The notes under the pieces are model-generated. The model worked only from the letters and a program-made list of their open reading frames with translations, was not told where the DNA came from and did no database searches. Shown here piece after piece: positions 1 to 64,000 of a stretch of DNA of 64,000 bases. Every line of letters begins with the position of its first letter. Within the stretch, counting starts at the first letter, position 1. The DNA comes from an uncultured beta proteobacterium (GTDB lineage: Bacteria > Pseudomonadota > Gammaproteobacteria > Burkholderiales > JACQAP01): the NCBI GenBank assembly GCA_963789945.1, contig CAWBMN010000008.1, forward strand, positions 131,144 through 195,143. Reading direction: 5' to 3'. The translations under genes were made by a program, and so were the position numbers.

Positions 1-300
1 GGAATGCACGTTGAACACGTTCATGAACACGCTGATTTTAAGCGCATCGCGGTCAAGGTAGGGATCGCGGTTTTTCTCTACCGCGACAATGCGGCCATCG
101 GCGGGCGAGACCACGGCATCCGGGTCGTCCGGAACGTTGCGCGGCGGATCGCGAAAGAACTGCAGGATGAAAAGCGCGAACAGCCAGAACGGCACCGACC
201 ACCATCCCCAGAAATGCCCGACGATCAGTGCAACGGCGACTGCCGCCGCGAGGAACGGCCAGCCTTCGCTGGCGATGATGGGATGGGGGTAGGGCGTCAC
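1..300 (-). CDS. psd: phosphatidylserine decarboxylase family protein, 5' part (gene runs off the left edge)
   Basis: The reverse frame is open to position 1, with a GTG at 300-298. Translation [27 protein letters not shown]...[29 protein letters not shown] matches small Psd proenzymes. It is absent from the ORF track because there is no stop in the window. Confidence 0.75.
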
Positions 301-318
301 GACGTTCGCCCTTTGACC

Positions 319-452
319 GGTGACGAGTAACGAGTGACGAGAAAAAACACTATCCCTGCCCCGATATCAGCCGGCGCGGGGACGCGCTGCGGCGAGAGCC
401 GATTGCAGGCCAGGGTTCTGCCTGTCACATGTCACCTGTCACTCGTCACTCC
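319..452. repeat. intergenic inverted-repeat element with heptad-array arms (TGACGAG type)
   Basis: The left arm ggTGACGAGTAACGAGTGACGAGaaaaaac (319-348) faces the right arm ctGTCACATGTCACCTGTCACTCGTCACtcc (422-452). GTGACGAGT/ACTCGTCAC is a perfect 9-nt complement. The element fills the ilvC-psd spacer. Confidence 0.6.
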
Positions 453-454
453 TT

Positions 455-1586
<1,132 letters not shown>

Positions 1587-1590
<4 letters not shown>

Positions 1591-2081
1591 GAGACTTTCA
1601 GGATGCGTTCGCCGCGGCCGATACCCGAGGCGCCGGTTCGCACCGTTTCCAGGATCACGCCCTGTTCGAGCGCCTCGAGGAAGGCATCGAGCTTGCTCCC
1701 TGTGCCGGTGAGCTCGATGGTGTAAGCCTTGTCGGTCACATCGACGATGCGGCCGCGGAAGATTTCCGCCATGCGCTTCATCTCCTCGCGGTCCTTGCCG
1801 GAGGCGCGCACCTTGACCAGCATCAGCTCGCGCTCGATGTGGTCGCCGTCGGACAGGTCCACCACTTTGACCACATCGACCAGCTTGTTGAGCTGCTTGG
1901 TGATCTGCTCGATGACGTCGTCGGAACCGGTGGTGACCACGGTCATGCGCGACAGCGACGGATCTTCGGTGGGCGCGACGGTCAGCGACTCGATGTTGTA
2001 GCCGCGCGCCGAGAACAGGCCGGCCACGCGAGACAGCGCGCCCGGCTCGTTCTCCATGAGTAGGGAGATGATGTGACGCAT
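1587..2081 (-). CDS. ilvH: acetolactate synthase small (regulatory) subunit
   Basis: Start ATG at 2081 (MRHIISLLMENEPGALSRVAGLFSARGYNIESLTV...), 164 aa. The longer ORF in the track is an upstream run-on. Confidence 0.93.
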
Positions 2082-2086
2082 TTGAC

Positions 2087-3811
2087 TTAAACCAGGATCA
2101 TCTCCGACAGGCCCTTGCCGCCCGGCACCATCGGAAATACGTTCTCGGTCTGGTCGGTGATGAAGTCCATGAAGACGAGGTCGTTCTTGCGGCTGAACGC
2201 CTCTTTGAGCGCCGGCTCGACGTCCTCCGGCTTGTCGATGCGCATGCCCACGTGGCCGTAGGATTCGGTCAGCTTGACGAAGTCCGGCAGCGCGTCCATG
2301 TAGGACTCGGCGTAGCGGTTGCCGTGGAAGAACTGCTGCCACTGACGCACCATGCCCATATAGCGGTTATTGAGGTTGACGATCTTCACCGGCAGGCGAT
2401 ACTGCTTGGCGGTGGACAATTCCTGGATGCACATCTGGATGCTGGCCTCGCCGGTCACGCAGGCCACGGTCGCGTCCGGATACGCGAGCTGAACGCCGAG
2501 CGCGTACGGCAACCCCACACCCATGGTGCCCAGGCCGCCGGAATTGATCCAGCGGCGCGGCTTCTCGAACTTGTAGAACTGCGCCGCCCACATCTGGTGC
2601 TGGCCCACATCCGAGGTCAGGTACAGGTCCATGTCCCTGGTCAGTTCGTAGAGCTTTTCCATCACGAACTGCGGCTTGATGATCTTAGAGGTGCGGTCGT
2701 ACTTCAGGCAATCGCGGCTGCGCCACTGCTCGATCTGCGTCCACCAGGCCTTGACCGCGGCCGCATCCGGACGCTCCTTGGCGGCGGCGAGTTGGCGATT
2801 CATCTCCTGCAGCACTTCCCTGACGTCGCCGACGATCGGCACGTCCACCCGCACGCGCTTGGAGATCGACGAGGGGTCGATGTCGACGTGGATGATCTTG
2901 CGCTCTTCCTGGAAGAAATGCTTCGGGTTGCCGATCACACGGTCGTCGAAGCGCGCGCCGATCGCTAGCAGCACGTCGCAGTTCTGCATCGCCATGTTGG
3001 CTTCATAGGTGCCGTGCATGCCCAGCATGCCGACGAACTGCGGGTCGCTGGCGGGATAACCGCCGAGGCCCATCAGGGTGTTGGTGCAGGGGAAACCGAG
3101 GGTGCGTACCAGTTGCGTCAGTTCCGCTGACGCGTTGCCGAGCACGATGCCGCCGCCGGTATAGATCATCGGCCGTTTGGCTTCCATGAGAAGTTGTATC
3201 GCCTTCCTGATCTGCCCGCCGTGTCCCTTGATCACCGGGTTGTAGGAACGCATCGTCACCGACTGCGGATAGAAGTACGCGGTCCTGGCGGTCTGCACGT
3301 CCTTGGGGATGTCGACCAGCACCGGGCCGGGACGACCGGTTGCGGCAAGATAGAAAGCCTTCTTCATGGTGACAGCGAGGTCCTTGATGTCCTTAACCAG
3401 GAAGTTGTGCTTTACGCACGGCCGGGTGATCCCGACGGTGTCCACTTCCTGGAAGGCGTCCTGGCCGATGGCATGCGTCGGCACCTGGCCGGTGACGATC
3501 ACCAGCGGGATGGAATCCATGTGAGCGGTGGCAATGCCGGTCACCGCGTTGGTCACGCCGGGACCGGAAGTCACCAGCACGGCGCCCACTTTTCCGGTAG
3601 AGCGGGAATAGGCATCGGCGCCGTGCACCGCAGCCTGCTCATGGCGTACCAGGATGTGCTTGACCTTTTCCTGCTTGAACAGCTCGTCGTACAGGGGGAG
3701 GACGGCACCGCCCGGATAGCCGAAAATGAACTCGACGCCCTCTTCCTGAAGGCATCGGATCGTGATTTCGGCACCGGACAAGTCGGTGGTAACGCCGGCG
3801 GTCAATTCCAT
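2087..3811 (-). CDS. ilvI: acetolactate synthase large (catalytic) subunit, biosynthetic type
   Basis: Start ATG at 3811 (MELTAGVTTDLSGAEITIRCLQEEGVEFIFGYPGGAVLPLYD...), 574 aa, TPP-enzyme motifs. The 64 upstream residues of the ORF are non-homologous. Confidence 0.95.
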   Translation of the reverse strand: MELTAGVTTDLSGAEITIRCLQEEGVEFIFGYPGGAVLPLYDELFKQEKVKHILVRHEQAAVHGADAYSRSTGKVGAVLVTSGPGVTNAVTGIATAHMDSIPLVIVTGQVPTHAIGQDAFQEVDTVGITRPCVKHNFLVKDIKDLAVTMKKAFYLAATGRPGPVLVDIPKDVQTARTAYFYPQSVTMRSYNPVIKGHGGQIRKAIQLLMEAKRPMIYTGGGIVLGNASAELTQLVRTLGFPCTNTLMGLGGYPASDPQFVGMLGMHGTYEANMAMQNCDVLLAIGARFDDRVIGNPKHFFQEERKIIHVDIDPSSISKRVRVDVPIVGDVREVLQEMNRQLAAAKERPDAAAVKAWWTQIEQWRSRDCLKYDRTSKIIKPQFVMEKLYELTRDMDLYLTSDVGQHQMWAAQFYKFEKPRRWINSGGLGTMGVGLPYALGVQLAYPDATVACVTGEASIQMCIQELSTAKQYRLPVKIVNLNNRYMGMVRQWQQFFHGNRYAESYMDALPDFVKLTESYGHVGMRIDKPEDVEPALKEAFSRKNDLVFMDFITDQTENVFPMVPGGKGLSEMILV

Positions 3812-3851
3812 CGAAACACCTAAGTGGAGAAAATCACTGCGAAAACATTGG

Positions 3852-3880
3852 AAGATACCGGCAACATGAAGGCCGGTCAA
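3852..3880 (-). promoter_or_regulatory. candidate sigma70 promoter for ilvIHC
   Basis: The reverse strand reads TTGACC-17 nt-TATCTT, about 40 nt upstream of the ilvI ATG. Pattern match only. Confidence 0.3.
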
Positions 3881-3950
3881 GGATGGGTCCCCGCGCCGCA
3901 ACAGGGGTCCAACCGCATCGCCCCAACCGGGGCGGCGAGGGAATCGCGGG

Positions 3951-4775
3951 CTACTTGCGGGCGTAGATCCAGCGCTTCCAGGCGTCAAACAGGCCGGGAT
4001 CACGCGCCGCGATCACGGAACGCTGCCACAGCGTGTCGGCCCAGAAGTCATCGTTGTTCAGGCTGGACATCAGTCCGCCGGCTTCCTGCAGAATCAACGA
4101 ACCGGCTGCGTAGTCCCAGAGCTTCTGGCCGCCATGCAGATAGACGTCGAAGCGTCCGGCGGCGACGTAGCACCACTCCAGCGTGCTGGCGCCAAAATTG
4201 CGCTGCGAGGAATAGGGCGGTGCCGCGACCAGTTCACGCGCAAGCGACGCCGGCAGGCGCTTGAAGTCCACCTGGGCCATGGCGTTGCGCAAGGGGGGCG
4301 CCTGTTCCTTGATCGGCAAGCGCTCGCCGTTGAGGAAGGCACCGCCACCCTTCTCGGCGTAGAACACCTCGTCGGCAACCGGATCGTAGACCACGCCCAG
4401 TACGCTCCTGCCCTTCTTCATGAGCGCCACGGACACGGCGAAATAGGGCAGGCCGTTGACGAAGTTCGAGGTGCCGTCGATCGGGTCGACGCACCACAGG
4501 CCCTCGTCGCCGGCCAGCCAGTATTCGGCCTGCTGCTCAGGAGTCATCTCCTCGCCAACTATCGGTCCGGAATAAATGTCCGGGAGCCGGTGGCAAAGCG
4601 CCTCCTGGGCAGCAATATCGGCTGCTGTGAACAGGCTGCCGTCCGATTTGCGCTGATGCGCCACCTTCAGGTAACGCGGCATGACCTCTTCCTTCGCCAC
4701 GTCCTTTACCGTGGCGATCACGCGCTCGAGCATCCCGGGCGACAGTTTCTTCAGCGCTTCCATTTGATCGAACAT
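3951..4775 (-). CDS. inositol monophosphatase (SuhB/CysQ) family protein
   Basis: 274-aa ORF with WCVDPIDGTSNF and the usual IMPase core. The start is uncertain: Met at 4775, 4763 or 4733, and the first overlaps the upstream gene by 25 nt. Confidence 0.85.
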   Translation of the reverse strand: MFDQMEALKKLSPGMLERVIATVKDVAKEEVMPRYLKVAHQRKSDGSLFTAADIAAQEALCHRLPDIYSGPIVGEEMTPEQQAEYWLAGDEGLWCVDPIDGTSNFVNGLPYFAVSVALMKKGRSVLGVVYDPVADEVFYAEKGGGAFLNGERLPIKEQAPPLRNAMAQVDFKRLPASLARELVAAPPYSSQRNFGASTLEWCYVAAGRFDVYLHGGQKLWDYAAGSLILQEAGGLMSSLNNDDFWADTLWQRSVIAARDPGLFDAWKRWIYARK

Positions 4776-5299
4776 CCCATACTGGGGATTTGATCCGCCG
4801 GACCGCGCCCGGTTTCCGCCACTGCCTTCATGGCCTCGAACAAATCACGCCGTGCGTTCGCCACCGGCGAGGTGCGCGAAGCGTCGAGCCTGCCCCGGTA
4901 CTGGAGTCCGAGGTCCTTGTCGAAACCGAAGAAGTCCGGCGTGCACACCGCGTCATAGGCGTGGGCAACCTGCTGAGACTCGTCGAAAAGGTAGGGAAAC
5001 GGAAACTTGAGATCGCGCGCAACGCGCTGCATGTTCTCGAACGAGTCCTCGGGATAGTCGTCGGGATCGTTCGCACTGATCGCCACCGAGCCGATGCCCA
5101 GCGCCTTGAGTTCGGCACAGTCGCGGATGATGCGATCGCGCACGGCCTTGACGTAGGGACAGTGGTTACAGATGAACATCACCAGCAGGCCCTTGGGCCC
5201 GCGCGCTTCGACAAGCGTGTAACGTTTGTCATCGGTACCCGGCAAGTCGAACTCGGGTGCCTTCCAGCCGAAATTGCACACCGGTGGTTGAGCGCCCAT
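4751..5299 (-). CDS. thioredoxin-fold (redoxin/AhpC-TSA-like) protein
   Basis: 182 aa with a CNHCPY CxxC motif in a thioredoxin-like context. Confidence 0.75.
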   Translation of the reverse strand: MGAQPPVCNFGWKAPEFDLPGTDDKRYTLVEARGPKGLLVMFICNHCPYVKAVRDRIIRDCAELKALGIGSVAISANDPDDYPEDSFENMQRVARDLKFPFPYLFDESQQVAHAYDAVCTPDFFGFDKDLGLQYRGRLDASRTSPVANARRDLFEAMKAVAETGRGPADQIPSMGCSIKWKR

Positions 5300-5400
5300 T
5301 TGTTACGCCTCCAGGAAATTGCCGACGCCGGCCGGCCCAGGTACTACGTGTTGCGCAGAAAGACTGTGACCAAAACTTTGTTGCATGGCAAAATCTTAAC

Positions 5401-6171
5401 ATGAATAAGGAGTTGCGTAAGAAACCTGGGGCGAAACCCGGCGCCCGATTCTACTTTTCCGGCAAGCTCGGGAACGGCTCCGAGGTGCGATTAGCCCCGG
5501 AAGCCGCGCATCATGCGGCGCGGGTGCTGCGTCTCGCCGTGGGCCAACCCGTAACCTTGTTCGACGGACACGGCGGCGAGTTCGAGGCGCGCATTACCCG
5601 CATGGACCGCGGCGAGGTGACGATCAAGACCGGCGCACACCTCGCGGTCGAGCGGGAAGCCCCGCTCGACATCCTGCTCGCCCAAGGACTCTCGAGCGGG
5701 GATCGCATGGACCTGACCCTGCAGAAGTCGGTGGAACTGGGCGTAACAGCGATTCAGCCGGTCACAACCGAGCGCAGCGTCGTGAAACTCAAGGACGAGC
5801 GCGCGGCGCGGCGCGCCGAACACTGGCAGAACCTGGTGATCGCCGCCTGCGAGCAATGCGGCCGCAACCGCGTGCCCCCGGTCGCGCCATTGCTGGGCTT
5901 CGGCGAGTGGCTGGGACAACTGGGACCGCCCCGCGACGAACTCCGACTGATGCTCTCGCCTCATGCGGCGGTATCTCTGCGCGAACTCGCGCCCGCGCGC
6001 GGCAGGGTAATCCTGCTCGCCGGCCCGGAAGGCGGGCTCGCCCCGGGTGAAGTGCAGTCGGCGCAGTCTCGCGGATTCGCGCCGGTGCGTCTCGGCCCGA
6101 GGGTGCTGCGCACCGAGACCGCGGCGCTCGCCGCGCTGTCCGCGATTCAGGCTTTATGGGGCGATTTCTGA
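5401..6171 (+). CDS. rsmE: 16S rRNA (uracil1498-N3)-methyltransferase
   Basis: ATG at 5401 (MNKELRKKPGAKPGARFYFSG...). RsmE core LAQGLSSGDRMDLTLQKSVELGV...LLAGPEGGLAPGE. No obvious SD. Confidence 0.85.
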   Translation: MNKELRKKPGAKPGARFYFSGKLGNGSEVRLAPEAAHHAARVLRLAVGQPVTLFDGHGGEFEARITRMDRGEVTIKTGAHLAVEREAPLDILLAQGLSSGDRMDLTLQKSVELGVTAIQPVTTERSVVKLKDERAARRAEHWQNLVIAACEQCGRNRVPPVAPLLGFGEWLGQLGPPRDELRLMLSPHAAVSLRELAPARGRVILLAGPEGGLAPGEVQSAQSRGFAPVRLGPRVLRTETAALAALSAIQALWGDF

Positions 6172-6204
6172 AGCTGCGAACTTTCGGCGTAAAGAAAACT
6201 GAAG

Positions 6205-6443
6205 GTCTCACCACGAAGACACGAAGATCACGAAGAAACACGAAGGAAGACTTTCGAAGTGAACGACAGCACATCGATTATTGGCCAGCACACACTGTCT
6301 GAATACCCCGACCATCGGAGATCAACATCTTCACATTCCAAGTTCACGGCAACCCAAAAGAAGTTTGACCAATGTTTTTGGTTTTCTTCGTGATCTTCGT
6401 GTCTTCGTGGTGAGACTTGCGGTTTCGTGGTGAGATTTGCGGT
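6205..6443. repeat. CACGAAG-array inverted-repeat element, copy A (MITE/REP-like)
   Basis: A perfect 34-nt terminal inverted repeat, GTCTCACCACGAAGACACGAAGATCACGAAGAAA, lies at 6205-6238 against 6383-6416. The ~145-bp core has lower GC. It is followed by a 20-nt tandem duplication, TTCGTGGTGAGA(C/T)TTGCGGT, at 6404-6443. Confidence 0.85.
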
Positions 6444-6528
6444 TTTCCCGGCGTTGAGGTTTTCGCGATAAAGCCAACAGCCTTTATACTGTGCGGCTTT
6501 CACGACTCGAGCGGTAACAGGATCAATA

Positions 6529-7296
6529 ATGGAAATCAGGAACAGCAGCTTCATCGTCACCGGCGGAGCCTCGGGACTAGGCGGCGCTACCGTGGAAATG
6601 ATCGTTGCCGCCGGCGGCAACGCGATTATTGCAGACGTATCGCGGACGCAGGGCGAAGCGCTGGCCGCGAAACTTGGCAAGCGCGCGCGCTTCGTCGAAT
6701 GCGACGTTACCCGCGAGGATCACGGCAAGGCCGCGGTGGACGCCGCGCTCAAGGAATTCGGCGGCCTGCACGGTTTGGTGAACTGCGCTGGCATCGCAGT
6801 GGGCGAGAAGACCGTCGGCAAGGATGGGCCGCATTCGCTCGCCAGCTTCACCAAGGTGATCAACGTCAACCTGATCGGCACTTTCAACATGATTCGGCTT
6901 GCCGCGGACGCGATGTCGAAAGGCCAGCCGAACGCCTCCGGGGAACGCGGTGTCATCGTCAACACCGCATCGGTTGCCGCCTTCGACGGCCAGATCGGAC
7001 AGGCGGCGTACTCTGCCTCCAAGGGCGGCATCGTCGGCATGACGCTGCCGATCGCGCGCGACCTGTCGCGCAGCGGCATTCGCGTGGTCACCATCGCTCC
7101 GGGAATATTCGAAACCCCGATGCTCAAAGGCATGCCCCAGGAAATTCAGGACGCACTCGGCAAAATGGTGCCTTTCCCGCCGCGGCTGGGTCGGCCGGAC
7201 GAATACGCAGCGCTGGTCGGGCATATCGTTCAAAACGAGATGCTCAACGGCGAAGTGATTCGCCTCGACGGCGCGATCCGGATGCAACCGAAATAA
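6529..7296 (+). CDS. SDR family 3-hydroxyacyl-CoA dehydrogenase (HSD17B10-like)
   Basis: 255 aa with [15 protein letters not shown] and an ...[10 protein letters not shown]-terminus. Confidence 0.85.
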
Positions 7297-7320
7297 ATCC
7301 CATTCGACACCACACCCGTC

Positions 7321-8640
7321 ATGCAGGCCGCCCAGCAAGCGCAGTTCGTGAAGTGGTTCCGCGCCGCCGCACCTTACGTGCACGCGTTCGGCGGACGCAC
7401 GTTCGTCGTTGCTTTCGGCGGCGAAGTGGTGGCGGACGGGCGTTTCATTGCGCTCTCACATGACCTGAATCTGCTGGCGAGCCTCGGCGTGCGCCTGGTC
7501 CTGGTGCACGGCGCGCGCCCGCAGATCGATGCACAGATGAAAGCGGCCAAACTGAAGGCGCAGTATGTGCGCGGCATGCGGGTCACCGAGGAAAGAGCGC
7601 TGGCCTGCGTGAAACAGGCCAACGGTCAGTTGCGGGTGGAGATCGAGGCGTTGTTGTCGATGGGCCTGCCGAACTCGCCGATGGCCAATGCCGACATCCG
7701 CGTAGCCTCCGGCAATTTCGTCACCGCGCGCCCGCGCGGCGTCGTGGACGGGGTGGACATGCTCTACACCGGGGAGGTTCGCAAAGTGAACGCAGACGCG
7801 ATCAACACCCGCCTGGACGACGGCGAACTGGTGCTGCTTTCCCCGCTCGGATATTCACCCACCGGCGAAATATTCAACCTGACGCTGGAGGACCTGGCGG
7901 CCGAAACCGCGATCGCGCTGGGCGCCGAAAAGCTGGTGTTCCTCATGGATGAGCCCGGATTGAAGAGCAAGAGCGGCAAGCTGTTGCGCGAACTCACCGT
8001 GACCGATGCGGAGAAGTTGCTACGCAAGGACCGCCTGCTGTCTGACGACGCAGGACTGTACCTGCCGCATGCGATCAAGGCGTGCAAGGGCGGGGCCGAT
8101 CGCGTACATCTGGTCAGCCGCCACACCGACGGCGCGTTGCTGCTGGAAGTGTTCACCCACGACGGCGTGGGCAGCATGGTCACTCGTGACCCTCTGGAAC
8201 AGTTGAGCGATGCCACCATCGAGGACGTGGGCGGCATTCTCAAGCTGATCGAGCCGCTCGAAGCCGACGGCACGCTGATCAAGCGTCCGCGTGAACTGCT
8301 GGAAATGGAAATAAGCCGCTTCTGCGTGCTCGAGCACGATTACGTGATCGTCGGCTGCGCCGCGCTCTACCCTTTTCCCGACGAGAAGTCGGCGGAGCTC
8401 GCGTGCCTGGTCGTGCATCCGGACTATCGCGACGCCGGCGCGGGCGAGCAGTTGCTGAAATGGATCGAGGAAAAAGCGAAGAAACTGCGGATCAAGCGCC
8501 TGTTCGTGCTCACCACCCGCGCCGCGCACTGGTTCATCGAGCACGGCTTTGCCGAAGCCAGCGTCGACAAGCTGCCGAAACAGAAGCAGGCGCTGTATAA
8601 CTACCAGCGGCGCTCCAAGGTTCTGGTCAAACCGCTCTGA
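7321..8640 (+). CDS. argA: amino-acid N-acetyltransferase (N-acetylglutamate synthase)
   Basis: 439 aa with an AAK-like N-domain plus a GNAT C-domain, [27 protein letters not shown]... Confidence 0.93.
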
Positions 8641-8776
8641 CGTCCGTCACCCGAAGTCATCCTGCCGCTTCCCGGGGGCGGGGCATATAATCGATGTGAA
8701 TCTTCCGCGATTAGGCTGTCACAAGGCTGTAACCACATCACCCGGAAGAATCTGTAACCTGTTGATACCAAAAAAC

Positions 8777-9052
8777 ATGGCAAGAACAGTGAAGTGCGTA
8801 AAGCTCGGCCGGGAAGGCGAGGGGCTGGATTTCCTTCCTTTTCCCGGTGACCTGGGCAAACGCATTTTCGAGAACGTTTCCAAGGAGGCCTGGAAAGGCT
8901 GGCTCGAGCACCAGAAAATGCTGGTGAACGAGAACCGGTTGAGCCTCGCCGACCCAAAAGCGCGCAAGTATCTTCTGGAGCAGACCGAAAAGTATTTTTT
9001 CGGTTCCGGCGCCGACGCTGCTGCGGGCTACGTTCCACCCTCGAAGGGCTAG
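8777..9052 (+). CDS. yggX: oxidative-damage protection / Fe(2+)-trafficking protein
   Basis: ATG at 8777. [55 protein letters not shown], 91 aa. Confidence 0.9.
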
Positions 9053-9300
9053 CAACTTCGCACCGCGCCGGCAGGCGCGCTGCAGCCCTTCCCTGTTCAC
9101 AGCCAATCGCCGGGGAGCCGAAAATTAGCAAGGGTCCGCAAATCAAGGCCGAGTCCGCCGACCGCGCGGCCACGCTCGCGCCGGAAAAGGCGGCGAAGAA
9201 ACGCGCCGCGCTGGCCGCCGACAAGTCGGCCAAGGCCAAGCGCTCCAATCCGCAGCTTTACCTGAACCGGGAACTGGCGCAGATCGAGTTCAACAGGCGG

Positions 9301-11298
9301 GTGCTGGCGCAAGCCGAAGATGCGGACGTGCCGCTGCTGGAGCGGCTGCGCTTCCTGTGCATCGTCAGCAACAACCTCGATGAATTTTTCGAGATCCGGG
9401 TGGCGGGCCTGAAGGCACAGATCGAACTCGGCGCCGACACCACAGGGCCAGACGGCGCGACCCCTTCGCAGGCTTTCAAGGAAGTATCCTCGCGCACTCA
9501 CCAGCTGGTTGCGCGCCAGTACCAGCTATGGAACGAGGACCTGTTGCCGCAACTCGCGCGCGAAGGCATCCGCTTCCTGCGCCGGCGCGACTGGAACGAC
9601 GCGCAGAAGACCTGGATCAAGGCATTCTTCTTGAGGGAGATCATGCCGATGATGACGCCGATCGGACTGGACCCGGCGCATCCGTTCCCTCGCATCCTCA
9701 ACAAGAGCCTCAATTTCGCCGTGCAGCTGTCCGGAAAGGACGCGTTCGGACGTAACTCCGGATTCGCGCTGGTGCAGGCGCCACGGGTGCTGCCGCGGGT
9801 GATCAGGCTTCCCCGGGAGATCGCCGACTGCGATTTCGGATTCGTATTCCTGTCCTCGGTCATCCATGCGCACGTCGGCGAGCTGTTTACCGGCATGGAG
9901 GTGCAGGGCTGCTACCAGTTCCGCGTCACCCGCAACAGCGACCTGTTCGTAGACGAGGAAGAAGTGAAGAACCTGCGCCTGGCGCTGCAGGGCGAACTGC
10001 CGCAGCGTCACTTCGGCGACGCCGTGCGTCTCGAAGTCGCGGATCTGTGCTCGCCGGAAATCTCGGACTTTCTGCTCGCCCAGTTCAACCTCAGTCGAGA
10101 CGATCTGTACCAGGTCAACGGCCCGGTGAATCTGGTGCGCCTGATGCAGGTGCCCGACTGGGTCGACCGGCCGGACCTGAAGTTTCCGCCGTTCGTTGCC
10201 GGCATTCCGCACGCGCTCAGCAGGCGTCCGGACATCTTCGCCGCGATCCGAATGACCGACATCCTGCTGCACCATCCGTTCCAGTCGTTCAAGCCGGTCA
10301 TCAGCTTCATCCAGCAGGCTGCCGCCGATCCGCATGTGGTGGCGATCAAGCAGACCGTGTATCGCACCGGTGCCAACTCTGAACTCATGCAGACGCTGAT
10401 CGACGCGGCGCGCAGCGGCAAGGAGGTCACCGTGGTGGTGGAACTGATGGCGCGCTTCGACGAGGAGGCCAATATCAACTGGGCCGCGCGCCTGGAGGAG
10501 GTCGGCGCACATGTGGTGTACGGCGTGGTCGGACTCAAGACCCACGCGAAAATGGCGATGGTGGTTCGCCGCGAAGACGACAAACTGCGCCGGTACGTGC
10601 ACCTGGGCACGGGCAACTATCACGCGCGCACCGCGATGCTGTACACCGATTTCGGTCTGTTCACCTGCCATGAGGAGATCTGTGCGGACGTCAACGACGT
10701 GTTCATGCAGCTCACCGGCCTGGGCAAGGCCGGCAAGCTCAGGCACCTCTGGCAGTCGCCGTTTACGCTGCATTCGCACGTGTTGAGTGCCATCCGGCGC
10801 GAAGCCGAGCAGGCGCGCACCGGAGTACCTGCAGGCATCATCGCCAAGATGAACGCGCTGCTCGAGCCCGAGATCATCGCCGCGCTGTACGAGGCTTCGA
10901 TGGCCGGCGTGCAGGTGGACCTGATCGTGCGAGGTGTGTGCGCGCTGCGCCCCGGGATTCCCGGACTTTCGGACAATATCCGGGTGCGCTCGATCATCGG
11001 GCGCTTTCTCGAACACCCTCGCGTTTTCTACTTCATGAGTTCCAACGAGGTGTTCCTTTCCAGTGCCGACTGGATGGACCGCAACTTCTTCCGCCGCATC
11101 GAAGTGTGCTTTCCAGTGCTCGACGAAAAGCTGAAGAAACGCGTGATCGACGAATCGCTGAAGACCTATCTCGCCGACAATGTCCAGGCTTGGGAAATGG
11201 ATGGCGACGGCGGCTTCAAACGCAGGAAACCGGAACGCGGCAAGGGCATTGCGGCGCAGGCGGTACTGCTGGACAAACTCGCCTCAAACGCGAGCTGA
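9301..11298 (+). CDS. ppk: polyphosphate kinase 1 (annotated from the first canonical start; the true start is probably upstream, see findings)
   Basis: 665-aa ORF with the PPK1 N, H, C1 and C2 regions. The conserved N-terminal helix LYLNRELAQIEFNRRVL is encoded in frame at 9256-9303, upstream of the first GTG. Confidence 0.9.
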   Translation: MLAQAEDADVPLLERLRFLCIVSNNLDEFFEIRVAGLKAQIELGADTTGPDGATPSQAFKEVSSRTHQLVARQYQLWNEDLLPQLAREGIRFLRRRDWNDAQKTWIKAFFLREIMPMMTPIGLDPAHPFPRILNKSLNFAVQLSGKDAFGRNSGFALVQAPRVLPRVIRLPREIADCDFGFVFLSSVIHAHVGELFTGMEVQGCYQFRVTRNSDLFVDEEEVKNLRLALQGELPQRHFGDAVRLEVADLCSPEISDFLLAQFNLSRDDLYQVNGPVNLVRLMQVPDWVDRPDLKFPPFVAGIPHALSRRPDIFAAIRMTDILLHHPFQSFKPVISFIQQAAADPHVVAIKQTVYRTGANSELMQTLIDAARSGKEVTVVVELMARFDEEANINWAARLEEVGAHVVYGVVGLKTHAKMAMVVRREDDKLRRYVHLGTGNYHARTAMLYTDFGLFTCHEEICADVNDVFMQLTGLGKAGKLRHLWQSPFTLHSHVLSAIRREAEQARTGVPAGIIAKMNALLEPEIIAALYEASMAGVQVDLIVRGVCALRPGIPGLSDNIRVRSIIGRFLEHPRVFYFMSSNEVFLSSADWMDRNFFRRIEVCFPVLDEKLKKRVIDESLKTYLADNVQAWEMDGDGGFKRRKPERGKGIAAQAVLLDKLASNAS

Positions 11299-11342
11299 GG
11301 CGCCCGGTCGGCTGCGCGTTAGCAATCGACGCATCCGCAGTC

Positions 11343-12863
11343 ATGTCCCTGGAAATCGAGATCAAGCTGTCGGTTCCCGAGAAGCACGCCCTGCGGCTCT
11401 GGGAAGTGCTCGCGCACCATGCGCATGACAAACCGGTCACGCATCGGCTGTTCTCCGCGTACTACGACACTCCCGAGCGCGCTCTGAAGGCCGCCGGCGC
11501 GGCATTGCGCCTGCGCCGTGAAAGCGGGCGCTGGTTCCAGACCGTGAAGAACCAGGGAACGGTCTCAGGCGGATTGCACCAGCGCACCGAACATGAGGTC
11601 GAAGTGGCGGCACAACTACCGAGCTTCCCGGCCATGGCCGAGGCCGGGCTCGGCGACGTGCTCGCGCACAAACGGCTTCGCGATGCGCTTACCGTCGTAT
11701 TCACCACTGAGTTCAACCGCACTTCGAGGCTGCTCAGGCCCGCGGCCGGCAGGGTTGTCGAGGTGAGTCTCGACCGCGGTGTGATCGCAGCCGGAGAGCG
11801 GCGCGAGCCGATTTGCGAGATCGAGCTGGAACTCAAGTCCGGTACCCCGCAATGTCTGTTCGACCTTGCACTGGAAATCGCCACTGTACTGCCGGTGCGC
11901 CTCGACAACCGCAGCAAGGCGGAACGCGGCTACGCGCTCGCCGCGAATTCGAAGCCGGGGCCGGTCAAGGCCGCGCCGGCGATGTTGACGGCGCAGATGA
12001 CAGTGGAGGAAGCTTTCGTCGCGCTGGTCTCGCAGTGTCTCGCGCACTTGCAGGCGAACGAAGACGGCCTTCTGCTGGGCCGCGATCCCGAGTACCTGCA
12101 CCAGGCCCGAGTGGGGCTGCGGCGTCTGCGCTCGGTATTCCGCGTGTTCGACGCTGCTGTGCCCATGGAGCCCTTTGCGGCACTCCTGGATCAACTCAAG
12201 ACGATCGGGCAAACGCTGGGCGCTGCGCGGGATTGGGACGTGTTCGTAACAGAGACGCTGATACGCTCGTCGAGCGAGATAATCGATCATCCGGGGATTG
12301 CCGATCTGAGAAGGCGGGCACGGGCGGCGCGCCGCCGCGCGGGCCAGGGGGCACGCGCCGCGGTCGCTGCGCCGGCGTATACCGGCATGCTGTTGCGCCT
12401 GTCGGCAACACTGAATGCCGGGAGCCGGCGTAGCGATGGCGCACACGCCCCGATCGCGCTGCCGCAGTTCGCCGCTGCTGCAATGGCACGCCGGCATTCG
12501 CGCGTAGTCAAGCGCGGCCGCCGCATCGAGACGCTCTCGTTCCAGGAATTGCACCGGTTGCGTATCGCGGTCAAACGGCTGCGTTACATCGCCGAATTTT
12601 TTCTTCCGCTTTGGCCGAACAAGGCGCGTAACTATGTTCGGGCACTCTCCGAGTTGCAGGATCTTCTGGGAAGGATGAATGACAATGCGATTGCGTGGCG
12701 GTTGCTCGATAGCCTGGCCGCGGAGGAACCGTCGCCCGCATTCCAGCAGGCGGTGGGCTACGTGCGCGGCTGGAGCGCCGCTGAGGCCGAACACTGCCGC
12801 AAGCAGCTTGCCGACGCGTGGAAGCAGTTCATGAGAACGAAGCCATGGTGGGTGCGCGATTGA
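11343..12863 (+). CDS. CYTH plus CHAD domain protein (YgiF-like inorganic triphosphatase family)
   Basis: ATG at 11343, MSLEIEIKLSVP (the EXEXK CYTH signature). The C-terminal half is helical and CHAD-like (HQARVGLRRLRS..., LHRLRIAVKRLRY). 506 aa. Confidence 0.85.
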   Translation: MSLEIEIKLSVPEKHALRLWEVLAHHAHDKPVTHRLFSAYYDTPERALKAAGAALRLRRESGRWFQTVKNQGTVSGGLHQRTEHEVEVAAQLPSFPAMAEAGLGDVLAHKRLRDALTVVFTTEFNRTSRLLRPAAGRVVEVSLDRGVIAAGERREPICEIELELKSGTPQCLFDLALEIATVLPVRLDNRSKAERGYALAANSKPGPVKAAPAMLTAQMTVEEAFVALVSQCLAHLQANEDGLLLGRDPEYLHQARVGLRRLRSVFRVFDAAVPMEPFAALLDQLKTIGQTLGAARDWDVFVTETLIRSSSEIIDHPGIADLRRRARAARRRAGQGARAAVAAPAYTGMLLRLSATLNAGSRRSDGAHAPIALPQFAAAAMARRHSRVVKRGRRIETLSFQELHRLRIAVKRLRYIAEFFLPLWPNKARNYVRALSELQDLLGRMNDNAIAWRLLDSLAAEEPSPAFQQAVGYVRGWSAAEAEHCRKQLADAWKQFMRTKPWWVRD

Positions 12864-12893
12864 CGCCCCGGAGTATGCTGTGAGGATGGCAAC

Positions 12894-13346
12894 ATGGATC
12901 TGATACTTTGGCGCCACGCGGAAGCCGTCGATGGCCAGCCCGATCTTGCGCGCAAGCTCACGCCCAAGGGGGTGAAGCAGGCAAAGGCACTCGCACAATG
13001 GCTGAGTTCCCGCCTGCCCGAGCAGACCCGGATCATCGTCAGCCCGGCCAAGCGCACGCAACAGACCGCCGCAGCGCTCACCGACGAATTTGAAATCGAG
13101 CACAAGCTCGCGCCCGGTGCACCACCGACCGCACTGCTGGCCGCAGCCGGCTGGCCCGAGCACAGGGGCACGGTCGTGGTCGTCGGCCATCAGCCCACTC
13201 TGGGGATGGCGGCAGCGCTTGTGATCGCCGGCAAGCCGATGCCGTGGAGCATCAAGAAAGGCGCCATCTGGTGGCTGAGCCACCGCGTGCGCGGCGAGCA
13301 TGCGCAAGTCGTGCTGCGCGCAGTGATTTCCCCCGATCTACTTTAG
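12894..13346 (+). CDS. sixA: phosphohistidine phosphatase SixA
   Basis: 150 aa, MDLILWRHAEA...LTPKG...VGHQPTL (RHG phosphatase motifs). Confidence 0.85.
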   Translation: MDLILWRHAEAVDGQPDLARKLTPKGVKQAKALAQWLSSRLPEQTRIIVSPAKRTQQTAAALTDEFEIEHKLAPGAPPTALLAAAGWPEHRGTVVVVGHQPTLGMAAALVIAGKPMPWSIKKGAIWWLSHRVRGEHAQVVLRAVISPDLL

Positions 13347-13363
13347 GTCATGGCGAATCCAAA

Positions 13364-13607
13364 TCTCACCACGAAGACACGAAGGACACGAAGAAAGGCA
13401 AGGCGGTACTGATTGAACGCGGGAATGCACAGAATTATCTGCTCTCGCCATACGCGTTGCGCAGCGCTCACCAATTGAGGATCTCTCAGTCGCCGGACAC
13501 TTTTGGATAGTGTGCTTCATACCCGCAAGTCCAATTTCAGGAATTTTTCTTGAGGTTTTCTTCGTGTTTCTTCGTGTCCTTCGTGTCTTCGTGGTAAGAC
13601 TTGCGGT
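13364..13607. repeat. CACGAAG-array inverted-repeat element, copy B
   Basis: The termini at 13364-13396 and 13567-13599 are complementary over 33 nt with 1 mismatch. They differ from the copy A termini only in one 2-nt spacer and the first base. The ~170-bp core is unrelated to copy A. Confidence 0.85.
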
Positions 13608-13622
13608 ATTAGAGGAGCGTAA

Positions 13623-15107
13623 GTGTTCGAATCGGCAGAGCTGGGACATTCGATTTCCAAGCGCACTTACGCGCGCGAGGTGCCGAAGCTGCGCGAAGCG
13701 CTGCTGGATGCCCAATACGACCTGTTCCAGGACGGCCGCTTTCCGGTGATGGTCCTGATCGCCGGCGTGGAGGGCGCCGGGAAAGGCGAAACCGTCAACC
13801 TGCTGGCCGAATGGATGGATCCCCGCCACATCCGCGTTGCCGCGTTCGGCGAGCGGTCGGACGAGGAACGTGAACGCCCGCCGATGTGGCGCTATTGGCG
13901 GGAACTGCCACCGAAAGGAAAGATCGGCATTCTCTTCGGTCACTGGTACACCGATCCCATCCTCGACCGCGTTCATCGCAGGTCCAAGCACCCGCAGCTG
14001 ATCCAGAGCATCGAGGAAATCATGCGTTTCGAGAGGATGCTCGCCGACGAGGGTGCGCTTCTCCTCAAATTCTGGTTTCACCTGTCGAAAGATAGACAGA
14101 AGAAACGCTTCAAGGCACTGGAGAAAGACCCGCAGACCCGATGGCGGGTGACCGAAACCGACTGGCAGCACTACGAGCTCTACGACAGGTTCCGCAAGGT
14201 CAGCGAGCTCGCGCTGCGGCAAACCAGTTCGGCTTCCGCGCCTTGGATCGTGGTCGAGGGAGAGGATGCCCGCTACCGCAATCTGACCGTCGGCCGCGCG
14301 CTGCTGGCGGCAATGCGGGAACGCCTCGACCAGAAGCCGGCAAAGCCGGCCTTGGACCGCATCCCGCCGATTCCGGCTCCGATCGACAACCGCCACGTAC
14401 TGGGCGCGCTCGACCTTGCGCTGAAACTCAACCGCAAGAAATACACGGAACTGCGCGCGCTGTACCAGGGCCGGCTCAATCTGCTGTCGCGCCATCCCGC
14501 GTTTCGCAAGCACTCGGCGATCCTGGTGTTCGAGGGCGCCGACGCCGCGGGCAAGGGTGGTGCCATCCGCCGCGTTGCGGCTGCGCTCGATGCGCGCCAT
14601 TACCGCATCATCCCGGTGGCCGCACCGACCGAGGAGGAGCGCGTCCAACCTTACCTTTGGCGATTCTGGCGACACGTCCCGCGGCTCGGCAGGTTCGCCC
14701 TGTTCGACCGCTCCTGGTACGGACGCGTGCTGGTGGAGCGGGTCGAAGGCCTGGCCGGTGAGTTCGATTGGGCGCGCGCCTATCCCGAGATCAACGACTT
14801 CGAACAGCAGCTCACCGATGGCGGCGCCATCGTGATCAAGTTCTGGCTGGCAATCAGCAAGGAGGAACAACACCGGCGCTTCAAGGAGCGCGAACAATCC
14901 GCGTTCAAGCGCTTCAAGATCACGCCCGAGGACTGGCACAATCGCAAGAAATGGGAAGGCTACGAACAGGCGGTGTGCGACATGGTGGACCGCACCTCCA
15001 CCGCGCTCGCGCCATGGACGCTCGTGGAAGCCAACGACAAGCTCTACGCCCGCATCAAGGTACTGAAGACGATTTGCGAGCGCCTCGAGTCGGCTCTCAA
15101 ACGCTGA
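13623..15107 (+). CDS. ppk2: two-domain polyphosphate kinase 2 family protein (PAP/PA3455-like)
   Basis: GTG start, 494 aa. Two tandem PPK2 domains, each with a Walker-A-like GxxGAGKG (GVEGAGKGE and GADAAGKGG). Confidence 0.9.
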   Translation: MFESAELGHSISKRTYAREVPKLREALLDAQYDLFQDGRFPVMVLIAGVEGAGKGETVNLLAEWMDPRHIRVAAFGERSDEERERPPMWRYWRELPPKGKIGILFGHWYTDPILDRVHRRSKHPQLIQSIEEIMRFERMLADEGALLLKFWFHLSKDRQKKRFKALEKDPQTRWRVTETDWQHYELYDRFRKVSELALRQTSSASAPWIVVEGEDARYRNLTVGRALLAAMRERLDQKPAKPALDRIPPIPAPIDNRHVLGALDLALKLNRKKYTELRALYQGRLNLLSRHPAFRKHSAILVFEGADAAGKGGAIRRVAAALDARHYRIIPVAAPTEEERVQPYLWRFWRHVPRLGRFALFDRSWYGRVLVERVEGLAGEFDWARAYPEINDFEQQLTDGGAIVIKFWLAISKEEQHRRFKEREQSAFKRFKITPEDWHNRKKWEGYEQAVCDMVDRTSTALAPWTLVEANDKLYARIKVLKTICERLESALKR

Positions 15108-15148
15108 TTCCACGGGAATTTGCCGCGACCGGCATACTGACAGCTTTT

Positions 15149-15178
15149 TTGCCCTCTTCGCCGCCGGTTGCGTATACT
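15149..15178 (+). promoter_or_regulatory. candidate promoter for the first copper cluster
   Basis: TTGCCC-18 nt-TATACT ends 10 nt before the ATG at 15189. Pattern match only. Confidence 0.25.
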
Positions 15179-15188
15179 TGAACGCATC

Positions 15189-15605
15189 ATGAATCGCTGG
15201 AAGACCATACTAATCGCGTTAATATCTCTCTGGCTGCCAGTGCAAGGCTATGGCGCGGTCGCCATGCCGTTTTGCCAGCAGCACGGCATGGCCGGGGCGG
15301 GCGCCGCGCAGACCGGATCATCGCATGAGCAACACGTCGGTCATTCGGATCATATGGCCCATCACGATTCGCCAAGTGACGCAGCAGGAAATTCTCATGC
15401 TGAGCACGCTGGCGGTGATGCCACCGGCAGTCTGGCCTGCAACAACTGCGGCGCCTGTCATCTGGCATGCTCTCCGGCAATCTCGGCCATTTCGTCCATA
15501 GCAGTGTTGATCGGCCATTCCGTTCTCGAGCCATCCCCCACCGATTCACCGCACTTTTTCTATCCCGAGCAATTTCAGCGCCCCCCTCTCTCCGCGCTCC
15601 TCTGA
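15189..15605 (+). CDS. CzcI/CopL-like His- and Cys-rich secreted protein
   Basis: ATG at 15189. Signal peptide MNRWKTILIALISLWLPVQGYGA, a His-rich middle, CNNCGACHLAC, and a C-terminal QRPP. As I recall, it resembles the small CzcI proteins that head metal-efflux operons. Confidence 0.55.
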   Translation: MNRWKTILIALISLWLPVQGYGAVAMPFCQQHGMAGAGAAQTGSSHEQHVGHSDHMAHHDSPSDAAGNSHAEHAGGDATGSLACNNCGACHLACSPAISAISSIAVLIGHSVLEPSPTDSPHFFYPEQFQRPPLSALL

Positions 15606-15771
15606 GCGCGGGTTGAACCCCTGACCGGCCGGCAAATCTGCTGGGGCGGTTCTTACCTCGCACGCGAAGCACCCACCGTACCTTTACGGCCCTCACGCGC
15701 AATTTCGTGTCCGGTCGCCCGTACCCCTTTCGGGAGCGGCGCGCCGGACCGCGAACAGATCGAGGATTTCG

Positions 15772-16059
15772 ATGAAGACCATTTCACGCAATGCGCCCTG
15801 CGTTCTGGCAGCAACCCTGCTGCTGGCGGCCTGCACCACGTTGTCCGCGCCCGAGTACTCGCGGCAGCATCCGGCAAACCCGGAAGCAACCGAATCTGCT
15901 GCGACGAGTGCTTCGAGCGCGCTCCACACTTATCAACCCGCCGCCGCAGGCAAGGAACCGCCCAGCCAATCAACCACGCCGGAAGGAAAGGATGGTCGCG
16001 GAAGTCCGGACCCACAGCCTGCAGGGCAACCCAAGGAGAGTGGCCATGACTATCGTTGA
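15772..16059 (+). CDS. small Pro/Ala/Ser-rich lipoprotein, function unknown
   Basis: Lipobox LLLAAC after MKTISRNAPCVLAAT. RBS GAGGA. 95 aa. Overlaps the OMF start by 14 nt. Confidence 0.55.
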   Translation: MKTISRNAPCVLAATLLLAACTTLSAPEYSRQHPANPEATESAATSASSALHTYQPAAAGKEPPSQSTTPEGKDGRGSPDPQPAGQPKESGHDYR

Positions 16060-17524
16060 ACGCACGCCGGTGCGCGGCATCGGAATCCTCGTTGCCGTGC
16101 TGGTTGGCGTCTCCGTGCTTGGCGGCTGTGCAACGGTGCAGCGCGAGGCGAGTTTCCCGCAGGTGCAGAGCGCGGTTGCGAATAATCTGGGCCAGAAAAT
16201 CGAGTGGAATCGCGATGGCGAGCGTGAACAACGGACGCAGCAAGCCACGCGCACGCTGCTGCGGGAAAAACTCTCCGCGGAAGCGGCACTACAAATCGCC
16301 CTGCTGAATAACCGCGGGCTGCAGGCACGGTTCGAGGAACTCGGCATGGCGCAGGCCGACCTGGTTGAGGCCGGTTTGCTGGAGAACCCGGTACTAAGCG
16401 CGGGCGCGCTGTTCCAGGATGCCGGTACCGAGATCGACGTGGATATCGTGCAGAACTTCCTCGGCGTGTTCTCGCTTTCGGTACGCAAGAAGATCGGACG
16501 GGCCGCCGCCGAGCAGGTGACGCTGGAAGTCTCAAGAGACGTGCTGAACCTCGCGTCGGAAGTCCAGGCACAGTACTACCGGGTCGTAGGTGACGCCGAG
16601 GCACTGGTGCTGGCACGCCAGATCGTCATCGCGACCCAAGCCGCCGCGGAACTGGCGCAGCGCCAGTACGCCGCCGGCAACCTGAGCAAGCGCGAACAAA
16701 GCTTGCAGCAGGTGTTCTACGCGCAGACGCTGCTGGAAGTCGCGCAAGCTGAAGCACAACTCGACGCCGATCGGGAAAAGCTCAATCGACTCATGGGGCT
16801 GTGGGGTGCGAATACGCGCTGGAGCGTTCCCGACCGGCTCCCGCAGATCCCCGCGACGCTGCCGGCGCTCGACGACGTGGAACGGCAGGCTATCGAACGC
16901 CGTCTCGATCTTGCCGCCGCGAAGAAGGAAGCGGAAGGCCTCACCCAAGCACTCAACCTCGCCCGCCAGTACCGGTGGTTGAGCCCGCTGGGCATCGGTG
17001 TGAAATTCAAACGGGATGCGGACGGGGAGAAATCCTACGGTCCCAAGGTCGAACTCGGGTTGCCGTTCTTCAACCAGGGGCAGGCGCGAATCGCGCGGCT
17101 GGAATCCGAACGCAAACGCGCCGAAGAGCGCGTTGCCGCACTTGCAGTGGACATCCGCTCCGAGGCCCGTGAAACCCGCGGCCGCCTCAACGCGCTCCAT
17201 CAGTCGGTGAGGCATTACGAGAAGGCGCTGTTGCCGCTGCAGCAAACCATCGTGACCGAGACGCTCAAGTTCTACAACGGCATGTTGCTCGGCGTCTATG
17301 ACCTGCTGCTCGCCTCGCAAAACCAGATCCAGACCGGGCGTCAGTACATCGCTGCCAACCGAGACTTCTGGCTGGCCTGGACCGAACTGGAGCACGCGCT
17401 CGGCGGACGGGTCAGCCCCCCGGCAGCAGCGGGCACACCCGAACCACCGCCCAGGCAGCCCACCGAAAGCGACACAGACGCCCCAGCGGACAACTCTCAT
17501 CAACATGGAGACAACCAATCATGA
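16046..17524 (+). CDS. TolC-family outer membrane efflux lipoprotein (CusC/CzcC-like) without an adjacent MFP/RND
   Basis: ATG at 16046. Lipobox VLGGC. 492 aa with the two OEP repeats. Confidence 0.85.
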   Translation: MTIVERTPVRGIGILVAVLVGVSVLGGCATVQREASFPQVQSAVANNLGQKIEWNRDGEREQRTQQATRTLLREKLSAEAALQIALLNNRGLQARFEELGMAQADLVEAGLLENPVLSAGALFQDAGTEIDVDIVQNFLGVFSLSVRKKIGRAAAEQVTLEVSRDVLNLASEVQAQYYRVVGDAEALVLARQIVIATQAAAELAQRQYAAGNLSKREQSLQQVFYAQTLLEVAQAEAQLDADREKLNRLMGLWGANTRWSVPDRLPQIPATLPALDDVERQAIERRLDLAAAKKEAEGLTQALNLARQYRWLSPLGIGVKFKRDADGEKSYGPKVELGLPFFNQGQARIARLESERKRAEERVAALAVDIRSEARETRGRLNALHQSVRHYEKALLPLQQTIVTETLKFYNGMLLGVYDLLLASQNQIQTGRQYIAANRDFWLAWTELEHALGGRVSPPAAAGTPEPPPRQPTESDTDAPADNSHQHGDNQS

Positions 17525-18855
17525 TGACTCGTCGAGACATTCTCAGAGGCGGAGCGGCGCTGTTCGCCGGCGGAGCGGTATCGGCGACCTTCCGCAATGC
17601 CAATGCCGCCGAGAAATCAGCCGCAACCACCAAACCACCCTTGCCCAAACCGCCGGGCAGCCATTACACACCGGTGGTCACCCTCAACGGCAGTACGCTG
17701 CCCTGGAAGATGGACGGCGGCGTGAAAGTGTTTCACCTCACCGCCGAGCCGGTGAAGCGCGAATTCGCGCCCGGAATGGTGGTGAACTGCTGGGGCTACA
17801 ACGGCCAGACGCCGGGCCCGACCATCGAATGCGTGGAGGGCGACCGGGTACGCATCCTGGTTACCAACAAGTTGCGCGAGCACACCACCATCCACTGGCA
17901 CGGCATCTTCCTGCCCAATGGCATGGACGGCGTCGGCGGCCTCAACCAACCGCACATCAAGCCGGGCGAGACCTACGTCTACGAGTTCACCCTGCGCCAA
18001 AACGGCACATTCATGTATCACCCGCACGCCGATGAAATGGTGCAGCTGGCGCTGGGCATGATGGGACTGTTCATCGTGCATCCGAAGAAGCCGGAGAATC
18101 CGCGGATAGACCGCGACTACGGAATTATCCTGCACAACTTCGACGTCAAGCCCGGCACGGCCCGCCCGGACGCGGCGGTCATGACCGAGTTCAACATGTG
18201 GGCCTTCAACAGCCGCGTGTTCCCCGGCATCGATCCGCTTGTCGCGCGATTGGGTGAGCGCGTGCGTATCCGCGTGGCCAACCTGTCGATGCACGAGCAC
18301 CCGATCCACATCCACGGAACCGCGTTTGAAGTGACCGGCACCGACTCAGGCTGGATTCCGCAGACTGCCCGCTACCGCGAAACCAGCATGTTGGTGCCGG
18401 TCGGAAACGTGCGCGTCGGCGAGTTCATCGCCGATGCGCCCGGCGACTGGGCCCTGCACTGCCACAAATCGCACCACACCATGAATGCGATGGGACACAA
18501 CGTGCCCAACATGGTGGGCGTCAGCCACGACGACATCGCCGGGAAGATCGGCGAACTGGTACCGGGCTACATGGCGATGGGCGAGCGCGGCATGGCGGAA
18601 ATGACCGACATGGTGGAAATGGGCATGCCGCTGCCGGAGAACACCCTGCCGATGATGATGGGCGAGGGTCCTTTCGGCCCGCTGGAAATGGGCGGCATGT
18701 TCACGGTGGTGAAGATCCGTGAAGACCAGGCTCCCGGCGACTACAGCGACCCGGGCTGGTACAAGCACCCGCCGGGAACCGTGGCCTGGAAGCTGGAGGG
18801 TGCCGCATCTTCGACACCGGACGAGCCGGCCGGACACAAGGACCACTCGGGATGA
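17521..18855 (+). CDS. multicopper oxidase, Tat-exported
   Basis: Twin-arginine signal MMTRRDILRGGAALFAG. Copper-site motifs HWHG, HPHADE, HIHG and HCHKSHH. 444 aa. Confidence 0.9.
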   Translation: MMTRRDILRGGAALFAGGAVSATFRNANAAEKSAATTKPPLPKPPGSHYTPVVTLNGSTLPWKMDGGVKVFHLTAEPVKREFAPGMVVNCWGYNGQTPGPTIECVEGDRVRILVTNKLREHTTIHWHGIFLPNGMDGVGGLNQPHIKPGETYVYEFTLRQNGTFMYHPHADEMVQLALGMMGLFIVHPKKPENPRIDRDYGIILHNFDVKPGTARPDAAVMTEFNMWAFNSRVFPGIDPLVARLGERVRIRVANLSMHEHPIHIHGTAFEVTGTDSGWIPQTARYRETSMLVPVGNVRVGEFIADAPGDWALHCHKSHHTMNAMGHNVPNMVGVSHDDIAGKIGELVPGYMAMGERGMAEMTDMVEMGMPLPENTLPMMMGEGPFGPLEMGGMFTVVKIREDQAPGDYSDPGWYKHPPGTVAWKLEGAASSTPDEPAGHKDHSG

Positions 18856-18937
18856 AGTTCTGGGGCGCATCCGTCGCGTAACGCATCAAGACAGATGGCA
18901 CTTGATTTTTGACTTTAACAAACTCATGGAGAATCAC

Positions 18938-19288
18938 ATGAAGACAGTTCTTCTCGCCGCATCACTTGCATTGAGCATGACCGCCCTGCCTCCGGCATTG
19001 GCGGCGCAAGACCAAGAGGCGCCCGGCGACGCCAACAAAACGACGTCAACCGCGCCCGCAACCCATAACGGCCGCGGCAAAGTCGTTTCCGTCGACAATC
19101 AAGCGGGAACGGTCAAGCTGACTCATGATCCGATCAAGAGCCTCAAATGGCCGAAGATGACCATGGACTTCAAGGCGCACGATCCGGCGATGCTAAAGGA
19201 ACTCAAACCCGGCACACAGGTGGACTTCGAACTCATGAAGATGGGCGGCGCCTACCTCATCATGAAGATCTCGCCTGCCAGCAACTGA
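18938..19288 (+). CDS. cusF: CusF-like periplasmic copper-binding protein
   Basis: GGAGA RBS before the ATG at 18938. Signal peptide, then THDPIKSLKWPKMTMDF (the CusF H/W/M-x-M motif). Confidence 0.85.
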   Translation: MKTVLLAASLALSMTALPPALAAQDQEAPGDANKTTSTAPATHNGRGKVVSVDNQAGTVKLTHDPIKSLKWPKMTMDFKAHDPAMLKELKPGTQVDFELMKMGGAYLIMKISPASN

Positions 19289-19371
19289 GTAGTCCTGGGG
19301 CGCGGAAAGACCGGTGACCGACACAGCCACCCGCCAGTCTGCATCCAACTTTGCCCGTCCTGGAGAACGCT

Positions 19372-21450
19372 ATGGCTATGCCATCGGAACAAAAAGCCCC
19401 GCACGTCAAGCCTGAACACGATCATGGTCACGGGCATGCCCGCCACCACGCCAATTCGACGGCAGCGAGCGGTCGGCACGCCGCCGGCGGGCACGATCAC
19501 GCGGCCATGATCGGGGACTTCCGCCGCCGCTTCTGGATATCGCTGGTCCTAACGGCGCCGATTCTCTGGCTCTCGCCGATGGTCCGGCATCTTGTCGGCC
19601 TGCGGGAAGCCCCATTCCCCGGCAGCGAATACCTGCTGCTGGTGCTGTCAAGTGCGGTGTTCTTCTACGGCGGCTGGCCGTTCCTCGCCGGTCTCGCATC
19701 GGAACTCCGGAAGCGCCAGCCGGGAATGATGACGCTGATCTCGGTGGCGATCGCCGCAGCCTATTTCTATTCCTCGGCGGTGGTCCTCGGATTGCCCGGC
19801 ACGATGTTTTTCTGGGAGCTGGCCACACTGGTCGACATCATGTTGCTCGGCCACTGGATCGAGATGAAGTCCGTCATGGGCGCATCAAGCGCCCTGAAGG
19901 CGCTGGTGGAATTGCTGCCAGCACAGGCTCACCGGCTGAAATCCGATGGTTCGATCGAAGATGTTTCTGCGTCCGAGATCCGTCCGGGTGACCGCGTGCT
20001 GGTGAAGCCCGGTGAGAAGGTGCCGACCGACGGCGTGATCATGGAGGGCCGCACCAGCATCAACGAGTCGATGCTGACCGGCGAATCCAAGCCCGTCGCC
20101 CGCAGGCCCGGCGACGAGGCGATCGGTGGCTCGATAAACGGCGAAGGCGCCATCACGCTGGAAATCCGCAAGACCGGCTCGGACACCTACCTTTCGCAGG
20201 TGATTGCGATGGTCGAGAAAGCGCAAGCGTCCCGCTCACGTTCGCAGGACCTCGCCAACCGCGCTGCATCCTGGCTGACTTATATCGCGCTCGGTGTCGG
20301 ACTGGCGACGCTATTTGCCTGGCTGTTCCTGGGCGAGAGTTTCGCTTTCGCAATGGAACGCATGGTAACGGTGATGGTGATCGCCTGCCCGCACGCGCTG
20401 GGGCTCGCCGTTCCGTTAGTGGTGGCGGTCAGCACCAGCATGGCGGCAAAGAGCGGGCTTCTGATTCGAGACCGCGCCGCCTTCGAGCGGGCGCGTAACC
20501 TGAAGGCGGTTGTGTTCGACAAGACCGGTACGCTGACCGAAGGGCGTTTCGGTGTGACTGACATGGTGGCTTTCTCCGGCTCAGATGAGAAAGAGATCCT
20601 GCTTCTTGCGGCAACTCTGGAAAGCCAATCCGAGCATCCGATTGCAAAGGGCATCGTCGCCAAGGCCGAGGAGCTGGGTATCAGGCTTGGGCAAGTGACG
20701 GATTTTCGCAACATCACCGGCCAGGGCGCGGTGGCGAAAGTGGATGGCGCCGAACTGGCCGTGGTAAGTCCCGGCTATCTCGAGCAAGCCGGCATCAGGG
20801 TGAACGAACCGCGCATCACGGCGCTCGCCACCCAGAGCAAGACGGTTGTTTATGTACTGCGCGAGAACCGGCCGATTGGCGCGATCGCGCTCGCCGACAT
20901 CGTGCGCCCGGAGTCCCGTCAAGCGGTCGCACGGCTGAAAGCGATGGGTATCCAGTGCATGATGCTCACCGGTGACAACCGCGCGGTAGCCAAAGCCGTG
21001 GCCGATGAACTCGGGCTCGACGACTACTTCGCCGAGGTGCTGCCCGGCCAGAAAGCCGACAAGATTCGCGAAATCCATTCGCGCGGGCTGACTGTAGCCA
21101 TGGTGGGCGACGGCGTGAACGACGCGCCGGCGCTGGTGGAATCGGACCTGGGCATCGCGGTGGGCGCCGGCACCAACGTGGCGATCGAGTCCGCAGATGT
21201 CGTCCTGGTGCGCAGCAATCCGCAGGACGTCGCCGACATTCTCTGGCTGTCGCGTGCCACTTACCGAAAGATGGTGCAGAACCTGTTCTGGGCCACCGGC
21301 TACAACACCATCGCCATCCCGCTCGCCGCCGGAGTCACCGCAAACATCGGTTTCCTGATGTCTCCGGCACTCGGCGCGGTGTTCATGTCGGCCAGCACCG
21401 TCATCGTCGCCATCAACGCGCAACTGCTGGCGCGGGCGCGCCAGACCTAG
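19372..21450 (+). CDS. copB: copper-translocating P1B-type ATPase, CopB-like (CPH motif, His-rich N-terminus, no CxxC MBD)
   Basis: GGAGA-6 nt-ATG at 19372. N-terminus HVKPEHDHGHGHARHH. TM6 has IACPHALGLA. DKTGTLT and GDGVNDAP are present. Confidence 0.9.
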   Translation: MAMPSEQKAPHVKPEHDHGHGHARHHANSTAASGRHAAGGHDHAAMIGDFRRRFWISLVLTAPILWLSPMVRHLVGLREAPFPGSEYLLLVLSSAVFFYGGWPFLAGLASELRKRQPGMMTLISVAIAAAYFYSSAVVLGLPGTMFFWELATLVDIMLLGHWIEMKSVMGASSALKALVELLPAQAHRLKSDGSIEDVSASEIRPGDRVLVKPGEKVPTDGVIMEGRTSINESMLTGESKPVARRPGDEAIGGSINGEGAITLEIRKTGSDTYLSQVIAMVEKAQASRSRSQDLANRAASWLTYIALGVGLATLFAWLFLGESFAFAMERMVTVMVIACPHALGLAVPLVVAVSTSMAAKSGLLIRDRAAFERARNLKAVVFDKTGTLTEGRFGVTDMVAFSGSDEKEILLLAATLESQSEHPIAKGIVAKAEELGIRLGQVTDFRNITGQGAVAKVDGAELAVVSPGYLEQAGIRVNEPRITALATQSKTVVYVLRENRPIGAIALADIVRPESRQAVARLKAMGIQCMMLTGDNRAVAKAVADELGLDDYFAEVLPGQKADKIREIHSRGLTVAMVGDGVNDAPALVESDLGIAVGAGTNVAIESADVVLVRSNPQDVADILWLSRATYRKMVQNLFWATGYNTIAIPLAAGVTANIGFLMSPALGAVFMSASTVIVAINAQLLARARQT

Positions 21451-21491
21451 GCAGCGGCCATGCCACCCTTGCAGAACGGGGAAACGACTTC

Positions 21492-22013
21492 ATGAACATG
21501 CCGAGGTCACGCGTTCACTTCGCAGAGCACATGAAACCCTTATCCGCTCTGGTCAACACGCCGGAGTTCAACGTCGTTATTTTCTCGCTTCTGCTGAATC
21601 TGGCATGGGAGGTCTGGCAGGTGCCGTTCTTCCTGGGGATGGCCGACCAGCCGCACTGGCTGGGCGTGAAGGCCTGCACACAGGCTACTTTCGGCGATGC
21701 GGGGATTGCGCTGGCCGCGTTCTGGGTCACGGCTCTCATTGCCAGGTCCAGAACCTGGATCATGCGACCGAGCAGGTCGGACATTGCAGTCTTCATCGGC
21801 GTCGGGCTTGTAGCAACAATTGCCTTTGAAACACTGGCCACCGGAGCACTCGAGCGCTGGGCCTATAGCGACGCGATGCCGCGCCTGCCGGTCCTGGGGA
21901 CCGGATTGCTGCCGCTCTTGCAGTGGCTGGCACTTCCGCCGCTCGTCCTGTGGTTCGTCCGCCGACAGATTGCCCCTGGATATCGTGAGCAATCTGACGG
22001 GAAAGCAACTTAG
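21492..22013 (+). CDS. hypothetical membrane protein (about 4 TM)
   Basis: 173-aa ORF with hydrophobic segments, directly downstream of copB. No family recognised. An alternative start is at 21531. Confidence 0.5.
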   Translation: MNMPRSRVHFAEHMKPLSALVNTPEFNVVIFSLLLNLAWEVWQVPFFLGMADQPHWLGVKACTQATFGDAGIALAAFWVTALIARSRTWIMRPSRSDIAVFIGVGLVATIAFETLATGALERWAYSDAMPRLPVLGTGLLPLLQWLALPPLVLWFVRRQIAPGYREQSDGKAT

Positions 22014-23299
22014 GCGGGGTTAAGTTTCGGGTGGGTCTCTTCGCCCCAGAACCAGAGAGCGCCGCCGGACAGCATCATGGCAATGGCTACGAACCAGAAT
22101 CCGCTTTCGATGGCTCCGGTGGCGCTGGCCGCGAGTCCCATGCCCAGACCACCAATAGCGTAGCCGATGTCGCGCCAGAAACGGTAAATCCCGATAGCGG
22201 AGCCGCGCCATTCCGGATGGGCAATATCCGCGACCGCGGCGCTCAGATTCGGGTAGAGCAGAGCCATTCCGAGCCCGCTCAGTCCGGCACACAGCGCCCA
22301 CCACCATATGTTCTCAAAAACGAGCATCAGGCCCACGCCGGTCCCGCAGAGCCACATGCCCCAGACATTCAACATGTGCCGGCCTACATGGTCGGACAGT
22401 TTCCCGGAAAACAGCTGCGCCCCACCCCATACGAAACCGTAGGCGCCGATCACCCAGCCGATGCCGCTGATGCTGACGCCGTAGCGGTAAAGAAAAACCG
22501 GGAAGAACACCCATACCAGCGCATCGACGAACTTCTCGACCAGACCAGCCTGGCACAGCGCCAGCAATCGTTTGTCACGCCAGGACATGAGGGTAAATAC
22601 TTCCCAGGTCGACGCCTGGTTCGAGATATTCCTTGGGTACCGCGCCGCGTGTTTGGCCGGTTTGGTCGAATGCCTCGCCGCCTCGGCGCGCGCCCAGGGT
22701 CGCGTATCCTTGACCCACAACAATGTGAGCGCAATGGCCAGCACAATGACGGTCAGCCCGAACACGGCGACTCCCTGGCGAGGCCCGAGTGCGCCAGCTA
22801 GGTAGGCGGTAATGATTCCTGCGCCCGCTACGCCGACGTAACCCGAAAACTCATTCAATCCGATGGTGAGTCCGCGCTGCTCGGGGCGGGTGATGTCGAG
22901 TTTTGCAGTCTGGGTCATTGACCAGGTGAGCCCCTGGTTGACGCCGAGCAGAACCGTCGCTGCCACGATCCAATTCCAGCTTGGCCCCCACAGGAGCATC
23001 GGCGGAATCGGTAACGCCACTAGCCAGCCGAGCAACAGCACCCGCTTGCGCCCGATGCGTTCAGAGAGTCGGCCGGCAACGAAATTCATTACGCCTTTCA
23101 CGAAGCCGAACGCCACCACGAAGGCGGTGAGCAGCACGAAAGAATTGCGTGCCAGCCCGAACTCGCTCTCCGCTAGAGTGGGCACCACGGTGCGCATCAT
23201 GCCGATGGTGAAGCCCACCAGCAGTACCTGCAGCAACTGATGAGCGAACTGCCCGAGGTTATGGCGAATTCCGTGCAGGAGTTCGCTGGCGTGAGACAT
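22010..23299 (-). CDS. MFS transporter
   Basis: 429 aa, about 12 TM, with the MFS loop motif GRLSERIGRKR. Confidence 0.85.
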   Translation of the reverse strand: MSHASELLHGIRHNLGQFAHQLLQVLLVGFTIGMMRTVVPTLAESEFGLARNSFVLLTAFVVAFGFVKGVMNFVAGRLSERIGRKRVLLLGWLVALPIPPMLLWGPSWNWIVAATVLLGVNQGLTWSMTQTAKLDITRPEQRGLTIGLNEFSGYVGVAGAGIITAYLAGALGPRQGVAVFGLTVIVLAIALTLLWVKDTRPWARAEAARHSTKPAKHAARYPRNISNQASTWEVFTLMSWRDKRLLALCQAGLVEKFVDALVWVFFPVFLYRYGVSISGIGWVIGAYGFVWGGAQLFSGKLSDHVGRHMLNVWGMWLCGTGVGLMLVFENIWWWALCAGLSGLGMALLYPNLSAAVADIAHPEWRGSAIGIYRFWRDIGYAIGGLGMGLAASATGAIESGFWFVAIAMMLSGGALWFWGEETHPKLNPA

Positions 23300-23322
23300 G
23301 ACCGGCTGGTTCGTGAACGTCT

Positions 23323-24042
23323 TCAGCCGGCAATGTTGGCCGCAACAATCTGGTCCATGTTGGCGGGACGCAGCGGGATCTCGCGCACCACGTATTCAAT
23401 GAATTTTTCCCGGTCGTTGATGGACAGGGCCGGATTCCAGCGCTTCTCGAACCCGAGAGTCGAGGACGGCTTGCCAGAGAGGCCGGCACCGCAAACGCTT
23501 CCCGCCTGGTGGCCGGGAAAGATCTCCAGCGTATCGGGCAGCGGCAGAATCCGATTCCGCAGCGTATCGAAGAGGATACCGGCCATTTCGCGCTCCCGCC
23601 CCGCCAGGTCCGGCCTGCCGACTGCGCCGACGAAGAGCGTATCCCCGGTCAGGACAAACCACGGGTCACCGCCGCGGCGCTTGTCGGTGACTACGAGCGA
23701 CATGCCGTCCTTCGTGTGGCCCGGGGTGTGCATGATCTTGAGTATCGTATTGCCGGCTTCGATGGTCTGGCCATCATGCAAAGGCGTAAACGGGAACTTC
23801 ACGAAACCCCTGTTGCTCTCGTGCAGGCAGTAGGCCGCACCAGTCATCGTCGCCAGTTTGCGACCGCCCGAGTAGTGATCGGCATGGATATGGGTGTCGA
23901 TAACATGGGTGATTTCGGATTTGGCTGTGCTCGCCTGCTCGATGAACCAGTCCTCGTCCCCGGCCACCACATCGACCGCGACAGCTTTGCCGAGTGTCCC
24001 GCAACGGGGCGGCGGGCCGGGCGACGGCAGATGACGCCACAT
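23323..24042 (-). CDS. MBL-fold metallo-hydrolase (persulfide-dioxygenase-like)
   Basis: THIHADH, HTPGHT, GDTLFVG..GRPDL and a PGHQAGSVCG...STLGFEKRWN tail typical of type II/III PDO-like MBL proteins. The N-terminus is short and atypical. Confidence 0.8.
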   Translation of the reverse strand: MWRHLPSPGPPPRCGTLGKAVAVDVVAGDEDWFIEQASTAKSEITHVIDTHIHADHYSGGRKLATMTGAAYCLHESNRGFVKFPFTPLHDGQTIEAGNTILKIMHTPGHTKDGMSLVVTDKRRGGDPWFVLTGDTLFVGAVGRPDLAGREREMAGILFDTLRNRILPLPDTLEIFPGHQAGSVCGAGLSGKPSSTLGFEKRWNPALSINDREKFIEYVVREIPLRPANMDQIVAANIAG

Positions 24043-24059
24043 AGATGCCTAATGTCTGT

Positions 24060-24276
24060 TCACTCGCATGAAGATGTCGGACCACAGGATTGCATTTGCT
24101 GCTTGGGAGGGCACGACACAGTGCCGTAGCTACAGAACACGCAGCAGTCTCCCGGATCCGGGCGGAGAAGCGCTCTTGCAGTTTGTACACTCATAAAAGA
24201 ACAGACATGCGTCGGTCGGCATGATCTCTTCCTTCTCAAAGCCGCACTTTGGACAGGTAATCACACTTTCCAGCAC
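24060..24276 (-). pseudogene. GDCCVxC-domain small metal-binding protein, frameshifted as sequenced
   Basis: GTG at 24276 gives MLESVITCPKCGFEKEEIMPTDACLFFYECTNCK. After one extra nt near 24174, the +1 frame continues ALLRPDPGDCCVFCSYGTVSCPPKQQ...*, with the stop at 24062-24060. The span is 217 nt. Confidence 0.75.
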
Positions 24277-24455
24277 AGGCGGATATTGTTCATGTTTAAC
24301 CTAGGCAATACCGTAGCGGATCAACAAGCGAGTCGGCAAAAGTCTTTCCGACGGACTTCTGAAGCTCGGGACGACGGCGTGACATCAAAGGTGCGCGCGG
24401 CTCGCTGAATCCGGAAAGCCCGGATTGACGTATCTCAAGACATCATCAAGTCGCC

Positions 24456-24485
24456 TCGACATTGTTCCTGTCCTTACCCTAAAAT
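24456..24485 (+). promoter_or_regulatory. candidate promoter for the cus operon, with the dyad TACCC-N6-GGGTA over the -10
   Basis: TCGACA-18 nt-TAAAAT. The -10 lies inside tTACCCtaaaatGGGTAt. Pattern match only. Confidence 0.25.
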
Positions 24486-24515
24486 GGGTATAGCTACCCT
24501 GTTGACGAAGGGGGA

Positions 24516-24893
24516 TTGGTGAATTTCAGCAGTTTCCGAATTCGTCGTGCAATCTGCCGCTTCCTCACGGCAGGGATGCTTTTTGCCCAGGCAATCGGCA
24601 TCGCATATGCCTGCATCGAGGCCGCGCCTTCGCCGACCATGGCGTTTACGCAAAACGATCACGACGGCGATTGCGGCAAGACTGTCAACCAGAACGCCTG
24701 TCTGCAACAGTGCAACGCGGAAGATCAGAGCACTGCCCAGGCCCAGGTCGCGGTTGCGGCGATGCCCGCCATCGCGGTACTGAGCGTTCCGGTGGCGCCC
24801 GACCGCGGTGCCTGCCCGGCCGTTACGCTGGTGTCTTTCGCGCATTCCCACGATCCTCCTCCCTCGATCCGCTTCTGTAGTTTCCAGCTTTAG
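24516..24893 (+). CDS. small Cys-rich protein heading the cus operon (CzcI-like position)
   Basis: GTG start after an AAGGGGG RBS. 125 aa with an N-terminal hydrophobic segment, several Cys, and a C-terminal HDPPPSIRFCSFQL. No family is confidently recognised. Confidence 0.45.
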   Translation: MVNFSSFRIRRAICRFLTAGMLFAQAIGIAYACIEAAPSPTMAFTQNDHDGDCGKTVNQNACLQQCNAEDQSTAQAQVAVAAMPAIAVLSVPVAPDRGACPAVTLVSFAHSHDPPPSIRFCSFQL

Positions 24894-24964
24894 CCCTCGC
24901 AAGCACTGAATCCGCCGCGTTAGCGGCTGTTCGTGTTTTCCTTGCGGAGGCATCATGGAATTCC

Positions 24965-26374
24965 TTGGATTTCCCGGTAGCGGCAACCGTTGCCGCACCC
25001 ATTAAATTTGCGTGGATCAGTTCGTCTCGCGTATTTCGTCCGGATCGCGAAGCGATTCGCCGGAATTTCCGTAGAATCGTCCTCGCCATCCTGGCAGGCG
25101 CAATTGTTCTCGGCGGTAGCGTTTCCGCCGCCGAGGCGCCGCTGACGCTCGCCGAGGCGCAACGTCGCGCAGTGGAACGTTCACGCCAGACATCGGCACA
25201 GGACCTTGCTATTGCCGCCTCGCGAGAAATGGCGTTGGCCGCAGGGCGGTTACCCGACCCCGTGCTCACACTGGGGATCGACAACCTGCCGATCGATGGC
25301 CCCGATCAATTCAGCCTTACAAACGACTTCATGACGATGCGCCGCATCGGAGTGATGCAGGAGTTCACGCGTTCCGAAAAGCGTCAACTGCGCGCCCAGA
25401 GATCGGAACGCGAGGCCGAAAAGTCCGTCGTGGAGAAGGCAGCTACAGTCGCCTCGATCCAGCGCAATTCCGCGCTGGCCTGGCTCGACCGCTACTACGC
25501 CGAGGCATCGGCAGCGGTGATTGCGCAGCAAGCCAGGGAGGCCAAGCTTGAAATTGTGGCCGCCGAAGGTGCCTACCGTGCCGGCCGCGGTAATCAGGCC
25601 GACGTCTTCGCGGCGCACAGCGCGCTGGTTGGATTGGAGGTTCAGGCAAGCGATCTTGACCGCCGAATCCGCACCGCAACGATCAACCTGGCTCGCTGGA
25701 TAGGTGAGGGAGCCGACGCGCCGTTGGCGGGCAAACCCGCGATCGATTCCATTCGTCTGGATACTGGTGCGCTCGACACCCAGCTCGCCCATCACCCGGA
25801 GATCACCATTCTCGCCAAGCAGGAAGAGATTGCGTCGACAGAGGCCAGGATGGCCCAGGCCGAGAAAAAGGCGGACTGGAGCCTGGAGGTTGCGTACCAG
25901 AAACGGGGCCCTTCTTACTCCGACATGATCTCGGTCGGCGTTTCCATCCCATTGCAGTGGGACCAGAAGAACCGCCAGGACCGGGAGTTCGCAGCCAAGC
26001 TTGCGCTGGCCGAACGGGCCAGGGCCGAGCATGAGGAGTCGCTGCGCGCGCACGTCGGCGAAGTGCGGGCGATGATCGCGGAATGGGAAAACGGCCGCGA
26101 CCGCCTGGCACGCTATGAACGTGATCTGGTTCCGCTCGCGAGGGAGCGCACCAAGGCAGCGCTCGCCGCCTACCAGGGCGGCAAGGCGAATCTGTCCGAC
26201 TTGCTTCTGGCTCGCCGCAACGAAATCGAAATACGCATGCAGGCGGTGCAATTGGAATCCGACATTGCGCACCTGTGGGGGCAGCTTAATTTCCTGATCC
26301 CGGACGGCGCCGGAGCGACTCATGCGAGCGTTCCGGCGCAGCCAAGCGCGAACCGGGGCAAGGAGCCAAGATGA
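24965..26374 (+). CDS. cusC: TolC-family outer membrane factor of the Cu/Ag efflux system
   Basis: 469-aa ORF from TTG at 24965 with OEP repeats. The signal peptide RRNFRRIVLAILAGAIVLGGSVSAAEA begins about 30 codons in, so the start is uncertain (see findings). Confidence 0.85.
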   Translation: MDFPVAATVAAPIKFAWISSSRVFRPDREAIRRNFRRIVLAILAGAIVLGGSVSAAEAPLTLAEAQRRAVERSRQTSAQDLAIAASREMALAAGRLPDPVLTLGIDNLPIDGPDQFSLTNDFMTMRRIGVMQEFTRSEKRQLRAQRSEREAEKSVVEKAATVASIQRNSALAWLDRYYAEASAAVIAQQAREAKLEIVAAEGAYRAGRGNQADVFAAHSALVGLEVQASDLDRRIRTATINLARWIGEGADAPLAGKPAIDSIRLDTGALDTQLAHHPEITILAKQEEIASTEARMAQAEKKADWSLEVAYQKRGPSYSDMISVGVSIPLQWDQKNRQDREFAAKLALAERARAEHEESLRAHVGEVRAMIAEWENGRDRLARYERDLVPLARERTKAALAAYQGGKANLSDLLLARRNEIEIRMQAVQLESDIAHLWGQLNFLIPDGAGATHASVPAQPSANRGKEPR

Positions 26375-27939
26375 AAACCAGAAATCTCCTTCTCGCGCTT
26401 GCCGCTGTAAGCCTCCTCGGCGCCGCCGGTTATGGCCTTTACTGGGTCGGCATGAACCGGGGCATGAAGATAACGGAATCGACTCCTGGCTTGGCACCCG
26501 CCGGCGGCGGCCCCCAACAAAAAGTCCCCGCAGATAAGAAGATCCTGTACTGGCATGACCCGATGGCGCCAGGGCAGAAGTTCGACAAGCCGGGCAAATC
26601 GCCATTCATGGACATGCCGCTGGTCCCCGTCTACGCCGATGGCAATGGCGACGAAGGCTCGGTAACGATCAGCCCGCGCGTGCAACAGAACCTGGGCGTG
26701 CGTACGGCCGAGGTAACGACGGGCACTCTGGCAGCAGCGGTGGAAGCGGTGGGTACCGTAGCCTTCAACGAGAGGGATCAGGCTGTAGTGCAGGCGCGCA
26801 GCAACGGCTTTGTTGAGAAGCTCCATGTGCGGGCGCCACTCGACCCTGTGCGCAAGGATCAGCCGCTGGCGGAGTTGTACGTCCCCGAGTGGGTCGCGGC
26901 GCAGGAAGAGTACCTCTCCGTGCGGCGCATGACCGGCACCCGGTTGGAAGCGTTGGTGGATGGCGCCCGTCAACGCATGCGTCTTGTTGGCATGACGGAA
27001 CAGCAGATCCGCCTGGTCGAGACTACCGGCAAGATCCATTCGCGATTGACGGTGAGTGCCCCGATCAGCGGCGTCGTCGCGGAACTTGGTGCGCGCGAAG
27101 GCATGGCAGTGATGGCGGGAGCGACGCTATTCCGAATCAACGGGCTCGATACCGTCTGGGTAAACGCGGAAGTCCGCGAGGCCCAGGCAAGCGAGGTGCG
27201 GCCCGGCAATCTGGTCGAAGCGCGAACATCCGCACTACCCGGCGCCACGTTCAAGGGTCGCGTCAATGCCATCCTGCCTGAGGTCAATCCTGTGACCCGC
27301 ACGCTCAAGGCGCGAGTCGAATTGGCGAATCCGAACGGAAAACTGGTGCCGGGGATGTTTGCCACGGTCAACTTCGTGCCCGCCGCGCGCAAGGAAGCCC
27401 TCCTGGTGCCGACCGAGGCGGTAATCCGGACCGGAAATCGCAGCGTCGTCATCGTCGCGCAGGGCGACGGGCAATTTGCTCCGGTCGATGTGGAAATCGG
27501 GATGGAAAGCGGGGGTCGGACCGAGATCCGGAATGGGCTCGAAGCCGGCCAGAAAGTCGTGGTGTCCGGCCAGTTCCTGATCGATTCGGAAGCAAGTCTC
27601 AGGGGAACCGCAACACGCATGGGCGATGCCCCGGTACCGCAAGGCGGGACGGCCGGTAGCGGGACACATCGAGCGCAAGGGAAGATCGAGCGCATTGGCA
27701 AGGACGCAGTCACGATATCGCACGGCGCAATCCCATCATTGGAGTGGGAGCCGATGACCATGGACTTCGGGCTGCCGGCGAACGGGCTTCCCGGGGACTT
27801 CGCGGTGGGTGACACGGTCACGTTCGAATTTCGCGAAAACAGGCAGGGCATGTTCGAAATCGCGACCATCACGCCAATAGCCCGGGCGCCGGCGCACCCG
27901 GGACATGGCGAAGGCGACGTGCCAGGAACCGCGAAATGA
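26371..27939 (+). CDS. cusB: RND efflux membrane fusion protein CusB with a fused C-terminal CusF-like domain
   Basis: YWHDPMAPGQKFDKPGKSPFMDMPLVP at the N-terminus. The last ~90 aa contain VTISHGAIPSLEWEPMTMDF, a CusF-type metal site. 522 aa. Confidence 0.9.
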   Translation: MKTRNLLLALAAVSLLGAAGYGLYWVGMNRGMKITESTPGLAPAGGGPQQKVPADKKILYWHDPMAPGQKFDKPGKSPFMDMPLVPVYADGNGDEGSVTISPRVQQNLGVRTAEVTTGTLAAAVEAVGTVAFNERDQAVVQARSNGFVEKLHVRAPLDPVRKDQPLAELYVPEWVAAQEEYLSVRRMTGTRLEALVDGARQRMRLVGMTEQQIRLVETTGKIHSRLTVSAPISGVVAELGAREGMAVMAGATLFRINGLDTVWVNAEVREAQASEVRPGNLVEARTSALPGATFKGRVNAILPEVNPVTRTLKARVELANPNGKLVPGMFATVNFVPAARKEALLVPTEAVIRTGNRSVVIVAQGDGQFAPVDVEIGMESGGRTEIRNGLEAGQKVVVSGQFLIDSEASLRGTATRMGDAPVPQGGTAGSGTHRAQGKIERIGKDAVTISHGAIPSLEWEPMTMDFGLPANGLPGDFAVGDTVTFEFRENRQGMFEIATITPIARAPAHPGHGEGDVPGTAK

Positions 27940-30900
27940 TCGCGAAGCTCATCCGTTGGTCGATCGCCAATCGCTTCCTGGTGTTGCTCGCTACGCTGAT
28001 GCTCACGGCGTGGGGCGTCTGGTCGTTGTCGCGAAACGCCGCTCGATGCGATCCCCGATCTGTCGGACGTGCAGGTCATCATCCGCACGACTTATCCGGG
28101 CCAGGCACCGCAGATCGTCGAGAACCAGATCACCTATCCGCTCACCACGACCATGCTCTCGGTACCTGGGGCGAAGACAGTGCGCGGCTATTCGTTCTTC
28201 GGCGATTCTTTCGTTTACGTGCTGTTCGAGGATGGCACGGATCCTGTTCTGGGCGCGATCCCGCGTGTACTCGAGTACCTGAACCAGGTGCAATCGCGTC
28301 TGCCGCCGCAGGCGAAGAACCGTCCTCGGGCCGGACGCCACCGGCGTCGGCTGGATCTACGAGTATGCGTTAGTGGACCGCAGCGGCGAGAATGGACCTG
28401 TCGCAACTACGCGCACTGCAGGACTGGTTTCTCAAGTACGAACTCAAGGCCGTACCGAACGTGTCGGAAGTGGCGAGCATCGGCGGCATGGTGCGGCAGT
28501 ATCCAGATCGTGCTCGAGCCGGACAAGCTGCGCGCTTACAACATCCCGCATGGTAAGGTGATCGAGGCGGTTCAACGTGCGAACCAGGAAACCGGCGGCT
28601 CGGTGCTGGAGTTGGGCGAAGCGGAATACATGGTGCGCGCGTCGGGCTATCTGCAGATCGCTCGACGACTTCCGCAAGATTCCGCTGACGACGACCGATG
28701 CAGGGGTCTCGGTGCGGCTGGGTGACGTGGCGCGCATCCAGATCGGCCCGGAGATGCGGCGCGGCATCGCGGAACTGAACGGCGAAGGCGAAGTCGCCGG
28801 CGGCGTCATCGTCATGCGCTCGGGCAAGAACGCGCTGGAAACCATCGAGGCGGTGAAGGCAAAGCTGGAGCAACTGAAGCCCGGCCTGCCAGCCGGGGGT
28901 CGAGATCATCCCGACCTATGATCGTTCAAGCCTGATCAAACGGGCAGTGACGAATCTCGAACGAGAAGCTGATCGAGGAATTCGTCGTCGTCGCCCTCGT
29001 ATGCCTGGTGTTCCTGTTCCACATCCGCTCTGCCTTCGTCGCGATCGTCTCCCTGCCGCTGGGGGTCTTGGTCGCCTTCACCGTCATGACTTACCAGGGC
29101 GTGAACGCGAACATCATGTCGCTGGGCGGCATTGCGATCGCCGTCGGCGCCATGGTCGATGCCGCGGTGGTGATGATCGAGAATGCCCATAAGCACATCG
29201 AAGCCTGGAACCACGACGCATCCCGGCGAGACCCTGAAGGGCGAGACGCGCATTGGCGGGTGATTGGGGATGCCGCGGCTGAAGTCGGGCCGGCGTTGTT
29301 CTTTTCGCTGCTCATCATCGTGCTGTCGTTCATTCCGGTGTTCACGTCTGGAGGCGCAGGAAGGGCGCCTTTTCTCGCCGCTTGCCTTTACCAAGACCTA
29401 CACCATGGCGGCGGCGGCGGGCCTTGCGGTGACGCTGATCCCGGTGTTGATGGGTTACCTCATCCGCGGGCGCATCCCGGCGGAGCGGAAGAACCCGCTC
29501 AACCGCTTCCTGATCGCGCTCTATCGGCCGATGCTCGACACGCGTACTGCGCTTTCCCGAGACAACCACGGTTGTCGCCGCCGTCGCTGGCGGCCGTCGC
29601 CACGCTCTGGCCGGCTGGGACAACTTGGCGGCGAGTTCATGCCGCCGCTCGATGAAGGCGACCTGCTCTATATGCCTTCAGCGCTGCCGGGCATTTCCGC
29701 GGGCAAGGTAGCGGAGTTGCTGCAGCAGACCGACCGGCATGATCAAGACCGTACCGGAGGTGGCAAGCGTGTTCGGCAAGGCAGGCCGCGCGGAGACCGC
29801 GACCGATCCGGCGCCATTGGAAATGTTCGAAACCACCATCCAGTTCAAGCCCCGCGACCAGTGGCGACCCGGCATGACGACGGACAAGCTGGTCGAGGAA
29901 CTGGATCGACATCGTCAAGCGTGCCGGGACTGTCGAATATCTGGGTGCCGCCGATCCGTAATCGCATCGACATGCTGGCCACCGGCATCAAGAGCCCTGT
30001 TGGCGTAAAGGTGGCAGGAATGAGCCTGGCGGAGATCGATCGCATTGCCGCGGAGGTCGAGCGCGTCGTAAAGCGCGTGCCGGGCGTCTCGTCCGCGCTG
30101 GCTGAACGGCTGACGGGCGGGCGATATGTGGACGTAAAGATCGATCGTGATGCCGCGGCACGCTACGGCATGAACATCGCCGACGTGCAGGGCATCATCT
30201 CGGCGGCGATCGGCGGTGACAACATCGGGGAGACGGTCGAGGGACTGCAACGCTTCCCCATCAATGTACGCTATCCGCGCGAAGTGCGCGATTCGGTCGA
30301 GAAACTGCGCCAGCTTGTCGATATCTGACCGACCGCGGAGCGCAGATCCGGCTTGGCGACGTTGCGGCGATCCAGATCAACGACGGCCCGCCGATGCTGA
30401 AGAGCGAAAACGCCCGATTTCGGGCTGGGTGTACATCGATATTCGGGGACGCGATCTCAGTTCCGCGGTGCGCGACATGCAGCAGGCGGTGGCGAAAGAG
30501 GTGCGGCTCCCGGCCGGCTACTCGATCTCCTGGTCTGGCCAGTTCGAATTCCTGGAACGCGCGACGGCGAAACTGAAAATCGTCGTGCCGGCCACACTGC
30601 TCATCATCTTCGTGCTGCTGTACCTGACCTTTCAGCGCGTCGATGAAGCATTGCTGATCATGGCCACACTGCCGTTCGCCCTCGCGGGCGGCATCTGGCT
30701 GCTTTGGATACTCGGGCACAACGTCTCGGTGGCCAGCGCGGTAGGGTTTCATCGCGCTCGCCGGCGTGGCGGCGGAGTTCGGCGTGATCATGCTGCTGTA
30801 CCTCAAGCATGCCTGGGAGGCGCGCCTGGCCAAGGGCAAGACCAGCGAGGTCGATCTGCTCGAAGCCATACGTGAAGGCGCCGTGCTGCGGGTGCGTCCC

Positions 30901-31130
30901 AAGGCGATGACCGTAGCGGTGATCATCGCCGGCCTGTTGCCGATCATGTCGGGACCGGCACCGGCTCGGAGGTCATGCAACGCATCGCCGCACCGATGGT
31001 GGGCGGGATGATCACCGCACCACTGCTGTCGATGTTCGTGGTGCCGGCGGTGTATCTGCTCTTGCGTCGGCCGCGCGGTTTGCGCATCGCGCATCCGGTC
31101 CAGACAGCAACGGGCCATGAAGCCGCGTGA
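27936..31130 (+). pseudogene. cusA: HME-RND Cu/Ag efflux pump CusA, interrupted by about 22 frameshifts as sequenced
   Basis: CusA homology runs continuously but hops among all three forward frames, through ORFs 27936, 28069, 28373, 28577, 28947, 29008, 29264, 29739, 30216, 30394 and 30766. Start MIAKLIRWSIANRF, end ...[10 protein letters not shown]..., stop at 31128. Confidence 0.9.
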
Positions 31131-31366
31131 TGTGCGACTGCCGGACGGCCATCGGCTCAACCGCCGCCGGCTGATTGAGGCTTTGCCTCCTCAGAGACCG
31201 GAACCGGACTTGGGAACACCTGTCAACCTTTCATCCTGTTACGCAGGTGGATGCGGACGAGTATATTTGCAGGGAAAGCGCCCAGCCTACTCGAGGGTAT
31301 CGCGTTAAATGGCAGCTTCGTAACCATAATGTAGTGTTATCAACCAAACCGCCATAGGAGTGAAAA

Positions 31367-31645
31367 ATGAACGATAGCAAGCGAAATGCAATGAAAGCTC
31401 TCTCGGGTGCGGCACTTGCAATAACCGCGGCCGGATTGTTCCTGGGCGGTACCGCGGCCGCCGTTGCAGCGGATACGAAGGAAGCAAAAGTGCAATGCGC
31501 GGGCGTCAACTCGTGCAAGGGCAAGAGCGACTGCGCGACCGCCACCAGCGCCTGCCACGGGCAGAACGCCTGCAAGGGCCAGGGATGGGTGAAGATGACC
31601 GAGAAGCAGTGCCTCGAAAAAGGCGGGAAAGTGGAAAAGAGCTGA
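31367..31645 (+). CDS. bufferin-type (DUF2282/BufA-like) Cys-rich secreted peptide precursor
   Basis: AGGAG RBS. Sec signal ...[10 protein letters not shown]. The mature ~57 aa carry 6 Cys in [13 protein letters not shown]...[12 protein letters not shown]...C, with a Lys-rich tail. Confidence 0.55.
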
Positions 31646-31674
31646 AACCGATTTAGCAGGCGCTCGCAGCAGGC

Positions 31675-33201
31675 TCAGTCCGCGGCGAGCGCCTCGGCTT
31701 CGATTTCGGCAAGCTGCGGCACCGACAGTTCGATGCCGAGCTTGTTCCAGTTCCTGATCTCGTCGCGCAGTTCGGCCGCAGTGAGGGGGTTCGCGGCGAG
31801 CCAGCGCGCATCCAGCTCGACGGTGAACGTGCTCTTCTTTTTCGATGCATGGATCGCCGGCAGCCGCACTTCGGAGTGGCTGCGATGCATCAGCGCCGCC
31901 AGCCGCAACGCGACCAGCAGTGTCCAGTCGGCGTCCTTGGCGACCATCCCGCGCAGCTTGTCGAGCGAACCGCGGTGCGCCAGCACCAGCAGCGACAGGT
32001 GTGCCTGTTCCATCTTGGAGAAACCCGGCATGTCGGCGTGGCCGATGATGTAAGCGGAGTGCTTGTGGTATCCGGAATGCGCTACGGAAAAACCGATCTC
32101 ATGCAGGCGCGCCGCCCAGGACAACATCTGCATCGGGTACTCGCGTTGCGCCTTGTCGCCCCCCGCCAGCTGCTCGAATAGTTTCAGCGCCAGTCGTTCG
32201 ACCCGATGCGCATGGGTGGACTCGACGTGGTAACGCTTCATGAACTGGCGCACCGTCAGTTCGCGCATGTCGCGACGATGCGCCCGGCCGATCATGTCCC
32301 AGAGGATGCCCTGGCGCATCGCGCCGTTTGCGAGCGCCATGTGTTCCACGTCGAGTTCAGCAAAGATCGCGCTCATGATGGCGAACCCGCCGGGCAGCAC
32401 CGCAACCCGGTCTTCCCGCAATCCCGGCAGATCCGATTTAGCAGCGTCGCCGGCCTTGAGCAGTGCGCCGCGCAGACGCTCCATGCCTTCGGCGGTGATT
32501 CCCGATTCGCTCCAGCCATTGGCTTCAAGAATGTCTCCGATCGAACGCGCGGTGCCGGAGGAGCCGACCGCCTGCTGCCAATGCTTGCGCGAGAACTGCT
32601 TGCGGATCGTTTCCACTTCGATGCGGGCGGCCAGCTCCGCTTGTTTCATGCTGGACTTGCCGATCCTGCCGTCGGGAAAGTACCTGAGGCTGTAGCTGAC
32701 GCAGCCCATGTACAGGCTCTCGAGTTTATGCGGCTGATTGCCGGCACCGATGATGAATTCGGTGGAGCCGCCGCCGATGTCCACCACCAGACGCTTTTCC
32801 GGAGCAGCCGGCAGGCTATGTGCGACGCCCAGGTAGATCAGCCGCGCTTCCTCGCGTCCGGCCACGACTTCGATCGGGAAGCCGAGGGCGGCCTCGAACC
32901 GGGGCATGAATTCGCCGGCGTTCTTTGCCACCCGCAGGGTGTTGGTGCCGACCGCGCGCACCGCGCCTGGCGGCAGTCCGCGCAGGCGTTCGCCGAAGCG
33001 TTTCAGGCATTCGATCGCGCGCGCCTGCGCCGCATCGTCGAGGTGCTTTTCGGGGGTCAGGCCGGCGGCGAGCCGTACCGGCTCACGCAACGAATCGAGG
33101 GGATAGATCTGGTCGTCGACAACGCGTCCGACCTGGAGCCGGAATGAGTTGGATCCGAGGTCGACTGCCGCAATGGTCGGGGGCGTTTCCATCACGGCCA
33201 T
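31675..33201 (-). CDS. ppx: exopolyphosphatase (Ppx/GppA family)
   Basis: 508 aa, IAAVDLGSNSFRL..., DIGGGSTE, and a C-terminal HD-like region. Confidence 0.93.
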   Translation of the reverse strand: MAVMETPPTIAAVDLGSNSFRLQVGRVVDDQIYPLDSLREPVRLAAGLTPEKHLDDAAQARAIECLKRFGERLRGLPPGAVRAVGTNTLRVAKNAGEFMPRFEAALGFPIEVVAGREEARLIYLGVAHSLPAAPEKRLVVDIGGGSTEFIIGAGNQPHKLESLYMGCVSYSLRYFPDGRIGKSSMKQAELAARIEVETIRKQFSRKHWQQAVGSSGTARSIGDILEANGWSESGITAEGMERLRGALLKAGDAAKSDLPGLREDRVAVLPGGFAIMSAIFAELDVEHMALANGAMRQGILWDMIGRAHRRDMRELTVRQFMKRYHVESTHAHRVERLALKLFEQLAGGDKAQREYPMQMLSWAARLHEIGFSVAHSGYHKHSAYIIGHADMPGFSKMEQAHLSLLVLAHRGSLDKLRGMVAKDADWTLLVALRLAALMHRSHSEVRLPAIHASKKKSTFTVELDARWLAANPLTAAELRDEIRNWNKLGIELSVPQLAEIEAEALAAD

Positions 33202-33226
33202 TTTGCCTCAAAAATACTTTGAAACA

Positions 33227-33388
33227 CTCACCGCAAAGACGCAAAGGACGCGAAGGAAAATCACCTCACCCCCCGCCCTCTCCAGCAAGCTGGAGAGGGT
33301 GCCCAAAAACTACACGATCGTGGATCAGCGCGTTTCCATCACCCTCTCCACCCGGTTGTTGGGGGGAGAGGGATGGGGTGAGGGGGGC
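33227..33388. repeat. composite intergenic repeat: degenerate CGCAAAG heptad arm plus alternating GGAGAGGG..GGGGTGAGG units
   Basis: CTCACCGCAAAGACGCAAAGGACGCGAAGGAAAA lies at 33227-33260. A perfect 11-bp palindrome, CCCTCTCCAGC-aa-GCTGGAGAGGG, lies at 33276-33299. A second hairpin pairs 33342-33349 with 33365-33372. A long-range inverted repeat pairs 33261-33283 with 33365-33387. Confidence 0.75.
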
Positions 33389-33437
33389 GCTCTCTGCGGT
33401 AAGCGTTATGGGTATGGTGTGATGCCAGTGCCGCCTG

Positions 33438-34145
33438 TCAGCCCATGACCTCGCGCTCGATCTCCTCGAGCGTGACGTGGCGCACGTCCTTGCCCTTGAC
33501 CATGTAGATCACGTACTCGGAGATGTTCTTGGCGTGGTCGCCGATACGCTCGATCGCCTTGGCGATGAACAGGATCTCGATGGAAACCGAGATGGTGCGC
33601 GGATCTTCCATCATGAAAGTGATGAGCTGGCGCAGCACGCCACGGAACTCCTCGTCCACGTGCTGATCGCGGCGCACCACTTCGGCGGAGGCTGCCAGAT
33701 CCAGCCGGGCGAACGCGTCCAGCGACTTGCGCAGCATTTCCAGCGCGATCTGCGACATGCGGCGGATTTCCACGGTGCGCGGCTGCTGCAACCGGTCGGT
33801 GGAATAGATCAGCTTGGCCATGCGCGCGATCTTCGCCGCCTCGTCGCCGATGCGTTCCAGGTCGGTAATGGTCTTCACTACCGTCATCAGCATGCGCAGA
33901 TCGCCGGCCGCCGGCTGGCGGCGGGCGATGATGGTGCTGCAGTCTTCGTCGATGCCGACTTCCAGACCGTTGACCATGTGGTCGTTATTCTCGACTTTGG
34001 TGCAGAGCTCGAGGTCGCCCGAGATCAGGGCATCCAGTGCCAGCTTGATCTGCTCTTCCACCAGCCCGCCCATGTGCAGCACGCGGGCGCGCACGGCCTC
34101 AAGTTCGGCATCGAACTGCTTGGATGTATGTTCAGAATTGGCCAT
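33438..34145 (-). CDS. phoU: phosphate signalling complex protein PhoU
   Basis: 235 aa with two PhoU repeats, each with an E(R/A)IGD motif. Confidence 0.93.
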   Translation of the reverse strand: MANSEHTSKQFDAELEAVRARVLHMGGLVEEQIKLALDALISGDLELCTKVENNDHMVNGLEVGIDEDCSTIIARRQPAAGDLRMLMTVVKTITDLERIGDEAAKIARMAKLIYSTDRLQQPRTVEIRRMSQIALEMLRKSLDAFARLDLAASAEVVRRDQHVDEEFRGVLRQLITFMMEDPRTISVSIEILFIAKAIERIGDHAKNISEYVIYMVKGKDVRHVTLEEIEREVMG

Positions 34146-34217
34146 TACCTCGAACCCCTTTCCGCACCGCGCACCGGCAAATGTCCCAGTGTACGTCCGT
34201 TACATTACAAAAAAGTT

Positions 34218-34877
34218 TCACCGTGTTAGCGTCCTCACTCCGTCCCGGGTGGCAAGGAGCAGCACATCGGCGCCGCGGCGGGCAAACAGCCCGTTCGCCA
34301 CCACTCCGACGATCTGGTTGATTTCGCCCTCCAGTGTCACCGGATTGACGATGGCCAGACCGTGCACGTCCAGGATGATATTACCGTTGTCGGTGGTAAT
34401 GCCCTGGCGCAATTCCGGAAGCCCCCCCAACTTCACCAGCTCGCGGGCGACATGGGAACGCGCCATCGGGATCACCTCCACAGGCAGCGGATACGCACCC
34501 AGCACGTCCTTCAGCTTGGATTCGTCGGCAATGCAGACGAATTTGGCCGCCACCGCCGCCACGATTTTTTCCCGGGTCAGCGCACCGCCTCCGCCCTTGA
34601 TCATGTGCAGATGCCGCGTGACTTCGTCGGCGCCGTCCACATAAACGGGCAAGTCGTCGACGGAGTTCAGTTCGAACACCCGGATCCCCGCGGCCTTCAG
34701 CCGGGCGGCGGTTGCCTCCGAACTGGCCACCGCGCCTTGCAGCCGCCCCTTGATTCCGGCCAGCTCTGCGATGAAGAAATTCGCGGTCGATCCGGTGCCA
34801 ACGCCGACGATGCAGTCTTCCGGCACGTGCGCGATCGCCGCTTTCGCGACCGCCTTCTTGAGTTCGTCCTGAGTCAT
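34218..34877 (-). CDS. rpiA: ribose-5-phosphate isomerase A
   Basis: ATG at 34877 ([18 protein letters not shown]...GVGTGSTA...DGADE...[11 protein letters not shown]), 219 aa. Confidence 0.93.
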
Positions 34878-35001
34878 GGTCCTGCAGCGTCTGAAACTGC
34901 CTGTCAAGCATAGCGTCAACGCCTCATAGGCACAAATTAAGATATCCGGTTGCGCCCGTTCGTTCCCGGCTGTTACGCTCGAAAGAACCTTGGGAGACGC
35001 G

Positions 35002-36515
35002 ATGAAGACCGATTACCTGGAAAGAATCCTGACTGCGCGCGTCTACGACGTTGCGGTCGAAACTCCGCTCGAGCTGGCTCCGGCACTGTCGCGCCAGGCT
35101 CGGCAATACCCTGCTGCTCAAGCGCGAGGACATGCAGCCGGTGTTCTCCTTCAAGCTGCGCGGCGCATACAACAAGATGGCTAACCTCAGTGCTGCCCAG
35201 CGCAAACGCGGCGTGATCGCCGCCTCGGCGGGCAATCATGCGCAAGGCGTGGCGCTGGCGGCAAATCACCTGCGCTGCCGCGCCACCATCGTCATGCCCG
35301 CGACCACGCCGCAGATCAAGATCGCGGCCGTGGCGGCGCGCGGCGCGCGGGTGGTGTTGTTCGGCGACTCCTACGACGAGGCCTACGCGCACTCGCTGAA
35401 GATCGCCAGGCGCGAGAAGCTCACTTTCGTGCATCCCTACGACGACCCGGACGTCATCGCCGGGCAGGGCACCATCGGCATGGAAATCCTGCGCCAGCAC
35501 GGCGGCCCGATCGACTGCCATTTTCGTTGCCGTCGGCGGCGGCGGTTTGATCGCCGGGATCGCGGCTTACGTCAAGCGCCTGCGTCCGGAGATCCGGATC
35601 ATCGGCGTCGAGCCGGTCGATGCCGACGCGATGGCCCGCTCCCTTGCTGCCGGCCACAGGGTAAAGCTGGCGCAGGTGGGGCTCTTTGCCGATGGCGTCG
35701 CCGTCAAGCAGGTCGGCGTCGAAACCTTCCGTCTTTGCAGGGAACTGGTCGACGAGATGATCCTGGTGGACAACGATGCCATCTGCGCCGCGATCAAGGA
35801 CGTATTCGAGGACACCCGCTCGATTCTGGAACCCGCGGGCGCGCTCGCGATCGCCGGTGCCAAGGCGTACGCCGAGCGCCGCAGGCAGAAAGGCCAGACC
35901 TATGTCGCGGTCGCATGCGGGGCCAACATGAACTTCGACCGCCTGCGCTTCGTCGCCGAGCGCGCCGAACTGGGCGAGAGACGCGAGGCCATCCTGGCGG
36001 TGACGATCCCCGAGCGCCCCGGCAGCTTCAAGCAGTTTTGTTCGCTTCTGGGCGCGCGCAACGTCACCGAGTTCAACTATCGCTATGCCGATCCCGCGCA
36101 AGCCCATGTGTTCGTCGGCGTGCAGGTGCGCGACCGCAATGAGACCCGCAAGCTGATTGCGCGGTTGCGCCGCAAGAAGCTGCCGACGCTCGATTTCAGC
36201 GACAACGAGATGGCCAAGCTGCATGTGCGCCATCTGGTGGGCGGCCGCGCGCCCTCGGTCGAAAACGAGAGGTTGTACCGTTTCGAGTTCCCGGAGCGCC
36301 CGGGAGCGCTGATGAAATTTCTCGACAGCATGAGTCACGACTGGAACATCAGCCTTTTCCACTACCGCAATCACGGTGCCGACTACGGGCGCGTTCTGGT
36401 GGGAATGCAGGTCCCGCCGCGCGACCAGGCGGCGTTCCGCAGATTTCTCTCGCAACTGGGCTATGCGCACTGGGACGAGACCCGGAACCCTGCTTATTCG
36501 CTGTTTCTGGCCTAA
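35002..36515 (+). CDS. ilvA: biosynthetic threonine ammonia-lyase (threonine dehydratase), carrying two +1 frameshifts as sequenced
   Basis: GGGAGA RBS and ATG at 35002. Homology continues from frame 1 to frame 2 at about 35096, and from frame 2 to frame 0 at about 35516. The span is 1514 nt (504 codons plus 2 nt). PLP motif SFKLRGA. Two C-terminal ACT-like regulatory repeats. Confidence 0.85.
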
Positions 36516-36593
36516 ATCGTGCTCTATTTCTCCGGGCGTCCTTCTATAATTGCGAGTTGACCGCCTCATCCCTGCCGGACACCGATTGACGCC

Positions 36594-38498
36594 GTGAAAA
36601 GAAGCCTTGCCGTACTGCTGTTCGCCTCCTGCGCCGCATTGGCTGCGCCCGACGACGAAGCTTTCCTCGAAGCGCGTGAAGCGTTCCAGCGTGGCGACAT
36701 CGCACGGCTGGACCAGGTTGCGAAGCAGCTCGACGACAACTATGCGCTGGCCCCGTATGTGCAGTACTGGCAACTGCGATCGCGCCTCGCCGATCTGTCT
36801 CCCGGCGAGATCCAGAACTTCCTGGCCGGTTACAAGAACAGCCTGGTTGCCGACCGGTTACGCGCGGACTGGTTGCGGCAACTGGCCAAGGATCGCGACT
36901 GGCCGGGGTTCCTGCGCGAATACCCGCAACTCACCACCGAAGACCCGGAACTGGTCTGCTTTGCCTATCAGGCACGTCTGGCACAGGGCGAATCCGGGAT
37001 ACTGACGCGGGCACGACCGCTATGGTTCACCGCACAGGTGCTCCCGGAGAGTTGCCTGCCCTTGTTCGAGTTGATGCTCAAGAACGACATGCTCACCGCC
37101 GAGGACACCTGGGTCAGGATCCGGCTTGCGCTGGAAATCGGCAACGTAAGCGGCGCCAAGATGTTGCTTGGTTATCTGCCGGCGGCACAACGCCCGGATC
37201 CGAAGTCCCTGGAATCGATCTCGCGCCGGCCGCAGCAATATCTGGACCGCGCCGCGCTGCCGTTGAAAACCCGTGGCCAGCGCGAACTGGCGATCTACGC
37301 GCTGTACAAGACCGCGGAGGGCTGGCCGCAGACCGCCGCCGAACGGCTGCCCAAGATTTCCAAGGATTGGCCGGACGCCGAACGCGAATACGCATGGGCG
37401 CAGATCGCCTCCGTCGCTGCGCGCAATCTTCATCCCGACCCTCTTCCCTGGTTCAGAAACGCCGCCAACGGCATGAACGATCGCCAGCTCACATGGCGTG
37501 CCCGCGCCGCGCTGCGCGCCGGCGACTGGAACGAGGTGCTTGCCGCCATCGAGGCGATGTCGCCGGGGGAATACAAATGGCCGCAATGGCGCTACTGGAA
37601 GGCGCGCGCGTTGTCGGCGCTGGGCCGCGAGTCCGAAGCCAACGCGTTGCTGGCGCCGCTTTCCAACCAGTTCAACTTCTACGGCCAGCTCGCTGCGGAG
37701 GAACTGGGCACCTCGATCAGCACGGTGCCGCAGACCTATCGGCCTGACGACGACGAGGTCGAGGCGATTGCGAAGGAACCGGGCATCGTGCGTGCGCTAA
37801 AGCTATATGAAATCGGCCTGCGCTACGAAGGCGCGCTGGAATGGCAGTGGGCCGTCAAGGACTATGAAGACAAGCAGTTGCTCGCCGCCGCCGAACTGGC
37901 ATCGCGGATCCAATGGTACGAACGCGCCATCGACACCGCAGAGCGCACCGTGTTGCTGCACGATTTCGGATTGCGCTACCCGACTCCGTATCGCGAGCTG
38001 GTGCAGGATTACGCCGGCCAGCTCGACCTCGACGAGGCTTGGGTCTACGGCCTGGTGCGCCAGGAGAGCCGCTTCGTGCACACTGCCCGGTCCACCGCCG
38101 GCGCCAGCGGGTTGATGCAGTTGATGCCGTCCACCGCGCGCTGGGTGGCGAAGCGCCTGGGCCTGAGCGGCCATCACGGCACGCTCACTTCAACGGCGGA
38201 CTCCAACATCGTGCTGGGCACCTATTATCTGCGCGAGATGATGGATTCGCTGGACAATCAAATGGTGCTCGCCTCCGCCGGTTACAACGCCGGCCCGCGA
38301 CGCGCGCGCGAGTGGATCGCCAGCCGCGCACTCGAGGGTGCGGTCTATATCGAGACCATCCCCTTCTCCGAAACGCGCGAGTATGTCAAGCGGGTCATGA
38401 ACAATACGCTGTATTATGCGCGGCTGTTGCGGCAGCCGGGACCCAGCCTGCGCGAGCGGCTCGGCACCATCCCGGCCAGGATGCCGCAGAACAACTGA
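36594..38498 (+). CDS. slt: soluble lytic murein transglycosylase (Slt70 family)
   Basis: GTG start with a signal peptide, 634 aa. Superhelical N-domain plus a C-terminal SLT domain (ESRF...GLMQLMPSTA...AGYNAGP). Confidence 0.9.
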   Translation: MKRSLAVLLFASCAALAAPDDEAFLEAREAFQRGDIARLDQVAKQLDDNYALAPYVQYWQLRSRLADLSPGEIQNFLAGYKNSLVADRLRADWLRQLAKDRDWPGFLREYPQLTTEDPELVCFAYQARLAQGESGILTRARPLWFTAQVLPESCLPLFELMLKNDMLTAEDTWVRIRLALEIGNVSGAKMLLGYLPAAQRPDPKSLESISRRPQQYLDRAALPLKTRGQRELAIYALYKTAEGWPQTAAERLPKISKDWPDAEREYAWAQIASVAARNLHPDPLPWFRNAANGMNDRQLTWRARAALRAGDWNEVLAAIEAMSPGEYKWPQWRYWKARALSALGRESEANALLAPLSNQFNFYGQLAAEELGTSISTVPQTYRPDDDEVEAIAKEPGIVRALKLYEIGLRYEGALEWQWAVKDYEDKQLLAAAELASRIQWYERAIDTAERTVLLHDFGLRYPTPYRELVQDYAGQLDLDEAWVYGLVRQESRFVHTARSTAGASGLMQLMPSTARWVAKRLGLSGHHGTLTSTADSNIVLGTYYLREMMDSLDNQMVLASAGYNAGPRRAREWIASRALEGAVYIETIPFSETREYVKRVMNNTLYYARLLRQPGPSLRERLGTIPARMPQNN

Positions 38499-38567
38499 GC
38501 CTCGGGTCTGCGCACCCTGTATTTGCGCGCTGCGGGGATCCCGGAGAAGATCCTTCGTATCGAAAGC

Positions 38568-39518
38568 ATGAAAATCAACTCGGTATGCGTCATTGGAGGC
38601 GCCGGTTTTCTGGGCCGCCATATTGCCCGTCAGCTCGCCGACCTCGGAATCCGCGTGCGGGTACCCACCCGCCATCGCGAACGCGCCAAGCAGCTCATCG
38701 TCCTGCCTACGGTGGACGTGATCACTGCGGATGTGAACGATCCGGCCACGCTCTCGCGCCTGGTTGCCGGCAACGATGCGGTGGTGAGTCTGGCCGGCAT
38801 CCTGCACGAGAGGCGCAAGGGCGACTTCGCCCGCACCCATACCGAACTGCCGCGGAAAATCGTGGATGCCTGCCGCGAGCAGGGCGTGCGCCGGCTGCTG
38901 CACGTTTCTGCGCTCGGGGCGGCGCACGACGCGCCGAGCGAATACTTGCGCTCGAAGGCCGGCGGTGAACAGCGCATTCGCGTGGCGCAGGCCGCTGGCA
39001 TCCGCACCACGATCTTCCGTCCTTCGGTGATCTTCGGGCGCGAGGACAGCTTTCTCAATCTGTTCGCGCGCCTGGCCCGCAGTCTGCCGGTGATCGTGCT
39101 GGCAAGCCCGAAGGCGCGCTTCCAACCTGTGTTCGTCGAGGATGTGGCGCGTGCCGTAGTGCTGAGCCTCGGGGAAGCACGCACCGCCGACCAGAGTTAT
39201 GACCTTTGCGGCCCGGGGATCTACACATTGCAGGGGTTGGTCGAGTACGTCTGCCGCGTGCTCGGACTCCAACGGCCGGTTATCCCGCTCAACGACCCGC
39301 TTTCCTACCTGCAGGCGTGGATGATGGAGTGGCTGCCGGTGAAGCTGATGACGCGGGACAACTTTTACTCGATGAAAGTGGACAGTGTATGTGCCTGCCC
39401 GTTTCCCGGCGTGTTCGGTTTCGAGCCGACACCGCTCGAGGCAGTGGTGCCACTTTATCTCGCCGAAAATACCACGAGGGCAAGAAACCGATGGTTCCGA
39501 TTCCGCGCCCGTCGTTGA
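38568..39518 (+). CDS. NAD(P)H-binding NDUFA9-like / NmrA-type epimerase family protein
   Basis: ATG at 38568, MKINSVCVIGGAGFLGRHIARQL (Rossmann GxxGxxG), 316 aa. Confidence 0.8.
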   Translation: MKINSVCVIGGAGFLGRHIARQLADLGIRVRVPTRHRERAKQLIVLPTVDVITADVNDPATLSRLVAGNDAVVSLAGILHERRKGDFARTHTELPRKIVDACREQGVRRLLHVSALGAAHDAPSEYLRSKAGGEQRIRVAQAAGIRTTIFRPSVIFGREDSFLNLFARLARSLPVIVLASPKARFQPVFVEDVARAVVLSLGEARTADQSYDLCGPGIYTLQGLVEYVCRVLGLQRPVIPLNDPLSYLQAWMMEWLPVKLMTRDNFYSMKVDSVCACPFPGVFGFEPTPLEAVVPLYLAENTTRARNRWFRFRARR

Positions 39519-39566
39519 TTTTCAAACTACGCGTTTCCGTACCGCGCCTTTGTCAGGAGCTGATCA

Positions 39567-40220
39567 ATGTCCAATTCCACCCTGGTAATCGGCAACAAGG
39601 CCTACTCCTCCTGGTCGTTGCGTCCATGGCTGCTGATGAAGCACGCCGGAATCGCCTTTGACGAAGTTCGCATTCCGCTCTATCGCCAGGATAGCAAGCA
39701 GACGATCCTGAGTTACTCGCCCGCCGGCCGCGTACCCGTGCTGGTGGACGACAGCCTGACGGTGTGGGACTCGCTGGCAATCTGCGAATATCTGGTCGAA
39801 AAGCATCCGGAGAAGCGGCTTTGGCCGGCCGATACCCGGGCACGGGCCAACGCTCGCTCGATCAGCGCCGAAATGCATTCCGGATTCGTCCATCTGCGCG
39901 GCCAGATGGCGATGAACGTGCGCCGCCGGATGCCCGGGCGCGGCAGAACACCCGAGGTGCTGGCCGAGATTTCACGCATCCAGGCGATGTGGAACGACTG
40001 CCGCGCACGCTTCGGCGCCGACGGGCCGTTTCTGTACGGCGAGTTTTCCGTGGCCGACGCCATGTATGCCCCGGTAGTGTCGCGCTTTTTCACTTACGAA
40101 GTGGAACTTCAAGGGGACGCGCGTGAGTATGCCGAGTTCGTGTACGCGCTTGCGGCAATGCAGGAGTGGATCACCGGGGCGAATTCCGAGACCGAGGTCA
40201 TCTCCGAATACGAACCATGA
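39567..40220 (+). CDS. glutathione S-transferase family protein
   Basis: 217 aa, N-terminal thioredoxin-like fold with SSWSLRPW, plus a GST C-domain. Confidence 0.85.
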
Positions 40221-41440
40221 AGATCTACGCCGTCGGCGGTGCGGTCAGGGACCGTCTGCTAGGGCTCGCGGTGGCGGACCAGGATTACGTCGTGGTCGGC
40301 GCCACCCCCGAACAGATGGAGCGACTGGGCTACCGTCCTGTGGGCAGGGATTTCCCGGTTTTCCTGCATCCGCAGACCCACGAGGAGTACGCGCTGGCGC
40401 GAACCGAAAGGAAGACCGCGCGCGGCTACAGGGGTTTTGAAATCTATGCCGCGCCGGAGGTGACGCTGGAGCAGGACCTGGCGCGCCGGGACCTCACCGT
40501 CAACGCGATCGCGCGCGACCAGCAGGGCAACATTATTGATCCCTTTCGTGGTGTGGCCGACCTCAAGGCGGGGATATTGCGCCACGTCAGCCCGGCATTC
40601 GCCGAGGATCCGGTACGGGTGCTGCGCGTGGCACGTTTTGCCGCCCGCTTCGGTTTCACCGTCGCGCCCGAGACGCAGGCTCTGATACGGGAGATGGTCC
40701 GCAACGGCGAAGTGGATCACCTGGTCGCGGAACGCGCCTGGCAGGAAATATCCCGCGGACTGATGGAAGCCACGCCCTCGCGCATGTTCCTGACGCTGCG
40801 TGAGTGCGGGGCGCTGGCGCGGATCCTTCCCGAAATCGATGCGCTGTTCGGCGTGCCGCAGCCGCCGGAGCATCACCCGGAAGTGGACACCGGGGTGCAC
40901 ATCATGCTGGTGGCCGATTACGCTGCCTCCCGGAACTTCCCGCTGCCGGTGCGCTTTGCCGCGCTCACCCATGATCTGGGCAAGGGCGTGACTCCGAAGG
41001 CGCTGTGGCCGAAGCACCATGGCCACGAGCAAAAGAGCGTCGAACTTGTCGGGAAGTTATGCCAACGGCTGCGCGCGCCGAACGAATGCCGCGATCTGGC
41101 GGTGCTGGTGGCGCGTTACCACGGCGACGTGCATCGCGCCGAAGAGTTGCGACCGGGGACGATACTTAAGCTGCTTGCGGCAACCGATGTATTTCGTAAA
41201 CCGGAGCGATTCGGGGAATTCGTAGACGCCTGCGAATGCGACTTTCGCGGCCGACCCGGTTATGAGCAGCGTCCGTATCCGCCCAAGGACATTCTGCAAT
41301 TCGCCGCCGCTGCCGCCCGCGCGGTGGACGCGGGCGCAATCGCGCTTGAAACTGGAGACCCGAGCCGGATTCCCGCTGCAATCGAGGCCGCCCGCCTGAA
41401 AGCCGTTACCGAGGCCCTGGCGGGTACGCGTCAACGCTGA
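40217..41440 (+). CDS. cca: multifunctional CCA-adding enzyme (tRNA nucleotidyltransferase / phosphohydrolase)
   Basis: The ATG at 40217 overlaps the gst stop (ATGA). [16 protein letters not shown]..., with a C-terminal HD domain (THDLGK). 407 aa. Confidence 0.93.
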
Positions 41441-41489
41441 CCCGGTACGAGCCGTTGTTGCGGGGTCATCAACCCCAACGGAGGCTCAA

Positions 41490-41951
41490 ATGATTGTACT
41501 CAGGCTGGCAACAGCGCTCGCGGCTGCAGGCGCGCTTTTCATCCCACTTCATGCGGTGTACGCCGGGGAACACGGTTCCCGCATGGAGGCACACTTCAAG
41601 GCAGCAGACAAGGACAACGACGGCAGCCTGACTCGTGAAGAAGCTACCGCGATGCCACGGGTGGCAAAGAACTTCGACGCCATCGACGCCGACAAAAACG
41701 GCACCGTCACCCTGGATGAACTTCAGGCCACGATGAATAGAATGGCCAAGGATATGCACGAACGCGGCGCGCAGCGCTTCAAGGCAGCCGACAGCAATGG
41801 CGACGGCACGCTCGACAAGGACGAAGCCAAGGCCATGCCCCGGGTTGCGAAGAATTTCGATGCGATCGACGCCGACAAGAGCGGCGCCGTCACCTGGAAG
41901 GAAATTCACAATTACATGATGGCGCACCGTCAGGACCGCAAGAAAAGCTGA
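41490..41951 (+). CDS. secreted EF-hand calcium-binding protein (4 EF loops)
   Basis: Signal peptide, then the loops DKDNDGSLTREE, DADKNGTVTLDE, DSNGDGTLDKDE and DADKSGAVTWKE. Confidence 0.85.
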   Translation: MIVLRLATALAAAGALFIPLHAVYAGEHGSRMEAHFKAADKDNDGSLTREEATAMPRVAKNFDAIDADKNGTVTLDELQATMNRMAKDMHERGAQRFKAADSNGDGTLDKDEAKAMPRVAKNFDAIDADKSGAVTWKEIHNYMMAHRQDRKKS

Positions 41952-41970
41952 ACACCACTGTTGCGGAATG

Positions 41971-42000
41971 AGAAACGGACAGGCTCGCCTGTCCGTTTCT
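41971..42000. terminator. hairpin between convergent genes (possible bidirectional terminator)
   Basis: A perfect 13-bp stem, AGAAACGGACAGG-ctcg-CCTGTCCGTTTCT. The T-run is weak. Confidence 0.55.
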
Positions 42001-42197
42001 TATCTCAGCATCCAGAAGATCAGGCTCGCCAGCAGCGACAGCAATACGGTGGACCCGATCGGAAAAGAGTATTGCCTGCCGTTGCGCTGGATATCGATGT
42101 CGCCGGGCAGGCGCCCGAATCCGATTTTTCGCAACCAGGGCGACAACGCACCCAGCAGCAACAGCGCAATGACCAGCGTCAGCAGCCATTTCAGCAC
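42000..42197 (-). CDS. DUF2905 family small membrane protein
   Basis: GGAGAG RBS and GTG at 42197. MLKWLLTLVIALLLLGALSPWLRKIGFGRLPGDIDIQRNG..., 65 aa. Confidence 0.75.
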   Translation of the reverse strand: MLKWLLTLVIALLLLGALSPWLRKIGFGRLPGDIDIQRNGRQYSFPIGSTVLLSLLASLIFWMLR

Positions 42198-42272
42198 TTC
42201 ACTCTCCGTTCGTCCGGAAACACAAAAATCCCGACACGAAGGCATGGCGGGAGGCAAGACAAAACCAGGTTT

Positions 42273-42400
42273 CCCGAAGGAAAAACGCAAATAAGCGAGA
42301 AGAAATTCCCGTTTTCGGCATATCCGCCGGCACGTGGCGCAACGCTCGTGTCCGCACCAAATCCGGTTTTCTTCGTGTTATTCGTGCCTTCGTGGCAAGC
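42273..42400. repeat. degenerate CACGAAG-array inverted-repeat element, copy D
   Basis: The right arm TTTTCTTCGTGTTATTCGTGCCTTCGTGGCAAGC (42367-42400) faces a decayed left arm CCCGAAGGAAAAACGCAAATAAGCGAGAAGAAA (42273-42305). Confidence 0.6.
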
Positions 42401-42480
42401 AAACGAGTCATGCATTATACGGGCGCGATTCCTGCTTTCCCTTAAAATTCGGCACACTTCCAACACATCAGGAGCGCAAG

Positions 42481-43104
42481 TTGATCGACCTGTACACGTG
42501 GAGTACGCCGAACGGCCGCAAGGTCTCCATCATGCTCGAAGAACTGGGATTGCCCTACACCGTACATGCGATCGATATCGGCAAAGGTGATCAGTTCCAG
42601 CCGGAATTCGTGGCCGTCAGTCCGAACAGCAAGATCCCTGCGATCGTGGACCATGAGGGACCGGAGGGCGTACCTTATTCCCTGTTCGAATCTGGAGCGA
42701 TCCTGCTCTATCTGGCAGATAAAACCGGCCGATTCCTGCCCACGCGGACGACCGGGCGTTTCGACGTCATGCAATGGCTGATGTTCCAGATGGGCGGAGT
42801 CGGCCCGATGTTCGGCCAGACCCACCACTTCCTGCGCGCAGCACCCGAACCGGTTCCTTACGCGATCGCGCGCTACAGCAAGGAAACGCGCAGGCTTTAT
42901 GGTGTGCTGGACCAGCGCCTGGCCGGCCGCGACTGGCTGGCGGACGACTATTCCGTGGCCGACATTGCAACGTATCCGTGGGTTGCACGCCATGACTGGC
43001 ACAAGGTCGAGCTGGCGGATTTTCCGAATGTCAAACGCTGGTTTGATGCGATCGGGGCGCGCCCGGCCGTGCAGCGCGGCATGAAGGTACCGGCGCCACG
43101 CTGA
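42481..43104 (+). CDS. glutathione S-transferase family protein (YghU/Nu-class-like)
   Basis: AGGAG-6 nt-TTG at 42481. [26 protein letters not shown]...[11 protein letters not shown]. 207 aa. Confidence 0.85.
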
Positions 43105-43124
43105 CGCGACGCCACCGTGAATGC

Positions 43125-44411
43125 ATGAAAGACGCGATTCCCACAAAGATAGGCAAGTATCCGGTGAGCCGCGAAATCGGGCACGGCGCGACCAGCCGGG
43201 TCTTTTTGGGTCGTGATCCATTTGCCAAGCGGGATGTTGCGATAAAGCTGGTGAGCAACGAGTCCGGCGCGGGGACGGATTTGCGACGGCGCTTTCGCAA
43301 GGTTTTCATGAACGAGGCTTCGCTGGTCGGCAAGCTGATCCATCCGCACATCATGGCCATCTACGATGCCGACGTCGCGGACGACTACAGCTACATCGTC
43401 ATGGAGTACGTGGATGGCCCGACCCTGCAGCAATTCAGCACCGTAGCCAACCTTCTGCCGGTGGAGCGGGTGGTGGAAATTGCGTTCAAGTGCAGCCTGG
43501 CACTGGAATTCGCGCACCGGCGCGGGGTGATCCACCGCGATATCAAGCCGGCGAACATCCTGATCAGCGCGCAGGGCGACATCAAGATCAGTGATTTCGG
43601 CGTGGCACTGCAGGCGGAAGCCGAACACACCCATCTGCAGGGCGTCGGTTCACCGTCCTACATGTCTCCCGAGCAAGTGCAGGACAAGGAATTGTCGCAC
43701 CAGACCGACATTTACTCGCTGGGCGTGGTGATGTACCAGTTGCTGACCGGCAAGCTGCCATTCATCGCCGCCACCAAGGCAAGCCTGCTCTACCAGATCA
43801 TCAACATCGAGCCACTGCCGCCTTCCACGCATCGTACCGATATCTCGCCAGACCTCGACCGCGTGGTATTGCGCGCGCTCAACAAGGACGTAAAGAACCG
43901 TTACCAGACCTGGGGGGATTTCAGCCGCGACCTGACCCAGACCTACCGTCACCTGGAATTGCCGCCGGAGTCGATTTCCGACACCGAGAAGTTCAACGCC
44001 ATCAGGACCCTGCCCTTCTTCCGGGATTTCCGAGACGTAGAGGTCTGGGAGACCGTGCGCATTGCTTCCTTCAAGCGCATCCAGCCCGGCAAGACCGTGA
44101 TCCGCGAGGGCGATGTCGGCGAAAGTTTTTACATCATCGCCTCCGGCGAGGCGCTCGTAGCCAAGTCAGGGAACCAGCTCGACACGTTGCGCGCCGGCGA
44201 CTGCTTCGGCGAAATCCTCTACTTCGAAGATACCCGCGCGCGGCGGATTACCACCATTTCCTCCGCCACGCCTCTGGCGCTCATCGAGATCAAGGCCGCA
44301 GCATTGCAGAAAGCCACCGACGCCTGTCAGAAGCAGTTCAACCAAGCCTTCCTGCGCATCCTCATCGACCGGCTGACCTGGGCCAACAGCCGCCTCTCGG
44401 CCAGGGGTTAA
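43125..44411 (+). CDS. Hanks-type Ser/Thr protein kinase with a C-terminal cyclic-nucleotide-binding-like domain
   Basis: GHGATSRV, VAIK, HRDIKPANIL, DFG and SPSYMSPEQ. Residues ~300-420 are CAP_ED-like (GDCFGEILYF). Confidence 0.85.
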   Translation: MKDAIPTKIGKYPVSREIGHGATSRVFLGRDPFAKRDVAIKLVSNESGAGTDLRRRFRKVFMNEASLVGKLIHPHIMAIYDADVADDYSYIVMEYVDGPTLQQFSTVANLLPVERVVEIAFKCSLALEFAHRRGVIHRDIKPANILISAQGDIKISDFGVALQAEAEHTHLQGVGSPSYMSPEQVQDKELSHQTDIYSLGVVMYQLLTGKLPFIAATKASLLYQIINIEPLPPSTHRTDISPDLDRVVLRALNKDVKNRYQTWGDFSRDLTQTYRHLELPPESISDTEKFNAIRTLPFFRDFRDVEVWETVRIASFKRIQPGKTVIREGDVGESFYIIASGEALVAKSGNQLDTLRAGDCFGEILYFEDTRARRITTISSATPLALIEIKAAALQKATDACQKQFNQAFLRILIDRLTWANSRLSARG

Positions 44412-44425
44412 GATCTCAGGCTTGC

Positions 44426-44553
44426 GCCACAGAGATCACAGAGAACACGGAGAAAAACAAGACCGGGATCTCACCACGAAGGCACGAAGTCACGAAGAAA
44501 AATCAAGGGAACTCACTTCGAGTTCCAAAAAACGTTTCTTTGATCTCTGTGGT
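44426..44553. repeat. nested repeat, copy E: CACAGAG-array inverted repeat enclosing a solo CACGAAG arm
   Basis: The outer inverted repeat CCACAGAGATCACAGAGAA (44427-44445) pairs with TTTCTTTGATCTCTGTGG (44535-44552). The inner arm is TCTCACCACGAAGGCACGAAGTCACGAAGAAAAA (44469-44502). A 7-bp hairpin, GGAACTC-acttc-GAGTTCC, is also present. Confidence 0.7.
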
Positions 44554-44648
44554 TCAAGAATTGGAGGTCCTCAAGGCCGGTTCGAGGGTGCCGGAAATCG
44601 CAGCGATCGGAACGCTACAATGGCGCCTCTTTTTTCAGGACCGCTCTG

Positions 44649-45221
44649 ATGCAGGCATTCGTCACTTCGACGACACTGGTTGCGATCGCCGAGATGGGCG
44701 ATAAGACCCAACTTCTGTCCTTCGTGCTCGCCGCGCGCCTGCGCAAGCCCTGGCCGATCATCGCCGGAATCCTGGTCGCAACGCTGGCAAATCACGCGCT
44801 TGCTGGCTGGGCCGGAAGCCTGCTCGCCGGCCTGGTACCGGAGGCGCCGCTCATCTGGATCGTGGGTTTGTCCTTCATCGCCTTCGGGCTTTGGGCTTTG
44901 CATCCGGATGCGCTCGACGGCTCACCCGCTGTCCTCAAGTCCGGAGTATTCGTTACCGCTTTTGTGGCCTTCTTCCTAGCCGAGATCGGTGACAAGACGC
45001 AACTCGCCACGGTGGCACTGGCGGCGCGCTTCGATGCGCTGGCACAGGTCATCGCCGGCACTACGCTGGGCATGATGATCGCCAATGTTCCGGCGGTGTG
45101 GATCGGCGACCGCCTGGCACAACGGATCCCCATGAAAGCCGTGCGCATGCTTGCCGCCGCGCTTTTCATTGTGGTGGGCGTGTTCACACTGTGGAGCACC
45201 TCCGTTTCACCATGGCGCTGA
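44649..45221 (+). CDS. UPF0016 (GDT1/TMEM165/MneA) family putative Mn2+/Ca2+ transporter
   Basis: 190 aa with two E-x-G-D-(KR)-(TS) motifs (AEMGDKTQ and AEIGDKTQ). Confidence 0.85.
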   Translation: MQAFVTSTTLVAIAEMGDKTQLLSFVLAARLRKPWPIIAGILVATLANHALAGWAGSLLAGLVPEAPLIWIVGLSFIAFGLWALHPDALDGSPAVLKSGVFVTAFVAFFLAEIGDKTQLATVALAARFDALAQVIAGTTLGMMIANVPAVWIGDRLAQRIPMKAVRMLAAALFIVVGVFTLWSTSVSPWR

Positions 45222-45427
45222 CGAAGAATCCCGTGGAGAACCGGCGCTGCCTCGACTGTGGCAGGGAGTTTCATTGCGGGATCGCAACCGGCACGCCGTG
45301 CTGGTGCGCTACCGAGTTTCCGGCGCTGATGCCGCTGACCGATGCCGCGGCCGGCTGCTACTGCCGGGAATGCCTGGGAAAGCGGATCAGCGAGCGGCAA
45401 GCAGCCGGGCGCAAGCCCCTTACTTGA
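45212..45427 (+). CDS. cysteine-rich CWC family protein
   Basis: The ATG at 45212 overlaps the previous stop. CLDCGREFHCG...PCWCATEF...CYCRECL. 71 aa. Confidence 0.7.
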   Translation: MALTKNPVENRRCLDCGREFHCGIATGTPCWCATEFPALMPLTDAAAGCYCRECLGKRISERQAAGRKPLT

Positions 45428-45845
45428 TCAGCAGCACCGGAATGTCGGCGAGATGGACAACTTTGGTGGCCACCGAGCCGAGCAGCGCGCCGGCGAAACT
45501 GCCGCGCCCGCGCGTGCCGATCACGATCTGCCGGCACTGCTTGTCTTTGGCGTAGGCCGTGATGGTGCCGGCCAGGTCGCCTACGCCGATGTGGTGCTGA
45601 TAGGACACGCCGGCCTGATCCAGCAACGCGCGGGCATCCTTCAGCGCCGCCACGCCTTCATCGCGGTAGAAGTCGTTCAGTTGCTGCTGGCTGATGAACA
45701 TCTTTACCGCACCCGAGGCGACCGGAAGCTGCACGTTGAGCAGATGGACCTCGATTGGATCGCTGTATTGCTCCTTCATCGCGATGACGTGTTGCACCGC
45801 GCGCAACGAATTTTCAGAACCGTCCACCGGCAGCAGAATTTTCAT
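45420..45845 (-). CDS. universal stress protein (UspA family)
   Basis: AGGAG RBS. M(M)KILLPVDGSENSLRAV...GTRGRGSFAGALLGSVATKV. The start is at 45845 or 45848. Confidence 0.88.
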   Translation of the reverse strand: MKILLPVDGSENSLRAVQHVIAMKEQYSDPIEVHLLNVQLPVASGAVKMFISQQQLNDFYRDEGVAALKDARALLDQAGVSYQHHIGVGDLAGTITAYAKDKQCRQIVIGTRGRGSFAGALLGSVATKVVHLADIPVLLIK

Positions 45846-45855
45846 CATTACTCCT

Positions 45856-46605
45856 TCATTCAGGATTGTGGCGCGGCGCCGCGCTCGCGCGTTCGGCGAG
45901 GTCCACCACGCTTTCAGGTCTGGCGCGAGCGGGCTCCGCCCGCAGCGACAGCAGCTTGCCGACCGCCACCACCAAAGCCGCACCCGCTGCCGGCGCCACC
46001 CAGTTCAGCCACGCGGGCTGTGCCATCATCCAGTCCTTCATCACAGGGTCATGCACCGCCATCGACAGTCCCACCCATCCCAGCAATGCGCCGCCCAATA
46101 CGATGACCGACGGGAAGCGATCCATCAGACGCAGGATCAACTGGCTCGCCCATACCATTAGCGGGATGCTCAACGCCAGGCCAAAGATCAGCAGAAACAG
46201 GCTGTCGTGCGCGGCGGCCGCCACCGCGATTACATTGTCCAAGCTCATCACCAGGTCGGCGATGATGATGGTGCGAATCGCGCCGAGCAGGTTTCCGGCC
46301 GCCTTGATTTCGTGCCCTTCGCTTTGGTGCTGAGGCTGGATCAGCTTGACGCCGATCCAGAGCAACAGTGCTGCGCCGATGATCTTGAGATAGGAGATGG
46401 CCAGCAGGCTCACCGCAAAAAAAGTAAGCGTCACCCGCAGCATGATGGCGCCGGCCACGCCCCAGAAAACACCCAGCCTGCGCTGGCGCGGCGGAAGATT
46501 GCGGCAGGCCAGCGCGATCACCACTGCGTTGTCACCGCTCAGCAGAATGTCGATGAGGATGATCTGCAGAACGGCGACCCAGAATTGCGGACTGCTCAGA
46601 TCCAT
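45856..46605 (-). CDS. TerC/YjbE family integral membrane protein
   Basis: 249 aa, LSGDNAVVIAL and SLDNVIAVAA repeats. Confidence 0.88.
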   Translation of the reverse strand: MDLSSPQFWVAVLQIILIDILLSGDNAVVIALACRNLPPRQRRLGVFWGVAGAIMLRVTLTFFAVSLLAISYLKIIGAALLLWIGVKLIQPQHQSEGHEIKAAGNLLGAIRTIIIADLVMSLDNVIAVAAAAHDSLFLLIFGLALSIPLMVWASQLILRLMDRFPSVIVLGGALLGWVGLSMAVHDPVMKDWMMAQPAWLNWVAPAAGAALVVAVGKLLSLRAEPARARPESVVDLAERASAAPRHNPE

Positions 46606-46644
46606 GACGGGTTCGAGTGGATTTGCTGCGGGAAAATCAGGTGT

Positions 46645-47529
46645 TCAGCGCAAAACCGACTTTAGCAGCTTGCCCATTTCCGCCGGGTTGCGGGTCACTC
46701 GGATGCCGCATTCTTCCATGACGGCGAGTTTCTCCGCCGCTGTGCCCTTGCCGCCTGAAACGATCGCACCGGCATGGCCCATGCGTTTGCCGGGTGGGGC
46801 GGTGACGCCGGCTATAAAGCCGACCACCGGTTTCTTCATGTTGTCCCTGGCCCACAGCGCTGCGGTTTCCTCGTCGGTGCCGCCGATCTCGCCGATCATC
46901 ACCACCGCTTCGGTTCCCGGATCGTCGTTGAAGAGTTTGAGCACATCGAGATGCTTGAGTCCGTTGACGGGATCGCCGCCGATGCCCACTGCGGAAGACT
47001 GGCCCAGTCCCAGTTCGGTCAGCTGCCCCACCGCCTCGTAGGTGAGCGTGCCGGAACGCGACATCACGCCGACCGGGCCCTTGCGATGAATATGCCCGGG
47101 CATAATGCCGATCTTGATTTCCTCCGGCGTGATCACTCCGGGGCAGTTCGGGCCGACCAGCACGGTTCTGCGTTTCTGCTTGCGCATGCGATCGCGTACT
47201 TCGATCATGTCGCGCACCGGAATGCCCTCGGTGATGCAGATTACAAGATCGAGGTCGGCCTCGACCGCTTCCCAGATCGCCGCCGCCGCGCCCGGAGGCG
47301 GCACGTAAATAACCGAGGCATTGGCGCCGGTCTGCCGTTTCGCCTCGCGTACCGAAGCGAAGATAGGAATGCCTTCGAAATCCTGTCCGGCCTTGTTCGG
47401 GTGGACCCCGGCTACAAAGCAGTGCTTTCCGTTGGCGTAATCGCGGCAGCCACGGGTATGAAACTGCCCGGTCTTGCCGGTGATGCCCTGGGTGAGGACT
47501 TTGGTGTTTTTGTTTATCAGGATCGCCAC
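46645..47529 (-). CDS. sucD: succinate--CoA ligase subunit alpha
   Basis: GTG at 47529, two nt after the sucC stop. (M)[24 protein letters not shown]...SRSGTLTYE...MGHAGAI. 294 aa. Confidence 0.93.
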
Positions 47530-47531
47530 GA

Positions 47532-48702
47532 TCAGTTCTTCCCCCTGGCCGCCGAGACCACCTTCTGTGCGGCCTCGGCCATGTTGTCGGCGGATATGAT
47601 CGGCAATCCGGAATCCGCGAGGATCTTCCTGCCCAGTTCCTCGTTGGTGCCCTTCATGCGTACCACCAGCGGCACGCCGAGCTTCACCTGCCGGGCCGCC
47701 TCGACCACGCCGGTGGCGATCACGTCGCATTTCATGATGCCGCCGAAAATGTTGACCAGGATCGCGCTGAGGTTGGGATTGCGCAGCATCAGCTTGAACG
47801 CTTCGGTCACCTTCTCGGTGGTAGCGCCGCCGCCGACGTCGAGGAAGTTGGCCGGCTCGCCGCCGAACAACTTGATGGTGTCCATGGTGGCCATCGCCAG
47901 GCCTGCGCCGTTAACCAGGCAGCCGATGTTGCCCTCGAGCGATATATAGGAAAGCCCGTGCTTCGATGCCTCGACCTCGGCGGGATCTTCCTCGTCGAGG
48001 TCGCGCATGGCCACGATGTCCTCGTGGCGATACAGCGCGTTGTCATCGAAATTCATCTTGGCGTCGAGCGCGACCACGTCGCCGCTACCGGTCAGGATCA
48101 ACGGGTTGATCTCGGCGAGCGAGGCATCGGTTTCCCAGAACGCCCGGTACAGGTTCCTCAGCACCGCGCGTGCCTTGGCGACGCTGGCAGCGGGAATGCC
48201 GATTCTACGGGCAAGATCGTCAGCCTCGGAATCGCGTAGGCCCTGTTCGGGATCCACGAACACCTTGTGGATCTTCCCGGGCGTGTGGGTGGCGACTTCC
48301 TCGATATCCATGCCGCCCTCCGAGGACGCCATGACGCACACGGTCTGCGTGCCGCGGTCCACCACCATACCGATGTAAAGCTCCCTATTGATGTCGGCGC
48401 CTTCCTCGATCAGCAACCGGCGCACCTTTTGGCCCTGCGGTCCGGTCTGATGGGTTATGAGCTGCATGCCGAGGATCTTTCCGGCCCAGTCCCGCACTTC
48501 GTCGATGGATTTCGCCACTTTGACGCCGCCACCCTTGCCGCGGCCACCTGCGTGAATCTGCGCCTTTACCACCCAGACCTTGCCGCCGAGTCTGGTTCGC
48601 CGCATTCACCGCCTCCTCCACGCTGAAGCAGGGCGTGCCGCGGGGAGTGGGAACACCGTACTTCCTGAGGATTTCTTTCGCCTGGTATTCGTGGATTTTC
48701 AT
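47532..48702 (-). CDS. sucC: succinate--CoA ligase subunit beta, carrying one +1 frameshift as sequenced
   Basis: The N-terminus [22 protein letters not shown]...VNAANQ (from 48702) is out of frame with [23 protein letters not shown]... (ORF 47532-48605). The junction is at about 48591. The span is 1171 nt. Confidence 0.88.
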
Positions 48703-48883
48703 CGCCGGCCTTTGCCTGAACAGAACCCGCGGCGGGCTGGCACGCCGATTCCCGCGTGCATGCAGCGCACGCCGGAACGAATCAGGGGATCGCCAGCTGG
48801 GAGGTCGCAGAACAAGCCGACCCGCGGGAAAGCGCGGGAAGTATACCGCAAAGGCCGCCGCCGCCGCTGTGACGCGGCTACGC

Positions 48884-49846
48884 TCAGAAACGGGTCGCGA
48901 GTCCCGCCACCAGCGACCAGTCGGCGGTCAACTGCACGCCATTCACGTACTGGTAAAGCGGCACCTGAACGAACCCATAGAGCTGCGTATCGCGTCCAAG
49001 GTTGTAGCTGAGTCCCGGACCGATGAAGGCGAAGTAGCCGCCGCTATCCTCCGGTTCCGCCTGCGCGCCGCTATCGCGGTCGCGATAGAGCAGATTCAAC
49101 TGCAATAGCGCAGCCAATCTGTCGTTCAGCGGGTGGCGATAGCCCAGGTCCACGCCGACGCGATCTCCCGGGCGATAGTCCTCGCGCTCGGCGAGCGCCG
49201 CCTGCCACAACACCTGCGCGAACCAGGCCCCGCGCCCGGCCCCGGGCGCAAGGTAGTAGGCACCGAGCAACACGTCGGTGGTCCCGGTGCCGGGTTGCAG
49301 CGAGCGTTCAGCGAGGTCGCCATCATCGTTCTCGACCTCGTAATCGCCTGTCGGCAGCTTCACCCCGAACAGCAGTCCCACGCCGGTCTCGCCCGATTCG
49401 CCGAAATGGTAGCGTCCAAGTACCCGGGCATCGCCAGCCTCGGTGAAGTTCCAGTTCTCGGGCGTCTGGCCGCCACCGTGGTTATGGATGTGTTCGTGGC
49501 TGCGATCGACCACCGGCAGGCTGACGGAGACGCCGAGTTGCTGGCTGAAAGCGTAGTCGAGCGTGGCGATCCAGTTGCGGTTGATGGTGCGGACCTCGTC
49601 ATGGTGGTGGGGAATTTCGCCGACGCCGATACGCGAATCTTCCGCCATCGGCTGGTCCTGGTCGATGAACTCGTAACGCAGATCGAAGCGCGCGCCTGGC
49701 TCGGTCCAGGCGCCCTGCGCGTCCCAGTTGGTGTTGATCGAACAGACCGCCGAGCCGCATCCGGCCCACGCAGGCAGCGGCAACAGGCCAGCCAGGACTG
49801 CAATTGAAAAGAACTGGACTCTTCCCAACATCGCCATAACCCCCAT
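48884..49846 (-). CDS. outer-membrane beta-barrel protein (MetA-pathway/transporter family-like), His-rich loops
   Basis: Signal peptide ...LPLPAWA, alternating beta-strand pattern, C-terminal ...LVAGLATRF. 320 aa. Confidence 0.65.
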
Positions 49847-49980
49847 TGGAAAGCCGCAATGCTAGACGGGCGGCCGAGCAGGGAAAATGCGACACGTTGC
49901 CGCGCGACAATTTGCCGCAGCCCGCCACACGGCCGGCAAAAGAATAGAATCTGCGCTTTCTCCCCGATCCGTTTACCACC

Positions 49981-51240
49981 ATGAACGCTCCCGTCAACGC
50001 GAATTCCAACCTTCAGCGTCTGTTTTTCCTGCGCAGCATTGCCATCGGCGGTCAGGTGTTGGTAATTGCTGCAGCTGTCGGTTTGTTCGACACGTTGCTA
50101 CCGCTGGCGCCGATGGGCACGATCATCGTGCTTCAGGCAGCCGTCAACGTCCGCACCTGGTTGCGTCTGCGCAAGAGTGCGCCGGTGAGCGAAGCGGAAC
50201 TGTTCCTGGAGTTGCTCGCCGATGTTGCGGCGCTGACCGCCCTGCTCTATCTGAGTGGCGGTTCTACCAACCCCTTCGTGTCCCTGTACCTGCTTCCGCT
50301 CACCATTGCCGCGACCGCCCTGACGGCGCGTTACTCCTGGGCCATGGCCGGACTCACCATTGCCTGCTATTCGGCGCTGATGTTCTTCTACCTTCCATTG
50401 GGGCACGGCCACGAGATGCATTCGAGCGCCTTCAACCTGCACGTGCTGGGAATGTGGGCGAACTTCCTGGTGAGCGCGGTGCTGATCGCGAGCTTCGTCG
50501 CCACCATGTCGGCATCCATCCGCGCGCGCGACCGCGAACTCGCCGTAGCGCGGGAGCGGGCGCTGCGCGACGAGCAGGTGCTGGCGCTGGGCACGTTTGC
50601 CGCAGGCGCCGCGCACGAACTGGGCACGCCGCTCTCGACCATCGCCGTTCTCACCAGGGAACTGGAGCGCCAGCACGCCGCCGAACCAGGCTTGCGCGAG
50701 GACCTGCAACTGTTGCGAACGCAAGTGGACAGCTGCAAGCGCATCATCACCAGCCTGACCACCGCGGCAGGGCTGGCGCGTGCCGGGCAGGCAAGGCGGC
50801 AGAGCGTCGAGGAGTTCCTGGCCGACGTGGCGGAGAAGTGGGCCCTGATCCGCCCGCAGGTGCGGCTGGACTTGCGTTGCGGCGGCGCCGGCGCCGCGCC
50901 GCAGATCGTCGGCGAGGAGACCGTGCGTCAGACCCTGATCAACATTCTCAACAACGCCGCGGAAGCCTCGCCGCAGGCGGTGGAAATCGAGGGCACCTGG
51001 AACGGGGCCGAGCTCGCCATCGAGGTGCGCGATCGCGGTCCCGGCATTACCGATGACATCGCCGAAAAAGCGGGGCGCGCATTCGTTAGCACCAAAGCTG
51101 AAGGACGTGGGCTCGGGCTGTTCCTGGCCAATGCCACCATCGAGCGTCTGGGTGGCAGCGTGGCGCTGTTCAACCGCGCCGGCGGTGGCGGCTGCACGCG
51201 CGTGACGATTCCGCTGGCGCGGCTGGCCGCCGAAGCATGA
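49981..51240 (+). CDS. regB: redox-responsive sensor histidine kinase RegB/PrrB/ActS family
   Basis: Polytopic N-terminus, H-box AAGAAHELGTPLSTI, ATPase N/G boxes. Translationally coupled to regA. Confidence 0.8.
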   Translation: MNAPVNANSNLQRLFFLRSIAIGGQVLVIAAAVGLFDTLLPLAPMGTIIVLQAAVNVRTWLRLRKSAPVSEAELFLELLADVAALTALLYLSGGSTNPFVSLYLLPLTIAATALTARYSWAMAGLTIACYSALMFFYLPLGHGHEMHSSAFNLHVLGMWANFLVSAVLIASFVATMSASIRARDRELAVARERALRDEQVLALGTFAAGAAHELGTPLSTIAVLTRELERQHAAEPGLREDLQLLRTQVDSCKRIITSLTTAAGLARAGQARRQSVEEFLADVAEKWALIRPQVRLDLRCGGAGAAPQIVGEETVRQTLINILNNAAEASPQAVEIEGTWNGAELAIEVRDRGPGITDDIAEKAGRAFVSTKAEGRGLGLFLANATIERLGGSVALFNRAGGGGCTRVTIPLARLAAEA

Positions 51241-51785
51241 ACAACGGTCCGGCATCCGGCAACCGCCTGCTGGTGGCGGACGACGACGCGGTGTTCGCAG
51301 CAGTTCTGGCGCGCGCGCTCACCCGGCACGGGTTCAAGGTCGAGTCTGCTGCTGGTGTTGCCGAGGCGGTCGGGAAGGCGCAACGGTTCGATCCCCAATT
51401 TGCAGTGGTCGATTTGAAGATGCCGGACGGCTCAGGGCTTGCGCTGGTGGAACAACTCAGGCGTCTCAGTCCGGCGATGCGCATCGTTGTCCTGACAGGC
51501 TTTGCCAGCGTCGCCACCGCGGTCGAGGCGATCAAGCTGGGCGCGATCCATTACCTGCCCAAACCGGCGGACGCCGACGACATCGTGGCGGCTTTCGATC
51601 GCGACGCGGGTGATGCCGCCGTCGCGGTCAAGCATAGGCCGCTGTCGGTCGAGCGCCTGGAGTGGGAGCACATCCACAAGGTGCTCGCTGAAAACGACGG
51701 CAACGTTTCCGCCACGGCGCGTGCGCTCGGCATGCACCGGCGCACACTGCAGAGAAAGCTGGGAAAGAAACCGGGTAGGGGCTAA
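51237..51785 (+). CDS. regA: response regulator RegA/PrrA/ActR family
   Basis: REC domain (LLVADDD...DLKMPDGSG) plus a short Fis-type HTH, NVSATARALGMHRRTLQRKL. 182 aa. Confidence 0.85.
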   Translation: MNNGPASGNRLLVADDDAVFAAVLARALTRHGFKVESAAGVAEAVGKAQRFDPQFAVVDLKMPDGSGLALVEQLRRLSPAMRIVVLTGFASVATAVEAIKLGAIHYLPKPADADDIVAAFDRDAGDAAVAVKHRPLSVERLEWEHIHKVLAENDGNVSATARALGMHRRTLQRKLGKKPGRG

Positions 51786-52189
51786 CGCGGCGCGTTGCGG
51801 GCCGCTTCGGCGGCATCGTGGGCGCGTTTAAGATTCTGGTATTCCTGCTGATGTTTGGCGCGCGCTTGGTCAAACTCGGCCTGCACCGCGCGTGAAGCCT
51901 GGGTCGCCTGTTCGGCGCGCATCTTGGCCTCCTCGTAGGCGCGCTGTGCGTCCTGCATGCGTTTTTGCGCGTCTTCCATGCGTTTCTGCGCAGCCTCCAG
52001 GTCCTTGTAAGCTGCCTGTTCCTTCTTTTCGGCGGCGCGCGCCTTGCGCTCGGCGGTGGTCATCACTTCGCGCGCATGCTGCGCACGCTGCTGCGCCTGC
52101 TCCACTGTCAATATGGGTGTTTCGGCCGTCTGCGCGAAAACCGCGACGACAGCAAATACCATCACTGCAAGCGCCAAGATTCTTTTCAT
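51782..52189 (-). CDS. secreted coiled-coil protein, function unknown
   Basis: GGGAG RBS and ATG at 52189. Signal peptide MKRILALAVMVFAVVAVFA, then an A/E/K/Q-rich helical repeat. The longer track ORF runs across the tRNA. Confidence 0.6.
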   Translation of the reverse strand: MKRILALAVMVFAVVAVFAQTAETPILTVEQAQQRAQHAREVMTTAERKARAAEKKEQAAYKDLEAAQKRMEDAQKRMQDAQRAYEEAKMRAEQATQASRAVQAEFDQARAKHQQEYQNLKRAHDAAEAARNAPR

Positions 52190-52239
52190 TTCACTCCCGC
52201 AAGCGAGGTGGCTGCGCTTCGATCGGTACGGTAAGTCAC

Positions 52240-52315
52240 TGGTGCCGGCAGCAGGAATCGAACCCGCGACCTTTTGATTACAAATCAACTGCTCTACCAA
52301 CTGAGCTATGCCGGC
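52240..52315 (-). tRNA. tRNA-Thr (anticodon UGU)
   Basis: The reverse strand reads GCCGGCATAGCTCAGTTGGTAGAGCAGTTGATTTGTAATCAAAAGGTCGCGGGTTCGATTCCTGCTGCCGGCACCA. It folds as a cloverleaf with the anticodon loop TTTGTAA and an encoded CCA. Confidence 0.9.
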
Positions 52316-52367
52316 TTGCGCCGCATTATAGGCCCGTCATTGAGGCCACGAAACCGCGCCCGCCGGC

Positions 52368-52790
52368 CTACTTGATCACCTGCAGGCGGGTCCGGCGGCC
52401 CGTCGGCGGCCTGGGCCGGTGGTCATCCGGAGGACCCGCGGTGGTCTTCGGCGCCGCGACCACCGGGGCAGGCAGCGACGGCGAAGTCTGGAACGCCAGG
52501 CCATGACCTGTTTCCTTGGCGAAGATTCCCGCCACCGCGGAGATCGGCACGGAGATCTCGCGAGAGGAGCCGCCGAAACGCGCCGAGAATTGGATCAGGT
52601 CGTTGCCGATCTTGAGATTGCGGGTCGCGTCGGCGCTGACGTTGAGCACGATTTCCCCGTTCTTGACGTACTCCGTCGGGACCCTGGTGCTCTCGTCAAC
52701 CTTGACCGCGATGTACGGAGTGAGGCCATTGTCGCCACACCACTCGTAGATCGCACGGATCAAGTAGGGGGTGGTTGCGGTTTCCTTCAC
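52368..52790 (-). CDS. sspB: ClpXP adaptor / stringent starvation protein B
   Basis: The GTG at 52790 overlaps the sspA stop (GTGA). KETATTPYLIRAIYEWCGDNGLTPYI... 140 aa. Confidence 0.9.
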   Translation of the reverse strand: MKETATTPYLIRAIYEWCGDNGLTPYIAVKVDESTRVPTEYVKNGEIVLNVSADATRNLKIGNDLIQFSARFGGSSREISVPISAVAGIFAKETGHGLAFQTSPSLPAPVVAAPKTTAGPPDDHRPRPPTGRRTRLQVIK

Positions 52791-53386
52791 TTGCGCATCA
52801 CCTTTTCGGAAGCCGTGAGCGCCTCGATGAAGGCGGGGCGGCTGAACAGCCGCTCGGCGTACTTCATCAGGGGCGCGGCCTGCTTGGGCAACTGGATGCC
52901 ATAGAAATCCAGCCGCCACAGCAGCGGCGCGATCGCGACGTCGAGCATCGAAAATTCCTCGCCCAGCATGTACTTCTGTTTGACGAACACCGGCGCGATC
53001 TGCGTCAGGTTGTCGCGGATGATCTGGCGCGCCTTCTCGGCCTGTTTCTGGGTGCCGCCCTCGATCGCATCGATGTTGGAGAACAGTTCGTTCTCGAAGC
53101 GGAACAGGAACAGCCTGGCCCGCGCGCGCATCACCGGATCGGCCGGCATCAGTTGCGGATGAGGGAAGCGGTCATCGATATACTCGTTGATGATATTCGA
53201 CTCGTACAGGATCAGGTCGCGCTCCACCAGCACCGGGGTGCGGTTGTACGGATTCATCACCGCCAGGTCCTCCGGCTTGTTGTAGAGGTCCACGTCGATG
53301 ATCTGAAAGTCCATCCCCTTTTCGTAGAGGACGATGCGGCAGCGTTGGCTGAATGGGCAGGTGGTGCCCGAATAAAGGGTCATCAT
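52787..53386 (-). CDS. sspA: stringent starvation protein A
   Basis: 199 aa, MMTLYSGTTCPFSQRCRIVLYEKGMDF..., GST-like. Confidence 0.93.
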   Translation of the reverse strand: MMTLYSGTTCPFSQRCRIVLYEKGMDFQIIDVDLYNKPEDLAVMNPYNRTPVLVERDLILYESNIINEYIDDRFPHPQLMPADPVMRARARLFLFRFENELFSNIDAIEGGTQKQAEKARQIIRDNLTQIAPVFVKQKYMLGEEFSMLDVAIAPLLWRLDFYGIQLPKQAAPLMKYAERLFSRPAFIEALTASEKVMRK

Positions 53387-53411
53387 GGGCCGTTTCCCGG
53401 AGTTTTTTTGG

Positions 53412-54140
53412 TCAGTGCAGGTCTTTCCAGTACTCCGTCTTGAGCAGCCAGCTCAGCACAAGCAGGAGCGACAGGAAGAACAGGACGGCAATGCCGATCT
53501 GGACGCGCCGGGCCTTGGCCGGTTCGCCCATGTACGAAAGGTAATTCACCAGATCGCGCGTGAGCTTGTCGTACTCCAGCGGCGAAAGGGCTCCGGGCGA
53601 TTCCAGCACCAGTTTCTTGTGCTCGACTTTGTGCCCGCCGTGTTCCTCGATCTCGGATTTCAGGACCTGGGTGCCCTGCAGTTCCCAGAGCACGTGCGGC
53701 ATAGCGGCGTTAGGGAACGCCACGTTGTTCCAGCCGGTCCCGCTCGCCTGGTCCCGATAGAAACTGCGCATGTAGGTGTAGAGCCAGTCCACACCACGCG
53801 AGCGGGCGATCACGGAAAGATCAGGCGGCGCGACGCCAAACCATTCCTGCTGGTCTTTTTTGGCGGCGGCTATGATCATCGAATCGCCGACCTTCCCGCC
53901 GGTGAACAGCAGGTTGTCCTTGATCTGCTGCTCGGTCAGTCCGAGATCCATCAGGCGGTTGTAGCGCATCGCAACCGCGGCATGACAGTTCAGGCAGTAG
54001 TTGACGAACACCTTTGCGCCGCGCTGGATGGACAGCGCGTCGCCGGAATCGATGTTCGCGCGATCGAGCCGGATGTCGCCGCCGGCGGCATGGGCCGCGG
54101 CCGGCACGAACAGCAATGCGAGAATGAATCTTCTCAGCAT
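53412..54140 (-). CDS. petC: cytochrome c1 of the bc1 complex
   Basis: 242 aa with a signal peptide, CLNCH heme motif and a C-terminal TM anchor. Confidence 0.92.
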   Translation of the reverse strand: MLRRFILALLFVPAAAHAAGGDIRLDRANIDSGDALSIQRGAKVFVNYCLNCHAAVAMRYNRLMDLGLTEQQIKDNLLFTGGKVGDSMIIAAAKKDQQEWFGVAPPDLSVIARSRGVDWLYTYMRSFYRDQASGTGWNNVAFPNAAMPHVLWELQGTQVLKSEIEEHGGHKVEHKKLVLESPGALSPLEYDKLTRDLVNYLSYMGEPAKARRVQIGIAVLFFLSLLLVLSWLLKTEYWKDLH

Positions 54141-55405
54141 GTCACCCTCTCAGGCTCCGGCCTGGTCCTGTCTATCCTCGTATACCAGGGCATCAAAAGG
54201 AAGAACAGGAAATAGATGATCGTGAAGATGCGCGCCACCACTGTCGCCCGTTCCGCGCCGCCCAGCCATGCGCCGAACTGGCCCCAGACGTTGGTCGGCA
54301 CGGTGCCGAGATAACCCAGCACCACGAACGAGATCACGAACAGCGCTAGCGCGGCCTTGTAGACCGCCCCCCGGTAGCGAATCGACTTGACGGCGCCGCG
54401 ATCCAGCCACGGCAGGAAGAAAAAGATCAATACCGAAAGCCCCATCGCCAGAACGCCTGGAAACTGCGATCCGAGCAACGGCGGCACAGCGCGCAGGATC
54501 GAATAGAACGGCGTGAAATACCACACCGGGGCGATGTGCGCAGGGGTCTTGAGCGGATCGGCGGGCACGAAATTGTTGTGCTCGAGAAAGTAGCCGCCCA
54601 TCTCCGGCGCAAAAAACACGATGACGCTGAATACCATCAGGAACACCACGACACCGACGATGTCCTTCACCACGTAATAGGGGAAGAAGGGGATGCCGTC
54701 GAGCGGAATGCCGGTCTTCGGATCCTTCTTTTTCTTGATTTCGATGCCGTCCGGATTGTTGGAGCCGACTTCGTGCAGCGCCAGCAGGTGCGCAAAGACC
54801 AGGCCCAGCAGCACCAGTGGGATCGCGATCACGTGAAAGGCGAAGAAGCGGTTCAGCGTCGCATCGGAAACTACGTAGTCGCCACGTATCCACACGGCCA
54901 GGTCCGGACCGACGAAGGGGATGGCCGCAAACAGATTGACGATCACCTGCGCGCCCCAGTAGGACATCTGGCCCCACGGCAACAGGTATCCGAAGAAGGC
55001 CTCCGCCATCAGGCACAGGTAGATCAGCACGCCCAGCAGCCACAGCAACTCGCGCGGCTTGCGGTAGGAACCGTAGATCAGGCCGCGAAACATGTGCAGG
55101 TACACCACCACGAAGAACAACGACGCGCCGGTGGAATGCATGTAGCGTATCGCCCATCCCCAGTCGACGTCGCGCATGATGTACTCGACCGAAGCGAAGG
55201 CCTGCGCAGCATCGGGCTTGTAGTGCATGGTGAGGAAAATGCCGGTGACGATCTGCATCACCAACACCAGCATCGCCAGCGAACCGAAGTAGTACCAGAA
55301 GTTGAAGTTCTTCGGCGCGTAATATTCGGAAAGGTGTGCCCTCCAGGTTGCCGTCAGCGGAAAGCGCGCGTCGACCCAGTTGAGCAAAGCCTTCATCGTG
55401 CCCAT
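54134..55405 (-). CDS. petB: cytochrome b of the bc1 complex
   Basis: AGGAG-9 nt-ATG at 55405 (MGTMKALLNWVDARFPL...). 423 aa. Confidence 0.92.
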   Translation of the reverse strand: MGTMKALLNWVDARFPLTATWRAHLSEYYAPKNFNFWYYFGSLAMLVLVMQIVTGIFLTMHYKPDAAQAFASVEYIMRDVDWGWAIRYMHSTGASLFFVVVYLHMFRGLIYGSYRKPRELLWLLGVLIYLCLMAEAFFGYLLPWGQMSYWGAQVIVNLFAAIPFVGPDLAVWIRGDYVVSDATLNRFFAFHVIAIPLVLLGLVFAHLLALHEVGSNNPDGIEIKKKKDPKTGIPLDGIPFFPYYVVKDIVGVVVFLMVFSVIVFFAPEMGGYFLEHNNFVPADPLKTPAHIAPVWYFTPFYSILRAVPPLLGSQFPGVLAMGLSVLIFFFLPWLDRGAVKSIRYRGAVYKAALALFVISFVVLGYLGTVPTNVWGQFGAWLGGAERATVVARIFTIIYFLFFLLMPWYTRIDRTRPEPERVTC

Positions 55406-55409
55406 CGCG

Positions 55410-56021
55410 TCATGCTCCTTTGCTGTCCTCACCGATAAGCAGACGCGTGTCGCTCAGGTACGTATACGGGGGAACCCTGAGGTTCGCGGGGGCCGGCACA
55501 CCCTTGTAGACGCGACCGGCGAGATCGAACTTGGAACCGTGGCAGGGGCAGAAGAATCCGCCCGGCCATTCGTCGCCCAGTCCGCTTTCAGTTCCGGGCG
55601 CAAGTTTCTGCGACGGCGAACAGCCGAGGTGCGTGCAGATGCCTACCAGCACCAGGTATTCGGGCTTGATCGAGCGGACTTCGTTCTTTGCATAATCCGG
55701 CTGCATCGGCATGGAAGAACCGGGATCAACCACCGCCCCGTCAAGCTTTGGCAGGCTGTCGATCATTTCCCTGGTGCGATGGACGATCCACACCGGCTGA
55801 CCGCGCCACTCCACCGTTACCATCATCCCCGGCTCGACCCTGGACAGATCCACTTCCACGGGTGCGCCGGCAGCCCTTGCGCGCGCGCTGGGGTTCATGC
55901 TCGCCACGAAGGGCACTGCGACCGCGACACCGGCCACGCCGCCTGCAACGCTGGTAGCGGCCAGAAGAAAGCGCCGCTTGCGGCGATCGACGTTACTGTC
56001 AGCCATATTTCGGTCCGCCAA
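55410..56021 (-). CDS. petA: ubiquinol-cytochrome c reductase Rieske iron-sulfur subunit
   Basis: Tat-like RRKRRFLL. Rieske boxes CTHLGC and CPCHGS. 203 aa. Confidence 0.93.
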   Translation of the reverse strand: MADRNMADSNVDRRKRRFLLAATSVAGGVAGVAVAVPFVASMNPSARARAAGAPVEVDLSRVEPGMMVTVEWRGQPVWIVHRTREMIDSLPKLDGAVVDPGSSMPMQPDYAKNEVRSIKPEYLVLVGICTHLGCSPSQKLAPGTESGLGDEWPGGFFCPCHGSKFDLAGRVYKGVPAPANLRVPPYTYLSDTRLLIGEDSKGA

Positions 56022-56258
56022 GTTTCAAAAGCGTTGCATTTTACAGTAGGTGCATGGGCAAATTACACCCCGTGTTCCTTAAGTCTATGTAAATACTATG
56101 GAAATCGGCTTCCGGCGAATTTCGGCAGGATTTGCGGCCATGCCTCTCGAAAATATGCGCGGGCGCGCTTGCTGGCATCCAGTCCCGGGCCCGGCTGGTA
56201 CCATCGGCGCCTCGTAGTCCCGGGCAGAGGATGACCCGCGAACGGGTTACAAACGACT

Positions 56259-56687
56259 TTGAGGACGAAGATGAAGGTCAGGGTAAAGTGGATCGAGAAC
56301 GTCGCTTTCCTGGGTGAGACCGAGAGCGGCCACGCGCTGGTGATGGACGGCGCGCCGGAGGGCGGGGGCCGCAATCTGGGGCCGCGGCCGATGGAAACGG
56401 TGCTGGCGGGCACCGGCGGGTGTACCGCTTACGATGTGGTGACGATCCTGAGGAAGGCACGCCAGGACATCAGCGATTGCGTGCTCGAGGTCGACGCCGA
56501 GCGGGCACCGGCAGATCCGAAGGTGTTCACGCGCATCCACTTTCACTTCGTTATCACGGGACGTAACGTCCGGCGCGAACACGTCGAGCGCGCCATCCAT
56601 CTTTCCGCGGAGAAATATTGCTCGGCCTCGATCATGCTGGGGAAGACCGCCGCGATCACCCACGATTTCGAGATCGTCGAAACCTGA
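56259..56687 (+). CDS. OsmC family peroxiredoxin-like protein
   Basis: 142 aa with GGCTAYD...AEKYCSAS (the two OsmC Cys). Confidence 0.85.
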   Translation: MRTKMKVRVKWIENVAFLGETESGHALVMDGAPEGGGRNLGPRPMETVLAGTGGCTAYDVVTILRKARQDISDCVLEVDAERAPADPKVFTRIHFHFVITGRNVRREHVERAIHLSAEKYCSASIMLGKTAAITHDFEIVET

Positions 56688-56696
56688 CTGCGGGGA

Positions 56697-57326
56697 TCAA
56701 AGCCGGTAGGTCGACACTGTCATCAGACGCGAGGAGATACGCATCGCCTGCTTGACCGGCTCCGGCAGTTCCGCGGCGCCGTGCGCCAGCGCAGTACTGG
56801 CATGGCGCGCCTCGTCTTCCTTCATCTGCGCGACGATGGCACGGCTTTTTTCGTCCTGGACCGGCAGCTGCTCGAGATGCCCGTCGAGATGGCCTTCGAC
56901 CTGGCGCTCAGTCTCGGCCAGGAACCCCATGTTCCACTTGTCGCCGAGCAAACCCGAAATCGCCCCAATGGCGAATGAACCGGCGTAGAAAAACGGGTTG
57001 AGGACGCTGACCCGCCCACCCAGTTCCTCGATGCGCTGCGCGGTCCACGCCAGGTGTTCTGTCTCTTCCGCGGCGGCGTGTTCGAGAGTTGTTCTGGCGG
57101 CAACGTCGCGCGCGGTCAGTGCCTGTCCCTGATACAGCGCCTGCGCGCACACTTCGCCGCTGTGGTTCACACGCATCAGCGCCGCAGCGTGGCGTTTCTC
57201 CGCCGCGCTCAGCTCGGGGTTAGGCAGATTCCCGCCGGGCACCGGCCGCAGCGAAACGGCGGGCCCGCACAAGGTGCGCAGCGCGCGGTCGAATCCAATG
57301 ATCAGTCGGTCGATATCCGGAAGCAC
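56697..57326 (-). CDS. coq7: demethoxyubiquinone hydroxylase (2-nonaprenyl-3-methyl-6-methoxy-1,4-benzoquinol hydroxylase)
   Basis: 209 aa with di-iron EXXH motifs (EETEHL and EDEARH). Confidence 0.9.
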
Positions 57327-57333
57327 GGGCCGC

Positions 57334-57588
57334 TCACTTCTTGCGCATGAAAAACAGGAACAGGCCGCCGGTCTCGGTCGAGGACAGCAACTGGTTTCCG
57401 GTCTGTTTCGAGAATGCCTGGAAATCGCGCACCGAGCCCGGGTCGGTGGCGAGAACCTTGAGCACCTGGCCGGAACTCATGTCGTTGAGCGATTTCTTGG
57501 TGCGCAGGATCGGCAGCGGGCAGTTGAGTCCGCGCGCGTCGAGTTCGCGATCGAAGTGAATTTCAGCTTCCATCTCGGGTCCCTGCAT
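57334..57588 (-). CDS. tusA: TusA-family sulfurtransferase
   Basis: [17 protein letters not shown] (CPxP active site). 84 aa; an internal Met start is possible. Confidence 0.85.
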
Positions 57589-57603
57589 CGTCGTTTCTGC
57601 CGT

Positions 57604-57927
57604 TCAACCCGGCGCGGCAACCGGCATGCCCTTGCCCACCCATGCATTCATTCCGCCTGCCAGGTTATAGACTTCCTGCCAGCCTTTGCCGCACAGAAAC
57701 CCGCTTGCCTGCGCGGAACGCGCTCCCGACTGGCAGTAGAACACCACCGCGCGCGCGCGATCGATCTCCTCGAACCGCGCAGACAGGAGGTGCAACGGGA
57801 TGTGCTGCGCACCAGGAATGACGCCGCGGCTAACTTCCTGGTCGGTGCGCACGTCCACCAGCACGACATCGCCGTGCTGTTTCATGTCGTGCAAACGCAG
57901 TGGGTCGATGGCGGCAAAGTTGCTCAT
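57604..57927 (-). CDS. single-domain rhodanese sulfurtransferase
   Basis: ATG at 57927. MSNFAAIDPLRL...VVFYCQSGARSAQA (active-site CxxxxR loop). 107 aa. Confidence 0.88.
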   Translation of the reverse strand: MSNFAAIDPLRLHDMKQHGDVVLVDVRTDQEVSRGVIPGAQHIPLHLLSARFEEIDRARAVVFYCQSGARSAQASGFLCGKGWQEVYNLAGGMNAWVGKGMPVAAPG

Positions 57928-57976
57928 ACGCGAAAACGGCGGGAACGTCCGGAATGATACCGCTTTGCCGCAATCC

Positions 57977-59272
57977 TCAGAAGATACTGATGTTGCGGTC
58001 GAGCAGCAGTTGCGACAGGCGTGTATTCGCCGCTTCCAGCCTTCCCACCAGAAGTTCGAGGAAAGCCGCATTGAAGGCGTGCTTGCAACTCTCGGTCGCC
58101 TGCGCGAGCGAATCGGCGCCGACTTCGATGATGGTGATGTCGTTGACCGATATGACGCTGGCTGTGCGCTGATACAGGCGCTTGCCGAGGTAGGCCATTT
58201 CCCCGAAACACTCGCCGGTGCGCAGGATGTTCAGCAGTTTGCCCTGCTTGGTGACCTTGACCTCGCCCGCGGCGATGACGTAGAACGCGGTGCCGACATC
58301 GCCTTCCTTGATCACAGAACTGTTGGGAGAATGACGCGCCCAGTTGGAGATGCGCAACACCTGCCAAAGATCGACGTCGTTGAATGTCCTGAAGAACTCA
58401 AGCCGGCGCAGCGTATTGAACTTTTCCGCTTCCGGGACGACTTCCTCCGGCTTCTGCAGGTTGTTGAAGGTGTCGGCGAGCGCCTGGGAAAACTCCTCCC
58501 AGGTCTGAAATCGCTTGGCGAGTTCCTTTTCCAGCGCGCGCCGCACGATGGCGTCTACGGCGGGCGGGATCTCCGGACGCAGCATGCTGGGCGGAGGCAC
58601 ATCGACGTGAATGATCTGATAGACCATGCTGTAGTTGTTGGTGCCCTTGAACGGCAGGGCCCCGGTGAGCATCTGGTACATCACCACGCCCAGCGAAAAA
58701 ATATCGGTCTGGTGGTTGAGAGCAAGTTCCTGAAGTTGCTCAGGCGACATATAGGCGGGAGAACCGATTCCTGACACCTGAGTGGTCTCCGCTGCAATCG
58801 TGAGCGCGGCTCCGAAGTCGGATATCTTGATGTCGGTTTCGCCTGTGAGCAGGATGTTCGCCGGCTTGATGTCACGGTGAATGATGCCGTGGCGATGCGC
58901 GTAATCGAGCGCCTTGCAGCATTTGAAAATGATCTCGATCACCTGGCTGACCGACAGCAGGGTTTCGGGCTGCGTGAAGGGCTCGAGGGTGCCGCCCTCG
59001 ACAAATTCCATCACCAGGTAACTGCCCTGCTCGTCCGCGACCGCGTCAAAGATGGAAACGATGTGGGGATGCGAGAGCTTCCCGGCGAGCGATGCCTCGG
59101 TCAGAAACAGCTTGTGAAAGCGCTTGCCGTAGTCCTTGTCGCCGAGGGCTTCCGCGCGCACCAGCTTGATGGCAACCTGGCGGTTGGCAAATGCGTCGTT
59201 GGCCAGATAAACGGCACTGGTCGCGCCCCTGCCGAGCTCTCTGATGATCTCGTATTTGCCGATCTTTTCCAT
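57977..59272 (-). CDS. Hanks-type Ser/Thr protein kinase with a C-terminal cyclic-nucleotide-binding domain (paralogue of 43125-44411)
   Basis: GRGATSAV, VAIK, HRDIKPANIL, DFG and SPAYMSPEQ. The C-terminal CAP_ED has a canonical FGEMAYL...RTASV cassette. Confidence 0.88.
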   Translation of the reverse strand: MEKIGKYEIIRELGRGATSAVYLANDAFANRQVAIKLVRAEALGDKDYGKRFHKLFLTEASLAGKLSHPHIVSIFDAVADEQGSYLVMEFVEGGTLEPFTQPETLLSVSQVIEIIFKCCKALDYAHRHGIIHRDIKPANILLTGETDIKISDFGAALTIAAETTQVSGIGSPAYMSPEQLQELALNHQTDIFSLGVVMYQMLTGALPFKGTNNYSMVYQIIHVDVPPPSMLRPEIPPAVDAIVRRALEKELAKRFQTWEEFSQALADTFNNLQKPEEVVPEAEKFNTLRRLEFFRTFNDVDLWQVLRISNWARHSPNSSVIKEGDVGTAFYVIAAGEVKVTKQGKLLNILRTGECFGEMAYLGKRLYQRTASVISVNDITIIEVGADSLAQATESCKHAFNAAFLELLVGRLEAANTRLSQLLLDRNISIF

Positions 59273-59326
59273 GATCGCTGTGCCGGCACCCCTCGCAGCC
59301 GAGCGGACGTACGTCGATATGATAGG

Positions 59327-59369
59327 AAATTCAAGGCTATAAGGCGAGATTATTGAGTAAATTCAAGGC
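59327..59369. promoter_or_regulatory. two direct copies of AAATTCAAGGC, 32 bp apart, upstream of the second kinase gene
   Basis: Exact 11-mers at 59327-59337 and 59359-59369. On the gene strand this reads GCCTTGAATTT x2, and the distal copy fits TTGAAT-18 nt-TTATAG. Confidence 0.3.
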
Positions 59370-59446
59370 AACTGCCCGAACCGCGGACAACAACCAGGCA
59401 TAGCAGGGGTTCCGGCCCGGCAAGGGATTCGCAAAAAAACCGTGTG

Positions 59447-60874
59447 TCAGGGGCGACGACGCCCTTCCGTGTCAATCGCCACCAGTTCCTTGAGGCGCGC
59501 CTCGACACTGGACTTCTGATAGAAGTCGCCGTCGCCGGCACGTTGCGCGAGCTGCAGTTGTTCGATTGCGGCGGGAAGGTTTCCGTGCAGTACGTAGGCC
59601 TCGGCCTGCGCGCGGTGCTGCAGCAGGCGCTTCCCCAGTGCGGTGTAGCCGCGAGATTGCAGCTCGTACAAGCGCGCGTCGGGGGACCGGGTCTCGAGCC
59701 TGACGGACAGGAAATCGACCGCTTCCGCAGCGCGCTTGGCATCGAGCAAGGCGTTGGCGTACCCATAAATCAGCGCGCGCCGGCTGGGATGGGCACGCAG
59801 GCCGTCGCGATAGGCCGCCAGTCCCTTCTCGGTCTCGCCGCCGCCGATCAGGGTTTGCGCAGTCAGGGCATCGATCATGGGAGATTTCGCATTGAGGGCC
59901 TGCAACAGGGCGACCTCCTTTCTGGCGCGCGCAAAATCGCCCGCGCGCAATAGCGCCACTACCAATCCGTAGCGGGCCGCCGCCTCGTTGGTGAACTTCC
60001 GGCCGGACAGCATGTCGTCGAAGGTCGTGACCGCTACGCGCGGATTGCCCTCGAGCGCCGCCAGCCGCGCGCGCACCAGATGGAACTCCAGGCTGTCGGG
60101 CACCTGCCTGAACGGGACGCCCTCGATGCGGCTCTGCACGTCCGCGATGCGCTCGAAAGTAAGTGGATGTGTGCGCAGATAGGCCGGCGCGCCGGTTTCA
60201 TATACTCGCGAAGCCTTCTGCAGGCGCTCGAAGAACACCGGCATCGCATGCACGTCGAAGCCCGACTTGTCCATGACCTGTAAACCGATGCGGTCGGCCT
60301 CGCGTTCATGCTCGCGGGTGAAGTTGAGCGACGATTGGATCGCACCGGCTTGCGCCGCCGTGATCGCCGCCGCGGAGACGTCCGGATTCGAGCGCGCCGC
60401 GAGAATCGCGACCGCCAGCGCCGCCATCGACGCAAGTCCGGCGCGCTGCTGTGCCGCGACCATCCGGGCAAGGTGTCGCTGGGTGACGTGCGCAATTTCA
60501 TGGGAGAGCACACTGGCGAGTTCGGATTCGCTCTGCGCGCTGAGCAACAAGCCCGAGTGCACGCCGATAAATCCACCTGGCAGGGCGAACGCGTTGACGG
60601 AGTTGTCGGCGATTCCGAAAAATTCGAACGGACCCCCCGGATCCGGACTGTTGCTAATCAGCCGATAGCCAATGGCGTTCAGATAGTCGTTAATGTCGGG
60701 ATCTTCGACATACGCGGCATTGGCGCGGATCTGGGTCATGATGCGCTCGCCGAGTTTGCGCTCTTGAACCGGGGAGAGCGCGCCCTGGGACACATCGCCC
60801 AGGTCGGGCAATTCGTCGGCGAGAGCAAGTGCGGAGCCAAGCAGGACCAGAGCGATCACTTTGCGAAATTTCAT
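59447..60874 (-). CDS. bepA: M48-family metalloprotease with TPR domain (BepA/YfgC-like)
   Basis: ATG at 60874. Signal peptide MKFRKVIALVLLGSALALA. HEIAHV zinc motif. C-terminal TPR repeats. 475 aa. Confidence 0.88.
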   Translation of the reverse strand: MKFRKVIALVLLGSALALADELPDLGDVSQGALSPVQERKLGERIMTQIRANAAYVEDPDINDYLNAIGYRLISNSPDPGGPFEFFGIADNSVNAFALPGGFIGVHSGLLLSAQSESELASVLSHEIAHVTQRHLARMVAAQQRAGLASMAALAVAILAARSNPDVSAAAITAAQAGAIQSSLNFTREHEREADRIGLQVMDKSGFDVHAMPVFFERLQKASRVYETGAPAYLRTHPLTFERIADVQSRIEGVPFRQVPDSLEFHLVRARLAALEGNPRVAVTTFDDMLSGRKFTNEAAARYGLVVALLRAGDFARARKEVALLQALNAKSPMIDALTAQTLIGGGETEKGLAAYRDGLRAHPSRRALIYGYANALLDAKRAAEAVDFLSVRLETRSPDARLYELQSRGYTALGKRLLQHRAQAEAYVLHGNLPAAIEQLQLAQRAGDGDFYQKSSVEARLKELVAIDTEGRRRP

Positions 60875-60950
60875 GATGCTATGATAGCGCCACCTACCAT
60901 CTAGTTCACCGGTCGCGTGACGGCCGTAAACTAAGCAGACGGATTCCGGT

Positions 60951-61439
60951 TTGGGCGAACTCACACATTTCGATTCCCGCGGTCAGGCGCACATGGTCGA
61001 TGTGGCCGAAAAGCAGGAAACCCACAGAGTGGCTATCGCTGCCGGCAGGATTTTCATGCGTGCTGACACACTGCAGAAGATCGTCGAAGGCAGCGCGGCC
61101 AAGGGCGATGTGCTTGGCGTGGCACGGATCGCGGCAATCCAGGGGTCGAAGCACACTTCGTCGCTGATCCCGTTGTGCCACCCGATCGCGCTCACCAGGA
61201 TGAGCGTGGACTTCGAAGTGCATCGCGACGAAAATTCGGTGGAATGCATCGCCGTTGCCGAAACGGTCGGACGCACCGGCGTGGAAATGGAAGCGCTCAC
61301 GGCGGTCAGTGTCGGGCTGCTCACGGTCTACGACATGTGCAAATCCATGGACCGGGGCATGCGCATCGAAGGCGTCGGACTGTGCGAGAAGCGCGGCGGC
61401 AAATCCGGACACTGGATTGCCGGAACCGACAGCACGTGA
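60951..61439 (+). CDS. moaC: cyclic pyranopterin monophosphate synthase accessory/MoaC
   Basis: TTG start, 162 aa. [15 protein letters not shown]...IPLCHPI... Confidence 0.9.
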
Positions 61440-61498
61440 GTTTGCAAGAACCGGCACGCTCCGGGTCGATCCTGACTGTGGAGCGCGGTGGCCGCACG

Positions 61499-61861
61499 TT
61501 GAAATTCAGGCTGGCTGTCGTACTGCTCATCGGTGGTTCGTTTCTCAATTCGATGCCGTCGGTCCGGGCGGATGATGCAGCGAATGCCGCAGCCGGGCGA
61601 TTGCTCGCTTTCGAGATCGCCAAGGGCAACTGTCTCGCCTGCCACCAGTTTCCGGGAGATTCCGGGGCGAATACGCTGGCGAACATCGGCCCGCCTCTGC
61701 TGGCCATCCGTTCCAGGTATCCAGACCGCACTCAGTTGCGCGGCCGCCTTTGGGATCCGATGCTGAGCAATCCGAACACGGTGATGCCGCCGTTCGGCAA
61801 GCACAAAATCCTGAGCGGAGACGAAATCGAACTGATCATCGATTACCTTTATACGCAGTGA
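61499..61861 (+). CDS. soxX: sulfur-oxidation c-type cytochrome SoxX
   Basis: TTG at 61499 (alternative GTG at 61478). Signal peptide, heme motif CLACH, and a ...MPPFGKHKILS...IDYLY tail. Confidence 0.85.
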   Translation: MKFRLAVVLLIGGSFLNSMPSVRADDAANAAAGRLLAFEIAKGNCLACHQFPGDSGANTLANIGPPLLAIRSRYPDRTQLRGRLWDPMLSNPNTVMPPFGKHKILSGDEIELIIDYLYTQ

Positions 61862-61881
61862 AACCCCGGAAAAACGAAAGC

Positions 61882-62340
61882 ATGAAGACTCGAGCGATGC
61901 GCAGGTCTGTGCTGCGAAACGTCGCAGTGGTGCTTACAGCGGCGATGTTGCGGCCGCTGCAACTGCTTGCAGGCCCCTGGAACAAAGCCGCATTCGACGC
62001 CAAGGCAGTAGCCGACGCGCTCAAGGGCATTGGCGCCACCGCGACGGAAGACAGCGACAGAATCGTGTTGAAAGCCCCGGAAATCGCCGAGAACGGAGCC
62101 ATCGTTCCGCTGGAAGTCGCCAGCGAAATACCCGGCACTCAGGCGATTTACATTCTGGTGGACAAGAATCCGCAGCCGCTCACCGCGGTTTTCGAATTTG
62201 CCAATGGGGCGGAAGCATTCGTGGCCACCCGCATAAAAATGGCGGAATCGTCCAGAATACGGATCATCGCAAGGGCAGGCGGCAAGTTCTACATCACGAT
62301 GCGTGAAGTCAAAGTCACAATCGGCGGTTGCGGCGCCTGA
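61882..62340 (+). CDS. soxY: thiosulfate-oxidation carrier protein SoxY
   Basis: ATG at 61882. Tat-like MKTRAMRRSVL. C-terminal VKVTIGGCGA swinging-arm Cys. Confidence 0.92.
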   Translation: MKTRAMRRSVLRNVAVVLTAAMLRPLQLLAGPWNKAAFDAKAVADALKGIGATATEDSDRIVLKAPEIAENGAIVPLEVASEIPGTQAIYILVDKNPQPLTAVFEFANGAEAFVATRIKMAESSRIRIIARAGGKFYITMREVKVTIGGCGA

Positions 62341-62367
62341 GGCCGGAACATTAGAGGGAAACACTAG

Positions 62368-62682
62368 ATGGCCGATCCGATGAAAATTCGCGCGCAGCTG
62401 AAGGGCGACGTGGCGGATGTGAAGATACTGATTTTCCATCCGATGGAGACCGGGCTGCGCAAGGATGGCGTCACCGGTAAGCTGGTGCCCATCCATTTCA
62501 TTCAGACTCTCACCGCCACGCATAACGGCAAGACCGTGCTCGAGGCGCAGTGGAGCCAGGCGGTGTCAAAGAATCCATTCCTGAATTTCCGTGTGCGTGG
62601 AGCAAAATCCGGCGACAGGATCATGGTGGGCTGGGTGGACAACCGGGGCGAAAAGGCGAGCATTGAGGCCACGCTCAACTGA
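62368..62682 (+). CDS. soxZ: thiosulfate-oxidation carrier complex protein SoxZ
   Basis: 104 aa, MADPMKIRAQLKGDVADVKILIFHPMETG... Confidence 0.92.
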   Translation: MADPMKIRAQLKGDVADVKILIFHPMETGLRKDGVTGKLVPIHFIQTLTATHNGKTVLEAQWSQAVSKNPFLNFRVRGAKSGDRIMVGWVDNRGEKASIEATLN

Positions 62683-62787
62683 GCCTTCTGGCGTGAACCT
62701 GGTGTCCTGTTGCGTTAATTCGCGGGTTTCCCGATCGAAAATGGACTGTTGTCAACTATATATGAGGCCTGACTTCCACAATTCGCA

Positions 62788-63657
62788 ATGGGTCCCGCGA
62801 ATCTGCGGAGCGGCTTTCCGGGACTGCCCGTGAACAGAATTCTCGTGGCAGCCGGCTTTCTGGCGTGCTTGTCGACGGCACAGGCTCTCGCCGGTCCGGA
62901 TCAGGATCGTGCCTCGATGATCGACCTTTTCAAGGATAAGTTCCCCGGATTGGCACTGGACGAGTATGTCAATGGCGCCCTGATGCTGAGCCCGGATGCC
63001 AAAGCGCAGTTCGACAGCATCATGGAGTTTCCGCCATTCCAGGGGGAGATCGACAAAGGCAGAATATTGTGGGAGAAGCCCTTCGCGAACGGCCGTACTT
63101 TCTCCGGCTGCTTCCCCGACGGCGGCCGCAATGTCGCCGGTAATTTTCCTTATTTCGAAGCAGCATCTGACAGGGTCGTGACCTTCGAGATGGCGATCAA
63201 CCGCTGCCTGCGGGAAAACCGCGAACGTGAATTCGGATACGGAGACAGGGAAACGATGGGCGTGCTGACCGCATATGCACGCACGCTCTCGGACGGCATG
63301 CGGGTGAATGTCGTGGTGAACGGCCCCGCTGCGCAACAGCATTACCAGGCCGGCCGCGAACTCTATACCCGCCGCATCGGCCAGCTCAATCTAGCCTGCG
63401 CCTCGTGTCACGTCAGCTACGCTGGCAGTTATTTCCGCGACGAGATCATCTCGCCCGCCATCGGGCAGACAACGCATTTCCCGGTATTTCGCGCCGGGGA
63501 CTTCCTGCACACGTTGCACATGCGCTACCAGCGTTGCATGGAGGCGATGCGCGCGGTTCCGTTTCCCGCCGGAAGCCAGGAATTGAACAACCTGGAGTAT
63601 TTCCACTCCTACCTCAGCAACGGCCTGCCAATGCGTGCGTCGGTGTACCGCAAGTAG
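62788..63657 (+). CDS. soxA: L-cysteine S-thiosulfotransferase subunit SoxA (monoheme type)
   Basis: Heme motif CASCH and the conserved RYQRCMEA Cys. The start is ATG 62788 or GTG 62830, before the signal peptide VNRILVAAGFLACLSTAQALA. Confidence 0.9.
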   Translation: MGPANLRSGFPGLPVNRILVAAGFLACLSTAQALAGPDQDRASMIDLFKDKFPGLALDEYVNGALMLSPDAKAQFDSIMEFPPFQGEIDKGRILWEKPFANGRTFSGCFPDGGRNVAGNFPYFEAASDRVVTFEMAINRCLRENREREFGYGDRETMGVLTAYARTLSDGMRVNVVVNGPAAQQHYQAGRELYTRRIGQLNLACASCHVSYAGSYFRDEIISPAIGQTTHFPVFRAGDFLHTLHMRYQRCMEAMRAVPFPAGSQELNNLEYFHSYLSNGLPMRASVYRK

Positions 63658-63667
63658 GGCGCGAACG

Positions 63668-64000
63668 CTACCAATCGGCGAAGCGTCCGTACTGCCAGAA
63701 ATGCGGATGGCGTAATTGCAGGTTGCCGGGCATGGGATTGACGACGTCCACGTACTCGAACGCAAGTATTGTCGTCGTGCACATTGCCAGCATGGCAATG
63801 CCGACCAGTACTAGTTTCTCCGATCGCCAGCGGCCCTCGCCTTCGTCTACCGGCCCCGTTGCCTGAGTCCGTCCCACCAGCCAGCCGGCGATCACAAACA
63901 GGAGAATCTGGCTGTGCGGCATGATGAGGTTGCCGCTGAACAGCGAATCCGTGAGTCCCATCACCAGCGCTGCGCACAGACTCGTTGTCGCCGGATTTGC
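63668..64000 (-). CDS. hypothetical membrane protein, 3' part (gene enters from the right edge)
   Basis: The reverse frame is open from 64000 with hydrophobic segments (ILLFVIAGWLVG, LVLVGIAMLAM) and a stop at 63668-63670. No family recognised. Confidence 0.4.
   Translation of the reverse strand, partial: ANPATTSLCAALVMGLTDSLFSGNLIMPHSQILLFVIAGWLVGRTQATGPVDEGEGRWRSEKLVLVGIAMLAMCTTTILAFEYVDVVNPMPGNLQLRHPHFWQYGRFADW

Follow-up and report, generated by a model that had tools for sequence, protein, structure and literature searches.

Two intergenic elements in the analysed stretch of DNA (64,000 nucleotides, referred to here as the window) are built from short arrays of the heptamer CACGAAG that face each other as inverted repeats around a unique core, and the first of them is tentatively explained here as one member of a widely distributed superfamily of REPIN-like hairpin elements, which are small and non-coding, are not autonomous and would be read in trans. 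That the element depends on reading in trans and is maintained by selection is suggested by the strictness of the module, by its spread over unrelated genomes, phages and plasmids, and by the filled and empty orthologous sites, nested copies and sequence constraint that accompany it. Two modules that face each other are predicted to fold, as single-stranded DNA or RNA, into a long hairpin, and under this explanation a factor whose gene lies elsewhere would recognise the hairpin together with its repeated units, much as in the REPIN/RAYT system. Copies would arrive as insertions at gene boundaries without target duplication, after which selection would keep the units while the spacers and the loop drift. 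The putative reader, which would also provide mobility in trans, may or may not be a protein, and the host could conceivably benefit.

Elements in the window and anatomy of the module

The window is a chromosome segment of 62% GC, belonging to a Burkholderiales MAG of a metagenome assembly, that carries housekeeping genes and a polyphosphate gene cluster. The arrays and elements found in it are the following.

Element 1 left arm, 6196..6245, plus strand: AAACTGAAGG-TCTCAC flank followed by four CACGAAG units with spacers a, at and aaa
Element 1 core (loop), 6246..6382, no strand: 137 nt of unique sequence
Element 1 right arm, 6383..6425, plus strand: three CTTCGTG units (spacers at and t) and the GTGAGACTTGCGGTTT flank; reverse complement of the left arm
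20-nt tandem duplication at the right terminus of element 1, 6404..6445, plus strand: TTCGTGGTGAGAYTTGCGGT, 2.1 copies
Element 2 left arm, 13364..13393, plus strand: TCTCAC followed by three CACGAAG units with spacers a and ga
Element 2 core, 13394..13559, no strand: 166 nt, unrelated to the element 1 core
Element 2 right arm, 13560..13607, plus strand: four CTTCGTG units (spacers ttt, tc and t) and the GTAAGACTTGCGGT flank
Solo variant-heptamer array, 33227..33260, plus strand: CACTCAC-CGCAAAG-a-CGCAAAG-ga-CGCGAAG
Decayed pair, 42273..42400, plus strand: degenerate, purine-rich left arm; right arm CTTCGTG-tt-ATTCGTG-c-CTTCGTG-GCAAGC (42371-42400)
Variant-arm element, 44428..44551, plus strand: CACAGAG-at-CACAGAG-aa-CACGGAG at 44428-44452 with a CTCTGTG partner at 44545-44551; encloses 44469-44502
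Solo array of three CACGAAG units, 44469..44502, plus strand: spacers g and t, ATCTCAC flank; lies within the loop of the element with CACAGAG-type arms

The arms of element 1 (6196-6238 and 6383-6425) are inverted over 43 nt with 93% complementarity, and the 34-nt part that a preliminary description had singled out as inverted CACGAAG-array termini with spacers of 1, 2 and 3 nt is perfect when the sequence is read directly. The left arm contains a fourth heptamer at 6239-6245, and the right arm contains three. The tandem duplication that the same description had placed at the right end was borne out, its 20-mer being TTCGTGGTGAGA(C/T)TTGCGGT with 95% matches. Element 2 had likewise been recorded as a second copy with an unrelated core, and the best blastn-short match between the two cores is indeed only 7 nt long; its spacing is 1 and 2 nt in the left arm and 1, 2 and 3 nt in the right arm, which has four heptamers. 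3' of this right arm, a new SD sequence (gaggag) is followed by the GTG start of PPK2 at 13623.

Three further sites had been described as decayed or solo arms, and all three exist, but their character differs from that label in part. The array at 33227-33260 is solo and consists of variant heptamers, with its outer end 26 nt from the start codon of a minus-strand gene (31675-33201); the site at 42273-42400 is a decayed pair, of which the right arm is still readable (heptamers CTTCGTG-tt-ATTCGTG-c-CTTCGTG at 42371-42394); and the array at 44469-44502 is nested in a second element. Every copy in the window lies between called ORFs, in agreement with the description of all copies as intergenic, and no ORF was found within the element. 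Element 1 occupies the gap between rsmE and the SDR gene and element 2 the gap between HisPhos and ppk2, each as a single copy, the latter within the ppk1-CHAD-HisPhos-ppk2 operon, where it supplies the SD and the GTG start of PPK2. The pattern CACGAAG-N1-3-CACGAAG has 12 matches in the window vs. none in 100 shuffles. Compared with shuffled controls, element 1 is predicted to fold as RNA into a long hairpin of -102.4 kcal/mol (z = -7.75), and element 2 is predicted to do so as DNA with -57.5 kcal/mol (z = -6.95).

The anatomy of the module was derived from 320 non-redundant arrays taken from loci among the matches listed. The basic module is about 55 nt long and consists of an A-rich stretch, the outer flank consensus TTT[A/C]AC, three (sometimes four) 7-nt units and a short A-rich tail, with exactly three units in 314 of 339 arrays. 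Within the flank, position -1 is C in 83% and position -2 is A in 76%, followed outward by A or C, by T-rich positions -4 to -6 and then by the A-rich stretch; about 39% of copies have AAC as their outer triplet, and 37% have GTG rather than GTT. The spacers are 1-3 nt long and purine-rich, and their lengths almost never shrink from the outside to the inside, the combinations (2,2), (2,3) and (1,2) occurring 143, 57 and 49 times compared with 4 times for (2,1) and never for (3,2), while (1,1), (3,3) and (1,2,3) are also common. The tail 3' of the array is A-rich for about 15 nt, beyond which the composition is that of the background. The notion that the cores are longer arrays in decay was rejected, since purine richness reaches only these ~15 nt.

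Pairs of arrays are convergent in 79 cases and divergent in 4, with loops of 8-400 nt (median 73, those of 8-30 nt being common), and the spacing is identical in both arms in 67 of the 79 pairs. The inverted repeat reaches just 2-6 nt past the units, and the spacer bases are complementary between the arms at 46% of positions, which is near the composition-based expectation, with no asymmetry between G.U and A.C mismatches (25 vs. 27); it is therefore the units that are kept, and not the pairing of the whole arm. The predicted hairpin of paired modules has three to four 7-bp helices, between which lie small, mostly unpaired spacers of equal length, and it is closed by an arbitrary loop. Two loci (L079 and L093) have partner units that read CTTTGTG, which leads to G-U pairs on one strand only, and about 44% of all arrays are solo.

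Dispersal, unit types and orthologous sites

A search of one genome per species (596 Gb) for three CACGAAG units at 1-3 nt spacing found the triple module in more than 120 genome stretches, as a minimum, from at least 15 phyla, compared with about 2-3 chance matches expected by our own calculation. Proteobacterial groups among the matches listed are Methylococcales, Burkholderiales, Alphaproteobacteria and Deltaproteobacteria, and other groups listed include Acidobacteriota, Planctomycetota, Verrucomicrobiota, Nitrospirota, Gemmatimonadota, Cyanobacteria, Actinomycetota and others, together with Firmicutes-like Heliobacteria and with Chloroflexota, the latter including the complete genome of Herpetosiphon aurantiacus DSM 785. 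Besides this strain, the cultured carriers are Desulfonema magnum, Anabaena cylindrica PCC 7122 and Streptomyces clavuligerus, and in the last two the array is carried on plasmids. In a viral collection, more than 120 contigs (again a minimum) contain the triple-CACGAAG array. Viral contigs dense in arrays have genes for tape-measure, head, tail, integrase and repressor proteins (PHROGs) and are therefore ordinary tailed temperate phages, some of which carry five or six solo arrays in the same orientation. No Mu-like transposase was present among the 25 PHROGs families listed for the array-dense phages, and cultured phages in GenBank gave array matches at the level of chance only. Far from being restricted to the few loci of the window, the pattern thus matches many phyla, phages and plasmids (at least 120 genome stretches and at least 120 viral contigs), and the dispersed family that had been proposed is more widespread than was imagined.

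CACGAAG is not a unique signal, being one member of a superfamily with units like C[AG]CN[AG][AT]N. The variant units CACAGAG, CACGGAG, CACGGAA, CACGGAT, CGCAGAT, CGCGAAG, CGCAAAG, CGCGGAG and CGCAACG were seen in the fetched loci and in an unbiased set of PPK2-relative loci. Most variant-unit elements have a T(T)CA(C) flank, and in every one of them the partner arm is the exact reverse complement of its own unit. Different unit types can also coexist in one genome and nest symmetrically, as in the window at 44428-44551 and in the loci L167, L209 and L146; for example, L167 has the order CACGGAG x3, 23 nt, CACGAAG x3, loop, CTTCGTG x3, 23 nt, CTCCGTG x3. The spacing pattern is genome-specific and common to different unit types within a genome. 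Coexisting types with matched arms fit arm-to-arm pairing at least as well as they fit a single DNA-binding protein.

Among 80 loci of PPK2 relatives from metagenomes, CACGAAG arrays occur only in the closest relative (L242, 86% identity), where they occupy the element 2 site. Between the window and this relative, the first three units of both arms have no change in 42 positions and the spacers have 4 changes in 9, while the adjacent flanks are partly alignable and the loops are not. Conservation of the heptamers, and not of the spacers, fits reading by a putative sequence-specific factor. In more distant relatives, the element 2 site contains a decayed relic (L243) or a CACGGAG-type element (L291), and the rsmE-SDR site contains a degenerate CGCAAAG-type hairpin (L326/L327). 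For different unit types to occur at the same site, inheritance must be vertical, very old and accompanied by concerted change, or else insertion must have been repeated at a hot spot.

Empty sites are found in L506, L507, L508 and L324 (89-95% SDR identity), the last of which comes from the same sample. At the element 1 site, rsmE and SDR are 52-53 nt apart in L506 and L507; at the element 2 site, 10-12 nt separate HisPhos from PPK2 in L506, L508 and L324. The window is therefore longer by ~290 and ~265 nt at these sites. Where the element 2 site is filled, ppk2 starts with GTG instead of ATG and has its ribosome-binding site within the additional DNA. Elsewhere, L033 and L049 are ~93% identical in one arm and the flanking gene and wholly different from the loop onward, and in L322 a CGCGGAG array lies at a ppk2 deletion junction. 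No target-site duplication (TSD) was detected at boundary offsets 0-8 or within 60-nt flanks (74-75 pairs), and no loop was shared among the 54 compared, same-genome copies included, except at orthologous or duplicate loci. There is consequently no direct trace of copy-and-insert events, and it is the comparison of filled with empty orthologous sites that points to probable insertion.

Relation to REPINs and competing explanations

Few parts of bacterial genomes are as poorly understood as short intergenic repeats, and REP/REPIN sequences are, to our knowledge, the only class of them with a proposed propagation mechanism. A REP unit is a palindrome of 20-40 bp with an unpaired GTAG or CGTC tag at one end (PMC3733652), and a REPIN consists of two inverted units around a spacer, with a hairpin as the predicted fold of the single-stranded DNA or mRNA, and with a cognate RAYT (Y1 HUH transposase) gene in the genome that is usually flanked by the repeats (PMC3116915). 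The elements described here resemble both in being short, non-coding, extragenic inverted doublets that form a hairpin with a spacer, lack TSDs and encode no protein (PMC3116915; PMC3733652), and further in their long persistence at orthologous sites, patchy occurrence among relatives, clustering and nesting; hundreds of copies are plausible here as well. Inverted pairing into a hairpin is clear (79 vs. 4 pairs; fold z of -7.8 and -7.0), and REPIN/RAYT is the closest known arrangement. Membership in REPIN/RAYT nevertheless fails on the palindrome and the tag. The arms are direct-repeat arrays without self-complementarity, in which pairing occurs only between arms, and the flank in 320 arrays is TTT[A/C]AC with no GTAG or CGTC, which upholds the earlier statement that the element is not a simple REP (PMC3733652). 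No cognate transposase was found in the fetched loci, where E. coli RayT, as a single-sequence tblastn query of low sensitivity, had no match in 4.6 Mb, and the same weak search revealed neither a RAYT nor a TIRYT gene nearby. In addition, the loops reach 400 nt and are unique to each copy, and the same unit occurs across many phyla and phages, whereas REPs are lineage-specific.

Several observations stand against the REPIN-like reading. No trans-acting gene was found in the fetched loci and no gene family recurs beside the arrays. An all-vs-all blastp comparison, which covered 830 ORFs of the genome loci and 1252 of the viral loci, gave no array-linked family, and an autonomous version in the form of a recurrent ORF enclosed by arrays 0.4-6 kb apart was not detected either. 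The hairpin model does not explain the ~44% solo arrays or the co-oriented phage arrays, distant relatives have different types at the same site (L291 CACGGAG, L326 CGCAAAG, L243 decayed), and the arm is not itself a palindrome and carries no GTAG/CGTC tag. The absence of an ORF, of a conserved neighbour gene and of an Rfam family is consistent with a non-autonomous element read in trans. At gathering thresholds, an Rfam scan returned only tRNAs in the window and in 16 short-loop loci, full-text searches returned no relevant paper on the motif as DNA or RNA, and nothing in Rfam 15 or the searchable literature describes the element. A match to MIR831 in an E-value scan of the element was rejected as a long-hairpin artefact (31 bits vs. 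a gathering score of 100).

Arms that match in genomes with several unit types speak for a role of pairing between the arms, and units that are invariant, fixed at three and ordered in their spacing, together with the solo arrays, speak for a sequence-specific reader; readers at the DNA level and at the RNA level are both compatible with these data. A bolder proposal, which we consider somewhat improbable, is that the module might serve as the platform recognised by a trans-acting system, so far undescribed and pan-bacterial, that cells share with their temperate phages. This system would read the periodic hairpin of 7-bp helices and regenerate or homogenise its units, and would make the element structure-guided mobile or regulatory DNA of a new class, separate from REP/RAYT, attC and MITEs. 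Regeneration or homogenisation is proposed because the six to eight units of an element are all the same while its spacers drift, and because whole elements change type as one.

A rather unlikely alternative to the REPIN-like reading is that the element acts in cis as RNA, with the interrupted hairpin serving as an mRNA 3'-end protector, terminator, attenuator or RNase III site, the solo arrays serving as U-free unstructured spacers, and mobility being secondary or absent. The very stable fold and the constant matching of the arms in unit type would suit such a role, as would the CTTTGTG partners in L079 and L093 with their one-strand G-U pairs. Many copies also lie directly after stop codons, or between co-directional genes just upstream of an SD and start (some solo arrays overlap the stop codon), and element 2 gives PPK2 its SD and GTG inside an operon. 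Paired elements are found in 17 convergent, 14 divergent and 56 co-directional intergenic regions, however, so that divergent (promoter) regions contain about as many as convergent ones. No strand rule relative to transcription was found, the CACGAAG strand of solo arrays between co-directional genes being sense in 20 and antisense in 13, and the spacer mismatches lack the G.U over A.C asymmetry that would speak for RNA. Solo arrays point their flank end at the nearest gene, with a median distance of 37 nt compared with 96 nt on the other side. Element 1 has no sigma-70 promoter consensus, no terminator-like site (GC-rich hairpin and U tract) was found in 5900-6800, and the sequence after the stem in the 320 non-redundant arrays is GTGA(A/G) without T runs. 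A purely structural role would moreover allow compensatory change, but the units are invariant between orthologues and the family is narrow.

It is also unlikely that the arrays are binding sites in double-stranded DNA, where each 7-bp unit would be the site of one subunit or domain of an oligomeric protein, three of them on one helix face, with inverted pairs bridged; candidate binders would be ribbon-helix-helix proteins such as omega, relatives of MraZ, the end-binding domain of a transposase, or proteins of the nucleoid or insulator kind. A fixed protein geometry is suggested by the exact number of three units, by their recurrence every 8-10 bp (roughly one turn of the helix), by the constancy of the outer flank and by the ordered spacing. 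The explanation also accommodates the conserved units with free spacers, the solo arrays in either orientation relative to transcription, and the genome-specific spacing common to different unit types. The ends of phage Mu offer a parallel that is a resemblance only, with three inverted sites per end and TTCAC and YRCGAAA(R) half-sites, TTCAC + [CT][AG]CGAAA being near TTCAC + CACGAAG/CGCGAAG. The sites of Mu, in contrast, are ~22 bp long, are spread irregularly over ~180 bp and start with TG, the termini being TG/CA, and they belong to a 37-kb genome that makes 5-bp TSDs, whereas the present units measure 7 bp, run from CAC...GTG at the ends of the element and come without a 5-bp TSD; the likeness may be coincidental and serves as a lead only. 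Several self-paired unit types per genome would need several paralogous readers, loops of 8-400 nt are hard to reconcile with a fixed bridging complex, no recurrent candidate protein was found in the array-dense phages or among neighbour genes, and a single unit across at least 15 phyla needs an extremely conserved or widely transferred protein. Among known motifs, DnaA boxes, parS, CtrA, PhoB/PhoP boxes, ECF promoters, sigma-54, LexA, NarL heptamers, CsrA/Hfq/Rho sites, Chi, T7-like promoters and likeness to the 16S 3' end were each set aside for a misfit in motif or spacing.

An ordinary MITE, a deletion derivative of a DDE insertion sequence in which the arrays would be subterminal transposase sites and age would have erased TSDs and cores, is very unlikely. 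Terminal inverted repeats, small size, the non-coding intergenic setting, nested copies and insertion polymorphism in the form of filled and empty orthologous sites are shared with MITEs, multi-site ends are known for Mu-type and Tn7-type elements, and a decayed duplication of ATGTTCGAATC possibly flanks element 2 (weak). MITEs differ in having TSDs, a conserved core and a parental IS, and their ends lack the internal repetition of these arms. Here, 74-75 pairs gave no TSD excess at offsets 0-8 or in 60-nt flanks, the 54 loops contain no core derived from a parental IS and common to the copies (those within one genome included), loops of 8-30 nt are common, and neither an autonomous version nor a recurrent gene was found between arrays 0.4-6 kb apart. 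The preliminary description had excluded a classical MITE on the strength of unrelated cores, and this judgement stands: only orthologous or duplicate loci match among the 54 loops, non-orthologous copies never have a core in common, and no TSD was detected.

That there is no family at all, the arrays being merely similar products of independent microsatellite-like slippage, is scarcely credible, as a conserved flank, ordered spacing and a 79:4 orientation bias cannot arise by slippage. Scrambled control heptamers do give 56 and more than 120 (at least) triple-array stretches in viral contigs, so that the evidence lies in the architecture and not in the raw count; these control arrays are mostly perfect tandems (77% and 63%, largely of period 9 or 10), apparently coding, without the flank and with an inverted partner in only 4-7%, compared with 21% perfect tandem, 95% three copies, 33% partner and 62% CAC/AAC flank for CACGAAG arrays. 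The controls are conservative, because one scrambled heptamer (CACCGAG) partly overlaps the superfamily by rotation.

Genomic consequences and other boxed or heptameric repeats

The element combines a strict modular design and clear sequence constraint with polymorphism between close relatives and the same unit across phyla and tailed phages. A dedicated reader, if there is one, would belong to a widespread system that has been overlooked so far because the carriers are mostly uncultured environmental lineages, and the cultured carriers in Herpetosiphon, Desulfonema, Anabaena and Streptomyces open the question of the reader to testing. The elements sit at operon junctions, where they are able to furnish a gene with a new ribosome-binding site and start codon, as with ppk2 in the window. 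Synteny breaks and deletions are found where the elements lie, and as long hairpins they are able to break assemblies.

The attC sites of integrons are imperfect hairpins with 7-bp boxes and short unpaired spacers, in which the folded single strand is recognised and not the sequence. Their terminal loop is highly variable, their boxes R and L read RYYYAAC / GTTRRRY, and co-oriented sites separate promoterless cassettes. The boxed hairpin described here is similar, and the outer box in ~39% of copies resembles RYYYAAC / GTTRRRY (TTTAAC / GTTAAA), a likeness that serves as a lead only. In contrast to attC, each arm has three identical boxes, the copies are scattered singly among housekeeping genes (in the window, between rsmE and SDR and between HisPhos and ppk2), solo arms are common, no integrase is linked, AAC is limited to 39% and the outer triplet is GTG in 37%.

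Among the STRR heptanucleotide repeats and small dispersed repeats of cyanobacteria, the STRRs are contiguous tandem heptamers of variable copy number that lie in intergenic regions and have an obscure function. They are similar to the present arrays in being intergenic arrays of 7-nt units, found in the same intergenic regions, but the arrays described here have exactly three units, obligatory spacers of 1-3 nt, a defined flank and an inverted partner. In Anabaena cylindrica, STRR-like TGTCACC repeats adjoin the arrays.

Element 1 and its site in relatives

The left terminus of element 1, the CACGAAG-armed inverted-repeat hairpin in the rsmE-SDR gap, includes recognition sequences for BsaI (GGTCTC) and BbsI (GAAGAC) at window positions 6204-6221; these were considered as a sign of synthetic DNA, a reading rejected in favour of coincidence because both sites are absent from the other copies of the element. 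In close relatives, an opposite-strand block of 6.6 kb fills the rsmE-SDR site; it carries genes for a giant histidine kinase with multiple GAF domains, together with an Hpt protein and a response regulator-cyclase.

L322 3284-9870: opposite-strand block
L324 3761-9868: opposite-strand block
L508 3-7707: opposite-strand block

The polyphosphate cluster and other genes

The polyphosphate cluster is conserved in the window and its relatives L322-L325 and L506, and ppx and phoU lie near it in relatives. The ppk2 gene is truncated or carries an internal deletion in L322, L324, and L508.

Window 9301-15107 and neighbours: ppk1, CYTH-CHAD, His_Phos_1, and two-domain ppk2
Window 52243-52315, minus strand: tRNA gene, the sole Rfam gathering-score match in the window

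In other Betaproteobacteria, GATTCAC[AC]G/CACCGATT 8-mers form long arrays of up to ~30 units closely 3' of ppk2, and may represent an extreme relative of the CACGAAG-type repeat class.

L264 1925-2130, both orientations: 8-mer array
L276 2585-2800, both orientations: 8-mer array

Inverted repeat beside the solo array

Immediately inside the solo array at window 33227-33260, and distinct from it, lies a GC-rich inverted repeat (33262-33395; CACCTCACCCCCCGCCCTCTCC ... GGAGAGGGATGGGGTGAGGGG), within which GGGGTGAG matches GGGGWSAS, the motif reported in inverted repeats bordering TIRYT tyrosine transposases (PMC3733652).

Repeats in a plasmid and viral contigs

An Anabaena cylindrica PCC 7122 plasmid (L511 2560-2590) carries three classical contiguous, STRR-like TGTCACC heptamers ~40 nt away from a CACGAAG array, with CGCAAAG arrays in the same intergenic region. 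In the viral contig IMGVR_UViG_3300038701_003367 (L197), a longer composite repeat occurs five times in intergenic DNA, always in the same orientation; every copy begins at a stop codon and runs in the order CACGAAG (three units), GC-rich palindromes, and CACAGAG/CGCAGAG/AACAGAG (three units). A recurrent phage motif, found by chance via a control pattern, comprises CGAACGCAAN, a 10-nt repeat in three to four copies, followed by CCAGATA[AC]AGATAC in the viral contigs L387, L398, L401, L406, and L409.

Follow-up and report, generated by a model that had tools for sequence, protein, structure and literature searches.

The cus operon and its neighbors

The window (i.e., the whole 64,000-nt stretch of DNA analyzed here) contains three forward-strand genes in the order cusC-cusB-cusA. 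The outer-membrane factor gene cusC (24955..26374) and the membrane-fusion protein gene cusB (26371..27939) lie directly upstream of cusA (27936..31130), the gene for the HME-RND inner-membrane pump, with 4-nt overlaps. This order is syntenic with that in two relatives, L081 and L082. CusC orthologues are 472-aa proteins of the OEP family (PF02321). The 522-aa CusB is a CusB-type adaptor that scores 149 bits against the RND adaptor model TIGR01730, over the cut-off of 94.9, and 344 bits against the NCBIfam CusB-type model, under the cut-off of 390 bits. Also in this region are ppx (exopolyphosphatase; 31675..33201, reverse strand) and ilvA (threonine dehydratase; 35002..36515, forward strand). 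Both cusB and ppx are intact. cusB has no indels relative to L082 and only in-frame differences (3, 12, and 18 nt) from L081, and the exact protein is present in the public record; ppx is intact in alignments with relatives.

Frame-breaking indels in cusA

The cusA gene is broken. Relative to intact orthologues, it carries 23 frame-breaking indels: 19 insertions of one base, two insertions of two bases, and two deletions of one base. These were called by frameshift-aware protein-to-DNA alignment with three intact orthologues as references and, by a second route, by aligning the nucleotide sequence with 12 orthologues and with L081 and L082. The +1 insertions are positioned at ~28031, 28242, 28314, 28387, 28502, 28653, 28892, 28962, 29217, 29346, 29543, 29584, 29621, 29739, 29906, 29916, 30314, 30323, and 30743; the +2 insertions are at 28258 and 29241; and the −1 events follow 30419 and 30949. 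A further insertion, +3 at 29558, is in-frame. A preliminary description of this DNA had reported ~22 indels, and a window-specific indel lies within a few bases of all 22 positions that it listed. Its −1 event at 30325 is, on alignment, two separate +1 insertions (30314 and 30323). It was right that the start and stop share a frame and that insertions strongly predominate, but the net change for the 23 events is +21 (i.e., 0 mod 3) rather than +18 nt, and the insertion:deletion ratio is 21:2 on realignment rather than 19:3.

The density of indels in cusA is 7.2/kb, compared with 0.24/kb in the 16.6 kb of neighboring sequence that can be aligned to close relatives (binomial p = 5e-15), and a codon-usage HMM run over the whole window detects shredding in cusA only. 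As written, the gene consists of at least eight ORF fragments, the longest in-frame piece being 354 aa; the DNA as given has no uninterrupted ORF for CusA. Judged by homology, the locus is cusA, yet as written it does not encode CusA. When eight guessed ORF fragments of cusA were looked up for exact matches among public proteins, none matched, an outcome to be anticipated if the record lists cusA as a pseudogene.

Insertions are also found in two neighboring genes. In cusC, alignment to L082 and to L083 (a second assembly, see below) reveals one inserted T in codon 3, at 24961. This insertion puts the ATG at 24955 out of frame, such that the longest ORF begins with the TTG at 24965. The cusC protein in the public record, from a 266,416-bp NCBI/ENA contig that also lists the CusB and Ppx proteins, likewise starts at this TTG and is 469 aa long, versus 472 aa in relatives. 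No other cusC indel was found in the alignment to L082. In ilvA, +1 insertions at 35091 and 35514 are present only in the window when it is aligned to L082 and L083; the L082 gene is intact (503 aa), and the HMM switches frame within the window's copy at a point that has no stop codon close to it. The three versions at 35514 are GACTGCC (window), GACGCC (L083), and GCTGCC (L082). The ilvA insertions form a second, smaller patch of the lesion seen in cusA. The initial impression that cusC and cusB are both untouched therefore holds for cusB but not for cusC, and the implication that cusA alone is affected does not stand. The fallback interpretation, a dead pump beside a conserved outer-membrane factor and membrane-fusion protein, is weakened by the frameshift of the same kind in cusC.

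The repaired product

Repair of the reading frame yields a stop-free product of 1057 aa, very close to the ~1058 aa anticipated. Its match to TIGR00914, at 1364 bits with a cut-off of 701, covers profile positions 1–1037 of 1051, and its residues 1–1036 align to residues 8–1045 of E. coli CusA (3K07/3T51) with 1570 bits; the expected end-to-end collinearity is thus borne out. In this respect the repaired product resembles E. coli CusA (PDB 3K07, 3T51, 3NE5), which is the HME-RND pump for Cu(I)/Ag(I) in the CusCBA system. As had been noticed earlier, the three-methionine site (M573, M623, and M672 in E. coli) is kept, in the contexts DLLYMPS, PLEM, and RIDML (the last as RIDMLATG). Unlike its E. 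coli counterpart, the window gene as written cannot be translated into the full product.

The gene is extremely conserved and shared widely: more than 100 database proteins are 86–94% identical to repaired CusA, and a protein homology search found none that is >94% identical. Among the matches listed in a search of metagenome contigs, relatives had ≤87% amino acid identity, and no nearer haplotype or donor was among them. An intact, 1056-aa cusA is present in each of the syntenic relatives L082, L081, and L050; the lesions are not inherited by these close relatives.

A second assembly of the same population

The second assembly, L083, was deposited in ENA as a metagenome assembly (ERZ25039602, contig_38996). 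The name of the contig resembles those in metaFlye+Medaka assemblies, e.g., those deposited under PRJEB58634 (PMC12313526); this name and the 266,416-bp length of the public contig are indirect hints of a long-read assembly. Over window positions 38037–44144, L083 differs by 16 mismatches and no indels in 6108 nt (0.26% mismatch), and mismatch is 0–0.9% in phoU, slt, rpiA, and intergenic regions. L083 and the window represent one population. Nevertheless, they disagree at the lesion while agreeing in the flanks. L083 has 33 lesions: two in cusC, 13 in cusB (11 of +1, one +2, and one −1), and 18 in cusA (all +1). Its cus operon is likewise stop-free once repaired. L083 is intact at 13 of the sites where cusA has an indel in the window. 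In the comparison with orthologues for shared indels, which the preliminary description had called for, syntenic relatives are intact, and the same-population assembly lacks 13 window events. The window and L083 have nine insertion positions in common (permutation p ≤ 2e-4), and at some of these the inserted bases are not the same, which suggests a site-specific artifact rather than inheritance.

In cusA, the window and L083 differ by 10.3%, with dS of 0.36, while the flanks are near-identical. Neutral decay cannot go beyond the dS of the flanks. A three-way alignment of the window, L083, and L082 reveals a block of window-private substitutions (27900..31100) that coincides with the indel block, with 8–13 private substitutions per 300 nt versus 0–3 in most flanking bins. 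Similarly, blocks of L083-private substitutions at 26.4–30.6 kb and 35.1–35.7 kb coincide with the L083 indel blocks. These substitutions look foreign but bear the mark of functional genes. In the window's cusA they are distributed 21/18/85 over the three codon positions, with 69% at third positions (chi-square p = 9e-16); in L083 the equivalent values are 21/15/76 for cusB and 40/14/133 for cusA. Because 69% fall at third codon positions, the extra substitutions are real alleles rather than random read errors. The lesion thus lies where the sequence bears the signature of mixed alleles from functional genes. The dN/dS of repaired cusA against orthologues, another comparison proposed at the outset, is 0.08–0.13, equal to that of pairs of intact orthologues; with neither raised dN/dS nor stop codons, there is no sign of relaxed selection. 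Hence, the earlier observation of no substitution decay is upheld as regards selection, but it overlooked an excess of assembly-private, mostly synonymous substitutions. ppx also has 32 window-private substitutions, mostly synonymous, and no indels; a divergent patch can therefore be free of indels, and genuine recombination may account for part of the divergence.

The inserted bases

The inserted base matches a neighbor in 2/24 events in the window and 2/37 in L083, against an expected fraction of 0.445 (pooled p = 6e-11), and none of the 61 insertions in the two assemblies extends a homopolymer. The insertions are not slippage products. The preliminary description had placed the events mostly outside homopolymers, and no inserted base extends one. 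With an insertion:deletion ratio of 21:2, the cusA spectrum is not deletion-biased either. By eye, the sequence contexts of the insertions revealed no convincing common motif, GATC included.

Several insertions are the exact union of two known alleles. In cusA, these are ACG/ACC to ACGC (29543), CTG/TTG to TCTG (29347), ATA/ATT to ATAT (30323), CGC/GAC to CGAC (29906), and GGCGAC/GGAGAC to GGCGAGAC (29241); outside cusA, they are TCC/TTC to TTCC (24961, cusC) and GAC/GCT to GACT (35514, ilvA). Sites with at least two one-deletion variants among 72 orthologues account for 9/17 insertions versus 0.28 expected (p = 0.03), and sites with at least three account for 5/17 versus 0.04 expected (p = 3e-4), although these tests were devised after the examples had been seen and their significance is only moderate. 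Mismatches to L082 are not enriched beside the indels; an aligner would absorb a doublet of both alleles into a clean gap. Many L083 insertions are at sites that are not polymorphic between the window and L082, such that only some of the events are explained by the retention of both alleles. The avoidance of neighbor-identical bases also exceeds what retention of both alleles alone predicts (about 25%).

Possible explanations

The cusA indels are almost certainly consensus errors and not mutations of the living genome, and we consider it likely that they arose from divergent cusA templates that were collapsed in a metagenome assembly. The source contig is very probably a long-read assembly, although we infer its platform and assembler. 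During assembly or polishing, several divergent copies of cusA would have had their reads or graph edges collapsed onto the locus, with co-occurring strains, other taxa, or paralogues as candidate sources of the foreign templates; the merge step could have been graph collapse or polishing. Where a foreign allele won the vote, the consensus would acquire a substitution, in most cases a synonymous one because every source gene would be functional. Where both alleles were kept, or where alignments within the mixed pile disagreed, the consensus would acquire an extra base. The expected outcome would be a strong insertion bias, non-homopolymer contexts, and a clean frame after repair, with blocks that end sharply where the shared, conserved sequence ends. 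An artifact is favored because L083, from the same population, has a different set of indels; because the indel blocks coincide with selection-filtered private substitutions in both assemblies; because inserted bases rarely match their neighbors and never extend homopolymers; and because of the exact allele unions. Several results count against collapsed templates. No single panel sequence accounts for the private substitutions in a sliding-window search, and the lack of any protein >94% identical means that the native cusA allele is not among database proteins. The indel-free divergence of ppx, the L083 insertions at non-polymorphic sites, and the degree to which neighbor-identical bases are avoided also weigh on this side.

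A locally poor consensus was also the reading preferred in the preliminary description, and the disagreement with L083, the unraised dN/dS, the non-slippage insertions, and the coincident substitution block all agree with it. That description had named collapsed RND paralogues or thin long-read coverage as possible causes. If only one template was present and its coverage was thin or unpolished, random read errors would have been left behind as the indels, an account that we regard as improbable, though the strongest of the competing ones. The lesion is indeed local, with two other small patches (24961 and 34937–35514), and its insertion-biased, indel-dominated, stop-free pattern resembles residual single-molecule read error. 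However, random error would not be expected to produce 109–124 private substitutions with their third-position bias and dN/dS of about 0.1, to recur at nine identical positions in a second assembly, to favor polymorphic sites, or to match neighbors in just 4/61 insertions. Mixed or collapsed templates therefore fit better than thin coverage alone.

The remaining accounts take the DNA at face value. In bacteria, pseudogene decay is deletion-biased, and spontaneous +1 events are usually neighbor duplications or homopolymer extensions. A genuine, very recent pseudogene, in which an insertion-biased mutational burst produced the ~23 cusA indels and those in cusC and ilvA, is quite unlikely. The indels are present in the sequence as deposited, the 24961 insertion is mirrored in a public protein record, and the nine positions common with L083 could be read as inheritance; as in a classical pseudogene of reductive evolution, multiple frameshifts interrupt a once-functional gene. 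Against this, selection is unrelaxed, there are no stops, the 21:2 ratio runs counter to deletion bias, and there are almost no neighbor duplications or homopolymer extensions. Moreover, L083, 99.7% identical otherwise, is free of 13 of the indels and carries its own set of 33 (13 in cusB), the cusA dS of 0.36 is far above the flank divergence, and the inserted bases differ at some shared sites. On the same grounds, the initial judgment that this is not the usual pseudogene erosion was sound. Less likely still, a divergent cus allele would have been imported by homologous recombination, with templated, non-slippage +1 insertions at donor/recipient mismatches. Real recombination would account for why divergent tracts and insertions fall together in both assemblies; if true, it would represent an undescribed mutational process in which both alleles are physically retained in DNA, and recombinant tracts would be inactivated in soil Burkholderiales. 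Lastly, programmed recoding (+1 frameshifting, bypassing, or RNA editing) could in principle restore a functional CusA, the net shift being 0 mod 3 and the repaired path stop-free. The former has a prior of 1 in 3, and the latter is what would be seen if an artifact were superimposed on a functional gene. On inspection, the 23 sites have no motif in common, and they differ between the two same-population assemblies. The shifts are absent from the ~70 orthologous genes that could be checked, and the gene is uninterrupted in every orthologue examined, including syntenic relatives at 93–98% nucleotide identity. With no conservation of sites, recoding, for which no support had been seen earlier, is effectively refuted.

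Comparison with known assembly errors

Indel frameshifts are documented in long-read (Nanopore/PacBio) genomes and MAGs (PMC9262707; proovframe, bioRxiv 10.1101/2021.08.23.457338; PMC13543314). As in those reports, small indels here fragment genes that are intact in relatives, and protein-guided repair restores the ORF. Those reports stress homopolymer-derived, genome-wide errors, whereas here 0/61 single-base insertions extend homopolymers, ~90% of the errors are insertions, and the lesion spans only a few kilobases, the 64-kb window being clean otherwise. Strainberry (PMC8302730) and Strainy (bioRxiv 10.1101/2023.01.31.526521) deal with the collapse of strains or repeats into one consensus in long-read metagenomes. 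The locus resembles such a consensus in its third-position allele mosaic, in the disagreement of two assemblies, and in block edges that follow a conserved gene. The collapse here is deduced from sequence, and the strong insertion bias and neighbor-base avoidance at cusA are not citable from those papers.

Implications

The cus operon of the organism is most likely intact, and no loss of copper/silver efflux should therefore be inferred. The biological weight of the locus is small, and its practical value lies in quality control. It clearly illustrates an error mode that is local, biased toward insertions, and not tied to homopolymers, and that affects highly conserved, widely shared genes of metagenome-assembled contigs. 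Annotation pipelines will report such loci as pseudogenes. In MAG catalogues, false pseudogenes of this type could be flagged by frameshifts that are nearly all +1, by inserted bases unlike either neighbor, by the position of the frameshifts within a block of private synonymous substitutions, and by disagreement among sister assemblies.

The cus locus and the fragmentation of cusA

The cusC-cusB-cusA operon lies at 24.9–31.1 kb of the window, which has a G+C content of ~62%. In the ORF listing, cusC is a single ORF of 469 aa from a TTG start, cusB (26371–27939) is a single ORF of 522 aa, and the cusA interval (27936–31130) consists of eight or more overlapping ORF pieces of 51–354 aa each. The operon is surrounded by genes of phosphate metabolism, with ppk1, CYTH-CHAD, and PPK2 upstream and ppx, phoU, rpiA, ilvA, and slt downstream. 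The copper genes, cusCBA among them, are inserted between polyphosphate genes (regions 9301–24042 and 31675–34145), with ppk1, CYTH-CHAD, and PPK2 on the upstream side and ppx and phoU on the downstream side; an OEP gene (15791–17524), a multicopper oxidase (17521–18855), and a P-type ATPase (19351–21450) are found near the cus operon. Among the Pfam matches to the orthologous CusB proteins (window 26371–27939 and two relatives, L081, 2453–4054, and L082, 3680–5248) are an HMBD at the N terminus and a CusF_Ec-like domain, which suggests that CusB here is a fusion with a CusF-type metallochaperone.

We aligned cusA to three intact orthologues with a frameshift-aware protein-to-DNA method, and at the nucleotide level to 12 orthologues, L081, and L082, the references being intact copies of cusA taken from public contigs that are syntenic or related. 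All alignments agree on the window-specific events. There are 19 insertions of one base (at ~28031, 28242, 28314, 28387, 28502, 28653, 28892, 28962, 29217, 29346, 29543, 29584, 29621, 29739, 29906, 29916, 30314, 30323, and 30743), two of two bases (28258 and 29241), and two 1-base deletions (after 30419 and after 30949), together with an in-frame 3-base insertion at 29558. These positions match those of the preliminary description to within a few bases, except that a −1 change placed at 30325 is in fact a pair of +1 insertions. Taken together, the frame-breaking events add +21 rather than +18 nt, still 0 mod 3, so the start and stop codons do share a frame.

The indel pattern is real as an observation and statistically extreme. 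Across 24.3–44.1 kb, the part of the window alignable to close relatives, window-only frame-breaking indels occur at 7.2/kb in cusA versus 0.24/kb elsewhere (p = 5e-15). When codon usage was decoded along the full 64 kb with a Viterbi algorithm, just two places, cusA and 35.1–35.5 kb, had frame switches with no stop codon near them. The latter interval falls in ilvA (35002–36515, + strand). At 35091 and 35514, this gene carries +1 insertions specific to the window; it is whole in both L082 (503 aa) and L083 (504 aa), the latter from a second, independent assembly of the window's population. This lesion is of the same kind as that in cusA. Nor is cusC untouched, as had been thought: an extra T at 24961, in codon 3, changes GAA-TCC to GAA-TTCC, such that the true ATG at 24955 is thrown out of frame and meets a stop after 24 codons. 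The visible ORF therefore begins at the TTG at 24965.

Selection on the repaired gene

With the events taken out, cusA encodes a 1057-aa product without a stop codon, in keeping with the earlier reading of the repaired path. Against TIGR00914 (cut-off 701) it scores 1364 bits, and its residues 1–1036 align with E. coli CusA (1570 bits), three-methionine contexts included, so the collinearity proposed previously is borne out. Its closest full-length public protein is 94% identical.

Nei-Gojobori dN/dS for the repaired gene is 0.08–0.13 against four orthologues (L081, L050, L005, and L082), equal to that among the intact orthologues themselves (0.08–0.11) and below that of cusB and cusC. Three-taxon branch arithmetic on the same distances gives ~0.08–0.12 for the window branch. 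Neither the pairwise nor the branch estimate shows any sign of relaxed selection. Over a neutral period long enough to accumulate 23 indels, substitutions free of constraint would be expected to number roughly a few hundred.

A second assembly of the same population

A look-up of the window's PhoU protein identified L083, a 133-kb ENA metagenome contig (ERZ25039602, contig_38996). Outside the cus region, L083 represents the window's own population: over the 6108 nt of window 38037–44144, the two sequences show 16 mismatches and not one indel, and mismatch in phoU, slt, rpiA, and intergenic sequence is 0–0.9%. In the cus region, L083 (rc coordinates ~1300–8200) has 33 frameshifts, nearly all +1: two +1 in cusC, 13 in cusB (11 of +1, one +2, and one −1), and 18 of +1 in cusA. 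None of the repaired paths contains a stop codon. Single insertions are also present in ppx, rpiA, and ilvA of L083.

The two assemblies disagree within cusA. Thirteen of the window's indel sites are intact in L083, and the two genes differ by 10.3% (dS 0.36), a difference that, beside near-identical flanks, cannot have arisen by neutral decay. Three-way alignment of the window, L083, and L082 reveals substitutions private to one assembly, and in each assembly the block of private substitutions coincides with the block of indels: 27.9–31.1 kb in the window; 26.4–30.6 kb in L083, with a small patch at 35.1–35.7 kb that also holds two insertions. By codon position (1/2/3), private substitutions number 21/18/85 in the window's cusA, 21/15/76 in L083 cusB, and 40/14/133 in L083 cusA. 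The third-position excess (p ~1e-15) identifies them as alleles of functional genes, as opposed to products of decay or of random errors in reads. In cusA, nine positions with an insertion in the window have one in L083 too (permutation p <= 2e-4), some with a different inserted base, which points to site-specific artefacts rather than inheritance.

Divergence from L082 is highest across cusA-ppx (dS 0.26 and 0.18, versus 0.035–0.09 in flanking genes), suggesting genuine recombination at the locus besides the artefact. In ppx (31800–33000, − strand), 32 window-private, mostly synonymous substitutions occur with no indel, and dN/dS against L082 is 0.05; these are probably genuine strain variation.

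Character of the insertions

Of 61 single-base events (24 in the window and 37 in L083), only 4 added a base identical to one of its neighbors, versus a fraction of 0.445 expected for random insertion (p = 6e-11), and none of the 61 extends a homopolymer. Most spontaneous +1 mutations duplicate a base within a run; hence, the spectrum is not that of biological slippage.

Several insertions are the exact union of two alleles known from relatives. In cusA, ACG (L082) and ACC (L050) give ACGC at 29543, CTG and TTG give TCTG at 29347, ATA and ATT give ATAT at 30323, CGC and GAC give CGAC at 29906, AAGG and AGCG give AAGCG at 29916, and GGCGAC and GGAGAC give GGCGAGAC at 29241. The cusC lesion at 24961 combines TCC and TTC (TTCC), and that in ilvA at 35514 combines GAC (L083) and GCT (L082) to give GACT. 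For each +1 event, we searched the homologous columns of 72 orthologues for variants of the local 11-mer that lack one base, and counted how many different ones occurred. At least two variants were present at 9 of 17 events, versus 0.28 when insertions were simulated at random (p = 0.03), and at least three at 5 of 17, versus 0.04 (p = 3e-4). These tests were designed post hoc, after the examples were known, and the enrichment lends only moderate support to a picture in which both alleles would have been kept. Many insertions in L083 lie off sites that are demonstrably polymorphic.

Possible origins of the indels

The cusA indels are best explained as an artefact of assembly or polishing, and the feature as not biological. 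The locally poor consensus favored in the preliminary description therefore stands, upheld by the disagreement with L083, dN/dS, the insertion spectrum, and the private-substitution block. Thin coverage alone, one form that such a consensus could take, does not explain the indels, since it accounts for neither the third-position private substitutions nor the recurrent insertion sites. The selection tests, a mutation spectrum unlike slippage, the conflict between the two assemblies, and the intact cusA of L082, L081, and L050 all contradict the reading of cusA as a real pseudogene. Programmed recoding, already rejected at the outset, is excluded in practice because the frameshift sites are not conserved and, with contexts inspected by eye, have no common motif. 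The window's cusA stretch probably agrees with the public record; at least the cusC lesion, which is of the same type, occurs in the public protein set, where the 469-aa TTG-start product comes from a 266,416-bp contig and relatives have 472 aa.

More than 100 public relatives of the repaired CusA have 86–94% identity, and the matches listed include hundreds more from soil metagenomes at 70–87%, making cusA an obvious inter-genome repeat. We infer that graph construction or polishing merged divergent versions of cusA onto the locus; these would have come from co-occurring strains, taxa, or paralogues. A foreign allele would be taken at some sites, appearing as synonymous "substitutions" in the consensus; at others, both alleles or inconsistent alignment columns would be kept, appearing as insertions. 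The block would end where similarity among the sources falls off, which would be cusA alone in the window's sample, and cusB plus cusA in that of L083. Avoidance of neighbor-identical insertions might, as a guess, reflect a separate homopolymer-length step of the polisher. In style, the names and sizes of the contigs resemble those of metaFlye+Medaka metagenomes, e.g., PRJEB58634 (PMC12313526), to which a link would be conjecture. In long-read MAGs, the pattern can serve as a recognizable mark of false pseudogenes.

The ppx-phoU intergenic region (33223–33341) has segments of 10 and 67 nt that the window and L083 share and L082 lacks; the segment contains a perfect hairpin, GCCCTCTCCAGC...GCTGGAGAGGGT, and might represent a small insertion of REP-like or terminator type. 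In L081 (JGI 3300019790, 10962–11309), ilvA is short of ~1.25 kb, leaving a 115-aa remnant that joins PALP and Thr_dehydrat_C matches, and reflecting either a true deletion or mis-assembly of the L081 contig.

Follow-up and report, generated by a model that had tools for sequence, protein, structure and literature searches.

We found that a small gene at the end of a copper-resistance block, in the 64-kb stretch of DNA that was analysed (the window), is a functional, conserved bufA2 under purifying selection that stands apart from any gene for the enzymes that modify bufferin precursors. Its product belongs to the bufferin 2 family (BufA2, Buf_6/12Cys), and the gene appears to be fixed at the 3' end of cusCBA in an uncultured Burkholderiales lineage. 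By analogy with characterised bufferins, we infer that this stand-alone precursor is functional, that it is modified in trans and that it acts as a periplasmic copper buffer together with the Cus system; we put the probability of this reading as a whole at about 0.6. The roles assigned to the individual cysteines, copper binding and co-expression with cus would follow from the same analogy. Bufferins have only recently been recognised as a copper-defence system, and a very widespread one; whether precursors encoded far from the enzymes are modified in trans or work unmodified is a question that the field itself has raised (PMC12452194).

The initial annotation of this DNA had proposed a 92-aa ORF with a ribosome-binding site, a Sec signal cleaved near AVA/AD and six cysteines in a duplicated pattern, and all of these features are borne out (Table 1). 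The gene begins with ATG, and the Shine-Dalgarno sequence that precedes it occupies invariant columns in the alignment of homologs. By inspection of the sequence, the predicted signal has an n-region carrying K5, R6 and K10, an Ala/Leu/Gly-rich hydrophobic stretch from residue 11 to 32, and A32-V33-A34 followed by A35-D36 at the probable cleavage site; Sec signal peptides are known from the BufA2 family (PMC11626156), and the peptide conforms to this pattern. The cysteines of the core are arranged as C44-AGVNS-C50-KGKSD-C56, C63-HGQNA-C69 and C82, exactly as had been claimed.

Table 1. Features of the bufA2 locus and its copper-resistance neighbours, in window coordinates.
Feature	Position	Strand	Remarks
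Outer-membrane factor	15791-17524		Copper block
Multicopper oxidase	17521-18855		Copper block
P-type ATPase	19351-21450		Copper block
cusC, outer-membrane factor	24965..26374	+	Pfam OEP
cusB, membrane fusion protein	26371..27939	+	Pfam HlyD_D23, HlyD_D4, CusF_Ec, HMBD
cusA, RND copper/silver efflux pump	27936..31130	+	Split over several frames (~8)
Conserved upstream segment	31259..31355	+	Travels with bufA2; clade-invariant TCAACC (one exception, see text) ~21 nt before ATG
Shine-Dalgarno AGGAG	31356..31360	+	6 nt before bufA2 ATG
bufA2	31367..31645	+	92-aa BufA2-family (Buf_6/12Cys) periplasmic bufferin-type metallophore precursor, stand-alone copy
Predicted Sec signal peptide	31367..31468	+	aa 1-34 or 1-35, by sequence inspection
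Core peptide, ~58 aa	31469..31642	+	Six invariant Cys, duplicated C-x-G-x-N-x-C-K-G motif
G+C-rich hairpin between convergent bufA2 and ppx	31655..31697	.	MFE fold, 13-bp stem, z = -1.94; overlaps ppx 3' end
ppx, exopolyphosphatase	31675..33201	-	Pfam Ppx-GppA; convergent housekeeping neighbour, outside the system

A full-length match to NCBIfam NF050166, the equivalog model for "BufA2 family periplasmic bufferin-type metallophore", places the peptide in the bufferin 2 family (score 95.9 bits, cutoff 60, E = 1.2e-27; aligned to positions 1-78 of the 79 in the model). This score falls inside the range of the MNIO-linked precursors, which reached 80.9, 83.9 and 100.5 bits on the same model, and a BufA1 protein from a related contig (L012, 1319-1588) reached only 27 bits. 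The initial annotation was therefore right to call the product a bufferin-type precursor. However, it had likened the peptide to DUF2282/BufA1, and because a Pfam search gave no PF10048 (DUF2282/BufA1) match at E ≤ 1, we dropped that label; the six cysteines of the peptide also differ from the four-Cys architecture of BufA1/DUF2282. The remaining Pfam matches, to DUF7640 and PheRS_DBD3, were below threshold, and there was no Pfam match to CusF_Ec (PF11604) that would place the peptide among the CusF-type chaperones. A PDB sequence search with the family profile retrieved no match, and an AlphaFold2 model of the peptide made from a 28-sequence alignment was unusable (mean pLDDT 46, pTM 0.23).

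The bufferin 2 of Caulobacter vibrioides (BufA2, CCNA_03001) shares with the window peptide a Sec signal, a core of ~60 residues and six conserved cysteines, and the window peptide resembles the Buf2 family in its match along the whole of NF050166, its Cys-Lys motifs and its copper-stress gene context. In Caulobacter, BufA2 is exported through Sec, a disulfide joins CysI and CysVI, and the four central cysteines each lose 4 Da as they are converted to 5-thiooxazoles (PMC11626156). BufB (MNIO) and BufC (DUF2063) are required and sufficient for this modification, copper binding and copper protection both depend on the heterocycles, and 1:1 copper binding and 5-thiooxazoles are known for both Buf1 and Buf2 of this organism (PMC11626156). 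The Caulobacter gene lies in an operon with bufB2 (MNIO) and bufC2 (DUF2063), whereas neither is present in the window, where the gene follows cusA; and modification and copper binding have been demonstrated in Caulobacter, whereas for the window peptide they are predictions.

Homology searches retrieved 380 homologs of bufA2 (E ≤ 1e-3), and the identical 92-aa protein is encoded on 13 other contigs that bear synonymous differences. Relative to the window gene, dN/dS of the core was 0.03-0.22 in most comparisons within its clade, with a maximum of 0.45 for the most divergent locus. Given this number of homologs, the exact conservation of the protein on 13 contigs and the purifying selection, the gene is not a chance ORF. 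In an alignment of 28 homologs, all six cysteines, G46, N48, K51-G52, G65, N67, K70-G71, G73 and W74 were invariant.

We placed the gene on a neighbour-joining tree of 86 BufA2 copies, 53 of them orphan and 33 MNIO-linked. The window gene fell in a clade of 15 species-level Burkholderiales loci, every one of which is orphan over the flanking DNA available (up to 10 kb on each side). Three more clades were likewise made up entirely of orphan copies (L025/29/30/31/38; 14 Polyangia loci; 7 Methylocystis loci), and MNIO-linked copies were interleaved among the all-orphan clades. No core position separated the 53 orphan from the 33 MNIO-linked copies, and C50-K-G and C69-K-G are kept in both groups.

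For the search for modification enzymes, ORFs around 83 related loci were clustered, and HMMs were built from the two clusters found directly 3' of the precursor, which Pfam confirmed as MNIO (PF05114, 385.6 bits) and DUF2063 (PF09836, 67.8 bits). Neither HMM matched any six-frame stop-to-stop segment (40 aa or longer) of the 64-kb window, a search that is robust to frameshifts. The gene thus stands without MNIO and DUF2063 across 31 kb upstream and 32 kb downstream, as the initial annotation had stated, and the adjacent PF05114 and PF09836 genes that define a canonical bufA-bufB-bufC cluster are missing from the locus. The window also held no second BufA2 copy and no BufA1-type gene. Relatives of at least ~66% identity, which form the all-orphan clade, were no different: none had an MNIO or DUF2063 gene in flanks that reached 10 kb, or less where contigs were short. 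Sizeable proportions of Buf1 and Buf2 precursor genes that are not associated with MNIO have already been reported (PMC12452194), and the orphan arrangement is therefore less surprising than had been assumed. We regard the window gene as an instance of the same phenomenon as those stand-alone precursors, for which the authors propose either modification in trans or none (PMC12452194, Fig. 3d-f).

Canonical bufA2-DUF692-DUF2063 clusters (L093, L096, L097, L100, L103, Pseudomonas putida pKF715B and a Thiothrix subterranea plasmid) carry the same core motif, match the same model and are often found near copper genes (multicopper oxidase, HMA protein, LpqE-like PCuAC). Their precursor genes sit immediately upstream of MNIO and DUF2063, whereas the window bufA2 has no adjacent enzymes. 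The canonical precursors of Burkholderiales are 84-85-aa lipoproteins with a lipobox Cys, in contrast to the predicted A-x-A signal peptidase I site of the window peptide, so the two kinds of precursor differ outside the core. In related soil Burkholderiales MAGs, the canonical cluster occupies a conserved site, argB-HSP20-bufA2(lipoprotein)-MNIO-DUF2063-LpqE-like-PBP5 (canonical clusters with a lipoprotein bufA2: L093, L096, L100 and L103); the syntenic site (argB-HSP20...PBP5) was absent from the 64-kb window. A 92-aa ORF near the canonical cluster in L097 proved to be unrelated.

We propose that a Sec-exported precursor of ~92 aa would give rise to a ~58-residue periplasmic, copper-binding core of the bufferin 2 family. 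The gene would share a transcript with cusA or be expressed from the conserved segment that precedes it, and in either case the peptide would be produced together with the pump. If it resembles Caulobacter Buf2, C44 and C82 would form a disulfide, and C50, C56, C63 and C69 would become 5-thiooxazoles able to bind Cu(I)/Cu(II). With no MNIO or DUF2063 gene nearby, this conversion would have to depend on a BufB/BufC pair whose genes lie elsewhere, most probably within a canonical bufA2-MNIO-DUF2063 cluster, and it would take place in the cytoplasm before export. The modified peptide would then sequester excess periplasmic copper next to the Cus pump.

The rival that survives best, unlikely in our judgement but to be taken seriously, is that the window gene encodes an MNIO-independent BufA2 paralog, exported and unmodified, which would bind Cu(I) through cysteine thiolates or disulfide exchange and serve CusCBA as a dedicated buffer or chaperone in the periplasm. 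The orphan clades would then be lineages freed from the need for BufB/BufC. The existence of several deep all-orphan clades, in which no MNIO gene occurs within the available flank (up to 10 kb), suggests that the location of the gene has long been independent of the enzymes. The tight link to an efflux operon would fit a chaperone-like role for which six cysteines could serve without heterocycles, and the absence of modification has been explicitly left possible for stand-alone precursors (PMC12452194). We nevertheless favour modification in trans. A published survey counted 864 complete genomes that encode a Buf_6-12Cys precursor, and every one of them also has an MNIO gene (PMC12452194, Table 3). 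Two MAGs pair an orphan copy with a canonical cluster: JBJXFN01 has an orphan of the window clade (L020) and a bufA2-MNIO-DUF2063 cluster on another contig (L033), and JBGQCF01 has the same pairing (L047 and L040), although such co-occurrence is only as good as the binning and is no proof that the orphan peptide is a substrate of the enzyme. Orphan and MNIO-linked copies cannot be told apart by any core residue, and both keep the C-K-G recognition motif in full; BufA2 substrates have been classed as "Cys-Lys", with the Lys modelled against Asp251 of BufB2 (PMC13097082), and this Lys after Cys does not differ between the 53 orphan copies and the 33 linked to MNIO. In BufA1, recognition relies on the core and can do without the signal peptide (PMC11626156), which argues in the same direction, as do the canonical clusters in related soil Burkholderiales MAGs. 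An unmodified copper-binding role also sits poorly with the dependence of copper binding and protection on thiooxazoles and BufB/BufC in Caulobacter (PMC11626156), and with a CusB that already has a CusF chaperone domain of its own in the window.

In L033 (10001-12277), two bufA2 genes flank the MNIO-DUF2063 pair, one in the operon (-) and one convergent (+). With the cus-linked copy (L020), the MAG to which L033 belongs thus has three precursors and one visible enzyme pair. Homologs of the L033 MNIO were traced to DASZTG, DASUFB, CAMDKM, DASVNF, DASZQJ and JBDTRK, none of which is an assembly with a clade orphan.

A wider proposal, which we consider doubtful, is that orphan BufA2 clades such as this one are either a functionally distinct, MNIO-independent class of Cys-rich periplasmic copper proteins that have turned into dedicated accessory subunits of metal-efflux operons (cusCBA in the window), or remote clients of a single MNIO/DUF2063 pair. 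If they were remote clients, bufferins would form a distributed RiPP pathway, with precursors embedded in, and co-regulated with, different copper-resistance operons.

The gene lies at the end of a copper block, as the initial annotation had placed it, downstream of an outer-membrane factor, a multicopper oxidase, a P-type ATPase, cusC, cusB and cusA, and with ppx on the opposite strand 29 nt past its stop codon. Attachment to cus is a property of the clade: cusA was directly upstream of bufA2, on the same strand and 110-240 nt away, in 12 of its 15 loci. The gene 3' of bufA2 is not constant: it is ppx in seven of the loci and a kinase/response-regulator gene in four others. In a relative at 90% identity (L009/L010), the upstream genes were a multicopper oxidase, CusF, CopA and DUF6328, not cusA.

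The CusB of the window has HMBD at its N-terminus and CusF_Ec at its C-terminus, an arrangement that joins the periplasmic chaperone and the membrane fusion protein in one polypeptide. The cusCFBA operon of E. coli encodes CusF, a Cu(I)/Ag(I) chaperone of the periplasm whose ligands are Met, His and Trp, not Cys or thiooxazoles. Like CusF, the bufA2 peptide is predicted to be a small periplasmic metal-binding protein whose gene lies in or next to a cus operon, and CusF is a plausible functional analogy for it. The two differ in that they have no sequence relationship, and the CusF domain of the window is instead fused to CusB.

The stand-alone arrangement and the two readings of it, trans-modified or unmodified, were already stated in 2025 (PMC12452194). 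Two points appear not to have been reported there: the grouping of orphan copies into stable monophyletic clades, and the consistent position of the window clade's gene at the 3' end of cusCBA. The conserved link to cusCBA appears to be the new element. Taken alone, the locus is a known-family member in an arrangement already reported in general terms, and the advance over the known bufferin literature is a modest extension. As a cusCBA-attached, stand-alone clade under strong purifying selection, it offers a clean test case for modification in trans against function without modification, and also for a possible functional hand-off from a periplasmic copper buffer to an RND pump.

The initial annotation had described cusA as broken and had considered that bufA2 might be the remnant of a disrupted operon. 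In the window, cusA is indeed split into ~8 frames. Compared with the intact cusA of L002, it carries 24 one- or two-base insertions and 2 deletions, none of them in homopolymer runs; with these 26 indels removed it has 1,056 codons, 0 stops and a dN/dS of 0.116. The L002 contig encodes the identical bufA2 peptide after an intact 1,056-aa CusA. L001, a contig of 133 kb with 96.5% identity to the window, has an independent set of 26 insertions and 5 deletions in cusA (dN/dS 0.097). Of the 85 indels between the window and L001, 75 fell in window 24100-30950 (cusC, cusB and cusA; L001 2720-9600), where there were also ~40-100 mismatches per kb; after 31 kb, the mismatches fell to 2-24 per kb. The indels in this hot-spot are single-base, lie outside homopolymers and, when each contig is compared with the intact L002, are biased towards insertions. 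Strain heterogeneity in the 24.1-30.95 kb block is a plausible cause of the hot-spot of indels and mismatches. Frameshifts also affect housekeeping genes: ilvA (threonine dehydratase, 34990-36515) is in three frames in the window and intact (504 aa) in L001, and for ppx the situation is reversed, with the intact copy in the window and the broken one in L001. Since each of these genes is broken in one contig only, both long contigs carry scattered frameshift errors. Given the purifying selection on cusA and the insertion-biased, single-base nature of its indels, the frameshifts are most likely assembly (consensus) errors and not pseudogenisation.

That bufA2 is a non-functional remnant of a bufABC operon, left beside a decaying cus operon, is therefore very improbable. 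The fragmented cusA and the lack of buf partner genes nearby would suit such a history; but the break in cusA is almost certainly an artefact of assembly, the peptide is identical on 13 contigs and evolves under clade-wide constraint, and the arrangement is kept over 15 species-level loci, with bufA2 directly preceded by an intact cusA (1,017-1,110 aa) in five of them, L012, L018, L019, L020 and L028. We rejected the remnant reading on these grounds. A misassembled or collapsed region that conceals an adjacent MNIO-DUF2063 pair, so that the gene would not be a true orphan, has a negligible probability: the cus block is a hot-spot of indels and mismatches in two long contigs and local assembly quality is poor, but the cusA-bufA2 and bufA2-ppx junctions recur with the identical peptide on independent JGI, ENA and Logan short-read contigs (L002-L008) and are reproduced in relatives at 90% identity, and on the bufA2-ppx side the window and L001 agree well (2-24 mismatches per kb, almost no indels).

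We examined the sequences that flank bufA2 on either side. The ~110 nt directly upstream of the gene are conserved in L009 despite its different upstream gene, and the segment at 31259..31355 may be a promoter and 5' UTR that belong to bufA2 itself. Within it, TCAACC at 31339-31344 is invariant in the clade with the sole exception of L020, and it might be a -10 or a 5' UTR element. Some of the canonical bufA2-MNIO clusters of Burkholderiales (L093, L097, L103) have a similar TCAAC(C/A) 19-22 nt ahead of the ATG. We rejected this element as a sign that orphan and canonical genes are co-regulated, as it is lineage-restricted and was found upstream of none of the 33 MNIO-linked loci in the broad set. 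MerR-type promoters with a 19-nt spacer and ECF-type GTAAC-N16 promoters were likewise rejected, their spacing and sequence being inconsistent across the clade. A scan of 30900-31900 for sigma-70 promoters (16-18 nt spacer) and terminator consensus sequences found nothing, and an Rfam search of the upstream segment returned no family. On the other side of the gene, the hairpin at 31655..31697 may conceivably be a terminator common to bufA2 and ppx; it has no T-run, and the terminator consensus scan did not call it.

Several further observations concern the surroundings of the cus genes. Immediately upstream of cusC, the window has a 125-aa Cys-rich ORF (24516-24893, +) without a Pfam match, and ORFs of similar size without a Pfam match lie at the equivalent position in L001 (3142-3504) and L012 (3218-3592); this ORF may be a conserved, uncharacterised first gene of the cus operon. 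Homology between the window and L001 ends at window position 24099 (L001 2720). Upstream of this point, the window encodes an MFS transporter (22010-23299, -) and a metallo-beta-lactamase-fold protein (23323-24042, -), and L001 has DsrE, an HTH-rhodanese protein and a cation-diffusion facilitator on the corresponding side. Position 24099 is thus a strain-variable cargo boundary just before the cus operon. The GC profile of the window is flat at ~0.62 and has no signal of a compositional island. Further upstream lies a candidate ORF of 591 aa (13338-15113, -) with no Pfam match at E ≤ 1e-5.

Sigma factor genes have been reported only in Buf1 clusters (2025 survey, PMC12452194). In L103/L104, an ECF sigma and zf-HC2 anti-sigma pair is found directly upstream of the canonical bufA2 cluster. 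L012, a 192-kb Betaproteobacteria contig, carries both the orphan BufA1 gene used above and a bufA2 (10001-10255) in the cusCBA-bufA2 arrangement. MerR-MerC-thioredoxin genes lie directly 3' of this bufA2, and the contig also has a truncated second bufA2-like fragment (further coordinates for these features, 11223-12664 and 18579-18686); no MNIO gene was present within 10 kb of any of them.
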